A program made the position numbers and the translations under genes. DNA of 64,000 nt from positions 22,320,001 to 22,384,000 of the forward strand of contig CM060733.1 in the NCBI GenBank assembly GCA_030704615.1. The letters run 5' to 3'. Every line of letters starts with the position of its first letter. The stretch's first letter is position 1. The notes beneath the pieces were generated by a model. It was not told the origin of the DNA, did no database searches, and saw only the letters and a list, made by a program, of their open reading frames with translations. The DNA is from Takakia lepidozioides. Lineage: Eukaryota > Plantae > Bryophyta. Shown here one piece after another: positions 1 to 64,000 of the stretch.

Positions 1-1084
1 TCCAGGGCTGCCTTGTTTTGCTGGCTGAAGACACTGAAAAAAAAGAAAATGAACACAACAACAGCAACCATTCTGACCCTGAGGTGAGATATCCTTGTCC
101 CCTCTCATTTTCCTAATGACAGTGTAACAACAGGTGCATCCATCTCCACCCTATCCTGGTTTGAATTCCAGTGTCTTCATTCCATTTTCAAAGGCCTTTT
201 CTACTCCTCACATTTCTGTCCCCTTCAGCAGATACAAGAGACAGTTCCAAAAACTTCACAAAGTCATTCCTAAGTGCCCAAAAAGAGAAGCCCACACTCT
301 TAGAACTTATCTGTCTTATACTCGTGTGAAGCGGGGTTCTGCCTGCCAAGCTGGCACCTCACCATCGCTGTCATCAGCCATATTCAACGCTTCTCCTCAT
401 CTTGATTCCAGTTCTCATCATGTCATGACGGCTTGCTTCATCAGCTGGCAACATCCTTGTGCTTGCCAACCTCTACCCTATCCTTCTACATGTGTACTTC
501 TGCCCTAAGGATGATGTGCTCCTACAGCTCTAAGACAGAAGGCAACTACAAGTCTTAATTACAGATAACTGAGTCGCATCCACACCAGCCTGCACTTCTC
601 ATTCCCCAACAGCTGTTGCTGCGCTCCATCTCTCATAACTGTACTCTTCAAGACAATGGCGGCAGCGGTAGTGCACCGCTCTTAGCACCTGCTCAGCTTT
701 CAAAATTGATTATTACCACGCAGAAAGAGGCACCGCTTCTCTTTGCACAAAATGCCAAGCAGATCCCTTAACGTCGCGCTTTAAGGCAAGCTGATTCACA
801 TGGCGCAGGTGTAAGTTCCCAAGCCAGCCTGCCTGACAACACTACGGCAGCAGCTGTGAAGAGTTGCCCGTCGTCTTCCTCCTCGTTTTCCTCAGCTCGA
901 GTTTCTAGGTTAAACATACGCGACGAAAATCATTCATTCCAAGGATGAAAAATGCTAAGTCATGGAAGTACCTGTAGGCCTGGGTAATTCCCTCCGACAT
1001 TAGTACCAGGCACTCCTTTTTCACCAATGCCGTAATTTGATGCCAACAAAATTTTCAATGTTACTCCCCTGCATTCACACTACA
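1..1084 (-). repeat. 3' LTR of element A (partial)
   Basis: Near-identical to 8670-9845. Begins TGTAGTGTGAATGCAGGGG on the minus strand. Confidence 0.9.
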
Positions 1085-1095
1085 TATGTAGTGTG

Positions 1096-1106
1096 TCTCC
1101 CCTTTT
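1096..1106 (-). other. Polypurine tract of element A
   Basis: AAAAGGGGAGA on the minus strand, between the integrase end and the 3' LTR. Confidence 0.75.
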
Positions 1107-1213
1107 AAGTGTCAGGGTCCTCACTGACCACCTTCATGGCTGATCACCTATTGGTGGTATGAAGGGTTTTAAATCCCTCCTACTTCTTACCCATTCCTTG
1201 TCTGCTCCATCTC

Positions 1214-4200
1214 TCAACCTGCATCTTCGTGCAGCTTCTCCAGTCTTGTGGTGCTTCCTGCATCCTTGTACCCCAAAAAGTCATAGGGTCCCTCCCATGG
1301 AGATGTCATGGAAGACCGCTTTCCAGGTCTCAACATCATTACCTTGCTGTTCTCCATCAACTTGCAATAGGTATGCCCTGTTTGATGCCTTCTTTCATAA
1401 TCTCTTGCCTGTTGACGCTGCCCTTTCTTCACACTCTTTAGCAGCTTTGCCCTCATCTGGTGAGAAGCTGGATTTTCTGCTGCATCATAAGTGTGACCCC
1501 TGCTACAGATCCATCAAAATTTACTGGTGCTGTAAGAAAATGCAACCTGTTGTCAATTCCCAGCCTTGGAATTCTACCAGTAAGTACCTGAAAAGGTGAG
1601 AATCCAGTTGAAGCATGGACACCCATTCTGTAACCAAACAGGGCTTTATAGAGATTCTGATCCCACTCAGTGTCGTTTTCCAACTCCTAAGGTGGTGATG
1701 CTGTTTGAGAGACTTAATGACCTTTCCACCATACCGTTACACTGAGGCCAGTAGGGGCGCTATGCTCCCTCCTATACCGTATTCGCGGCATGCATCTTCA
1801 AACTCACCTCCCCACTCCGTGCCATTGTCAGTGAGCAACGTATGTGGGCAGCTATACCTGTCAATCACTTCTTCCACTAGAAAGCGGGCAGTAAGTGCTG
1901 CTGTATGATCTGCCACTGGTGCAGCCTCTATCCATTTTGAGAAGTGATATTGCCACTAGAAAGTATTGGTTTCCCCTGGTTATAGGCAATGGTCCTGCCG
2001 TGTCAATTGCAACTCTGAAAAACAGATCCACTACTGGAATACTGTGCAGTTTTGAGCTACCTGAGCGCAACACCCTTTCTGTTTAGCCATCTGACATTCG
2101 CCACAGCCTTTGAGTACTTGCCTGATGAGTTTTGTTCTGTCATGCCAGAAATACCGTCGGCATATCTCCTCTTGTGTTCTTCGGACTCCAAAATGGCCCG
2201 TGGCCTTATGCACTTCATGATTATTGCCTCTCTGTCCGTTCTTGGTGGAACCACCCTTCCCTCAAAGTAGACCTCACCCTTGAGATAGGAGTACTGCCTT
2301 GCCCTGTTGGCTCTTTTGCTCCCTCCTTTGTCAGATAGTCATTGACTTCTCCAAAACATAAGAGATGCATAACTTCCACATCATCAAGTACATCAGGTTG
2401 CCTTTCCTCCTTAACAGCCACTGTATGACTGTCAGAGCTGATGAGAGACCTTTTCCCCCATCTTTCAGCTTCGCGCAATAGTGACATCTGAGTGGCCTTG
2501 GTGGGTGTGCTCCATGGCACCCAGTCCCCTTCATCATCCCTGTTATAAGAAGAAGTGTCTTGTTCGGAACAATGTGGCCCATCACTGTCTGAAGAATAAA
2601 ATGTCTTGGTGGAACACTCACCCCCATGTTCTCTTCAACTGGCCCTTCTGACGAGGAAGTCACCCGAGTTTTTCTTGTTGTTTCTGTGCTTGTAGATTGT
2701 TGAAGGAATGTGTTTCTTGCAAGCTTCCCTCTTCATCGTTTGATCGTTCCTTCACAATTTGCCGGCTGGCTGTACCTTGCTTGGCTCCTGATCACGAGCA
2801 TAAGATCCTCGGGTAATTACATGGATGGTGGGACAAAAGGCCATCAGATCTTCCTCTTCTTTGTTGTTGATTGCAGGATCTCCCTTTTTCCTGCACCCAT
2901 ATCTTTCCAAATACCCTTCCTGACCAGATTGACAGGACTTGATTGATCAATTCCCTTTCCTTGTTTATTGGCAGCCAAAGTCTGTGCAGCAAAAGTCACC
3001 CTTTTTTCCTCCCCATTTGGCATTGTACCTGGTTTCAGTCCTCCTTTCAATACACCATGAGCCTTGGTCAACCTTCCACCTGTGTAAGAGCTATCTATTC
3101 TAGGAACGAACTCAAATGAAAAGTCACCAAGCAAATCTATTCCTATGTGGTGCTCTGAGTACAGCCACCAATATGGGTCCAGATCTGTTTCTAAAGAAAA
3201 ATGACTTCCCAAGTGTTTTTTTGAAATGCCAAAGACCCCACACACATGCATAGTACTCTTCTCTTTTGCAGATCATTTCCCCTCTTTCACTGCTATACCC
3301 ACTTGCCTATGAGCCTCTTCTCTCAACTCCTTCTTACCCTCCTTAAATTGAAATAGATAAGCCTTGATGGCACCCCTATCCCACTCTAGTTTAAGAAGAT
3401 AGGCTCCATCCCTTCTTCCTTCCCTTTTCTGTTTGTATAAAGAAGTAGAGTATACCTCGATTTCCTCGGTTTCCTCTGCTGGTCCCACTGGATACCTGCT
3501 TAGCGCATCTACGTTAGCATGCCTAGCACCTGCCCTATGAACAATTTTAAACTCAAAATCTTGTAACATCATGATCCATCTACCCCTGCGTCCATATGCG
3601 TCACTTACCGTTGCCAACCACTCCAGTGGTTTGTGATCAGTCCTGATTACAAAAGGGGTTCCATACAGGTACTGCCGAAAGTGTAATACTCCCCACACCA
3701 GGGCATAGCATTCACCTTCCATAGGGTGATATTTGCGCTGAGCATCAGATAGTACCTTACTGGCGTATGCAATGACCCTCTCCTTTTTATACTCCTTTTG
3801 TGACAAGACTGCCCCTACTCCTTTGATGGACCAGTCAACATCCAAGACAAACGGTCTTGAGAAATCTGGTCTTGCCAGGATGGGAGCAGTTACCAACTTC
3901 ACCTGTAAGGCAGAAAAGGCATTTTGTGCCTCTGCACTCCATATAAACTTCACATCCTTCTTGGTTAGAGTGAACAAGGGTACTGCTACTCCAGCATATC
4001 CTTTGACATAGGGCCTATAGTACCCTGTCATGCCTAAGTAGCTTTTGAGAGCAGTGTGGTTTTTAGGCAAGGGAAACCTTTCAATAGCAGCTATCTTATC
4101 TGGATCAGGCCACGTTCCCTCTTCAGAAACCACATGCCCAAGGAATACCAACTGTAAGTTGGCAAAGTAACATTTGTCTGGATTGAGCCTAAGATTGGCC

Positions 4201-7150
4201 TTTCTAACCTTTCTCAGTACTCTCTTTATATGTCCCACATGATCTCCCCAGTCCTTGCTATGGATATTGACGTCATCTACAAAAACTTTAGCGCAATCCT
4301 TGATTTCTTCTTTGAGTACCCTATTCATTGTTCTCTGAAAGGTAGCAGTGGCATTTTTTAGCCCGAATGGCATGACTAGCCATTCATACAATCCCTTCTT
4401 TGTAATCACTATTGTTTTGCTTATGTCTTGGTCGTCCATTTTGATCTGCCAAAAACCAGATTGTAAATCCAGCGCAGAAAACCACTTGGCTTTCCCCAAC
4501 TGGTTTAAAACATCCTGAATTAATGGCATAGGGTAAGAGTCCCTTCTGGTTAAACGGTTTTACTGGCCTAAAATCACCACAAAACCGCTTGGATCCATCC
4601 TTTTTTGGTGGAAGGGTAACTGGACACGACCATTCTGAACTACTCTCTCTCATCTTGCCTTGTGAGATCAAAGTCTCAATTTGTCCTTGGACCTCGTTTT
4701 CCTCCCACTGATAGGCGGCTGGGACGACTTCTGCAAGGGGGAAAGCCTTGAGTATCAATTGTATGTTCCACCTCACTGCAATAACCTAAGTCAGCCTTGC
4801 TAAGAGCAAAACATTCTTGATTTGCTTTTAGCTCTTGCTCCAGCTCTTTCCTTTGTTCAGGAGCGAGCTCTGGGTTGATGTGTAGTCTGGATTTCAGACT
4901 TCTCCAACGACTCTCCATTTCTTCCTCTTGACTGGGTTCTAAACTCATTCCCTCCACCTGGCTACAGAGTTAGCTACTCTCTGTCTTTCCTCCTGTGTTA
5001 CAACCTGATTCCAATCATGGAAATCATCCTCTATTTCTACGTTGTTGTTTCCTAGTTCCATCCCAAGCCTTCTGGTGAGCTTCCTGAATTATAGCGGCAG
5101 CCATGCTGCGTTGGGTCTCTTCCTGAAGGAGTTCAGACATCCCTTGGTCTTCGAACAGGTCCTCCCCTAGGCTGACATCATCTATTATCTCCTCAACATC
5201 TTTCAGTACTGTATCTACCTCCTCACTCTCTTCAGAACCTCCCATCTCCTCATCCTTATCAGATTTAGAGGTGTCAGAACCTGAGGATCCTTCCTCCGTG
5301 TCCTCATACTCTTCCTCTGGCTTTCTTTTTTTTCCCACAAGCCTAGGTACTGCTCATCTGACGTCAGGGTTAAGACATTACCTGCTGACGTACTGCCTGC
5401 ATACCGCACTCTGCTCTCGACCCCTCTATGGCAGGCCATTTTGGTAACTGCAGGCTCATTATAATTTATGGTGTGCAAAGGGAAGTGAGCAAAATCCTTT
5501 CCTGGCCCATAGCGCACACGAATTGTTTCAGCTTCGGTGTCAACTACAGCGCCAAACTTTTTGAGAAAGTCTAATCCCAGCAGCATGTGATATGTATCCG
5601 TGTTCACCACCATAAAGGACAAACGATTGGTCAGCTCTCCTACTTTGACCTTGATGTCCTCAAGTCTGCCCATGCAGTCTCAAGAGCACCAGAGGCTACT
5701 CTGTAATTTACATCCTTACTAGTAATGACAGATCCCATCAGACCAAGATCCCTTACAGTACTCGCGGATATTACTGAGAGCATGGCACCTGTGTCAATCT
5801 GGCCTAATACTTGGTAATCTCCCATTGTAATCATCACATGAAGTGCCTTTACTTACCAGTATAAGCATATGAGATTGTGGGTTCAGCGTGTGCTGAGTAC
5901 AAAGGTTTTGGTACATCCCTCACAACTTCTACACTGTGAGTTGTCTCCCTTTGTTGTACCATTGCCCTTTCCACCACTTTGACCAGCCCTTTCAATTTGT
6001 CTAGCTCTCCGGGCACAGTCATGATCAGATCCATGGGAGACAACGAGATTCTCCCTTTGTAGAAGTGGTTCAAGATTCTGGATTTCGTACCCTCCTTCTA
6101 TGGCAGTCTTGAAATTGTTCTTTGGGTAGATTTCACTCTTGGTCCTGCTTGGCTGTTCACTGCTCTCACTATTCCTTTTGGTGACCCTGTAGGTTCAACA
6201 ATCGGACTCTGGACAGGGATACGTGTCCTTGGAAGTCTGACTTCATTGATACTATTTTGTGACATCAGATTTGTCATTTCTGCGAGTACATCATCCTCAT
6301 CATCATAGAACACATCTACAAAGTTAGTTCCCGGAGTTCCCATCATAGTCTGGTCGAGTTTTCTACTGCACTCACTCTCTGTATGCCCGAGTAGCTTGCA
6401 AAAGTTGCATCTCACACCACACATTTCCGTGGAATGCCCGAACCGGTGACATTTGTCACACTTAGCTGGGGTTCTTCCTTCAGGACAATATGCAGCTATG
6501 TGACCTTCTTTGTGACAAACATTACAAAGGCGAACACGAGGTGGTGTTCTAGATCCCGAGCTTTCTCCTATGACTGGTCCCCTATCAAAGTACTTCTGTA
6601 GGGTAGTGTTCAGCTGATCAAGTCTTCTGTCCACAGGGTTGACAAACACAACTGACTCATCTGTATCATCTCCTTCCAATGGCTCTAGAGGTATTTCCCC
6701 TAACTTTCCCAGGCCCCTTTCAATCTCAATGGCTGCGCGGATGTTTGAACCCCTTCCAATGGACATGCCTGGAGATGCGTCCTGTATCTGCACATAACTT
6801 CCCGTTCACTACCGGTCTTGAACGCAAGAGGCCGCTGGTGTGGGCTTGAAATTATGACCTTGACCCCTATCGAAGTATGTTTGAACGAAGTTCATTACCA
6901 GCTGTTTGATGGTATCCATTCTTAGCCTGATTTCTGCCAAGTCATGATACCAAACTTGGCTGAAATGGCTGCCCTAAAATCCTTCCCAGTTGTCTGGCCT
7001 AGGGTTTTGTTTACGGTACCATTCATCAGCTGTCTCTCAGGTTGAGCCTTGCTACTTTTTGAAAGTTTTTGTCCTCATTTAAATCCCCTGACATCTGTCC
7101 TCTCCTATCTAAATTCTTTCTTCAGTCATTCACATCCTCACTATTCCTCC
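1214..7150 (-). pseudogene. Frameshifted gag-pol of element A
   Basis: Three CCHC knuckles (6098-6793), protease IDTGA and LLGLDFL, RT LDLQSGFWQI/MPFGL/FVDD, RNase H DVDWS...TDHKPL, integrase H2C2, AIDTAGPLP and GPY. Split over many ORFs. Confidence 0.92.
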
Positions 7151-7627
7151 CATGATAAGGCACATCTATCTAGTTGGGCTGGTCATTTTTCTATACTCTA
7201 GTCGAAGTTCAAACTGTTTCACACCCTAACTCTGACTCTAATTTTCCTGCAACTCCCTTAATGCTGACCTCTATACCACTCCCACTGTCCCATTTTTCGC
7301 AACATCTCTACTCTATACCTCCCCATGTCAACCTCTCGTGCCATGGTATTTATCTTCTCCCACCTTCCTAACTCCTCTTATCCAAGTGCTATGGTTGTTC
7401 TTTCCACCAGTATGTATCACTCTAAGACATAAATCACCATTAGCTATTCTCCAGCAGGGTTGAAGAAGTACAAACAAGGGTCTGCGTGGGCATTTGGTGT
7501 GCGTCTGCTGAAGCAAATCAGCAAATCTCCAAGCTTGGTTCATCAGGAATTAGTGTGTGGTCTCTGCCTACCATCAAGCCTACAATACCAGTCAAATCCC
7601 TAGCTAGTAGAAATCAAGATTAACGAA

Positions 7628-7639
7628 GCTCTGATACCA
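7628..7639 (-). other. Primer binding site (initiator tRNA-Met) of element A
   Basis: TGGTATCAGAGC on the minus strand. Confidence 0.88.
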
Positions 7640-7663
7640 AAAGAAGGGGCGTGAATCCCCTTC

Positions 7664-9845
7664 TGTATAATTCTAATTGTGCTTCCCTCAATTCTCAGCG
7701 GAGCAAGAAAGAAACGTTCTTCTAATCTGTCCACCTGTCGTCACTTGGCTGTGGGTTTCCCTCAGGTCCTTCGTGATCAGAGTTCAAGCAATCCTCATCC
7801 CGCCGCAGCGGAAGAGAACATGGATGGGAGTCAATGTTGTTCACTCTTGGTTCTACCCTTTTACACAACATCCTCTACCTGCAGGTACAACAACACCACT
7901 ATGCTGCTACGATGTATTCAGTGATGCAATCAGCCTATGTCAGTGATAAAACACTGCCCTTGTGGGCAGTTCCCTTGGTTTGCAACACTCGTAGCCCTTT
8001 TTGTAAGAGATCAACGGTCTAGGTGGGTGGGCAGCTCAGATCTGCCATGAACTGCAGGCCCACAGTTTGATCATCAGGGTTCATGTTCCTTCTTGACCTC
8101 GCCTTTCCATTTGTCCATCCCTCATCAACCCTTTCTCCTTTTCACGTTTCTTTCTCTCACACTCTTTTTCCTTCGTGTGTGGATTCTCACTTTTTTCCAC
8201 ACAGCATGGCTATGATGCATGCAATGCACATCCAGCCAGCATCCAGTGCATCCATCCATTGAAGTCAACCTTGGTCACACAAGACATGATCTTCCCCTCT
8301 GTCAGTCTTTCTCTCTCTCCTCTCTCTCCTCTCTCTCTTCTCTCTCTCTCTCTCTCCCGTGACTGGTCCTTGCACTAATCTTTCCCCAAGTGATCCTATT
8401 TGGCCAAGGTGCTTCACAACCCTTCTACAGATCTCAAATCACACACCCTACCCTGACACTCTCTTTCTCCTCAACTGCAAACATCAATCTTCACATGTTG
8501 AGAACACTTCTAGAATCAGATCCAAACCCCAAAACAGTATTGACTTTCTTTCCCACCACGTCATTCCTTCCTCAGCCCTCCCCCCCCTTCCAAATCCGTT
8601 TCTGACGGACCATCCCTGTTTTCCTCTATCCACCAAGCTAGTTCTCACTGGCTCCACTGTTTTGAACATCCAGGGCTGCCTTGTTTTGGCTGGCTGAAGA
8701 CACTGAAAATAAAGAAATGAACACAAAACAGCAACCATCACCATCTGACCCTGAGGTGAGATATCCTTGTCCCCTCTCATTTTCCTAATGACAAGTGTAA
8801 CAACAGGTGCATCATCTCCACCCTATCTGGTTTGAATTCCAGTGTCTTCATTCCATTTTCAAAGGCCTTTTCTACTCTCCTCACATTTTCTGTCCCCTCA
8901 GCAGATACAAGAGACAGTTCCAAAAACTTCACAAAGTCATTCCTAAGTGCCCAAAAAGAGAAGCCACACTCTTAGGAACTTATCTGTCTTATACTCGTGT
9001 GAAGGCGGTGGTTTCTGCCTGCCAAGCTGGCACCTCCACCATCGCTGTCATCAGCCATTTCAACGCTTCTCCTCATCTTGATTCCAGTTCTCATCATGTC
9101 ATGACGGCTGCTTCATCAAGCTGGCAACATCCTTGTGCTTGCCAACCTCTACCCTATCCTTCTACACATGTGTACTTATGCCCTAAGATTGATGTGCTCC
9201 TACAGCTCTAAGAGACAGAAGGCAAACTACAAGTCTTATTACACAGATAACTCTGAGTCGCATCCACACCAGCCTGCACTTCTCATTCCCCAACAACTGT
9301 TGCGCTGCGCGCCATCTCATCATAACTGTACTCTTCAAGACATGGCGGCAGCGGTAGTGCACCGCTCTTAGCACCTGCTCAGCTTTCAAAATTGATTATT
9401 ACCACGCGAAAGAGGCAAACCACCGCTTCTCTTTGCACAAAATGCCAAGCAGATCCTTAACGTCGCGCTTTAAAGGCAAGCTGATTCACATGGCGCAGGT
9501 GTAAGTTTCCCAAGCCAGCCTGCCTGACAACACTACGGCAGCAGCTGTGAAGATTTGCCCGTCGTCTTCTCCCTCCTCGTTTTCCTCAGCTCCGAGTTTC
9601 TAGGTTGAACATACGCGACGAAAATCATTCATTCCAAGGATGAAAAATGCGCAATGTTATGACTTAGCCATATTTTGTCCTGGCGAGCAAGAGCATGTGT
9701 TCCCATGGAATTACCTGTAGGCCTGGGTAATTCCCTCCTGACATTAGTACCAGGCACTCCTTTTTCATCACCAATGCCGTAATTTTGATGCCCCAACAAA
9801 ATTTTCAATGTTACTACTCTCTTACTCCCCTGCATTCACACTATA
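7664..9845 (-). repeat. 5' LTR of element A (~2.2 kb; inner boundary approximate)
   Basis: Matches 1-1084. Minus-strand ends TATAG(TGTAG)...TACA. Contains a CT microsatellite at ~8305-8357. Confidence 0.82.
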
Positions 9846-12453
9846 CCTCATGCGAAGCGCATGAAGGCTTTACAACAGCAGTTAGATGTGTACAAACTCA
9901 GAGAGGAGCACACTCTCAGAGGAACCACAAGCCACTTGGTGGATAACCACTTATGTAGGTCTAGTTAGCACAAGGGCCAGTGGAGGGCAAAGCACCATAA
10001 AACTCACCCAAAAGCGAGATGAATGAGCTCAACTGCAAGTGCAGAACATTGCCACAATTACTATAGACAATGTCTATAGTAGGGTAACAGAGTTATAGGA
10101 GGATTTAGACGGACTGCAGACTCAAGTGGAGGACCTAACTTCAGATATCGACAAAAGAGTCTATATACCTGAGGAACAGCTAATCGCTTCTTATTTACAG
10201 CCAGAACTTTGGCTTTCAATCTTCTTCACAGCAGGTGCAGGAGATGCCAATGATACAAGAGCCAGTGGCCATCAACACCACCACAAGTCACTGTGCCAGT
10301 AGCTGACCCTGTTGTTACTACAGCCACACCACTCCACCACAAAGCCTGACGTATGGGGCAATGCTGCTTTTAACCCCCCAAAAACTCCAGCTGAAGGGAG
10401 TACAGTAGGGCTATGATTATGCCCTTCACCAAATTCCAACCAATTCCATTGTGTTGAATTTGGTTTGGAAAGAATTTAGTCCTCCGCAGTCATTCGCACA
10501 TTACTATCAAATCATGCGCATATGGCTGCCAGTGACAACTAGGACTAAAGTTCTTCCGAACAATCGACCAATTGAGGATCATCACTTTGCACAGTACTGA
10601 CCATGTTGAAGGAATTAATTGCTTTCCAAGTTGTACATGGATTCATTTATACCAAGAGCCAAGGAGGTACAAGTATTGGTCTGGATGCGGGTTATACTAC
10701 GCTGCTTGTTTTTTGGTACTTATCACATCGAGCAGCACAAGATGCATCGCGCTTTCTGAGTTATTCAGTGGGGATCATTTGTCTTACCTTCAGTGCCACC
10801 TCATACGTACCTATATGAGGCAAAGTTTATGATACAAAAGGATTCTCAAATTCGTTCCAGGTTTCATGCGGCCTGCAACATTGTGTCAACACAGAAATTC
10901 GGCATTGATGATATTTTCTATAAGGGACATGTGGCAATGGAAATACTGCACAATTCACAAGTCATTGGTACCCCCACTCACCTGGACAGAGAAGGAGCTC
11001 CGGGTCTTCACCAATTTTGCCATACAGCGTTTACAGCAGTTTTAAAATATAACTTCCAGACATGGTAGGACAACATGTATGCCCCAGAGGATTCCACAAA
11101 AAGTTCGACAATTAAAACACCTGAGAGGCGAGGAGATTCTGATACAACTGTTCTCAGCGAACGACTCTTTTGACATGGGAGAAGACTATGCAATTCAGAT
11201 GGCAGAAAAGAAGCGACGGGGTCTCCTATGCCTGAAGGTTACCTCGATATCAGCCTCCAGAGGGCCTCACATATCCAGGTAGTGTTCAATCATCTCCGTC
11301 AACCAGTGACAGACCTCGGGCTCGTACACACAGTCCGCCACGAAACTCTCAACGTCAGAAAGGTGCTCGCTCACAAAGGTTTTCTAATCCCAATGAGTAA
11401 AACCGTGAGGACACGCTTTTTGAGAGGGGAAGGGGTAATGTAGAGGACTGTCTGGACTTTAGACACTTTATACGGAATCTGGGGGTACCCTTAATTTTTG
11501 CACAGACTGAGACCAACAGGAGCCTTAGGGGTGACAACAGCGCACTTTAGGGGGGGTTACATAGCCCGTCACAGCCAACACAGCCAACACAGCCAGACAC
11601 AGTCAACACACTCGTCACACGAACCCAGCCCCACACCAGCCCTCAAAGCCACACAGCCCATCACAGCTGATACAGCCACACAGCCAGTCACAGCCCGACA
11701 CAGCCAAACACAGTCCCAGTTTCACACAGCCAGTCACAGCTTGACACACACTGTCACGACCATAGGGAACGGATAGCAGGACAGGGAACGACTGTGGGGA
11801 ACAACACCTGCGAATGGAACATGTTAGTTCACGGACGACGGTTAGTGAGGAAAACGGTTAGAACAACGGGTAGGAAGATAAAGCTAGGAGCAAGGACTAA
11901 AAGGGGGATTATTATTTTTGGGAGCACTTCGGGGGGGGAATCACTGGTGGAAGGAGAGGAAGGAGCACTTCTGGGGGGACTTCGGACATCACTGGGGGAA
12001 AAGAGGAGAGAGCGTATCTCTGAGCAGAAAGATGGAGAGCACGGAGTAGGAGGAGGATCTGTTGATGCTTAATGAATGCAGGCAGTAGAATTGTAATGTA
12101 GAGCAGATTCGAGACTCCATGGCTTCAGCCTGATACTTGATAGATATTAATCTGATACACACTTCATACTCACACTGTGTAGAGAGATCTGAGTGAAGCT
12201 GTGGAATGAATGGATGAGTTGATGGAATCCGATAAATTGATGAAGCAAACTGATACTTAATTACCAGCAGTAAGGTAACTAGCTAACATGAATGCGGGAA
12301 GGAAAACAAATAGGAAACACCCCCATGATACACTAGCTGTAGGTCATGACTGATTGTTCTGAGCGGGCTGAGTACTTAGAGATTTCCAACTCTTCTATCT
12401 TGGAGTTTCCGCCTCGGATAGCGAACGGGTGGGTGAGTAAAAGCCGCGCGACA
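9846..12453 (+). mobile_element. Family B gypsy copy B2: degraded 3' accessory ORF, PPT and 3' LTR
   Basis: Homologous to 12454-13420 (inverted) and 25815-27735. PPT GAGAGGGGAAGGGG at 11422-11435. Interrupted on the left by element A. Confidence 0.88.
11439..12453 (+). repeat. 3' LTR of B2
   Basis: TG...AAAAGCCGCGCGACA. Inverted homolog of 22835-23715. Contains a CACAGCC repeat array. Confidence 0.85.
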
Positions 12454-14050
12454 GGAGTTGGCACTGAAGGTAAGACCCAATGATCCCCATTGGAATAACT
12501 CAGAAATTGTGATTGCATCTTTTGCTGCTCAATGTGATAACGTGCCAGAAAACAAGCAGCATAGTATAACCCACAGCCCATGACAATACTTGCTACCTCC
12601 TTGGTCTTGGTATAAATGTACCCATGTACAACTTGGAAGGCAATTAATTCCTTCAACATGGTACTTGCTTCAGACCAGTACCTCGCAAAGTGATGATCCT
12701 CAATGGGTCGATTGTTTGGAAGAACCTTAGTCCGAGTTGCCACTAGCAGCCAAATGCGCATGATCTGGTAGTAATGGGCCAACGACTGCGGAGGACTAAA
12801 TTCCTTCCAAGCCAAATCCAACACAATGGGAATTTGGTTGAAGGGCATAATCATAGCCCGACTGTACTCTCGTGCACCATGAGTCCTAGGTGGGTTAAAA
12901 GCAGCATCCCCCCATACCTCAGGCTGTGGCGGCTGTGGTGTGGCTGTAGCAACAACAGGGTCAGCTACCGGCACAGTCACTTGTTGTGGTATTGGTAACA
13001 CTGGCCCTTCCACCACTGGCATCTCCTGCACCCCTTGCGAAGAAGACTGAAAAATTAGAGTTCTGGCTTGTAAATAAGTAGCCATGAGCTGCTCCTCAGG
13101 TACAAAGACTCTCTTGTCAATATTTGAAGTCAGGTCCTCCACCTGAGTTTGCAGGCCGTCTACATCCTCCTGTAGCTCCGCTATCCTACTATAGACATTG
13201 TCTATAGTAGTTGTGGCAATGTTCTGCACCTGCAGTCTGAGCTCATTCATCTCGCCCTGGGTGAGCTTCCGTGGTGCTTTGCCTTCCACCGGCCCTTGTG
13301 CTAACCACACCTGCATAAGGTGGTTATCCACCAAGTTGTGTGTGGCACCTCTAAGAGTCTGCTCCTCTGTGAACATGTACACATCTATCTGCTGCTGTAA
13401 AGCGTCTATGCGCTTCGCATGAGGTTCAATCAAACTCGCATAGGCAGCAGCCAGATTATTGGCTTCCTTCCAAGCCTTGTTAGCCACAGAGAGTTCATTT
13501 CTATTCACCATGACTATTTGTTGCAACTCCAGGATGTACCTCTCTTGGTCAGCTTCAACCTGTCTGTATTGCTTGAAAGCGTTCTCATTGCGACAGATTG
13601 TATTCTTCATATCAACAATGAGTTTTGTCTGCTCGACTGTCTCTGCCTCAACCTTCATACATCTCTCCGCTTGTCTGTTAACTTCTAATGCAGTTTGCTC
13701 AAGAGTAGTTGTGAGTGTAGCACATTGTATGGTCATCCTCTCATGTACTGTCTGCAACTCTGTATGTAGTGCATTCACTTCTTGCAACTTGCCCTCATGC
13801 TTCACCTGCATTTGGTATAACTGTTGTTTATGTGCTTCGTGCAACTGGTCTTGCGTGAGGTCTGCTTCAATCAAATGTTCCTTGACTAACTGCAAATCAG
13901 CTTTTGTATCTTCTAACTATTGCTGTAACTTGAGATTGACCTCCTCATCAACCTTGTTTGCACACTCAGTGGCAAGTCGAGCCTCGAACTCCTTTCTGAG
14001 TTCCTCCCTCAAAGCTGCCAATTGGGTAGATGGAACATGGGATTTCACAT
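12454..14050 (-). CDS. B1 3' accessory ORF: long coiled coil plus conserved C-terminal domain, unknown function (truncated by B2)
   Basis: ORF 12333-13895, whose last ~40 codons read into the B2 LTR. Protein conserved in the copies at 9846-11280 and 25190-27250. Confidence 0.75.
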
Positions 14051-14060
14051 AACTGCCCAA

Positions 14061-14651
14061 CTAATTAAGTGTCCTGCTTATGGAACTCATAAGCATGGCC
14101 TGCTGAGGGTCATCATGGTGAGGTTGCTGCTGTTCTCCCTGATCCTCAACAGTGTGATGCCTCACAAACCATTCAGGCCATTGCCTCACCAGATTTTCTT
14201 CCTGAACCACCTCATCCGTCACAGGTGCTGCAGTGTCTTGATATTCTACCCCTGGTACCTCCGTCACAGGTGTGGGTATTACATGCACAGTAGGGTTTCC
14301 CCTGGACAACCGCTGCACCTCTGGAATCACTGTTTCCCTTACCAAGCCAGAATTTTCATAGAGAAGGTCACCCTTCTCAATTTCGGCCACGACCTGCTCT
14401 GTAGTGGGAATGTCCAACCTTTCTCCTTCCAGAGCATTTGGGGGTGATGCCACAGCATATACTAACTGTGGAACCTCTAAAACAACAGAGTCAATTTGTT
14501 GTGGTGGTTGTGGTATTGAAGTGACTTCCTCTTCCCTCTCTGAAGGCCCTGCTTCCAATAATAGCAACTCTCTGTACTGCTGTGCCCTATCCTGCACAAG
14601 AGCTTGGGAAACATTATCGTGCGGTTTCCGTGAAGCCAGTGGATCCGCCAC
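14061..14651 (-). CDS. B1 accessory ORF, acidic low-complexity segment (probably continuous with its neighbours before mutation)
   Basis: 196-aa E/V/P/Q-rich ORF between the two other accessory ORFs. Confidence 0.55.
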   Translation of the reverse strand: MADPLASRKPHDNVSQALVQDRAQQYRELLLLEAGPSEREEEVTSIPQPPQQIDSVVLEVPQLVYAVASPPNALEGERLDIPTTEQVVAEIEKGDLLYENSGLVRETVIPEVQRLSRGNPTVHVIPTPVTEVPGVEYQDTAAPVTDEVVQEENLVRQWPEWFVRHHTVEDQGEQQQPHHDDPQQAMLMSSISRTLN

Positions 14652-14799
14652 TACAGTCTTACCCCGCCTCTGTCTCTTAGTTTGATGTTACCCTGCCAGT
14701 CCACCCTCACTGTGTGAAGAGCCTTGCTCTTCAATTGCAGTGGTTTCTGCCTCAAACACTCACATCTCCTTTCTTTCCCGAGTATCAAGTATGCAAGAA

Positions 14800-15768
14800 T
14801 CAAAGAATTATTTGAGCAATGATTGGTCCAAACACAATGATCGGAGACTTTGCAGCAGTGCTCTGTAACCTCTTCATCTCATCCACCAATCCATTGTATA
14901 TTAACTCCCCCCAAGCGACATCCTCTCCCCTCAAAGCTTTCAGGATCTCCTTTGTGAAGGACCTGCTCAAATACTGTTGGTTCTGTTTTATGGCAAACAG
15001 AACGTTCAGGATTTGGCCAACTTCCCTAAGCCCTGGGTACTCGGCTTTGGTACAAGCAAAACCTTGAGTTTTAAAGAAACTCCCTTCTTGGAACAGATTC
15101 CCTATCTGCAATCTTGCCCTGTGCTCATCCACATCCACATGTCCTGATGGCAAATCAAACAATTGCTGCAGGTACTGGGGAGTAATTTCTATATCTACTC
15201 CCCTCACCTGAGTAACTCCTGTCCGAGGCTCAAAGTTCTGAAGAAATTGTATCATGAACAGCCGATGATGCAAGGACCAGTCATTGCGTAGTAGTCCCTC
15301 CAATCGCAGCTCTTTCAGTAGTTGCACCGCCTGTGGTGCAGCAATTGTTTGCTTCTGTAAGATTTTGGTGCTCTTCACCTTGATATCCTCCATTCCTCTC
15401 ACTCTCTTCATTCTAGACAAACAGCAAGGTTTTGGTTGCAACAACTGAAGAAACGCCTGCAGGGCACAAAGCATAAAAGTATGGTTGGCGCAGAATGAAA
15501 TGGGTAAGTGCTTGTAAGCCTGTGGGGCTTGCAAGTATCGATTTAGAGAAAAGGTACTCTCCGTTCGTCCGTCCTTGTGCCACTGCGTAAATAGTAATGC
15601 AAGAGTGTAGTCTGTTATTTCCGCCATAGCTTCAAAGCTATAGCTTTGACTGTCTCTCCTGTCGAGACGCCCGTTACTTGGAACGACGCCGACTCTTGCG
15701 CTCAGAATCCCTGTAAATTCTCGATTTTGCTTCTTGGAAAATACCCTGTGCAGGTAATTCTGGCTCAT
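14800..15768 (-). CDS. B1 accessory ORF resembling the plant transposon protein / Athila env-like type of domain
   Basis: LIQFLQNF-like ...QVRGVDIEITPQYLQQLFDLP... and VAWGELIY motifs, typical of 3' extra ORFs of plant LTR elements. N-terminus conserved in 23732-23980. Confidence 0.6.
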   Translation of the reverse strand: MSQNYLHRVFSKKQNREFTGILSARVGVVPSNGRLDRRDSQSYSFEAMAEITDYTLALLFTQWHKDGRTESTFSLNRYLQAPQAYKHLPISFCANHTFMLCALQAFLQLLQPKPCCLSRMKRVRGMEDIKVKSTKILQKQTIAAPQAVQLLKELRLEGLLRNDWSLHHRLFMIQFLQNFEPRTGVTQVRGVDIEITPQYLQQLFDLPSGHVDVDEHRARLQIGNLFQEGSFFKTQGFACTKAEYPGLREVGQILNVLFAIKQNQQYLSRSFTKEILKALRGEDVAWGELIYNGLVDEMKRLQSTAAKSPIIVFGPIIAQIIL

Positions 15769-16144
15769 GATTGGCTGTTGGCTCTGTGATTGGTTTTGTA
15801 ATTTAATTCCCTTCCGTGGATTTTCCCCCTGGACTGTCCACTAGGATAGCACATGTGGCATTGGTTTCCCTTTTCTGAATTCAAAAAGGGTTCCGTTACT
15901 TTGGCACTGAATGCATTAATGGGCCCACAATTAGTTGTTGTACCGGGTAGGTACTTTGACGGCCAATTTTGTCTTCTTTCTTGATGACACCAGTTCTTGC
16001 AATTTCATGTCCGGCTATGTGTCCCGCCCTGGCGTCCACGTGTCCATTTCTAAGCCTGCCTCCGTCCACTTTTCCGCCGGCCACTCTCCGGATGTTAACC
16101 CACGTCCACATGTCACTGATTCTATGGACTGTGTACCCCCGGAA

Positions 16145-16290
16145 GGCTATGTTGTGCTGTGATTGGCTGTGTCATACTGTGGTACGCTGTGATAGGCTGT
16201 GTGGCACTGTGATAAGCTGTGATAGGTTGTGTCACACTGTGATGGGTTGTGTGACACTATGATGGGCTGTGATAGGCTCTGTCACACTCG
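16145..16290. repeat. 10-bp-period (G)CTGTG/CACAG tandem array after integrase; second copy at 24470-24620
   Basis: gataggctgt/gtcacactgt units, directly visible. Confidence 0.9.
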
Positions 16291-19260
16291 TACCGCCCGC
16301 CCTGGTCATATATGCTCGGCTTAGCGACAAGTGCTCCATACTCCGTTGGTATCACTGGCGCAGTCCGTGACTGCTTTTGCGTTTCAACATGCAAATCGTG
16401 CTGCAATGGTTTGTCATGGATACCACTGTACCCCTTCAACTTATTGGCATTGACTCTTCCCGGCATCTCTTTGTTAATGGTTTGTAACATGGCTGTGTTG
16501 TTATCATACATCTTCTGTATGACATAAGGTCCTTTCCATGGTGATTTAAGCTTAGAAGCTTTAATCTTCCCCTTCTTCTGCAACCAGAGAACCAAATCTC
16601 CCATCTTAAAAGTTTTTATTTTGCCTTCATCAAACTGTTCCTTCCTCCTCATCTGAATTCTGGTCATGTTATCAGTTGCATCAGCACGTACTTCTTCCAC
16701 ATGGTATAATTCATGTTTCCTGACCTTAATTGAATCTTGCAATTCCATTCTCTTTCCCCATTCCGTTCTCATGGTAGGTAACAAGAATTCCACTGGAAGT
16801 AAAGCTTCCACACCATAAACTAATTGGAATGGTGTATACTTAGTGGTGACTTTATATGAAGTCATGTATGACCACAAAGCTGTCAGCAGCTTTGTATCCC
16901 AATCCGTTCTGTTTGCATTGACTATCTTAGCCAAGATAGTACATAGTATTTTGTTGGTAGCCTCTGCCTGCCCATTACCTTGTGGATAATACGTTGTACT
17001 CTTCCTATGCACAATCATGAACTCTTTAGTCAATAGATCAATGGTCTCATTAATGAAGTGACTTCCCTGATCACTGATAAATTCCAAAGGACAGTCAAAT
17101 CGTGTAAGTATGTTCTCATACAAGAACCTTGCTGTGGACTTGGCTGTGTTGTCCCTCAAAGCTTTAGCTTCCACCTACTTCGTAGTATAATCAGTGGCTG
17201 TAATTATGTACTTGTTCTGTGTATTCTTGGCCGGTGGGTTAATTGGTCCAACAAAGTCTAGTCCCCATTTCTGAAATGGTTCAGTAGGCATCGTAGGATG
17301 CAAAGCCATCTTCCCAGATCTCTGCAAAGGTCCTAGCCTCTGACATTCATCACAACTCTGAAAATACTTGTGTACATCCTTGAACAAAGTAGGCCACCAG
17401 TAACCTGCAAGTAGTATCTTCCTACAGGTAGTCTCTTCTCCAAAATGTCCTCCAGCCACTCCTTTATGAACTTCCTCCAAAACTTTATTTACTTCATGGT
17501 GGTACAAGCATCGTTTAAGTACTCCATTAGGTCCTAGCTTATACATTCTGCCTCCTACCATAGTATAAGGTAAATCCTTGATAGCAATTCTCTTCCTCTG
17601 CTCCTTACCATAACTAGGTGGGCACTGACCATGAGTAAGGTAGTATCTGATTGGCCACTACCAATCTAACCATTCATCTGCACTTCCTTGCACCTCCATT
17701 GCAAATAAACTCGCATCAGGTAATGTGGTGGGCTTTCCTGTTGTTAGGCGTGACAAATGATCTGCCACAAGATGCAAACGGCCAGGTTTGTAAACAACTT
17801 CGAACTCAAACTCGTGCAAGATTATTAACCACCTCGCTATCCTTCCACTTATCAAAGGTTTGTTCACCAGATATATCAGAGCCTGGTGATCCACATAAAA
17901 CATAAACTTTCTTCCCAATAGGTAATGTCTGAACTTCTTGACTGCATAAATCATTGCCAGTGCTTCTCTTTCAGTTGTGCTATAGTTCCTTTCAGCACTG
18001 TTCATCAACCTGCTAGCATAGTACACAGGTGAATCTATATTTCCTGTAACATTTTGGGCTAACACCGCTCCCAACGCTTCTCCTGAGGCATCACAGTGAA
18101 CATGGAATACTACATGCCAGTGAGGGTTAATCAGTACAGGTGTAGTTGTTACTGACAATGTAAGTTCCTCAAAAGCCTGTTGACATTCAGGTGTCCATGC
18201 AAACACTGCATCTTTCTTCAGAAGCTTGCTCAATGGTGCTGCTATCTGTGCATACCTTTTGACAAATCTTCTGTAATAACTGGTTTGTCCAAGGAATCTC
18301 ATTAGACTTTTAACATTTACTGGTGGTGGAGAGGCTTTAATGGCCTCTGTCTTCTTGGGATCCACAAGAAGTCCCCTCTTACACACAATGTGTCCCAAAA
18401 GCACCCCTGAGTTCACACAGAAAGTACACTTTTCTGGATTCAGGCCCAGACCTCTCATCCTGCATCTGGCCAAACATAACTCCAATTTATGCAAGTGCTC
18501 ATTCTTAGAGCTGTACACACTGAAATCATCCAAGAACACCTGCATGAAATCATCCAGATACTCATGAAAAGATTCACTTATCACTCTCTGAAAGGTTGCT
18601 GGTGCATTACAAAGTCCAAAAGGCATGACTTTGTATGCATAAGCACCCCAGTTTGTGATGAAAGCTGTCTTTCCCTAGTCTTCTTCTGCCACTTGCACTT
18701 GATTATAACCACTGAAGCCATCCATGAATGAGTACATCTCATGGCCTGCCACAGTGTCCAATACCGCTTCTGTGAATGGCAAAGGGAAAGGATCTTTCCT
18801 CGTGTAAGCATTCAACTTCTTATAGTTCACACAAACTCTCAGTTTACCATTCTTTTTGGGAACTATCACAATGGGTGACAACCAAGTTGTATACTCTATT
18901 GGGTATATAAACTTAGCCTCAGCCAACTTCTTGATCTCTTCTCCAACCTTCTGTGCATAGTTGGGATTCATTCTGTACCTTGCCTGTTTGATTGGTACTG
19001 ACCCTGGTTCCAGTTCAATCTTATGCTGACAGATCTCAGGTGGTATCCCTTTTAGATCCTCGTAGCTCCAAGCAAATACATCTCTGTATTTGATGAACAA
19101 ACTCTTAGCTTCCTCAAAGAATTCTGGCTCCAAATCAGCCCCTACCTTCACCATCCTCGGTTCCTCTTCAGTTCCCACATTCACTTCTCTCACCTACTCA
19201 TCAGCTGTGATTGTCCAACCAGTCACCACTTCATCCTGTAAACTCACAGTGGCTGGTTCC
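16257..19260 (-). pseudogene. B1 pol (RT-RNase H-integrase) with in-frame stops
   Basis: DGFSGYNQV, MPFGL, FLDD, HCDAS, YVDHQAL, H2C2, GLDFVGP, ISDQGSHF, GNGQAE and GPY motifs. Confidence 0.95.
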
Positions 19261-19261
19261 T

Positions 19262-22225
19262 CTAGGATTTCCATTTCTCCTCTCTTTCTTCATAAAAATG
19301 TGGTGGGTAACTGCTTATTTCTCCTTCAATTGGTGTTACTGTCACTACACCACAGCGGATACCTTTTAAACAACTTAGGCCTTCCAGCTGCATCTCTGCA
19401 ACCTGCTCCCACTCTGGGTGTGCAGCGAACAGGGTAGCTTCCTGCTCCTCATCCAGTCCTCCCCTCCAGTCATACTCCCTGACCCCTCGAGGTCTTCTCG
19501 TAGCAGGTAATCTACTAGATTTCTTAGTGGTAATTTGTATCTTGTGCATCCCATTATGCACAGTTAGTATCTGGGAATTCCAGTCATGGAATACCCTGGC
19601 CTGTTTCAGCCACGGGCGTCCCAACAATAAGGAGTAAGCTTCCATGACTTCATCCATTTTTAACACAGTTACTGTGATCATAAAGATCATCTTTTGAATC
19701 TGTATCTTAACTCCTCTTATCAATCCCAATGGCTGTACACTTCTTTGATCTGCCATTGTTACTGTAAATGGGGCTGGTTTCCTGTTACTTAGACCAAGCT
19801 TCTGCCTTAATTGGTCTGTCATGATATTCACTCCAGAGCCTCCATCTATCAGTACATCAGTTAGTTCTGTGCTTCCAATTCTCAACTGGATTACTGGCAT
19901 AGAATCATCAAAGTCCAGGACTGTTTCTCGCCCTTCCGGCTTCACATTATAACTGGTCACCTTGCTGTTCAGGTCTGTGTTTCCTGTCATATGGGCAATT
20001 TGATTGATTGCTTGATACAGCCTATGTCTACAATAAGGTGCCACAGCCAATAGCTGTCCAATGGTAATCTCCGCTTTGGTCTGGCATATTACTTCAGCCA
20101 AAGTCCCTTCATTACTCTGCATGTCTGCAGCTTCTTTCTTCCTTTCATCCTCACTCATTTCTTCTTCTCCATCAGAATCAGAGGAATCTGCCATAGGAAT
20201 ATCAGTACTCTTCTGCATTTCCCTTATGGTATCTGCCACTTCTTTGTGCAGTTCTTTCTCATCTCTCCAAGCCTCATCATCTTCAGGCACATCACTGCCA
20301 TCTTCATTATCATCATCTTCCTCAACTACTGGAGGTATTAGTTTGGCTTTGCTTCTCGTTACTATCATTGTACTTACTTCTGGTACAACACATGGCCTAA
20401 CCATGTGAGCTGCCACCACTGGGCCCTCATTCACAGGAGCTCTCATCTCATTCCGGTGTCTAATCCAGAATGAATAGGCTGCCTTGCGATGTCCTGCCTG
20501 ATTACAATAGTAACACAGTTCTTCACCATTGGGTCCTCGCCCTTGGTCTGCTCTTGGATTACCTCTCCCTTCCATACCATTGTTATAACCACCAGGCCTA
20601 CCATAGTGGTCCTGATCACTGTTTCTTCTTGGCTGGGGCTGCACTTGATGCACCCTTACTTGCCTAGGTTCTCTAGTTGGTGTCCTTCTGTTGTAGTAAC
20701 AATTCTACCAAACACCCTTCCTCCAATGTGTTGCAGCCTCTGTGACATACTTCTTCAAGATTTCTTCTAATCTTTTCTCATAGTTATCCCTCTTCAACTT
20801 CTCCTTCCTCTTACTCTTCCTTTTCAGCTCTTGCTCTTCTTCCTCATCTGACTCATCCTCAGAGTCCTCATCATCCCTTTTCTCTCTCCTGAGCATTCCC
20901 AATTGCTCAATTCTGTTCGCTGTTTCAAATGCCTCATCCACTGTATTATGGAGTAACATATCCACTTTCTTTTGCAACTCTGGTCTTAGTCCACTCACAA
21001 ACCAAGTTTTCTGTAAACCTGGTGCTGGTACAGCAGCCAGCTTTTTCATCATCAATTCCATTTTTTCCATATACTCCTCAACAGTTTCATGCTTCTTCTG
21101 CTTTAACTGTTGTAAACTTCCATACACTTCATCCTCAGTTTTACTTGTCCTGAACCTATTTCGGAATGCTGTATTCAAGCCATTCCAGGTTAGGAAATGA
21201 TTATCAGGGAATCTTGCATACCATTCACTTGCTTTCTTGATAAGTGAACAAGGAAACAGTCTCATCTTGGCATCATCGCCATTCTCATTGTTCACTATAC
21301 ACATGTGCTCAAATTGGCTAATGTGTACATCGGGATCCCCTTTTCCTGAATATATTGGAAAAGGTGGTTTTGCCCGTGTTGGTTGTAACGCCATCTGTGG
21401 CCCTACCTTCTGCCCATTGACAGATGCGGGCACCCTTGCTGGTGCTGGTCCTTGAGGACCTGTTGTAGTTGTGGTGGATCTTCCACCCAGTGGTGGCCCC
21501 TGAGCACTCTCTGCTACTGGCCCCACGATATTCACAGTATTCCCAGCTCCAGTTGCACTACTTCCCACACTCCCTGTCCCCCCAGAGCCAGATCTGGTCT
21601 GCCCGCCTGATCCCCCTGAGCCGACACCTTCGTTGGCCTATGATCCAAGTGCTCCACTTGATCCAGGTCCAACGGGTTGGGATGTCCTGGTTGTAGTCTC
21701 AACCTCAGCTGTTGGGTCTACTTCTTCATACTCTTCCTCTTCTAATTTCTTCTCTCTGTTTTCATCCTCCAAGTTCTGCCCTTGGGCTTCTTCTTCACTC
21801 ATGTAACTCAACTGCAATGGTGTTGGAGAGTCTGAACTCTCCGTTGGCTCTGTCACATCCTCTCCTCCTTCTTCATTTTCCGTCTCAGAAACTGGAGTTC
21901 CTGCTCTTGGTGTTCCATGCCAACTCTTATCAAAGATTTATGTCAAATCTTTTATCCAGGGATGTACTTCAGATCTTTCACCTCGCGGTTGATCTTCTTC
22001 CCGTACCAATTCCCTTAATCTTTCTTGCAAAGAAAAAGAAGGAGTGACATCCAACTCTAGTTCTTCCGGTATGGGTGATGTATTCTCTGATCTTAATGGT
22101 GTGAGAGGTCCAGATGATTCCCCTATGTCTATTCCTCTCTCCCAAAGATATGGATAATTAGCTTTCAGATAACTTTTTCTTTTTGTTGAATATCTCTGGA
22201 GTCTAGCTTCTCTTTCATCACTCAT
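19262..22225 (-). pseudogene. B1 gag-protease, disrupted
   Basis: Retrotransposon gag motif (YSGKGDPDVHI...LFPCSL...ASEWY), CYYCNQAGH knuckle, protease LIDGGSG and LLGRPWL. Confidence 0.9.
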
Positions 22226-22246
22226 GTCCCATGTCTTTCATTTCTT

Positions 22247-22741
22247 TTAATGTGGCAATAACCAAAACTCTCTTCTGTAGTATCTCTCGTATATGCCTGG
22301 GTTTCTTTCAAGCTTCAATGCACCCTTGGCTATACTAGAAGTCTCCGTTACCATATAACCATATGGCAAACAAGTCCGGAAAGCTGTTCTTGGTGTGAGT
22401 TTGATCCACAGACGATCCTTTGGAATCCAATTCTTTACCAGTACAAGCTCTTCATGCATATGAGTATAAACATTCACCTTCCTTTCCTCCCAGCCTTCAA
22501 ACTCTACTCGCTTAATGGATAGCAATGCTATCACATAAACCAATGTTGGTAACCAACGTGCTCTTCCCCTACAGGCCACTTGATAAATCTTTATCACTCC
22601 TTTCTCCAGACCCCACTCAGGGTCAGCATCATGCACTCTTTTAAGAATGTTTTCTTTACAACCGTGTGGCAATTCCAAGAACCTCTGAAAGAATCGTTTG
22701 GACAATCTTTCTTTCTCCGTTTCACAGGGAATTTGATTCAC
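22247..22741 (-). CDS. B1 extra ORF upstream of gag, unknown function
   Basis: 164-aa ATG-initiated ORF just after the PBS. Conserved in frame in copy B4 (45797-46265). Confidence 0.65.
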   Translation of the reverse strand: MNQIPCETEKERLSKRFFQRFLELPHGCKENILKRVHDADPEWGLEKGVIKIYQVACRGRARWLPTLVYVIALLSIKRVEFEGWEERKVNVYTHMHEELVLVKNWIPKDRLWIKLTPRTAFRTCLPYGYMVTETSSIAKGALKLERNPGIYERYYRREFWLLPH

Positions 22742-22814
22742 ATCAAATTATTTAATTCTCCAACCACCATGATCCCACCAGATGCCTGTCACATCTGGTT
22801 GTTCATGACCCAGT

Positions 22815-22832
22815 TCCCCAGTATGGTCGCCA
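22815..22832 (-). other. Primer binding site of B1 (tRNA-Arg-like)
   Basis: TGGCGACCATACTGGGGA, 2 nt after the LTR-terminal CA. Confidence 0.75.
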
Positions 22833-22834
22833 AA

Positions 22835-23715
22835 TGTCGAGCGGCTTTTACTCACCCATCCCTTCGCTATCCGAGGTGGAAACTCCAAGATAGAAGAGTT
22901 GGATATTTCTAAGCACTCAGCCCGCTCAGTACAATCAGTCATGACCTACATCTAGTGAATCATGGTTGTGCTTCCCAATTGTATTCCTTCTTGCCTTCAT
23001 GTTATCAATTCACCTTATCTGATACTGAAGCATCAGATTGCTTCAGTATCTACTTAATTCCAATTATTCATGCATTCATTTCATAGCTTCACTCATGTCT
23101 CTCTACGCAGTGTGCTTGTATCGAATAAGTATCAGATTACGATTTATCAGGTACTAGGGCAATGTCAAAGTGACTCTAATCCGCCCTAGAGTATCACTAC
23201 AACTCTGCATGAAATAAAGCATCTACTGTTCATCTCTCCCCCTACTCCGTGCTCTCGTTCTTGCTTTCCCCTGATCTCCTCTCCTCCCTGACCAAGAAGC
23301 GCTCCCCGTGAAGTGTCCCCTCTTTCCGTTGCCGCTCCCCTTCTCTGCCCGCAAGCTATTCTAACCACCTAACTAATTAACCGTCATCCCTAAAGTAACA
23401 CGTTCCTTCTGCAGATGTCATTCCCTCACAGTCGTTCCCTGCCAATGATAATTGTTCCCTATGTACTGTGACAGGCTGTGTCAAGCTGCGCCGAGCTGTG
23501 ACTGGCTGTGTAAGGCTGTGTCGGGCTGTGTCGGCTGTGCGAAGCTGTGGCGGACTGTGTCAGGCTGTGTTGGGCTATGTCACCCCCCCCCCCCCCCCCC
23601 CCCTTAAGCCTGCTGCTGCCACCCCTAAGGCTCCTGTTGGTCTCAGTCTGCGCAAAAATTAAGGGTACCCCATAGAACCCGTAAAAGCGTCTAAGTCCCA
23701 AGCAACCCTCTAACA
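22835..23715 (-). repeat. 5' LTR of B1
   Basis: TGTTAGAGGG...GCCGCTCGACA. Contains a long G run (~23583-23603) and a CACAGCC array. Confidence 0.9.
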
Positions 23716-25115
23716 ATAGCTGTAGGAAAGCTTACAGGGCGTAGAGCATGAAAGTATGGTTGGCACAAAAAGGAACGGGTAAGTGAGTGTAACCCTGTGG
23801 GGCTTGCAGATAATGAGTGAGAGAAAATGTCATTTCAACCTGTCCGTCCTTACGCCACTGTGTAAGTAGTAAAGCTAGCGTATAGTCTGTGATATCCGCC
23901 ATAGCTACAAAGCTATAGCTTTGATTGTCCCTCCCGTCGAGACGCTGGTTATTCGGAGCAACCCCGACTCGTCCGCTCATAACTTTTCTAATTTCTTGTT
24001 CTTGTTTCTTGGAGGGAACCTCCTGCATGAAATTCACGTTTCTGATTGGTTGTTGCCTCCTCGGGTAACTTTTCAATTTTACCTTCATCTGCTCACATTC
24101 CCACTTGGAATGCCCACTAGGACAGCACATGTGGCAAAGGTCCCCCTTTGTTGTACGCGTAAAGGGTTCCGTTACCTGCTCCCTGGATGCATTAATGGGC
24201 CCACAATTAATTTCGGCTGTTGCACCGGGTAGGTACTTCGACGGCCCAATTTGTCTTTTTGTATGATGACATCCGCTATTGCAGTACATGCAATGTGGAG
24301 TGCTTTGCCCCTTAGGCCACGTGTTTGAATTCAAACACTCTCCCGTCTCCCTCTGTCCGCGAGGCTTTTTCTCCGAGTTTGACTCCCAAGCTGACCTCAC
24401 ACTTACCGGCCACTTTTCTGATGTTAACCCGCATCCACCTGTCACTGACCCTATGGACTGTGCAATCCGCGTAGGCTGTGTTGGGCTGTGACAGGCTGTG
24501 TCAAACTGTGGTGAGCTGTGATAGGCTGTGTCACACTGTGGTGGGCTGTAATAGGCTGTGTGATGTTGTGGTGGGCTGTGATAGACTGTGTCACACTGTG
24601 GTGACCTGTGATGACTGTGTGAACACCCGTGTTCTACGCTCAGGCCATACACATTCGGCTTTACGTCAAGTTCTTCATACTTCATTGGTGTTACCGATGT
24701 AATCTGTGACTGCTTCTATGTTTCAAAATGCAAATCATGCTGTAATGGTTTATCATGGATACCACTGTATCCTTTCAACTTATAGGCATGACTCTTCCAA
24801 GCATCTCTTTGTTAATGGTTTGTAACATGGTTGTGTTGTTATCATACATCTTCTGTATGACATAAGGTCATTTCCATGGTGACTTAAGCTTAGAAGCCTT
24901 AATCTTTCCCTTCTTCTGCAACCATAGTACCAAATCACCCATCTTAAAAGTTTTCAATTTATCTTCATCAAATTGATCCTTCATCTTCATCTGAATTCTG
25001 GTCATGTTATCTGCTGCATCAGCACGTACTTCTTTCACATGATATAATTCATGTTTCCTGACTTTAATTGAATCCTCCAATTCCATTCTCCTTCCTCATT
25101 CAGTTCTCATGGTAA
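23716..25115 (-). mobile_element. Family B copy B3, inverted part: integrase 3' end, repeat spacer and start of accessory ORF (interrupted by B1)
   Basis: 24700-25115 matches 16365-16780. 23716-24460 matches 15440-16135. Confidence 0.88.
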
Positions 25116-25189
25116 GTGCCCAACAAATTGAGTGTCCTACTTATGGAACTCATAAGCATGGCCTGCTGTGGGTCTTCATGGGGAACTTT

Positions 25190-27735
25190 GTGAAATCTCA
25201 TGTTCCATCCACACAATTGGCAGCCTTGAGGGAGGAGCTCAAGCAAGAATTTGAGGCAAGAATTGCCACAGAGTGTGCCAATAAGGTGGATGTGGAGGCC
25301 AACCTTAAGTTGCAGAAAGAGTTGGAGGACACGAAGGACTGCCCTGCAGCTAGCAAAGGGGAATCTGATTGAAGCGGGTCTGGAGCAGGAGAAGTTGCAT
25401 GAAGTACATAAGCAACGGCTATACCAGTTGTAGGTGAAGCATGAGGGAAAATTGCAGGAAGTGAAGGTGCTTCATACAGAGTTGGAGGCAGTTCATCACA
25501 AAATGACCATCCAATGTGCCACACTAACAATTACTCTGGAGCAAACTGCAATAGAAGTTAACAAACAAGCAGAGAGGTGTATGATGGTGGAGGCTGAGAC
25601 AGTGGAGCAAGGGAAACTCATTGCTGACTTGAAAGCTACTATCGGTTGCAATGAGGATACCTTCCAACAGTACAGTCAGGTTGAGGCTGAGAATGACAGG
25701 TACATCCTTGAGTAGCAGCAAACACTCATGGCACAAAAGAATGAGCTTTCTGTGGCTAACAAGGCTTGGAAGGAAGCCAATAATATATCTGCTGCCTATG
25801 CAGCTCTGGTTGAACCTCATGCGAAGCACTTGGAGGGTTTGCAGCAGCAGTTGCAAACATATAGACTCAAGGAGGAGCAGGGTCTCAGGGGTGCTACACA
25901 TGACTTGGTGAATAATCATCTTATGCAAGTGTGGTTAACACAAGGGCCGGTAGAAGGGAAGACACCAAGGAAGCTCACCCAGAAGGAGATGAATGATCTC
26001 AGGCTGCAGGTGTAGAACATTGCCACAACCACTATAGACAATGTCTATAGTAGAATAGCTGAATTGCAGGATGATGTAGAAGGGCTGCAGACTCAAGTGG
26101 ATGATTTGAGCTCCAACATTGACAAAAGAGCCTTTGTTCCTGAGGAACAGCTGGTGGCTGCTTATTTACATGCGTGGACTCTGATTTTCTAGTCTTCATC
26201 ACAGGAGGTGCAGGACTTGCCAACAATAGGAGGGACAATGGCGGCAATATCACAGCCACCACAGCAAGTCGACACTGTTGATACCATGACAATGCAACAA
26301 TCTGAGGTTTGGGGGGATGCTGCTTTTAACCCACCTAAGACTCCTGCTGCACTTGAGTACAATCAGGCTATGATTATGCCCTTCAACCAAATTCCCATTG
26401 TGATGGATTTGGCTTGGAAGGAATTCAGTCCTCCACAGTCTTTGGCACATTATTACCAGATCATGCGCATTTGGTTGCCAGTGGCAACTCGGACTAAGGT
26501 TCTTCCGAACAACCGCCCCATTGAGGATCACCATTTTGCAAGGTACTGGTCTGAGGCAGGCACCATGCTGAAGGAATTAATTGCCTTCCAGGTTGTTCAT
26601 GGGTACATCTACACCAAGACCAAGGATGTATCTAGTTTGATCATGGGTTGTGGATTATACTATGCTGCTTGTTTCATTGCACGTTATCACATTGAGCAGC
26701 AGAAGATGCAGTCAAGATTTCTGAGTTATTCCACTGGGGATCATTAGGTCTTACCTTCAGTTCCACCCCATATGTATCTGTATGATGTGAAAGTCATGTT
26801 GCAGAAGGATTCCCAACTTTGTTCATGGTTTAATTTGGCTTGGAACAACTTGGCCAAAGAAAAATTGGGCCTTGACGATATTTTTTATAAGGGACATGAA
26901 GCCTGGAAATACTTACACTGTTCCAAGGTCATTGGCACACTTCTCACCTATACGGACAAGGAACTTAGGGAGTACACTAATTTTGCTCGCAAGCGACTGA
27001 TGCAAGTAGTACAATTTAAGCTTCCAGACATGGTGGGCCAAACACTATATGCCACGCAGGATTCTTGAGAAGCCACTTAAGGTTCGGGCAACGAAAGGCC
27101 ACAGGGGGGAAGATGATTCTGATACAACTGGTTCTATGGAAGAAACTTTTGACATGGCTGAGGACTATGCACTACAGATGGCAGAGAAGAAACGACGGGG
27201 ATCTCCTATGCCTGAGAGGTTACCTCGTTATCAAGCAAAGGAGGGTTAGACATTTCCATTTGGTGATCAGTCATCTCCATCAGCCAGTGACAGAGCTCGG
27301 GCTCGCACACAGAGCCCTCCAAGGGACTCTCACCGACATATGGGTGCTCGCTCACAAAGGTTTGCTGATCCTAAACAGTAAACCATGAGGACACGGCTTT
27401 TTGAGAGGGGGAGGGGTAATGTTAGAGGGTTGTCTGGGACTTAGACAGTTTTACGGGTTCTATGGGGTACCCTTAATTTTTGCGCAGACTTACGGATGGT
27501 AGACTTAGACCAACAGAGGCCTTAGGGGTGATAGGCACAGGCTTTAGGGGTGGTAGACAGGCTTACACACTCAGTCACAACCTTATACAGTCGTACACAA
27601 CCTATCACAGTCTATCACAGCCCGACACAGCTTGTCACAGCCCGTCACAACGTACATATGGAACGGTTATCATTGGCAGGGAACGACATCTGCAGAGGGA
27701 ACGTGCCAGTTAGATAGTTAGGCGGTTAGGGGTCT
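25190..27735 (+). mobile_element. Family B copy B3, forward part: coiled-coil accessory ORF with stops, PPT and truncated 3' LTR (27420-~27735)
   Basis: Homologous to the B1/B2 accessory ORF. GAGAGGGGGAGGGG is followed by TGTTAGAGGG. Confidence 0.88.
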
Positions 27736-28495
27736 GTATTTTCTATGAGCAATGAGCACATTTAAGCATGAGTAGATGCAAAATTAAACACGAGCAGAGC
27801 ATATATTAGGGAATATTCCCCAATTTCCAGTCCCGCTGTGGATGCATTTCTGCAATTTTTACAGTTAAAATATCCAAGATGTCCCCGGATCAGAGGATAT
27901 TGGAGGTAGGTTCGGGGGTTGTCCTGCATCTGCAAATCGGTGTCGACTTCCACAGTATTGTGGTCTTCCAAAAAGGTGAGGGGGCTACCACGGAAATAGG
28001 TCTTCCTTCTATAACTGCGGTGAAATTTGACCATTTCATGATGACAGACTGTCCATTTCCCATAAGTCGGCACAGACTTGTGGGGCCCATTTGATGCTTG
28101 TAATCTTTAAATGAAAGTTTAATATGTATGTATTTAATGTTATGAGTTTTTTTTATTTTTCACAAGTTCCAGTTGAGAAGTTGGCACAGACTTGTCCGAT
28201 GCCACACTGGTTTGTACTAAAAGTCTGCACTGACTTGCCGTTTCCTATCCCACCATGGAATGCGCTCGGCATGACTACTGGGCTTCAAACACACCACCTC
28301 GGTCAACTTCACAACATAGGAAAATACACAAAAATGTTATGGTCTTGCAATTCTTGAACAAGGATAAATGACAAACTGGAAGAACACTCGCAAAAAATCA
28401 GAGACCGCTCATCGGTAAGTCGGCACAGACTTGCAGAATAGTAGAGGACCCTTCCCGGCCAGTGGCAATAGACGTATGGAATGGAATTTGTTGGC

Positions 28496-28930
28496 TTACA
28501 AAAAAAGAACAGTGGAACGGAAAGCGGTGGATGCAGAACATAAGGCAGTATCGTAGGCAAATGCTCCGGCCTCGTTCATACTCAAAGTAGGATAATTAAT
28601 TAAGGGGCTGTCAGCACAACAGCGGAGACGCCGAAGAAAAATCCAATAAATGTGCTTGCAATGGGTGTACCCTTCCTTCTGATTGCGCATCTTCACAAAG
28701 TCGGGACATGTGCAGTCCGGGTAAATGCCAATTGAGACGTAATAAACCTGCCCGTTGGTCGCTGAGCCGGAAGTACTGATGGTGTAAACTCTTTCCATCC
28801 CCGGTCGAGGAACATCACACGGAAGCTCTGAACGATACCTCGCAACGACATCGCCAATCCGACCTTCGTCCTATTAAGAGCTGTCTGTTTTGTGCGGTTA
28901 TATTGCTTACCCCATCTGCATTTGGGGTAA
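28496..28930 (-). pseudogene. SWIM zinc-finger C-terminal segment of a MULE-type transposase
   Basis: YYVSIGIYPDCTCPDF...HCKHIYWIF matches the SWIM pattern CxC-xn-CxH. Confidence 0.8.
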
Positions 28931-29132
28931 CTCCGAAGTACATTGGAATGTGCCACAACCCAGTTTTTGCAAAACCGAAATTGCATGAGTTCTGGTTTTC
29001 CTCAAGACATTCAACAGTGTGTTCGTGGGGGAGTCCACCGAGATGCGAAGGACAGACCTGAGCCACCACAGGTATGGCCTATGATGGCAGGAACAGATTT
29101 GACTCAGAATGAAGTTAACTCATTGGATGCAG

Positions 29133-29595
29133 ATTGGAACACGACTTGAATACTGGAATGCTGGAAACTGGACTGGAGTACCAGATACTGGAAACTGGGC
29201 TAAAGTACTGGGAACTGGAAACAAGAGTAGCTTGAACTAGTGTTGGCGAGACTCAAGAGTGTCTAGTCTCGCCTCCTATATATACTGGCTACTAAGAAGC
29301 TTCCCTAAGAAGCTTCCCCCATGGAGCTTTCTTGCTGGAAAAGTTTCCAAGATTAAACAAAGGTTTCTTGATGGAGAAGCTTCCTTAAACAAATGAGATA
29401 TCTTGATGGAGAAGTTTCCTCCAAAGGAAGCTTCCTGAGCAGTTTCCCAAGTTACTCTTGATAATTTGGTAAACTCCCGGTAACTTGGTAAGTAATGGTA
29501 AATCATGGTAAAACATGGTAACTTCCGATAACATGGTAACTTGGTAACTTCTGGTATTTACTCCTGGTAAGTTCCTCTGGGCTATGTCCGTGACA
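29133..29595 (-). repeat. LTR-like sequence of another family, inserted in the B4 RT
   Basis: Starts TGTCACGGAC on the minus strand exactly where the RT frame (QKVGE) breaks. Has short internal repeats (GGTAAC, CTGGAA, GAAGCTTCC) and a TATA-like motif. Left end uncertain. Confidence 0.6.
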
Positions 29596-29788
29596 CTCCC
29601 CAACCTTCTGTGCATAGTTGGGATTCATCATGTATCTTGCCTGTTTGATTGGTACAGAACCTGGTTCCAACTCAATCTTGTGATGGCATATTTCAGGGGG
29701 TATCCCCTTCAGGTCTTTATAACTCCAGGAAAATACATCTTTGTATTTGATAAATAGGCTCTTAGCTTCCTCAAAGAATTCAGGCTCC
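29596..29788 (-). pseudogene. Family B RT N-terminal fragment (continuation of B4)
   Basis: LEPEFFEEAKSLFIKYKDVFSWSY...QKVGE matches 18940-19131. Confidence 0.9.
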
Positions 29789-30594
29789 AGAAGAGTAGAT
29801 GGGGACATTGTGTACGAGATGCCGCCGACAGAAAACACCAGCGGGCCAGCTGGAAGGCATGGACCGCAAATATGACGAAAACCCATGGACTATAACAAAA
29901 ACTACAAATCTGAAATTGCCGTTGCTAGAGAGGAAAGACACGGCAGTCAGGTTTGTTGCTCTGTCTCATCCTTCCTGAAGTCTGTGGCGATTTCTCTTGT
30001 GTATCTTCGAATGAATTCATGTATTATGATAATGCTCTGCAATTTCAGAATGTGCGACCTTCTTGGAGAAGTCGGCACCGATTTCTCGTGTGTACATTGG
30101 TATCTTGCGGCACTTTGAGATTTTTCTGCAATATCAAGAGCCTTGTGTCGGAAGACACACCATCTCAAATGAATATGTCGGAGAGCATCAATGAGCAGAT
30201 GGTCCGAGCAAGAAAGAGACCACCGCATTTTAGAGGATTCATGGCGGACAATGCGAATGCAAACTGGGCGGCGGTTCGAAATGTTTATGGTGGCGGGAAC
30301 CCTATGCCAGGTAGGGAGAGAACTTGCGGATTTCATTGGGGACAGAGTCTTCAGAGGCATACCAAGGACCTCATTCGGCCAAACTTTCAATCGGCACACA
30401 TTAAATTGTGTGGACAATGGAGGTCGGCCGCCACAGCAACAGAAGCTGAGATATCATTCATGTTAATCAGATCATGGTGGATATCATCGGGAGCGGCAAC
30501 CGAAGAAGATATTCCCACCCTAGATAGTTGGCTTTCGTGGTGGACATACCGGTATGCCCAGCTCGGGTCATTCGTGAGGGAGGTAAGAATGTAG
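29789..30594 (+). pseudogene. MULE-type transposase fragment (start of GCM-like region, internal deletion, part of DDE core)
   Basis: VDGDIVYEMPP..GMDRKYDENPW is paralogous to 38915-39030. FRGFMADNANAN...RERTCGFHW gives a catalytic D plus the CxxH signature of Mutator-like transposases. Confidence 0.72.
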
Positions 30595-30980
30595 GTGCCA
30601 AAGTCACCACTACTATATCCATTGCTTTTGCGGTTGCTAACGTGAGCAGATGATGGGTGGACTGTCACCGCCAGAATCGGTGCTCGGGGAGTCTGTGCCG
30701 ACTTCCTACCTCCGGCATCATGCATGCCTTCTGCATGATAGGGAAGTCTGCACCGACTTCGCATTGGCTATTTTGACAGTGTGTCCAGCCACCTCTTTAA
30801 GTCTGCACCAACTTCCCATGGCAATGTTCCGGGAGTGCAGATAGGGAAGTCTGTGCCGACTCACCACTGTGCTATTACTATATTGTTCCCCGAACCCAAT
30901 GCAACTCTGTGCAGCCTTCTCGTCCTTCTCTGTCACATGGAAGTCTGTGCCGACTTGTCAGTGGGGTGCCACTGTGCCCC

Positions 30981-33900
30981 GGAGCGGTCATAGATGGCCG
31001 CAAGAGAGTAGTCACGCTGCCATGTGGGAATGGTGGCGAGGTCTTATGAGTGACGGAAACGCCCAAACCCGTGGGAGGGCGAATAAACCTTCTGTCAGCA
31101 AGGGAGTGGGCCGTGGAGGAGGCACACGAGCCCCAGTTCTTGCTCTACATTAGAGAAGTGAAGGGAGAAGGCGATGGGGAGCCGAGCCTAGATTGGATCA
31201 AGGGGATTTTGGAGAAATACCAGGATGTGATGCCGGAGGATTTACCAAGCGGCTTGCCACCGCGAAAAGGAGTTGACCACAACATTGAGGTGATACCAGG
31301 ATCGGAACCGCCTCCCAAGGCGCCCTACCGGTTGAGCCACAGAGAGTTGGTCGAGCTGAAGACTCAGCTCAAAGATCTAATGTCAAAGGGGTACATCCGG
31401 CCGAGTAAGTCACCTTACGGAGCCCCGGTGCTATTCGCAGACAAGAAGGATGGGACGCTGCGGATGTGTGTCGATTACAGGGCTTTGAATAAGGTGACTA
31501 TAAAAAACCGGTACCCTTTGCCAAGGATCGACGACCTTTTTGATCGGTTGGCAGGAGCGAAGTATTTCAGCCGGATCGATCTGCGCTCCGGCTATCATCA
31601 AATTCGAGTGGCGGAAGGAGATGAGGAGAAGACCGCGTGCAAGACAAGGTATGGTTCATATGAGTTCTTGGTGATGCCTTTTGGACTCACCAATGCTCCC
31701 GCGACCTTTAGCACGATGATGAACAGCCTTTTCCAGGAGTGGTTGGATGACTTTGTGATCGTGTACATCGACGACATCTCGGTGTATTCGAAAACAAAAG
31801 AGGAGCACTTGGAGCACCTCAAAAGGGTGTTCCAGAAATTGCGGGAAGGGAAGCTGTATGCCAAAGCTTCAAAGTGCGAATTTGGGGTCACAAAAGTGGA
31901 GTTCCTGGGGCATGTGATTACACAGGATGGGATCAGAATGGATGACAGGAAGGTGAGGGCAATCTTGGACTGGGAGCCTCCGACTTCGGTCCCGGGAGTG
32001 CGATCCTTCCTAGGACTCGCCTCCTATTACCGGAAGTATGTGAGAAATTTCGCCAAGATCGTGGGGCTGCTGTCATACCTTCTGTGTACATCCAAAGTCT
32101 GGGCATTGAACACCTTTTGTGGCCAAGCTTTTGCTGAATTGAAGCAGCGGATGGCGGAAGCTCCAGTCTTGAAAATCCCAGAGTTTGATCGTCCGTTTGA
32201 GATTCATACGGATGCGTCAGACTTCGCGATTGGGGGTGTACTGATGCAAGATGGACGTCCAGTGGCTTACGAAAGTAAGAAACTGAATGAAGTGGAGCAA
32301 CGGTGGCCGACGCACGAGAAAGAGATGAAGGCGGTGGTGCACTGTCTTGAGCTTTGGCGCCACTATGTTGGTTCCAACCTAGTGAAGGTGTTCACGAACA
32401 TTGTCACGGTGAAGTATTTTGCCACGCAGCCCAAGTTGTCCCCAAAACAACTTAGGTGGCAAGATACTTTGGCGGTGTTCGACGTGGATATCCAGTACAA
32501 ACCGGGACGGGACAACGTGGTGGCCGATGTTTTAAGTAGAAAGCAGCAGCTAATGTTGGTGTACAGGGGCGAGACGGCGCTCCAACGGAAGATCCGGAAT
32601 GCTTGCCGGAAGGCTGAGCTGGCGAAGTCCGTGATGCAGGACTTGAGGATGGGGGTTAAATCGCAGTTCCACTTGCAAAATGGACTGCTCCGGTATAAGC
32701 AAAAGTGTCTCTACGTGCCGAAGGGAGGGATCAGAGATAGCCTCTTGAGAGAATGTCATGATAGCCCGCTTGCGGGCCACGGCGGAGCCAAGCGCACTGC
32801 AGCACTCTTGAAGAAAGAGTATTTCTGGCCCAAACTGAGGGAGGAGGCAGAGGAGTATGTCAAGACATGCACCACATGCCAACAAAACCGGAGCGAGTAC
32901 AAAAAGCAAGCGGGGCTGTTACAACCCTTGCCGATTCCAGAGGGGACTTGGGAAAGCGTCTCGATGGATTTCATGACTGCTATGCCGCTGTCAAAAGGAT
33001 TCGATGCAATCATGGTGGTGGTGGATAGGTTCAGTAAAATGGGCCATTTCATCCCCACCAATGAGATGGCAACGGTGCAGGAAACAGGGCGACTTTACTT
33101 CGCCCACGTCTTAAAGCATCATGGAGTCCCGAAGGATATTGTCTCGGACCGCGATCCAAAGTTTACGAGTAAATTTTGGAGGGCACTTTGGAAGAAGATG
33201 GGGACGAGGCTGAAGATGAGCACCGCCTTCCGACCTACGACCGACGGCCAAATGGAAAGAGTGAATTCCGTAGTGAAGCAGATCTTGCGGAATTACGTGT
33301 CGGCAGACCAAACAGACTGGGTGGAACACTTAGACACGGCAGAATTCTGTTATAATAACACAGAACACTCCGCAATGGGAGTTTCCCCTTTCGTATTGGT
33401 CTATGGAAAAGCACCTCTGGTGCCGACAAGTTGGGCCGCCCAGGACGTTGAGGAACCGGCAGTAGCGGCTGTACTGGAAAAACGCGAGCGTTTGTTGAAG
33501 CTCGCAAAGTACAACATTGCTAAAGCTAGGAAACGGTATGAAAGGCAGGCGAATCGGAAGCGGAGGGAAGTGAAGTTTGAGGCAGGCACGGAGGTCTGGT
33601 TGAACATCAAGAATTTCCGACTACCTCCGGAAGTGAGTCCAAAGTTCGTACCTCCGTATGCAAGACCCTTTCGCATCCGGAAGGTTATGAATGAGGATGT
33701 GTATGAATTGGAGCTGCCGGCAAACAGCAAGGTGCATCCAGTATTCCACGTCTCCCTTTTGAAGCCTTACTTCAAAGATGAAGTGCGTCCGAATCGGCAT
33801 CAAGTGTTGCGTCCGCCACTTGTGCTGTTGGATCATGAAAATGAACCTGAGTATGAGGTGGAGGCAGTACTTAAGTCGAGGAGGTTCAAGAACCGAGAAA

Positions 33901-34062
33901 CGGAGTATCTCGTGAAATGAAAGGGCTATCATCATGTGGAGGCATCTTGGGTGCGTGCCTCAGAAATGGGAAACGCATCCGAGGCGGTTGCAACTTTCGA
34001 ATGGCGACCTCAAAAGCGGAAGAAGCGCTGATGGGGACATCAACCTTAGAGCGTGGGGGAGG
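30981..34062 (+). mobile_element. 5'-truncated chromovirus (Ty3/gypsy): protease tail-RT-RH-INT-chromodomain, then PPT
   Basis: 956-aa ORF 31050-33920 with YIDD, TDAS, H2C2 and SMDF/SDRD. Chromodomain EYEVEAVL...YLVK*KGY...SW has a Trp-to-TGA change. PPT GGGGGAGGA at ~34055-34063. Confidence 0.95.
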
Positions 34063-34269
34063 AAATGCATGCTTAGCCCGGCTTAGCTAGCTCAGGAATC
34101 CAATTGCAAAAACTTGTATTGTACAAAAATATGTTATAAAGGAAATGGGTTCCAAATGTTGTGCGTCCTATTTTGTTTGGAATGGTGATGCATGGTGTGG
34201 TTGGCTAGTGTGTAGAATACATGCTAGCTTACAAAAGTGGGAGAGGTAAATTGGGAGGTTTACTATTTC

Positions 34270-34317
34270 ATGAGCGCATGAGCCCATGAGCCTATGAGCC
34301 TATGAGCTCATGAGCGG
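34270..34317. repeat. Six 8-bp tandem units ATGAGCNN
   Basis: atgagcgc atgagccc atgagcct atgagcct atgagctc atgagcgg. Confidence 0.85.
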
Positions 34318-34417
34318 GCATCCGCGGAATTGGAATTTTCCTGCCTTTATTGACGGTGTTATGTCCTCTTACCTCGGTAATAGGGTCTGTTTCTCCTGGT
34401 CCAGGATGCGGAATGAG

Positions 34418-34700
34418 GAATTTCGGCGCCGTTATTCCCAAGAGCAGTGTGCTAAAATGGTGTTTTGAAGACATCCACCGGGGTATTTCGGCACCGAAAT
34501 TACCTCTTAAAATGTGATATAGTGCGGTATTTAAAGGCGCAGAACGGGCTATTTCGGCGCCGAAATACCCAAGTGGAATGTGGTGAAGTGCCTTGTGCTG
34601 AAGGCTTCCATTGCGATATTTTGGTGCAGTAATTCATCCGTGGAATTTTTGAGGCCCATATAACGAAGGCGCAAATTGGGCTATTTCGGCGCCAAATTTC
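34418..34700. repeat. Array of five palindromic ATTTCGGCGCCGAAAT-type sites, ~65-bp spacing
   Basis: Cores start at 34424, 34489, 34555, 34622 and 34687. Confidence 0.85.
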
Positions 34701-35322
34701 CCAATAGGAATGTTAGAAACGGCAGGGTTTTCATGGCTTCAAGTTCCCGGCTCGATGGTGTGCATAAATTACTTGTAGGGTTCTTCACTGAAGTTTGTGT
34801 CTCTTCTGCTTTTATTATAGATTTTGGTTGGCGGAAGAAATGTAGGGAATGGACAAGCAGTCTGAACACAATGATTTTTCAAATCGTCAATATTTTCATT
34901 AAGTGTTTCAGAACTGTACAACAAAAGGATCCAAATGAGACTTTGCTATGGTGAGGATCCGCTATCACTGTCCGATGCATCCCCGCCCTCATGCAAGGAT
35001 GGCTGCCTTCCACCTGCCTCCGAACCTGCACTGCCGCTACCGCTGTTACTCTGAGAAGCCCTCCCTCAAAAATACCATCCTCACCAGCCGGAACTGTCCA
35101 CCTGGGTGCGGAAGTGTCCTCAACATTCCCCTCGCTCTCGGACGCGGATTCTATTACGAACTTCCCTACTCTGCCTTTCACAATTCTATGTTTGGCCTCA
35201 CGCCTCATTATAATTCTCTGCTCATTCCCGTATGTCAATTGCTCTAACCGAGTAGGCCTATCCTCCCTCCTGATGGCTTCTTTGGCAGCCGTGTCTGCAT
35301 AGGCTGGTAGAAAAAAGGGCTT

Positions 35323-37065
35323 CTAGGGACTCGCGAGAAACGATTTTTTGGCAAAGAATGGCCGATGCGATTCTGTCTCCTCCTCTACAACAGGGTCCGA
35401 TTCGGGCAAGTCTCCCAGCTTCTCCTCGTCGGACGACTCTGCAAGGCTGAGTGTACGCACAAACATAGAATGAAGTACATTAGAGAATTCAAACAGGGAA
35501 TCATCGGCAGGTTGCATGGTCCCTACAACCGAAACCAATACACTTACTATGGTGCAACTCACTCGAAGACAGGCATTGGGGGAAGCGGCTTCGAGCGCCC
35601 CTGCATCGAACGAATTTCCCGGACTTCCTCCTCTTCATCTTCCTCCTCTCCTTCCACGTCCTCTTCTGCGTTTTTGGGATCCTCAGTCGGAGGCAGACGT
35701 TGAAGGCCCGCCAAATTGTAATCGTACAAGGCCGTATCCCCCTCAAATGAGAACACAAATTGGTTCGACATCCTTCCCGCCCACATACAGGCACCTGCGA
35801 ATTCATACGACACAACCACAGCCAAACTCAAGAATGAGTCGCTTCCTCGCACAAGCAAACATACAGAAACAGAAATGGTGTCAATTTCGGTGCCGCATTC
35901 AATTAACGTTCTCACCTGTATTTGCAGTGACGTCAAGGACCCTGCCTTCAACATCCGTACACGTTTCCATGAGTGTCTGGATGAATGCAGGACTCCTGGT
36001 CCTGCCATACCTCCATGGCTTGCCCGACAAATCACAAAGAATGTCCTTCTCTCCCACATGGTTGAACAGGACGTTATACTCCAGTGGATCAACTGTGGAA
36101 TCAACAAGTCTTCCTGCTTCACGTAATTTGAATTTCGAATGTTCCTTCACGAAGCAAAATGCCTGAAAGATATGAGTCTGCAGAGAAGGAAATGAAAACG
36201 TCAGAGGTGGCCTACACGTACAGGGGCAATTTCGGCGCAGAAATTGACATAGCAGAGGAGAACCACAACATACCTTCTGGCCATCGTTGAGAAGACCCTG
36301 CGTGTTGATGCAAGTCCAGATCTTTTTCAGGATAGGTGCTGCACTTCTCCCTGTCCATACTTTGATATCATTCTCAGTGACTTCTCCATCGGCTGCTAGC
36401 ACAACAACACAGCCAACGTCGTCCAACATGTTGGCTGCGAACCCGAATGTGTGGCTCCAGTATCTTTCGTCGTACTTGTTCCACCAGGGAACTGAGCCCA
36501 GCCCCAGTATCTCCTGTCCATCCGGGATATCCACAAGGATCATGTCGATGGAGACTTTCACCGCCCTGCCCCCGACTGTGCTCTTTTTGCCGTGGCTCAT
36601 CGCCACAAAATACTCCATCATCTTTGTGTAGCCAGGAGTGTCCTCCATATCATTGCCAGTGGCCTTCCTCTTCCCCTGGTGGGCCTCGATCGCCTTCCTC
36701 AATCTCGTTATCTCCAGCCTTCTGGTCAGAGCAGTTATGAAATTTTCATTAACACACTCCACAATTGTGGGTGTTTTGAGGACTTCCCTGCCCGCAATGT
36801 GCACCGCACGGTAGGGTCTGCCAGGTGCATCCTCGTATAGTGATCTCTTCGCAGCCGACCCCCCGGAGCGCTGGCCCTTGTGAATTTTCGGACGAGGTGT
36901 GGCCCCCTGGGTGTTTTCCTGCTGGAAATCGTCGTCGAAATCCTCCTCATCTGGCTGACTGTGTTGCTGCTTCTTCTTCTTGGGTGTGGGGGTCTTCGTC
37001 TCTTGCCCCTGTTTGCGCGTTCTTTTCTTCCTGTCCTTGGGCTGCTCAGCTGCCTGCTTCTCCAA
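35323..37065 (-). CDS. Spliced beta-class DNA amino-methyltransferase (N4C/N6A)-like gene, 3' exons
   Basis: Exons ~37065-36274, 36177-35916 and 35794-~35563, plus a probable further exon from ~35446, with GT-AG boundaries in phase. Motif IV-like IDMILVDIPDG precedes RTRSPAFIQTLMETCTDVEGRVLDVTANTG|ACMWAGRMSNQFVFSFEGD (motifs X-I-II). Confidence 0.72.
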
Positions 37066-37104
37066 TTCTCATCCAAAAAAAAAAAGTAAGTGCCGGGTTT
37101 GGAC

Positions 37105-38075
37105 GAATTTCGGCGCCGAAATTCATCCGTCGCATAGAAAATGTAATATTAGAGTTACTCATTGCGGACAGTAAAGATGAATTTCGGCGCAGAAATTGAT
37201 CCATTTCAAAGAAAAATAAATATTGGAGGGAGGGCATTGGATGAATTTCGGCGCCGAAATCCGGCGCTCAAACCCTGAAAAGAATTTGGAGGGATGAAGT
37301 CGGCTGAATTTCGGCGCCGAAATTCATTGCTCGCGAAGGAAAATAAAAAATTTCGGGAGGACTTCGGATGAATTTCGGCGCCGAAATTCATTGCTCGCGA
37401 AGGAAAATAAAAAATTTCAGGAGGACTTGGAATGAATTTCGGCGCCGAAATTCAATGCTCGCGAAGAAAAAATAAAATCGGGAGGATTTCGGTTGAATTT
37501 CGGCGCCGAAATTCATTGCTCGCGAAGAAAAAGGAAAATTAAAAGGGAGTACTTGGATGAGATTCGGCGCCAAAGTTCATCTGTCGGAAAGAAAAATAAA
37601 AACAAAAAGGACTTCCGATGAATTCCGGCACCGAAATCCATCCGCAGGGCAGCAGAATTAGGGTCGGAAAAGGAGATGAAGAATGAATTTCGGCGCCGAA
37701 ATACATCCATTCTGCCGATTCAGGATTACTGTCATTCGGAAGTCGGCACCGATATCCGGACACGTGGTGAATCACGACTGTAATCAGGAACACATTCATC
37801 CGTATTTTGGCATCTAAATTCAACCCATATGTGCAGATACAATTTAATGAAGAAGAAGTTCATCCGAATTTCGGCACCGAAATCCATCCGTTGGGTGCTT
37901 GGTTAGTTTAATGAGATAAACAAATTACGATTTCTGTTGCCAGAATTCATCCCCTGGCTTCCAAAGCTGTTACATGACAGAGATGTTCATCTAGATTTCG
38001 GTGCCGAAATTCATGGGAAGGCCTGATTTATTGTACCCCAAGTGGTTGTACATTACAATTCAGGCACCAAATATC
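37105..38075. repeat. Array of ~16 palindromes GAATTTCGGCGCCGAAATTC with ~63-64-bp period
   Basis: Cores at 37111, 37185, 37249, 37312, 37376, 37440, 37501, 37565, 37626, 37691, 37744, 37808, 37872, 37934, 37999 and 38062. Confidence 0.95.
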
Positions 38076-38261
38076 CGATGTGAACTTGCTGTTCTCATCC
38101 GTTTTTTTAACGTACGTTACACACCTTCATCTTTACGTGCATTGATCACCCATCCTGTTGGATACGGAATCCTCCAGAAAATCATTTGTGTTATTAGGTA
38201 GGACACACTCTTCTCATTGCAGAACTTCGCTGCGGAGCGTACCTAGAGGTCCCGTCTTCAA

Positions 38262-39500
38262 AATGGACTCCCGTGTTTGGGTCAACGTGTACTTCCATCC
38301 TGATTATCTGAAAGCTAAAATACCCTGCGACCAAGGATTTGCGATTGTCACTTAGCAGTACTTGTGTGTGAAGTTCGGGCTCCGCCCTGGAACGGTGTTT
38401 TTGGAAGAGAAGACGAAGGATGCTTATGGAAATTTTTCTGGAAAGTGCCGTCATTCTGCATGCAGATTTCGGAAAAGGCAAAGAGTGGCGGCTCCCAGCT
38501 TCTGAATCCATCCGGTACAGTGCCATTGGTGAAATCGTGCCTAAAGAGTTCCCACGCTGGAACTTGGTTGATCCTCCTTCCACAAGAGGGTCTGGCATGC
38601 AAGATGTGAAGGATGTGGGCACCTCTTCACAAGCAGAGAAGCCCAAACATGTGAAAAGGGAAATCCAGGAAAACAGGGAAACAGTCGTCCACGACTTATC
38701 CAGTGACGATGAAGACTGTATGGTCCTTCCATTGTATGTTTCGAAGTCGTCCATCACTAGGAGTGTTCAGCATACACCGTCCGACTCAACTTCCGTCCGC
38801 TCAGTAATCGACATATTGCGGAGGATGAAGACAACGGGTTCCCGCTCCAGTGACCTTCTTAGGCTTGATTACGACAAAACTCCAATCCATTCTGTGGAAA
38901 CTTTGCCTGATGTTGTGGATGGGAATGCTATCTACGAGTTCCCTCCAATGCCGGCAGGCGCAGGCCCAGACGGCATGCTCGCAGGAATGAACAGGAAACA
39001 TGACGGCCACCCTTGGTGTGTCACCAAAACTTCATCGTCCAACCTGGGTGATGGAGTTCGAGTGAGATATGTATTGTGTGCTGGGCATCTTAAATGTTTC
39101 TCGAGCACATGTTACCATTACACTAGCAAAGGCACCAGGAATGAGACTGACTGGATTGGCAATTCGTCGACCCCATTTTGGCCTCAAGGTAGAGTTCCTG
39201 CAGGGACGTTCAAGTGTGCCCATTGCAACGCAGCCCCTACGTGCATGGCAGTGTGCAACGCCAAGCAGTACTACGTCGGGACCGTCGGCCCAGCGTGCAC
39301 CAGAGCATGCATTCACATCGGAAAGCATGAGCACCCCCTCGCCAGAGGCAATTGCAGAGTCGCTTTTCAACAAGCCCAGGATATTATCAAGGAGGAGGTG
39401 AGGTTGAGGCCGGGTGCAAAACCAAAGCAGATACAGCTCGCATCGGCACATAGGATTGCAATTGGCAGAATAATGTCGGAGGACAATTCGGATAAACCGT
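38262..39500 (+). pseudogene. MULE-type transposase N-terminal half with GCM/WRKY-like zinc DNA-binding domain, 3'-truncated
   Basis: HDGHPW..T, CAGHLKC...C, CAHC, C..C and HIGKHEHP pattern as in GCM-domain proteins. Paralogous to 42841-43456 plus 29789-29900. Confidence 0.72.
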
Positions 39501-39997
39501 CTTGTACTGGTGGCTGGAACTAGCACGCGTCGTGTTCCAATCAACTTCATCCGTGCGAACGTGTCAGGGGTCACAATCTCTTCATCACCCATACGGCAAA
39601 AAGTGTTGGACGGTGGCAACGCTTCGGGAGACGTGGCTGCTTACGCATCTGCTCATGCATAGTGGTTGCATGTTCCACCGCTTCGCTCTCTCGCTCCTTG
39701 CCCTTCTGCAATGACGTTCTCCTGCGTTTCCTCTCCTTATGCGGCATAGTGGTAGCATAGAGTTTGTGGAAGGTCAGGCGACTCCGGCAAAGAGGAGGAC
39801 GCGGGATTTTGGGAAGCCGCCGACGACACGACTTAAGCTCCGTCTCATGCATGAAATGCAGACCTCGTTATCCGGAGACTCGGATCGCCCACCGGTGAGA
39901 GATTCGTGCTTCGCGGATGTGAAGCACTCCATACGCAATATTCCTTTTACACCTTTTTTTTGGCGTGCAGTGTCTCATGTTTTCCTGTTTGTTTGAT

Positions 39998-42480
39998 ATG
40001 GGAGCTGGGGAGGGATTGCAGGGGGGCGAGGCAACACAGTCAACTTTGGATACTCCTGCCCGGGTGCTGCGCTCACAAGGTGGAAGTGCATCGAGGCAGA
40101 CGAGTCCTCATTCAACACCTCAGATATCGCCTCCGAAAAGCCCACCTAGAGTTCGGAAGCCGAGAAAGCAGAAGGAGCCCATGGCTTCGCCAGTAAAACC
40201 CCTAGGGAGACTGGAAGCGGAGATATTGGGTTTGTAGTCAATTTCAGAAAACATAGATGCGGTGGAGGCCGCTGGAGATGTGGGAGTCGGATCTGCAGAA
40301 GGGCGGCCCATTCAGCTAACAGAAGGAGAGGACGATAACGTGGTACGACTTGGCGACGATCAGAACCTGCTGGAGCTTGCGGAGGAGCAAAACCTCCAGG
40401 ACAGTACACATGCTGGTGAGAGGGGTGAGGGAAGTGACAGAGGTGATACAAGTAAGAAACTGGTGGCGGGTATGCTCATGAGCGCACGAGACATGAACAT
40501 AGCAGCAAACAGGTTGCTGGCAGAGACTCATAGCAACATAGGCCGCGTTTTGGGCTCCATGGTGTATCCGGAGAACCTCAAAGTTCCTTTGTGTCGCATG
40601 GTAAGCCTTCCAGTTGTAAGGCAAGCACTGCCAGGGGATATCGATCGACTGAAGCACAACTTCAGAGAAGGGTACAGACGGGGGTCGGCAGCATTCTACG
40701 TTTCCATTGAGAATGACCAGGGTGTCACAAGGGGCCCCACTGCAGAGGAGCTTCAGAATTGGGGCCCCCACTGGCACACTGTTAATGCCGAGTTTGAAGC
40801 CTATCTGAAGACTAATCCGACATTCGCACACATGGAAGGGAAGATGTTCTTCGTTTGGGACGGGAACCACAGGATGCTTGCCTGGACAGAGTACATTGCT
40901 GAAATGCATCCGCAAGATATCAGTTGGCATTACATGGTGGACTGCATTGTCGTGAAGGTGGACGTCAGGGACAGAGGACTGTTGAAGGGTGCCATGGCGG
41001 ATATAAATCTGTAAGTATACAATTACATCCTTGTGTACTGCCTATTGCGGCGCCGAAATAGGCAATGTTCACCACTGTCATGCACTCTATGAACTGGAAA
41101 TTGGATTGCTGTGCCGAAATCATATTTTCATGTTGTTTTTTTTCTCCATGGCAGGGTAACAGAGAGGGCCTTCGTGGAAACTCATCTGGCACATACGCTC
41201 TACAGAGTGCAAGAAGTGGGGACAGCTCCGCTGACAGACTTCCAAAAGTCCCTCGATCCCGAGCTGTACAGGAAGTCCCTAGCGAAAGCAGATCGCACCT
41301 GGTACCGACCAACACTGGACGCCATGGTGGAGATCCTCTATTCGGTGAGGTTCATCTCAAATTTCAGTATCAATTTAATGTTATTTGTTGCAGGGATCCG
41401 TGGCCTGACTGTATCTGCTGGGTATGGGAATGCAGACGAACATCAGGGATGACTTGGCCTATGCCAAAAGGCAGTTCTTTGAGAATGATGCCCCCAACAA
41501 GGCGGACGCGTCGATAGAGAGTCATATTGTGCAGGCAGGGAAGCAATCCCGGACCAAGTACAGGTCCAAACTTGTTAAGCAAGTTGCAATCGCTGACCCT
41601 GGTCTTGGTGCCGAGTTCCTGGCGGAGATAGGACTGCATTACTCCAGACCCATGAAACCGGAAATGTCCATGGAGAAACTTCATCACATCGCAGTGTCCT
41701 GTGTTGAGCCGGCGGAGAAGGTAAGCATGTGTTTATTCTTGTTTTGTGACTTCTCGCGATTCTTATGTTGGAGTTCTTGTCTGACCGATGTGAGGTGGCT
41801 GCAGACGAGGTGGCTGCGAATCTGGAACGGCCATACAAACACAAAGCTGCTGTACCACTTTCCCATCGAGCCAACAGACGACAAAATGAACGACTGGCTC
41901 AATGTCATGACTTGGTGGCATCAGGTATAATTTTCTCCTATTCTGTGTTGGACATCGTCGCAATTTCAAAATCATGAATGTTTTGGAAACCTGCCATGAT
42001 GCAGGTACTGACCCACGCCCAGGAGCAATTGGACTGCAACACCACCACTTTCAAGTTACAGATCGACTGGACGAAGCCTGAGACAATGGAGAACTACGTG
42101 CAGTCCTGGCGAGGGCGCTTCGCAAACCTCTTTTTCAGAGAAATTGCAAAGGCAAGACGCAGCGTATACATCGAAGAGCAGGAGAGTGCCGACAAAGCGG
42201 CAATGCGTGTCCTGTTCAGGTAATCTGCTGACAATGCATCCCCCTATTTGCAGTTTAGATGATTTGGTTAAGCAGCGATGGATATTGCGGCGCCGAAATA
42301 TACCTCTGCAAAATGTGAGTTCTGCGTAATTGGGGCACGGTCCACTCCGTATTTCGGTGCCGAAATACCTTGTGCATTGGCAACTTCCACTTGCATGATG
42401 CATCGGTAGAATGATTTTTGTTGAACTGCCTCGTGATTGCAGGTACATAAACTTTTTCACCTCGTCTACGCGCGGACGGA
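39998..42480 (+). CDS. Spliced gene with N-terminal ParB/Srx-like domain (one in-frame TAG at 40235; 3' end broken)
   Basis: VRQALPGDIDRLKHNF...FFVWDGNHRMLAW. In-phase GT-AG exons 39998-41010, 41155-41344, 41436-41720, 41805-41924, 42005-42219 and 42443-~42480. Confidence 0.72.
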
Positions 42481-42795
42481 GATATTCGTAATGAATTTCG
42501 GCGCCGAAATATGGATGAAATGTGCCCAAGTGCAACCGTTTTCACTGTCCCGGAATTAATTCCGGCTCCGATATCCCACTGACAGGTTTGCTCATGACGG
42601 ATGAGGACTTCGGAAGCGATGAATTGCGGCGCCGAAATTCATCCGTCCGCTGTTGAAACGTACCGACCTGACTGTTGAATGTCATAGGCAGGGGATTTTC
42701 ATGGCGGTTGGGTTTCATGATGTGCGGATATTTCATTCAATGCCGGCTGCTCCGGGAACAGCATCCGGTGAACGGAAGGTATTTCGGTGCTTGTG
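42280..42795. repeat. Third cluster of CGGCGCCG palindromes
   Basis: Cores at 42288, 42355, 42499, 42563 and 42627; half-site at ~42785. Confidence 0.85.
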
Positions 42796-42840
42796 CTTGC
42801 ACTCTGTTCAGAGCACACCTTCTACTGTGCCACTGTCAAC

Positions 42841-43456
42841 ATGGCTGAGCGCGTTCGCCTAACCTGTCCATCTGCAAATGCGTCTGTAAGAGTCGAAGCA
42901 AAGGATGGTTCGGTGATATTCGCAGACAAGGTTCTCAGATCTCGGTTTGCATTGCAGGATACGACAGCTGTTTTCAAAGTTGAGGAGGTGGGAGAGGATG
43001 GCGTTGTGGAAACTCGGATTGTCAGTCCTAAACGAAATGATTTTGCGCGGGCGTATGTCATTCCACACGAAACAGGTCGACAATACATCGTATATGGGCA
43101 GCAAGCATCATCGTCGAGTGTGTCGGCATCCCTTACTCCACCGACTGCCGCATCTATATTTGGCCCAGGTCTTGCGAAGACGGAGAATATTCAAATATTG
43201 AGTGAGGAGGATGAGGACTGCATGGTGGTTGGCAGCAGACGAGCACACTCCGCACCTCCGCGCACGCGCGCAAACACCACGGAGGACGACGATGCACATG
43301 AGGTCGATGCCGACGTGTTTACTCCCACACCCGCAGATGCGGTTACAAATTCAATGGTGGACATCTTGCAGCTCCTACGCACCAGCACCACATCCCGCAA
43401 CGAGCTTTCTAGGATCGACTTTCACAGTGTTCAAATAGTGAAGGTGAACCATTTAC
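42841..43456 (+). pseudogene. Second MULE-type transposase N-terminus, broken at ...IVKVNHL
   Basis: ILSEEDEDCMV and SMVDILQLL...ELSRIDF align with DLSSDDEDCMV and SVIDILRRM...DLLRLDY in 38420-39523. Confidence 0.75.
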
Positions 43457-46400
43457 ACACCCCAACTTTCACCATTCTTGGTTCCTCCTCAGTTCCCACA
43501 TTGATTTCTCTCACCTGCTCTTCAGCTATGATAGTCCATCCAGCCACTACTTTATCCTGCAAACTCACAGTGGCTGGTTCCTCTAGGATTTCTATTTCTC
43601 CCTCTCTTTCTTCATAGAAATGTGGGGGGTAACAGCTTGTTTCCCCTTTAATTGGTGTTGTTGTTACTGCACTACAACATATACCTTTGAAACAATTTAA
43701 TCCTCCCAGTTGCATTTCTGCAACCTGTTCCCACTCTGGGTGTGTAGCAAATAGAGTAGCCTCCTGCTCTTTATCAAGTCCTCCGCACAGTTAGAATCTG
43801 AGTATTCCAGTCATGGAATATCTTGGCCTGTTTCAGCCATGGTCATCCTAACAGTAGGGAATAAGCTTCCATGACATCATCCATTTTCAATACAATCATA
43901 GTGATCTTAAGACCAACTTCTGAATCTATATTCTTACTCCTCTTATCAAGCCCAATGGTTGTACACTCCTTTGGTCTGCTAGGATTATTTCTATAATCCT
44001 GATTCCCTGGCTGGTAATTCCCCCTTGGATTACCCTGATAGTTGCCTCCGGGATTGCCTTGGTAATTCCCTTTTGGATTACCTCTTCCTGCCATACCATT
44101 GTTATATCCACCAGGCCTACCATAGTGGTCATGGTCATTGTTTCTTCTTGGCTGGGGCTGCACTTGATGCACCCTCACTTGCCTAGGTTCCCTTGTAGTT
44201 GTTTTCCTGTTGTAATAACAATTCTCAGTGGAATGGTTATCCATCTTACAGATAGCACAATGTTTCTCTTTCATGTGGCACTCAGCTGTGGCATTGCCTT
44301 CATTTTGGCATTTTGAACACCAGGCCCCCTTCCTCCAATGGGTTGCAGCCTCTGTTGCATACTTCTTCAAGATTCTTCCAATCTCTTTTCATAGTTGTCC
44401 TTCTTCAACGTTTCCTTCTTCTTGTTCTTCCTCTTGAGCTCTTGCTCTTCTTCCTCATCTGACTCATCTTCAAAGTCATCATCATCCCTCTTATCCTTCC
44501 TGAGCATTCCCAATTGCTCAATTTTGTTAGCTGTTTCGAATGTCTCCTCCACTGTATGATGGGGTAGCATATCCACTTTCTTTTGTAACTCCGGTCTTAG
44601 TCCACTCACAAACCAAGTCTTCTCACAAACCAAGTCTTCTGTAATCCTACTGCTGGCACAGCAGCCAGCTTTCTTATCATTAACTCCATCTTCTCCATGT
44701 ATTCCTCAACAGTTTCATGCTTATTATGTCTCAACTGTTGTAGGCTACTGTACACTTTGTCCTCAGTTTTGCTTGTCCTGAATCTAATCCGAAATGTCGT
44801 GCTAAGGTCATCCCAGGTTTGGAAATGGTCATCAGGAAATCGAGCATACCACTCATTTGCCTTCTTGATAAGTGAACAAGGGAATAGTCTTAACTTTGAA
44901 TCATCATCATTCTCATTGTTCACTATAAACATTTTCTCAAACTGATTGATATGTACATCTGGATTCCCTTTCCCTCCATAGATTGGGAAAGGTGGTTTCG
45001 CTCGAGTTGGGGCTACTGCCGCCATTTGTGGCCCAACTCCCTGCCCTGTGGCAGGTGCTGGTCCTTGAGGACCTGCTGTGGTTGTGGTTGAACTCCCACC
45101 AGGTGCTGGCCCCTGGACACTTCCTGCTACTGGCCCCCCTATATTTGCAGTACCCCTAGCACCAGTTGCACTACTTCCCACACTCCCTGTCCCCCCAGAG
45201 CCAGATCCAAGCTGCCCGCTTGATCCCCCTGAGCCGACACCTGTGTTGGCCTGTGATCCAAGTGCTCCACTTGATCTAGGTCCAACAGGTTGGGATGTCC
45301 TGGTTGTAGTCTCAACCTCAACTATTGGGTCTCCTCGTCTTCCAAGTTTTTCTCTCTGTTTCTTCTTTCTCACTCATATAACTCAACTGAAGTGGTGTTG
45401 GAGTGTCTAAACTCTCTGATGGCCCTTCTTCACCCTCCTCCCTCTCGTTAGCTGGTGTATCAGAAACTGGTGTTCCTGCTCTGGGTGTACCGTGCCAACT
45501 TTGATCAAAGATTTCTGTCAAATTTTTAATCCAGGGATTCCCTTCAGATCTTTCCCCTCGTATTTGATCTTCTTCTTCCACCAGATCTTTTAGTCTCTCT
45601 TGTAAAAAATAAATAGGTGTGATATCTAAATTAGAATCTTCAGGTATGGGTGATGAATTTTCTGGTCTTGGTGGTGTGAGAGGCCCAAATGACTCTCCTA
45701 TATTTATTCCCTTTTGCCAAAGATATGGATAATTAGCTTTTAAATAGCTTTCTTTTTTCGCTGAATATCTGTGAAGTCTAGCTTCCATTTCATCACTCAT
45801 GACCCATATCTTTCACGTCTTTGATGAGGTAATAACCAAAGCTCTCTCCTGTAGTATCTTTCGTATATGCCTGGATTTCTTTCAAGCTTTAATGTACCCT
45901 TGGCTAGACTAGAAGGCTCCGTTACCATATATCCATATGGAAAGCAGGTCTGAAAAGCTGTTCTTGGTGTAAGTTTGATCCACAAGATATCCTTGGGAAT
46001 CCAATTCTTTACCAATTTAAGCTCTTCATGCATATGAGTAAGAACATTCACTTTCCGTTCCTCCCGGCCTTCAAACTCCACTCGTTTAATGGATAGCAAC
46101 ACTATCACATAAACCAGTGTTGGTAACCAACTTGCTCTCCCTTTACAGGCCACTTGATAAATCTTTATCACTCATTTTTCCAGACCCCACTCCGGATCAG
46201 CATCATGCACTCTCTTGAGATTATTTTCCTTGCAACCATCTGGCAATTCCAAGAACCTCTGAAAGAATTGTCCTTCTCTACTGTGCTCTCCATCCTTGTA
46301 CTCAAGATCGTGCTTCCTTCCCTAATGCTAGTCGTGATGCAAGAAGTGACCCCCTCCATATAGCTACTCTGCATATTCTACCTGCAAGCTGTTCTAACCA

Positions 46401-46814
46401 CCTAACTAACTAACTGTCATCCAAGACAGAATGCACATTCCCTCTGCAAAGGTCGTTCCCACATAGTCGTTCCCTCCCATGATGACAGTTCTATGTGAAC
46501 GTTGTGACGGCCCGTGACAGTTGTGACATGCGTCACACTGTGACGTGCTGTGTTGGCTGAGTCGGGCTGTGATACCGTGACGGGCTGTGTCGGCCTGTGT
46601 GTGTTGTGTTGGGCTATGTCAGGCTGTGTCTGACTGTGACAGGCTGTGATAGGCTGTGTAAGCCTGTGTAAGCCTGTGGCTGTTGATTGTGTGAGCCTGT
46701 CTGTCACCCCTAAGACCTGTGTTAGTCTGAGTCTACCACCCTTAAGTCTGCGTAAAATTAAGGGTACCCCACAAAACCCGTAAAACTGTCTAAGTCCCAG
46801 ACAACCCTCTAACA
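43457..46814 (-). mobile_element. Family B copy B4: partial 5' LTR (~46385-46814), extra ORF, gag, internally deleted protease region
   Basis: Collinear with 19140-23715. A 17-bp tandem duplication at ~44605-44638 frameshifts gag. Has GNYQGNP repeats and two additional knuckle-like motifs. Confidence 0.9.
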
Positions 46815-47824
46815 TGCGATGAGGGTTATTTGTTTCAACTTTGGGGATTGAAAGAGCTTATCACAACCACCCGGATTAGTCAACGCAATCAAGAGTTATT
46901 TCATAAGCCTGAGCTTAGTGGACAAAGACCAAACGACAATCCACTTTTGAAATGTCTTAAATTTGATAAAACCATCATGGAAACATCTAAGAGTTTTGCT
47001 TTGGGAGTTTCAATATCAATGATTCGATTAAATCCTTACAAAGCATGGTTGGTAAAAATCTCGGAGTTGGGAAAAAATTGTTGGATTGCAAAAATTGTTT
47101 GTAGTAGACAACAAATTAAGCATTTCAAAATGCAAGTGAAAACATTGAAAGAGGTACGTCATCTCTTTTAAAATGAGTTTTTCTTGCTTATGTTTGTACC
47201 ATTAGTTTAATTTGGATTTGGAATCTACATTGATATATATGATTTGCAAATTGAAAGTTACTACGTAACCTTCGATTGTTTTATAGGGGGATCTGATGAA
47301 GTACCAGCGATCTATATGACCCTACGATTTCTAGCTTTCAAATCTTTGACAAAGGAGGACGAAGGAGGACACAAAATAAGTTAGAAATCAATGATGTGTC
47401 TTACAACACCCTTCATATTGTTTCCATCCTTTGTTTATTTGTTTACAAAGATTTTTAATGTATGATGCAAAGTCTGTTGAAGACATCATCAATAAAGATG
47501 TATTTGGCCTAGTTGCCATATGGACGTGATGTGGCGCTAGTACGTCGGCGTCACGTCAAACGTCACGTCCAGACGTGTGACCAGAAGCCATATCAAAATT
47601 GAAGTCCAGGCAGGATATGCCTCCTCATCCAGAAGTGTGCTCGAAGTGTGCAATATTCGTCAACTCTTTATATAGTAAAAGACAGTGGTTTCATGAAATG
47701 ATTTGCTAAAGCGATCACAAACATAAAGAGAAAGATAAGGGGTCAAAACTCATACCTACCAAGCCATAACTGTCAGAACACAACAAGTTTCAAACCCGCA
47801 GAGCTGCAGGAGACAACAACTTAT

Positions 47825-48309
47825 ACGGAAATGAATCCACGCCTTTAGACCATCATCGGTCAATGGTAGCAGTGTGCATGGAGCAGGAGGGACATCATAA
47901 TCTAAACCCAACGAACCCTCAACGTACTGAGCCTGGATGAATCTCTCATACTCCTAAAAAATGTTTGTCTCATCATCTGAGAATGTGGGAGACCTGTAAC
48001 TGGATGGATAGGGTCAAATAGGGGAGAGGAAACACATATGTTACTCCCTGCAACCTCTACGCTTACACCGGCAAGCACCCCGTTGCTGAAAAAGCCCCCT
48101 GCCAGTGCTCCATCGGCACTAGGAGTCAAGTCCAAAAGGTTCTCATCCTTGTCGTATCTCTTACGCTCCCAATACATGTTGTGGAGGTTCTTGAGGTACT
48201 GGATCTCAGTGGGATGCACATAGGTGTGGACACTCTCATTGTGCTCTATCGGATGCTTCACATGGGCAAATCCAGGCACCGAAGGCACAATCTGCTCGTG
48301 ATCCTGCAA
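47825..48309 (-). pseudogene. Unassigned protein-like segment with one apparent frameshift
   Basis: 135-aa globular-looking ORF that continues in another frame as IQAQYVEGSLGLDYDVPPAPCTLLP. Family not recognised. Confidence 0.35.
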
Positions 48310-49081
48310 AACCTTAACGCGGATGGCATGGGAAAAACTCGAATGTTGACATTGGTAACCTTAGAAGTGAGGAGGCGATTTAGGGCCGACGTGCAACATC
48401 CCTAAACTCAAGCGCAGCAGTACACAGCTCTTTGTGGCGATCAAGGTGCACTCAGGTTGGCAGTAGACGGGTACCAAATTCTAATACTACACTTTAGGAT
48501 AAATTGGCCACAAGTCGTAGTCGTTTCGGAGACAACACATCGGCAGCTGTGTGCTTCATCTCATTTATGATGTTTACCTGTGAACAATAAACATGTAATT
48601 TTGTCAGAAGAGTTAGAACATTTGAAGCTGTGAATGGATAACCGTAATTTCACATATCAATTTCACATATTTTTTTAGACTTAATCCCATCTTCATCCAC
48701 CAAATATCATGAAGTCCTCATGAATGTCAAGACCAAAAGCAATCGTAATCTCATGTTGAATGCTTGACATTGTCCAATATCGCCAAACCTCAATCTCTTG
48801 TTGTCTTGCTTCATATTCACAACATAAGCTGACCATCTCCACAGACTGAACCAGGGTCAAGTCTCAACCCCTAGTTGGAAAACTTATATGCCCCACCTTC
48901 AAAAAGAGGTTCGTACCTCTAAGGAGAATGGGAGGGATTACCGCATAAGGTCATCGACGAGAAGGTTAGGCCGGCATTGGCTTGCACATGCCCGACACGA
49001 TTACCATATACCCCCAGCCGCCTTCCCCATTGCAAGCGGTGGCTAAGATGGCGTCAAATGGAAGGCTCTATATGCCCGAGG

Positions 49082-49669
49082 TAGGGTGGCCAATACCCGG
49101 GGCAATACAATACTAGGGGTAATATATACCTCGCTCCATACTATGATGTATACCATACTTGTCTGGTATTCCGATGGACGAGATTGCTATTGATACGAGT
49201 ATTGCTGCAGTGTGAGCATCCAAATGGCACAGTAGGTGTATATGTGGAGTTAGGGCAAGGGAATTCATGGGGCATACGACAGTCCATTATATGAGCATAG
49301 CATTTTATGGCATTTTTTTAAATACTCAATGTGTAATGTGTGTGAGCTCAATTCTGCTTTTTTATGTGTGCATTGTGTTGTAATTGTCATCCAGTGTGAA
49401 GGTCATTTTGTTTTTCAGGTTATTGAATATTCTCTTGAATATATTGATATACCTACCGAGGCAATATTCATATTCCCCCATATGAGATGGAAAAAAACAA
49501 ATATTGATACCCTATTGCTATACACCCAAAATTTACGTTACTGGACCCCCTCCTATACCCTACCCGGCCCCCTTACCCCAATACCAGGACCATAGGAGTC
49601 TTGGGAAATATGGGCATTGTTATCATATTTTTGTGATACCAGTCCAACACTAAAAAGTTTGGCCACTCG
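49082..49669. mobile_element. Possible hAT-type MITE
   Basis: TAGGGTGGCCAA...TTGGCCACTCG imperfect TIRs and subterminal ATACC/CAATA repeats. No TSD found. Confidence 0.4.
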
Positions 49670-49800
49670 CTTGCTCACATAGGCAAAGCTGATGCTACTA
49701 ACAAAGGGGGAATGAACCTTAACAAAGGTATGAGTGGCCAAATTCTTCATGTTCGGACATGAGAATGTAATCAAACTTACAAATTTGACGAATAGGGGGT

Positions 49801-50035
49801 TATTATTATTATTTTTTGAAAAGGGAAACACCTGGGAGCGCAAGCTCACAAATCAGGCCCCTTAATAGAGGAGAAAATAACCCCTTTCACAGTAACCTCG
49901 CCATGAAGGCGTAGAAAAGGGACACCGCCCAAGGGAAGGGGGAGAAGAGTATACCACACCCGTCAAGTACCAGGATTTGACCCCAGAATCATCTGGGTGG
50001 CACTCAGTGCACTAACCAACTGAGCTACTGACTGT
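49801..50035 (-). mobile_element. tRNA-derived SINE
   Basis: A box GTAGCTCAGTTGG, B box GGGTCAAATCC, 3' end GCTCCCAGGTGTTTCCCTTTT and an (AAT)n tail. Confidence 0.7.
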
Positions 50036-52358
50036 TGGTTAATTTTTCCCTTCTCTATAAAGTGCCTGAATCTTGAGCGATCCCTCCCAGGTTTCCTTGT
50101 TAATAAATAATAGATGTTTCCCTTCTTAAAAAATAAAATAAAATAAAATAAAAGATAAATAAAAATACTTAATCCAATGCTCAATTTTGGTGATTGACCA
50201 TGCAAGGATCACTGACCCGTCAAGCCTCACTTTCCTTCACAAAAGACGATACATAAGACATTCATTGTGGCTGGCAGCACGATGGACTGTTGCAGCAAAT
50301 AATTTGCTCTTTGTTCCAAAATTTGATGTAGTGATTGCACCCAGATCCAAGCAAAGTACCGATAATTTCGGTGGCCATTCTGACTTTGTTTGCCAGAAAA
50401 CAAACCACAGTCAGGAGCGCTCTTAAAAGGCCGCCAGATTGCCACGGCCTCAGCTCCAACTGTCACATACGGATACTACCCAAAGAGCACATGTCCATTG
50501 AGATTACAGACTAACTTAGTACATGTATGAATAGATTCCCCAAACATTGTTCTAGAAAGTTAGTATTGCAGGAACTTGATCCTGCAAATCTTCCAAAAGT
50601 TGGGTCCTCCGATGCGAAACGCATGATGTAAGGCTTCAAGGTACCGAAGTGGATTTGAATCGATACGTGCCATTTGGGGTGTTCACGGTACAACTCCAGC
50701 ATTTGGACAACTGTAAACATCAGTCTACACAAAATTTATCTGTATGTTGGTGTTTGCAAGGTCCATCTCAACCCAAATGCGGCAATCATGGGGCATTGAT
50801 TTATGTCATTCTCTATCAAACACACAGTGTATGTGAACACACAACCTAATAATTTGCTAGGCCTTACCTGGAAAGCACAGGCATGCGACTAGGGCTATTA
50901 AATAGACCCATCTGGGATCTTGAGAACATTTTGCGCCTGCAGAAATTAAAGTCATTATATTGAAGCAGACTTGCATAGTCTCAGAGACTTCCTTTCAGGA
51001 GTTCCATTTGCAGTGCAATGTAGCACAAACATGTCTCAAAAACCACAATGGATGAAGTTATTTAGGATTCAATGTTTTGACCATCTGAACATTGTTTACC
51101 AACAGTTTTCAACCCACGAAGAATACATGTCCTAACCCAGCCAGTACCGGCAAGTGCTGGCAGTGGAATCTATCTCTGGAAAGCAAGCAAATGGACACGC
51201 AACCTGCTTCCTCCTGACAACTTGTGGTGCTCAGTAATAACTACCAACTTGTCCAGCTTTCTAATTTCATTGATGTTTTCTCAAAGAAAAACAAGCGGTA
51301 CCCACAATCTTAAGATTGAAGGCTTCTTCCCGAGATTTAACTTACTAGATTGAGAATTGGCATATTATTAAACAAGAAATTCCTAGAACTCCGTCCATCA
51401 TGTGTCAGGAGTCCCTAACTCCCAGGGGTTGCCACATTTTTCTGACTCGTCAACTCTCACTGCCCAGGTAGGGCAGAAAGAGCCCTGTTGCTGGAACCTT
51501 TTGTTTGGAACTGCTCCTCCCGGCCTGTTTATTTCTGGAAGCTCCATTACATGCCTTGTGGACCATGGGTAATATACCCTGTAAATAGGGCTATGTGCAT
51601 TTGAGCCCGGGACATCTGCATTGTTTCTACTACATCCTGCATGACTAGTCGCTTGAATTCACGTTTGCAAAAACTAACCGCCGTCTTCCTCTTCATTATG
51701 CGCAGTCTTTGGGTGTATTATTGAGCTTACACATTGATGACTTGCAGTCTGACCTCTTAGCGTGCCAGTGCCAGTTTCCCAACAAGATATTTCAGGGTAA
51801 CGAGATCTCAGCGAGTCAATAGTGTGACTCAATGCTCTGATATGTGGACCTTATTCACCACGGTCCTGCATCATCCTTCACAGAAATCAAATACAGAAAT
51901 CTAATAATTATACATCATGAGTATTCATGATGCAGAATAACTATGACTCCCAGCTATCATATTGTTGTCCATCGACAGCTTTCCAATAGTCCTTCAACTG
52001 ACTTCACACCGCAAACATAAGAGGGAGTCCAGTGTTCGGCAAATTCACGGGCATTTGAGGAACTATAGTAATCACAACTAGTACTCACTAAAGGATGCCA
52101 CGCTCTGGCAGGAGGGAGATCTATTCAACCCAAGTCAACCGGGGGTCGCTGCAGTTGTAATAAAGCCCTGCAGTTCTCTGCTTCCTTCAGGACCTCATGC
52201 GCCCTCTTTCTGGTGTCCCCGCTATCCCCCGTTTTGACAAGAGTGTTCCTCGTCCCAAGGAGAGAATCCTCAAGGGGCTTGTGGAGGGAGAGAGAGCGGG
52301 GAGGGTTGGTTGGAAGGGATCTAGCCTTGTCTTCGGAAGTCAATCAACACCGTGCGCA

Positions 52359-54080
52359 ATGAGGCAAGGATTGATATGGGGCTTCCCATATTTGGGTCTC
52401 CTAGTTTGCGCGGCATGGTTTGTTGACATGGCAAAAGCCATTGTTCTGAATCCGACCGAATCCTCATTTGATAACAATTATCAGGTTATTTGGGCCAACA
52501 ACCTTGTGACGGTTGCCAACGGTGGGAGCACCGTCGACATTGCACTTGAACAGACGTCAGGCAAGCTTGCGAGATTGAAATCCACTATACCTTCGTTTAA
52601 TTCACGATGTCCTTGTTGTCTGATCCCCATCGAACCTGTCTGATTGTTTTTTACAGTCAATTGGTTTTTGAATAAATAAGGTCGAGAGAAGAGAAAGCTG
52701 CTGTTAGATTGCGAACTCACAATGTGCAGTTGTAACGTGTTGCAAACGAGAGTTCGAGAAGGGGGCCTGGTAGGTGTGTCATTGTTGGGATTTCCCGAGT
52801 CTCAAAGAGATGAAATCCCTACACATTTAGTTGCGTCAGGCCTATCGTGGCCGGAATTTATGATAGCTATCGGAGATAGAAACAAGAGCTGCAATGTGGT
52901 GCACTGATTCATTGACGGTCACTTAACGTGGGCTGTGCAGGCTCTGGATTTGCCTCTAAAGGAAGCTACCTGTACGGACATGTGAGCATCAAGCTGAAGC
53001 TCGTGCCTGGCAATTCTGCTGGTGTTGTCACTGCCTACTATGTATGCTCCATATCCTTTATGTGGTATGCGTCTGTCCCATAAGCTCACTGGGCTTTCCG
53101 TGGACAGTAGCAAGTTCACCATTTCTCTCCGTGTCTCCCGCTGGTAACAAATTTCGGCTTGGACTTCAAGTGTCTTAGGAACTTTGTAAGCTGTTCTTAT
53201 TACTCAGATTTGCAGCTTCAGTCGAGAATGTTTTTCTCGTCTCTCTCGCCTATCTCCCTATTTCTCGATGCATGCGCATCCAAACATTAAAGATTAACTG
53301 TGAAATGTGGCAGATGTCCTCGCAAGGAGACACCCGTAGTGAGTTAGACTTCGAGTTCTTAGGCAACAAGAGTGGACAACCATACCAACTGCAAACGAAC
53401 ATCTACGGCGAGGGTGTCGGAGGTCGAGAGCAGCGAGTCGTCCTGTGGTTTGACCCTTCTGCAAAGTACCACACCTACTCGTTCCTCTGGAACGATCATC
53501 AAGTCGTGTAAGCTTTCCTCGTCTTTAGAGCTCCTCGCTGCGACTTGTGATCTTCAGGCCACGGTTGCCAAGTTTCATGCCCCTACCACGTGAAATTATG
53601 TTACTTTTTCCTTGTCCCTGGCATCACCATCAACTGCATTTACATTGTTGTGTTGGATAATTGAAGCTGCTTGGTGCTCACAGATTCTATGTGGATACCG
53701 TGCCTGTTCGTGTGCTGCGCAAGACTGACGTAACCGCGAGCATGTATCCCAACAAACCAATGCAAGTCTTTTCTAGCATTTGGGATGCCAGCAATTGGGC
53801 CACACGAGGGGGCCTGGACAAGATCGATTGGACACAGGCGCCCTTCGTAGCGTCATACAGGAAATTTGCATTGGATGCTTGTCGTTTTGAAGCTCCATAC
53901 CCGGCATGTGCATCAAATCTCCAGTCGTATTGGTGGGGATCGGAGGCTTCCTGGTCGCTCACTCATCAAGAGAAGAAAAAGTACAACCACGTGCATCAGA
54001 ACCTCTTGGTTTACGATTACTGCACAGATACCAGTCGGTACCCTACAACCCCAGCTGAGTGTTTGGTTTCCCCTTGGTAA
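52359..54080 (+). CDS. XTH: Xyloglucan endotransglucosylase/hydrolase (GH16), 4 exons, 297 aa
   Basis: Exons 52359-52560, 52941-53041 (101 bp), 53314-53507 (194 bp) and 53684-54080. Signal peptide, catalytic [15 protein letters not shown] and YDYCTD..RY motifs. Confidence 0.96.
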
Positions 54081-55268
54081 GTCGACAGTGTACTGAAGGC
54101 AAGGTGGCGACCGGTGAAGGCTACAAATATCTTGCGAGAACATCCGGCTTGATTGTTTGGCTCGATCCGTTACTGATTCCGTGGATCAGCAATTCTCGGC
54201 TATATCTAGAGATTTTAAAATATAATGTATCCTGAATAACGGGACGCTTTTGTTTGATAAAAGTGTCATGGGATTCCACACCTGGGTGGTTCATCCTTAT
54301 CGAGCCTTTGAGAGAGTCCCCTGAGAGACTCGTGTTACAGGACGCTTGGTCGGGACGTTCCAAACGAAAAAGTGAAGCAGATTTCGATGGAGCCATTTGG
54401 TTTTAGATTTCTAAATCTCAGAGGAAGACGCAATAGCCTCATGTGAATTATACGTATGATTACGAATGGGTCTCCTTGGAGACGTTAGAATGATTACAAC
54501 CACCTACAAATATCGATTGAGCGTTTGTTCACTAGAGATTTGAAGCCCGCCTGTGCAGAGGCGGTGCAGTGGGCTTTGTGAACGAGCTTCGCATCAGGGG
54601 TGCATATGTATACATACCTCATCATAAGTGAAAACTCCAAAGTTCTCTCTAAAACGTGCCTATTGAAGTTGCAACTCTTGCTCAACCTTTCAGCATCTGC
54701 ATGGGTTCAATCAGCTGCAATTGAAACTTAGAAACCTTGAATACTGACGTCCACAACTATCACTTCGTCACAAAAGATTTAGATACAGTTCAAACTTCAC
54801 TTTTAACGAATTTCACTCATTGATTGTGCATAAGCCTACACGAATTGCTCCTTCCTGTCCCAGATTGACCGATGTTGATCTGGGAGTCGTGACATTGGGT
54901 ATAGATAATCTATAGATAATTCTTGTACACAGTATCCACTGGAAGCTAACATAAGTTAATCTTTGTGCATGGTAAAGTGCTACACAACCTGTGTTTTGTG
55001 AAAGCTGATCTGTCTTCAATAATGTACTCCAAGTCTCAAGATCCGACCTGTCCTTCTAAGCCATTCTGTTTTGAGTCACGATTTAATGATTTTACACTAG
55101 TAAACTTACTGAACCAGCTGTCTAGGTTAGCTTTTTTTCTAAGTATCTTCCTATAATCAGCGAGAAGATGGTTAGTCTCCAGAGAAACCTGTAGACAATT
55201 TACTATAGTACATAGTTACGAATAGTAAGAGTTCAGAGGAGAGGTTCGAAAGGATTCCACGATGGGAT

Positions 55269-58200
55269 TCAGCGGGCATGGGGCTTGAAGAATTCAAGCT
55301 TCATCCTTGTGTTCACGGTGTTCCAGACTCCCCCTGCGGTAACTGCAATAGTTAGAAGTAAGCCCAGTAGGCCCAAGAACCAGTTGAAATACCAGCTGGA
55401 GCTGCCTCTCTGTGGCTTGGTAATCTTTAGCCACATGAAGCATGGAAGAACAAATGTTACTGGAATGCTGTTAAGTCCGCCAATGAGACCGGCGAGGCTC
55501 GTGAGAAAGGGAAATGCTATGGCGACGAAGAAGCAAAGAAACACATATAGCGATCTGAACACAAATCGCACGTAAGGGTCACACTTCCTCCCCTTTCTTG
55601 CAGTATAGCACTGTTCAACCATGTCGAACACTGGCATGGAGTATATTTGGAACATGCTGAGACAGTTGAACATCATGAAGACGAAAGTAAGACCCAAAAA
55701 TGCTCGAGAGACCTTCGACATTTCCGAGTACACCAGCGAGTACAGAATGCCTGCTTCCATCATCTGCACGAACCCACTGTACTAGTTACTTTGTGGCACT
55801 TCAAGCGTGCTATCGATTGATGGCCTCTGGAGATCACGTGGCAACAAGAACTAATGTGCTCGTACATCGGCCCTCTACAACGTTGAGATCTACGTCTCTC
55901 ATGAAACTTCCACGCCCATAGACGAATGCCCGGTTTGGGAGCACAAATGATAAATCAGAGAGCCTGGAAATTTTACTTGAAGAAGAGGAATGCGACGTCC
56001 GTGAAAAGTCCAAGGAGCTTGTGGTATAACAAGTTGAAAGCAACTGACATTAGACAATAAGGATCAGATCGCTAGGCCTGCAAGATGGACAAATGCAGAA
56101 AGAGAGAAAGAAGTTTATTAAACGTAGACCAAAGGACCCAAGGGAGAGGAGAAGGCGAAATGCCGAGAGAGGGAGAGAGAGAGCGAGAGAGACTTTATTC
56201 GTACCTGATTACCAAAAGCTCCGTAGCCACCAAGGGCCAGCGGGAAGTAGCATAGAGCCACGATGACATAGGCTGCTTTCGCTCCTTTCCACATGGGCAC
56301 AGATGCCGGTTCTTTGAGGGTGGTCGGCAGTGTTCCCTGCAGGTGAGGAGTATTTTGGAATCCGTGCAAAAAAATAGAGTGAAAGTGAATGACACATGAA
56401 TTGCTGGGACAGCTATTTCTGGAGGTCGATTTGATGGCGATACCCTTGATCTGATAATTGGTAATTTAATCTCACGCACTATCACGTGATCACCCTCACA
56501 TTTCATTAGAGAAGCAAACAAGAGCATTAAAGGGTTCTAGAATCCTGGTCAGTTTGAACTTCCATCGATCGAGTTTTGTGTTGCTACGCAGATGCTCAAG
56601 TTGATTTCAGTTCATACAAGGCAATGTGGTAACAGCGGTTACCTGTATCTCAAGTGCAAGATTGTGACCTCGAAAGGAAAAAGCTATCACACCAATGGCA
56701 TTCAGCACAGAAAATGTCGTCCCAAGAGCCGTCTTGCCTTGCTTAGTAGAATACGAGATACCCGGGGGCCTCGGCTTACTGATGGACAACACCCACAGAA
56801 GAGTAATATATGAGAAAGCCATCACCGCCCCAACTAGAGAGACGCCTGCGATGGAGTTCATGTTGGGTAGTTGTGCTAAAATAAGACACAAAACCGAGAA
56901 CACGAAGCACCATTGTATCATGGATAGTGGATTTTCATCGCACTTGTGACACACAGCTGTGACATAGAAAAGTTCAAGGCAGCTTCCGCCAACCACAATG
57001 AGGCCTATGGCAGTCCCCACTGTGAGATTGAGCACTGGTGGAAGAGATAAATGGAATCCGATTTTCTGCCCTGCACACGAACATTTCAGTTGATACATAG
57101 ATTGATCAGTGGCTTTTAAATTACCGTACATGTAGCTTAATTTTTCTAAGTTTCCAACATAGATCTGTCAAGGGAAAAACCTGACAAAGCATTTTCTTCG
57201 GCAACTGGGAGGATTTCCAATTTAAACATGCTCAAGAAGTAATCAGTCTATCCACAGTCATGATTTAACAACAACAGCAGATATACTAACTTCAGACCAA
57301 ACCAACCACTGGACTGGTAACCAGATCGCTACACCCCAAGTCTTACAAAGTATCCTACAAGACGGATCACTTTCACAATTGCGTTCTAGCCACATAATCA
57401 TCATGGCGATCAAATTAAGCTTCAAGAGCATCCAGACTCGGTCGACCTACCTGGAGACGCCAGAAATCAGCTGAGTCAACTAGTTTCAATTGCACCTTCA
57501 TTTCAACTTCAATTACACATTCACATTCAGCTTCAACTGCACAGACCTGGCCAATGGTTCCTCTCCGACTTCACTTCACTCACGAAATAAAATTCAGATT
57601 CTGGAAACTGCGTGCAAGATATTGGAAGAAATGTGCGGGTTCCTTACCAAACGCTTCTTGGGAGAGCTCCACGTAGCTGCGGTGGCGTTTGCCTGGTTCT
57701 GATTCATGAAGCATAATAAGCATCCATCGCGTGTACATCTGCCATGCAAACGCTGTTATGAGTACTGCCAGCCCCCATGTCCTGCACCCCGTCACACAAA
57801 CCAAAATCCTGGCCACTCAGAATCTCTACAAGACTGGGTACAACCGGTTTAAAACGACTCAAAGTCAAGTGGGAGATGGCAGAACTGAAATACATAAGCA
57901 CATTAAAAGAGAGCGAGATGGCAGCTTGGTTATTACCATCCAAGGAACACGAAAGCGAAAGGCAAAAAAATGGTCTGGTAGCCAATGGATGCGTTCAAGT
58001 TGTGGAACGCTGCATACAGAGCATTGCCTTGACGGCACTCGGTGAAAGGGAGCCAGGTATATCTGACATCCAATGTAGTCAAATGACCAATCTCCTCTAT
58101 ATAGTGCTTTATATTGTGAAGAGACTTTTGTGGTGTCCCGATTGGTGATATCGGACTCAGACAGGATTTGGTGGGAGACTTCCCAGTGGCCATGGCAATA

Positions 58201-58439
58201 ATTTTGTGTGGTCCGTTCGGGCAAGGTGATTCTACAGCGAGCTTTTCTCCTAACGAGTTCATGTTCTGGCTGTCGGGCGCCATGGCGGTGGAGCAGAGAT
58301 TGAATCTCTGGGAACAATCGGCGGGAGGAGCTGCTGTAGGAGCCGTTTCATTTGGTTGTATTGGTGGGGTAAAACCACCACGTGTGGAAGGTAGGGAGGT
58401 AACTTCACATTCTAAAAATCCGGGACTCTTTCCCCCCAT
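55269..58439 (-). CDS. Lysine/histidine transporter-like (AAAP family, LHT-like 8 type) amino acid transporter, 5 exons, 563 aa
   Basis: Exons 58439-57937, 57781-57648, 57070-56643, 56336-56205 and 55763-55269 (1692 nt, in frame). WLPFTECRQGNALYAAFHNLNA, QLPNMNSIAGVSL, FRGHNLALEIQGT and FQIYSMPVFD motifs. Confidence 0.93.
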
Positions 58440-59149
58440 GCCTAGATAGAGGTCTGTCGAGAAAGATTGACTTCGAATGACAAAGTGGCGTTGGTGAAAA
58501 GATCCGGTGAAGATAGAAACAAGTCGGAATGGGTCCAGTTCACTTGACGTTCGTCTCTTTGTATGTGGGTGTATGAGAGAGTCTAAGGATTGGAGAAGGA
58601 ATGGAGAGTACTAGGATGGACTGCGCTACGGAATGTACTACAAGGCCACTAGTTTATTGCAACAGGGTTCCCGTGGCCAGCACGGCTATCCACCGCGTTG
58701 GTTGGTTGCGATATTAATATCCGGGAAGTTCTCCCCAACCCCCAACTCCTCCCCAACTGCAAGGCCCCAGATTGGATAACATCAATGAGCTTTCGAGTCT
58801 GAAGGTGGTGAATTCCTCGTGAGTTCTCTAAGTAAGAGCAAATATATTGCGTGCAAAACTTGTCGATCACAAGTCAATTGCAGGAAACACTGTAAATGAT
58901 ATTCTCAAGGTTCAGACTTTCTGATCTGTTTCTCTTTCCTTCTCCCAAGACTTAGTTCCTTTCTTTCGCTCAGCTTTTAAATCTGCAGTGGGTGGAAGTT
59001 CACCTCTTACAGCTTCTCTAAGCCAACATGCGTGCTGGTGTTTGCAGGGACCAAATTATGCCTCACTAGGGCCGATCACGTCAATTGGAGGAAACACGGA
59101 GGAGAGATAAACCATAGATAAGTGCGAAACATAGAATCTACATGAATTT

Positions 59150-59385
59150 CCAGATATATACCAGTGTTGTGCGGGTGTATTGATTTCAATATACCCTTAG
59201 GGTATAAGCAAATTATTTTTGTCAAATCATTTACCCTTTGGGTATGGATAAATTGAAATCTCAAAAAATTATTTACCCTCCGGGTATGGGTAAATTAACT
59301 TTTCAGATTTCTATATAACCCCTGGGTATGGATATATATGCCAAAATATACCCTGAGGGTATGAATAGTTTCCGGGTATGGATAG
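59150..59385. repeat. TACCC-N2/3-GGGTA(T) motif cluster; related cluster at 61410-61660 (possible subterminal repeats of a DNA element)
   Basis: tacccttagggta, taccctttgggta, taccctccgggta and taccctgagggta. Confidence 0.6.
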
Positions 59386-59640
59386 TTATTTCCATTAATA
59401 TATAATTTAATGGTTTTAAGGAATATATGATGTTCTTTTTTTTTCTTTTTTTTTCCAGAAAGGAAACCTGGGACTCACAAGATGTTCTTCAATATGTACA
59501 AAACCGAAAAAAACAAAAAAAAAAACAAAAAAAAAACCAAATCTATGGTAAAAGAAAAAATTGATAAGATATTGCATAATATTTTGGTGTTAATTTCCAA
59601 TGCAAGATGGAGGAGGTTTGAGATTTAAAAAAAAGCACAT

Positions 59641-60585
59641 GGGGTGGTAGCTGAGTTGGTAAGTGCACAATGTGTGTCACTCAGGTGGTTCGGGGTTCAA
59701 ACCTGCTGCTCTGCCCGCGCGTGGGATTGTTCGTGTGACGGTATGTTTAGGCGTTGATCGTCCTGTATCCATAAATGAAAGCGGGTTAATCTTTCCCCCT
59801 CCTCTCGCGCACCTCACTTCGGTAAGCTCCCCTTCAAATCATAGTTACTCGCTTTGATGCGCGCGCCCAACTCCCAACCTGGCCGCCAGGCCAACTCGGA
59901 GCTTCGGCTACTCACCGGGACATAACGGTCCCCCTTTCCTCCTCCAAGAAACCCTCCACCAATTTGGACCTAGTGGAAATTCCCTTTGGTAGATGGCAGT
60001 CCGGAATAGCTCCCCACTCCTTGGTCGCTTTCCGGCTCGCTCGCTTACTCACTAGTTTTTGGACACCAACGGGCTTGCACCGTTCTCGGGGTTACTACTC
60101 CCTATATATACTTCTGTGACTGTCCGCGGGGGTTTCACAAACAACCATGCCATTTTATGGCGAACCACCACAAAGACCCTCGATTCCCAGTGATGAGTCG
60201 CGGTGAGTCTTGGCCCACCCACCACGGCCCCATTGGACCGTGATGAGTCCCAAGACTCCCCACGACTCCCACCACAAGGTCTCCGCCCCATGGTGAGTCC
60301 TATGTCACTCCCACTAAGTCCCACTAAGCTACCACCACCCCCTTCTGGAGCCACCCCATCGCAACCCGGTGTGCGGGGCTTCACCTAGTGAGCGCCTCTG
60401 CCTCCTTGAGTGCCTCGGGCACTCAAGGGTGCTTCAGCCCCCGCATCTATTGTTGCCACTGCCCCACCACAAGGGCAGCCCCTCTCGTGTCCCGACCCCT
60501 TGCCCTCAAGGCAAAGGGCCGCGACACCTCCTCAAGGGCCTGAATTGTGGGCTGTCGCTCCCAGATTTCCTTAAATAAATAAAAA
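59641..60585 (+). mobile_element. Long tRNA-headed SINE-like element
   Basis: A box TAGCTGAGTTGG, B box GGTTCAAACC. The 3' end GGGCCTGAATTGTGGGCTGTCGCTCCCAGATTTCCTT plus A-rich tail matches the 49801-49865 SINE end. Confidence 0.55.
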
Positions 60586-60630
60586 CCCCTCAAGGACCTA
60601 AATTGTGGGCTATCAGGTTTCCTTTTATAG

Positions 60631-61230
60631 CCTCTCATTGTTTAATAATAGGGTCATGAATGCACGGGCGGGCCCCGCCAGTACGACCCTTGGGGTGACC
60701 TCATAAGCCCACCGCCCATTCACCGAGTCGAGATTCTGAAATTTTTCTAAGTCCTTGTTAATCTACCGTGGTGGACCCCTCCAACAGACCGACTCCAACC
60801 TTCTAGCAGACCCTCCAGACCGACAAGCGGACTGGCACCTCTCCAGCAAACTGACCCCCTCCAGCAGACCGGCAGACCCTTCGATAAAATATATATTTAA
60901 TAACACACGTTATTGCAACGATACAATGTAACGAGATTTGAACACCGCACCTCGTGTTTATCATTCATTGATCTTAACCACCACACTACCCGCCGCTTTC
61001 TACAACTCCTTGCAATAACTAATGCTTTATGTGCATATTGTGGGCCCCAGCAGACTAGCTCATGTGTTTTGTGGGCCATAGCAGACCAGCTTGCCGGGCA
61101 GACCCAACAAGCAAATTGGTAGGGTCGGGTAAGGGCGCTCCCACCCTCCGGGACCCCCTCTGCCACACACGGGCCCCGCCGCAGCCACATGTGCGGGCAT
61201 TCATGACCCTATTATTGTTAAATGAGAAGC
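60631..61230. mobile_element. MITE-like element with terminal inverted repeats
   Basis: AATAATAGGGTCATGAATGC (60643-60662) is perfectly inverted at 61197-61216 and extends imperfectly outward. TA-rich flanks. Confidence 0.6.
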
Positions 61231-62264
61231 CCTTATATATATATATATACGAGGTATTGTTTGGGTTATATGACATTTAAGGAATGATATATATGTAACA
61301 TTTGTTTTAGCTGTGATTGGAGCTTTCTTATAGCTCAAGGCTCCCTAACAACACAACAAAAAGAGAAAAGACCTAGCACATAAAGGCTATGAAGGCACAT
61401 GAAGGCCCTTATATACCCTGATTAGATATACCCTTCATTTTAACATATACCCTTCAGGAAAGTAGGGTATACTGAGCGTCTTGATGCAGGGTAAATATAA
61501 GGATAAGGGTATATCATAAAAATATACCTTGATATAAGGGTATACATCCGGGTACCTAAACTTGCCACACCAGGGTATATATATATCAATATACCCTGAT
61601 ATACCCGGCGGGTATATAAGGGTAATTCATATACCTGCCCAACACTGATATATACACCCCCGGCCCTGCTGGCTGTCGTGAACCCTTTGGCTGCTGCAGG
61701 CCTGCACCCCCTCCTCATCCACATCCATGACAACAAATATAACCATAGACATAAAAATGTGGCAAACCCTACAATTCTGATGTATGCCAAATACATGGGG
61801 AATTGTGCCAATGTATGTGTTGTCACCTCTTGAGAGCACTATGATAGTGCTTACATTTGTCCCATCATGCACATAGCATACTCTTCAATGAGCAAGTGAA
61901 ACATTTCATGCCAAACATGAACCAGATCTTTGCTCAAATACAATCAAATGTGTGTGACAATTTTTTTTTTAAAAAGCATAGAAGGAAAAGAATAGGAATA
62001 ATGTAAGGGTGACACAATCATAGTGACATGAATTAGCTCCCATTTGGTCACAAGTCACGCACCTCGTCTTTTCCATTGCCCTCACATTACTAGTAGGCTA
62101 TCCATGTTGTTTGGAAACCAATTGCATTCTAAAATATTTGATAATGAATCCGGGATAAGAGGGGATATGGAGGATTTGACAAGGGGTCCGGGAACCGACG
62201 CTGTTTGACTAGAAACAGATGATCTGAAGCAAAAGAAATATCATACACTCAGTGACTATGGTAG

Positions 62265-63723
62265 GACTGCATCTGCCCTCTAATCAATATCCCCAGGGAC
62301 ATATGCATCCTCTCACATCCTCTCTACAATCTCCCTGGTTTGAAGTCAAGCCACCTCCATTCCATTTCTCAAAATCTTATCTCCTACATCAGTCTTGCTT
62401 GAGAGCTCCTAAGTCCAAGCAACAACAACTATTCCTAAGTGAAAAAGAAGCCACTATTCCTAAGTCTGAGAGAAGAGCCATGCATCTACGAACTTAACTA
62501 TCTTATACTCCAGGTGAAGCGGTGGGATTGCCTGCCCAAAATGGCACCTCACCATCTCTGTCAGCAGCTACCCTAACTCCTCTTGTCGTCTGAATGCCAC
62601 GTTGTAAAAACAAAGATCTATGCATGTCAGATCATGTCATCGCTCTGCCACTCTACCTTTCAGATATTCATTGATTCAAGCGTTCAGTGAGTCATGATGG
62701 TTCTGCTTCAGTCCATGGCAGTAACCCTGTCGCTTGCCAACTAACTACCCTATCCCACCATCTCTGCTAATCTACCCTAAGATCTGATATGATCTTATAA
62801 CAAGAAGACAATCATCATCTGAAAGCTTCTTGCTCTGTACATTTCACTCTTTGCCTCCTTATTTACAGATAACCTGAGTCACCATCCACAAGCCCTCATT
62901 CGCTCTGGCAGATGCTCGTTATGTCGAGCTGCTCCTCATCCTAACTCTCCATTGACTGTGCCAGCAACCCCACCTCCCTGTTCTCTGGCAGCTGGCCGTT
63001 TTCCTTGCAAGCTCACCCTCCCATGATCATGTTCATCAAGGCAATGGCGATCATTACCAAGAAGATGGCGGCACCGCTTCCCCTGTTGCACAGATTACCA
63101 AGTTGTGCCCTTATCCTCTACATTAAAACTTCCCCCAGCGTAGATGCAATCGCCCTTGACACAATGCCCTGCCAATTCCACTGTTCGCAGCATCTGCTCA
63201 GAGCCCCCGTCATCTTCCCCTTCGTCTTCCTCGTCCCGCGTTTCTAGGGTAACCGCCAGTGATGAAAGTCATCCATTTTCACGAACGGAAAACGTGCTAG
63301 GTTTCATTAACAGAGTTAATCACAAATTCATTGCATCCTTGGCACTGGATCCTTCGTCCTCGTTCCTGGGAGTCATCCAGTAAGCATGGATGTAATCCAT
63401 TCATCCTCCGGATGAAAATACGCATGGTCACGACTTAGCCACTTTCATCCTGGCAAAGTATCAGCATAATGTGCCCATGAAATAACATGTAGGCAGGGAT
63501 GAATTCCGCCCATAGCATGTATGAAATAAATTGAGCATTTTCATCCTGGCCAAGAGTTCCCCATCGTTCCCATGATGTAACCTAGAAACATGTATGGAAT
63601 AAATTGCAGGGACAACTCAACCTATTTTCACATTGGTACCAGGGCCCTTCTTTTGTAGAAATGCAGAATCTCAGTGAGTAAAAACAAAAATTTCAATGTC
63701 ACCCCCCCTGCATTCACACTACA
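62265..63723 (-). repeat. Diverged family A-like LTR (left boundary uncertain)
   Basis: Same terminus CCCCTGCATTCACACTACA and collinear blocks shared with 8740-9845. Confidence 0.8.
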
Positions 63724-64000
63724 TCATTTCAATACTCCCCCTTAATCTATCCATAATCTAGACTTTGTCAATCTGATAGTAAGTGTTCTGAAAGCTAAGC
63801 ACTCCAAATGCCTCACTGCAATACTCATGCTTGGGCTTCGGAAGAGCCTTAGTTAAAGCATTAGCTAGCATCTCATTAGTGCTACAATAAACTAGTTCTA
63901 TCTGACTAGTTTCTACTTTTTCTCTTATAAAGTGATATCTGAGTTCTATATGCTTTGACCGATCATAAAACCTAGGATTCTTTGTCAAAGCTATACACGA
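63724..64000 (-). mobile_element. Ty1/copia 3' end: RNase H C-terminus and PPT
   Basis: KNPRFYDRSKHIELRYHFIRE...MLANALTKAL (63758-63988). PPT AAGGGGGAG at 63735-63743. Confidence 0.93.

Follow-up and report, generated by a model that had tools for sequence, protein, structure and literature searches.

The closest described systems are accessory genes of algal transposons. In Ectocarpus, accessory proteins of the ParB-like plus DNA-methyltransferase kind are encoded by the element Sola1-1_Ec32, on the strand that does not encode the transposase (Dinatale et al. 2025, PMC12477816), and its authors propose that the ParB-methyltransferase proteins of algae serve in self-modification (PMC12477816). 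Red-algal Plavaka and Mutator elements carry related cargo, and in Plavaka the ParB-like and methylase-like cargo lies beside inverted-repeat arrays (Petroll et al. 2025, bioRxiv 10.1101/2025.02.11.637652). ParB-fused Dam-type enzymes have also been catalogued in chlorophytes and chytrid fungi (Iyer et al. 2016, PMC4738411). Our literature search found no paper on such transposon genes in land plants.

The other point of comparison is the beta-class amino-methyltransferases (PF01555; CcrM, M.RsrI, M.MboIIA, M.PvuII, M1.HpyAVI, M.BceJIV, and YhdJ), with which the family described here shares its fold and a permuted order of motifs (IV-X-I-II). The conserved blocks are collinear between the two groups (VDLIxxD.P.., W, L.D.G....., W...N..P, K.P......I, and V.D....G). 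To our knowledge, every characterised amino-methyltransferase stacks the aromatic residue of its DPPY, NPPY, SPPY, or DPPW motif on the flipped base.

We analysed a 64,000-nucleotide stretch of DNA from Takakia lepidozioides ("the window"), which is eukaryotic and repeat-rich. An earlier note had described an intron-containing, beta-class methyltransferase-like gene with an altered catalytic motif at 35323-37065. Our overall best explanation, which we consider reasonably probable, is that the locus is the rearranged 3' half of a transposon accessory gene with a beta-class-derived, non-canonical domain.

Gene structure and genomic context

The methyltransferase-like region occupies three open exons on the minus strand, with the motifs in the order IV, X-I, II (Table 1; sequence and ORF list), and the peptides that the earlier note had quoted are all present there, in that order. 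A 388-aa ORF (37065-35899, minus strand) spans intron 1 in frame and runs into intron 2; exon C is read on the same strand in a different frame. The exon C peptide is similar to ASIIACARSNRHLIALERD of Ceratodon purpureus (paired by eye; in alignment A1, MAFFT put the exon C row of the window in the wrong place), and the exon C region is matched by the gene calls P0012 and P0047 (tblastn) and by the metagenome contig L002 (tblastx), at 35855-35679 and 35798-35721. Exon C ends either at a stop codon (35561-35559) or at a GTGAGT donor (35562). A fourth exon reaching down to 35323 would be a plausible 3' end, with the stop codon as the alternative.

Table 1. Features of the locus, in coordinates of the window
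Feature	Position	Strand	Description	Basis
Possible fourth exon	35323-35446	-	Frame kept if the donor at 35562 joins the AG acceptor before 35446	Sequence
Exon C	35562-35794	-	Motif II-like ACMWAGR...SFEGD at 35792-35736, then acidic tail
Intron 2	35795-35915	-	121 nt, GT..AG, phase 1; falls within the Gly codon of TANTG|A; degenerate palindrome copy inside
Exon B	35916-36177	-	Second half of the domain; motif X/motif I region at 35994-35916 (SPAFIQ...VTANT(G))
Intron 1	36178-36273	-	96 nt, GT..AG, phase 0; one palindrome copy at 36230-36243	Sequence
Exon A	36274-37065	-	Basic/acidic linker, then N-terminal half of the methyltransferase-like domain	ORF list, sequence
Motif IV region	36549-36517	-	IDMILVDIPDG; DIPD at 36531-36520 replaces DPPY	Sequence, hhalign
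Palindrome TTTCGGCGCCGAAA array	37105-38009		About 64 bp per repeat; immediately upstream of the break	Repeat search
Displaced 5' half	40262-42480	+	DGNHR-motif region and middle region; opposite strand to the 3' half	Homologue matches

The introns are conserved in another moss. In the NCBI-annotated gene of C. purpureus at locus L001, the domain is encoded in three exons, with a phase-0 intron after residue 531 (KL|TH) and a phase-1 intron within the Gly codon of ANTG|AS, and both GT-AG introns of the window are at identical positions and in identical phases. Because position and phase are shared with L001, the exon junction in the TG|A turn, which the earlier note had offered in support of its gene model, is well supported. 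Among the metagenome gene calls, P0046 and P0003 have a stop or read-through at the intron 1 position, and P0014, P0012, and P0047 have one at the intron 2 position. The splice sites proposed for the window are set by homology: none of the sequencing runs that contain the stretch is recorded as RNA, and the contigs compared from them are DNA-like and run through both introns without a joint.

The earlier note had implied that the stretch is a complete gene, but it contains only a 3' half. At 37064/37065 the frame breaks: here, a TTG is followed by unrelated sequence, whereas same-species contigs of other copies (runs X1 and X2) extend in frame and supply an ATG. The window copy lacks any ATG ahead of residue 139. 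The missing 5' half is found on the opposite strand, where the N-terminus of P0004 and of the Ceratodon proteins matches 41514-41927 (plus strand) and the ORF immediately upstream of the Ceratodon gene (L001) matches 40538-41008 (plus strand). In three Ceratodon loci (L001, L004, and L005) and in L002, a contig of 15.9 kb, the 5' part precedes the methyltransferase-like part collinearly on a single strand; in the window, they lie on opposite strands, facing apart, and by the homologue search the middle region of the family protein is missing. A DGNHR motif is conserved in the 5' part of the family. A search for ParB in the 5' half gave no Pfam match and, with a profile of three sequences, no PDB match. 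As judged by these comparisons, the locus represents the 3' half of a longer gene, which is probably carried by a transposon.

Other copies in the source species are arranged differently. A 30-nt loose end at 36194 in contigs of other copies corresponds to 40372-40401 of the window; therefore, some other copies fuse the 5' gene directly to the 3' half, in the same orientation. Sequencing runs of the source species contain many divergent copies along with deletion derivatives. At sites conserved in its family, the window copy has Y in place of the G of WRG (16/18 rows have G), T in place of E (conserved in 15/18), Q in place of L (17/19), and G in place of P (13/18). An in-frame deletion of 6 nt also sets it apart from all other copies. 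Because its frame is broken and it has no start codon, the window copy is probably dead, and we think it likely that it is a non-functional fragment, which we predict is not expressed. Against this, all three exons remain open with undamaged splice sites, and transcription could start in an upstream exon that we did not see.

Could the locus instead be an intact, stand-alone, expressed host gene? The open exon frames and canonical splice sites would be expected of one, and the listed copy variants, which are a small and partial sample, include 6 synonymous and 3 non-synonymous changes in the core domain (2 and 17, respectively, in the linker). However, besides the lack of an early ATG and the continuation of other copies past the break, the homologous 5' half is on the other strand, conserved residues have been replaced, and the gene is multi-copy and sits in a block that is inserted in a retroelement. 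We consider a stand-alone gene very improbable.

This block is 13.7 kb long (29790-43459), and an intact relative of the retroelement that it interrupts is present at 18940-22545. The block also contains a 956-aa Ty3/gypsy pol ORF with integrase, and a homologue of a 714-aa ORF in two pieces (38759-39493 and 30148-30585). Since the neighbouring retroelement ORF is of this Ty3/gypsy kind, the idea of a DIRS-type Dam domain was set aside. At the three Ceratodon loci, which are on different chromosomes, the 714-aa ORF (97-98% identical between loci) is oriented divergently and accompanies the upstream part and the gene at the same offset. The 714-aa ORF has no Pfam match; by ESM features, it is MULE-like (0.88, a sub-threshold lead). 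Fragments of all three components (the 714-aa ORF, the upstream part, and the gene) are together in the inserted block of the window. The palindrome TTTCGGCGCCGAAA is confined to the same region, with 21 matches at up to 2 mismatches versus 0.07 expected, all within 34421-42637; copies of it are also present inside the introns of both gene halves.

Protein family and fold

An exhaustive HMMER/phmmer search of 1.84 billion protein representatives found 25 relatives at E <= 1e-3, with a best value of 5.5e-14 (P0001). The named relatives are hypothetical proteins of the moss C. purpureus (758-810 aa, encoded on 4 chromosomes; KAG0605740.1 and its paralogues are among them). The rest are gene calls without names, from metagenomes and read assemblies. 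The best HMMER matches, including that to P0001, cover exon B. The conserved blocks of the family (alignments A1 and A3) are VDLIxxD-x-P-x-G, VPxWN, FxFAxxxLxDxG, KxWxxxNxLP, PWRGxREKxPxF(M/I)QxL(I/V), and VxDxxxxTG, and the few alignment rows that reach exon C add the block A(S)..A......R.....E.D.

Some searches with the window's own pieces came back empty: a word-index protein search with the 388-aa ORF gave no match, and phmmer of the window frame against PDB returned only noise. Together with the lack of a Pfam match, this is what would be expected if the likeness of the motifs had arisen by chance in non-coding DNA or an unrelated ORF. But because phmmer gives 25 matches, the motifs are far above chance. 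The conserved introns also speak against this idea, and the HMMER matches, the fold matches (Z of 10-12), and the hhalign comparison with YhdJ refute it; its probability is practically nil.

The earlier note had suggested searching the spliced protein against PF01555. The exon pieces of the window have no Pfam match even at E <= 10. The best relative, P0004, scores only 15.7 bits (E 0.015), followed by P0012 (E 0.15) and P0018 (E 0.21), and neither the window pieces nor the relatives reach the gathering score of 26.7 bits. (These weak matches of the relatives also fall in exon B.) ESM features point toward PF01555 clusters (0.90). With a profile of the family against PDB, the only non-artefactual matches at E < 0.1 are beta-class enzymes (M1.HpyAVI/DpnA at 0.018 and CcrM at 0.041; M.RsrI follows at 0.57). 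WD40 repeat proteins, which were at the top of this list, were rejected: these matches consist of many sub-threshold 'PDG...WN' repeats of 1-2 bits each.

We modelled 35917-36630 (minus strand) with AlphaFold, reading through intron 1 in frame and using alignment A3 as input. The model has a pLDDT of 80 and a pTM of 0.78. Confidence drops at 116-118 and 142-150 (inside low blocks at 111-150), in or beside the intron-encoded residues 120-151. The Rossmann methyltransferase fold that the earlier note had anticipated is present in this model, and it fits best on beta-class enzymes. In Foldseek against PDB, the top matches are CcrM (2.6e-6), M1.HpyAVI, M.BceJIV, MTA1, M.PvuII, and M.RsrI, and the Ceratodon domain, when modelled, retrieves the same enzymes (CcrM at 1.3e-8). 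The VIA-align Z scores of the window model are 12.1 for CcrM (182 residues), 12.0 for M.MboIIA, 11.9 for M.BceJIV, 11.2 for M1.HpyAVI, 10.9 for rotifer N4CMT, 10.6 for M.PvuII, and 10.3 for M.RsrI.

We also considered membership in the MT-A70 clade (METTL3, METTL14, and MTA1), which we rejected: the Z scores of the window model are 8.4-10.2 for MT-A70 proteins, versus 10.3-12.1 for the bacterial beta-class enzymes, and there is no match to Pfam PF05063. The permuted order IV, X, I, II is seen in the sequence, with the PF01555 and PDB profile matches falling on the X-I region near the C-terminus. Thus, by fold and motif order, the description of the gene as beta-class methyltransferase-like holds, and the C-terminal domain almost certainly descends from a beta-class methyltransferase.

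The altered catalytic loop and selection

The earlier note had read DIPD as a replacement of DPPY. An hhalign comparison of the family with E. coli YhdJ (P 3.5e-4) bears this out: VDLIxxDIPdG is aligned on VDLIFADPPYN, and because DIPdG is paired with DPPYN, DIPD occupies the place of DPPY. Across 23 aligned rows, motif IV begins with D (17/23), followed by a hydrophobic residue (I in 8, V in 5, A in 4, and others), then P (22/23), then D in 8, E in 8, T in 3, N in 3, and S in 1, and then G in 16 or N in 4. None of the 23 rows has an aromatic residue (Y, F, or W) at position 4. The pattern of the family is D-[IVA]-P-[DE/NST]-G, and a catalytic loop of the form (D/N/S)-P-P-(Y/F/W) was found neither in the window nor in the 23 aligned rows. 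So, a strict DIPY or DIPD, whose conservation the earlier note had suggested checking in paralogues, is not fixed, but the altered, non-aromatic motif is family-wide. In the aligned sequences, the altered motif IV is a conserved family trait and not decay of the window copy.

The other motifs are retained in part. In motif I, the Asp is kept in 17 of 18 rows and the T-G is kept, but the first Gly of GxG is variable (S in 5, G in 5, N in 4, and A in 3; the window has N). The acidic residue of motif II is kept, as the Glu of FEGD, ALERD, or ALEED. The AlphaFold model of the Ceratodon protein is of low confidence at motifs I and II.

Three Ceratodon paralogues allow selection on the domain to be estimated. 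Over 244 codons, with the exon mapping checked, the dN/dS of the domain is 0.055-0.094 at dS of 0.5-0.6. In the same paralogues, the linker (0.21-0.28) and the tail (0.19-0.33) are both above the domain. The dN/dS of the N-terminal part is similar to that of the domain, with a codon mapping that is unverified there. The domain does something in the family, because strong purifying selection keeps it.

These paralogues are old and yet intact, with dN/dS below 0.1, and they are annotated as ordinary genes. All of this would fit a domesticated host multigene family as opposed to transposon cargo. Against domestication, the gene accompanies the same divergently oriented, MULE-like ORF at the same offset at three Ceratodon loci; fragments of all three components co-occur in the inserted block of the window; and the source species has deletion derivatives and many variants. 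We regard domestication as improbable.

What, then, does the domain no longer do? As the aromatic residue of the (D/N/S)PP(Y/F/W) loop is gone family-wide, we lean toward the view that the family is not a canonical N6-adenine or N4-cytosine methyltransferase.

Possible roles and comparison with known systems

We propose that the gene is a multi-copy, transposon-borne accessory gene in mosses and in related samples. Its C-terminal domain, which retains the fold and the order IV-X-I-II, would go back to a DNA amino-methyltransferase of the beta class (CcrM/M.RsrI type) in bacteria or phages. In intact members, the N-terminal DGNHR-motif part would be in the same protein, and the gene lies among the element's own palindromes. 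The domain could then be a cofactor- or DNA-binding module of the element's self-recognition protein, as METTL14 serves METTL3. A binding or scaffolding role of the fold seems most likely to us.

Alternatively, the family could act on DNA (or RNA) as an amino-methyltransferase whose loop is non-canonical. It would then methylate the palindromes of its own element, which include GGCGCC and CG, so that the transposon is marked or shielded. Activity would be consistent with the strong purifying selection on the domain; with the catalytic loop, motif X, and motif I being the best-conserved columns; with the retention of the motif IV Asp, the central Pro, the motif I Asp, and the motif II Glu; and with the palindromes, which always adjoin the gene. 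Self-modification has also been proposed for the algal ParB-methyltransferase proteins (PMC12477816). However, every member lacks the base-stacking aromatic residue, the active Marchantia enzymes retain TSPPY, the first Gly of motif I is often gone, and the domain is unrecognised by Pfam. This makes an active enzyme unlikely in our judgment. More doubtful still is that a CcrM-derived enzyme of land-plant transposons, with an acidic residue in place of the aromatic one in its loop, would perform a new reaction or recognition on its own CG-rich palindromes, i.e., a self-marking beyond canonical 6mA and 4mC.

The acid of FEGD and the D...TG persist, and conservation in the family is highest in the pocket motifs; this fits an active enzyme with an odd loop just as well as it fits a binder.

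Prokaryote-type DNA methyltransferases are rare in eukaryotes, and two of them, rotifer N4CMT and Marchantia DN4MT1, each revealed a new epigenetic mark. In the moss family, either transposons reuse the methyltransferase fold as a binding module for self-recognition, which is the reading that we prefer, or there is unrecognised chemistry. The intact Ceratodon genes make this directly testable; the window copy itself would be just one more decayed, rearranged example.

If the domain is such a binding module, then METTL14, the inert partner of METTL3, is a useful comparison. The catalytic loop of METTL14 is EPPL, so it is likewise a methyltransferase fold that is under selection without the canonical loop residues, and MT-A70 proteins are second-tier matches to the fold of the moss family. 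On the other hand, METTL14 belongs to the MT-A70 clade and forms a heterodimer with an active partner, whereas the moss family is not known to have an active partner.

Among eukaryotic enzymes of bacterial origin, MpDN4MT1a/b of Marchantia and N4CMT of bdelloid rotifers are N4-cytosine methyltransferases that share the beta-class fold (as the Z score of N4CMT illustrates). But both are active host genes with a canonical loop (TSPPY in MpDN4MT1), whereas the moss family lacks such a loop and is probably transposon cargo.

Relative to the beta-class enzymes themselves, the moss family is below the Pfam threshold, has a D-I/V/A-P-D/E-G loop, and has often lost the first glycine of motif I. Also unlike them, it is eukaryotic and intron-bearing, with a long N-terminal region fused to the domain.

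Finally, the moss genes resemble the ParB-methyltransferase genes of algal transposons in that a prokaryote-type methyltransferase(-like) domain is joined to an N-terminal region of putative DNA-binding type, the gene would be the second gene of a large DNA transposon, and inverted-repeat arrays adjoin it. The algal systems differ in their hosts, which are algae (and also chytrid fungi for the Dam family), and the family in chlorophytes belongs to the Dam type (group 2) rather than to the CcrM type. The algal papers report no loss of the aromatic catalytic residue, in a comparison that sets the moss family against the algal proteins by description only. The general kind, a transposon accessory gene of the ParB-methyltransferase type, is already known from algae. 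What is new is that, in a CcrM-type domain of transposons in land plants, the catalytic aromatic residue has been lost across the whole family and under selection.

The inserted block and its host retroelement

The 13.7-kb block (29790-43459) that holds both halves of the methyltransferase-like gene splits a second copy of a retroelement, as seen by comparison with window positions 18940-22545. On one side of it, 29597-29789 matches 18940-19132; on the other, 43460-46119 matches 19139-22545, and the two matches meet with a 6-bp gap. Inside the block lies an uninterrupted Ty3/gypsy pol ORF, around which no long terminal repeats were detected within the window.

Also present in the block, in two pieces, is a homologue of the Ceratodon purpureus 714-aa ORF, which may be MULE-like judging by its ESM features. 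Because these pieces are in permuted order (the C-terminal part lies upstream of the middle part), more than the single inversion has scrambled the block.

Features of the window and of Ceratodon locus L001
Feature	Location	Strand	Details
714-aa ORF homologue, two pieces	window 38759-39493 and 30148-30585	+ (both)	putatively MULE-like
Ty3/gypsy pol ORF, 956 aa	window 31050-33920	+	RT, RNase H, integrase, SH3
Palindrome array	window 37105-38009		period ~64 bp
hAT-type transposase ORF, 1148 aa	L001 19932-23378	-	DUF659, hAT dimerisation domain

Palindromes and copy differences

The palindrome TTTCGGCGCCGAAA has 21 matches with at most two mismatches, against 0.07 expected. All of them fall within the block, between 34421 and 42637; besides the array, the matches at 36230, 41045, 42285, and 42352 lie in introns, and both halves of the gene have such intronic matches.

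At 36669, every other copy of the methyltransferase-like gene seen in sequencing runs has six extra bases (CTTCCC), which gives the window copy a two-codon in-frame deletion within a short repeat. In two runs, contig depth over 35510-35750 (the acidic tail and 3' end) was several-fold above that of the remaining gene. This segment may be common to more, or other, repeat copies.

The Ceratodon loci

At L001, L004, and L005, on three chromosomes of C. purpureus, the 714-aa ORFs are 97-98% identical, and the methyltransferase-like genes that adjoin them are ~90% identical (dS of 0.5-0.6). The ORF and the gene of this unit appear to differ in history, as in a mosaic or after recombination. The hAT-type transposase ORF of L001, which is 5 kb downstream of the gene, is probably a separate element.
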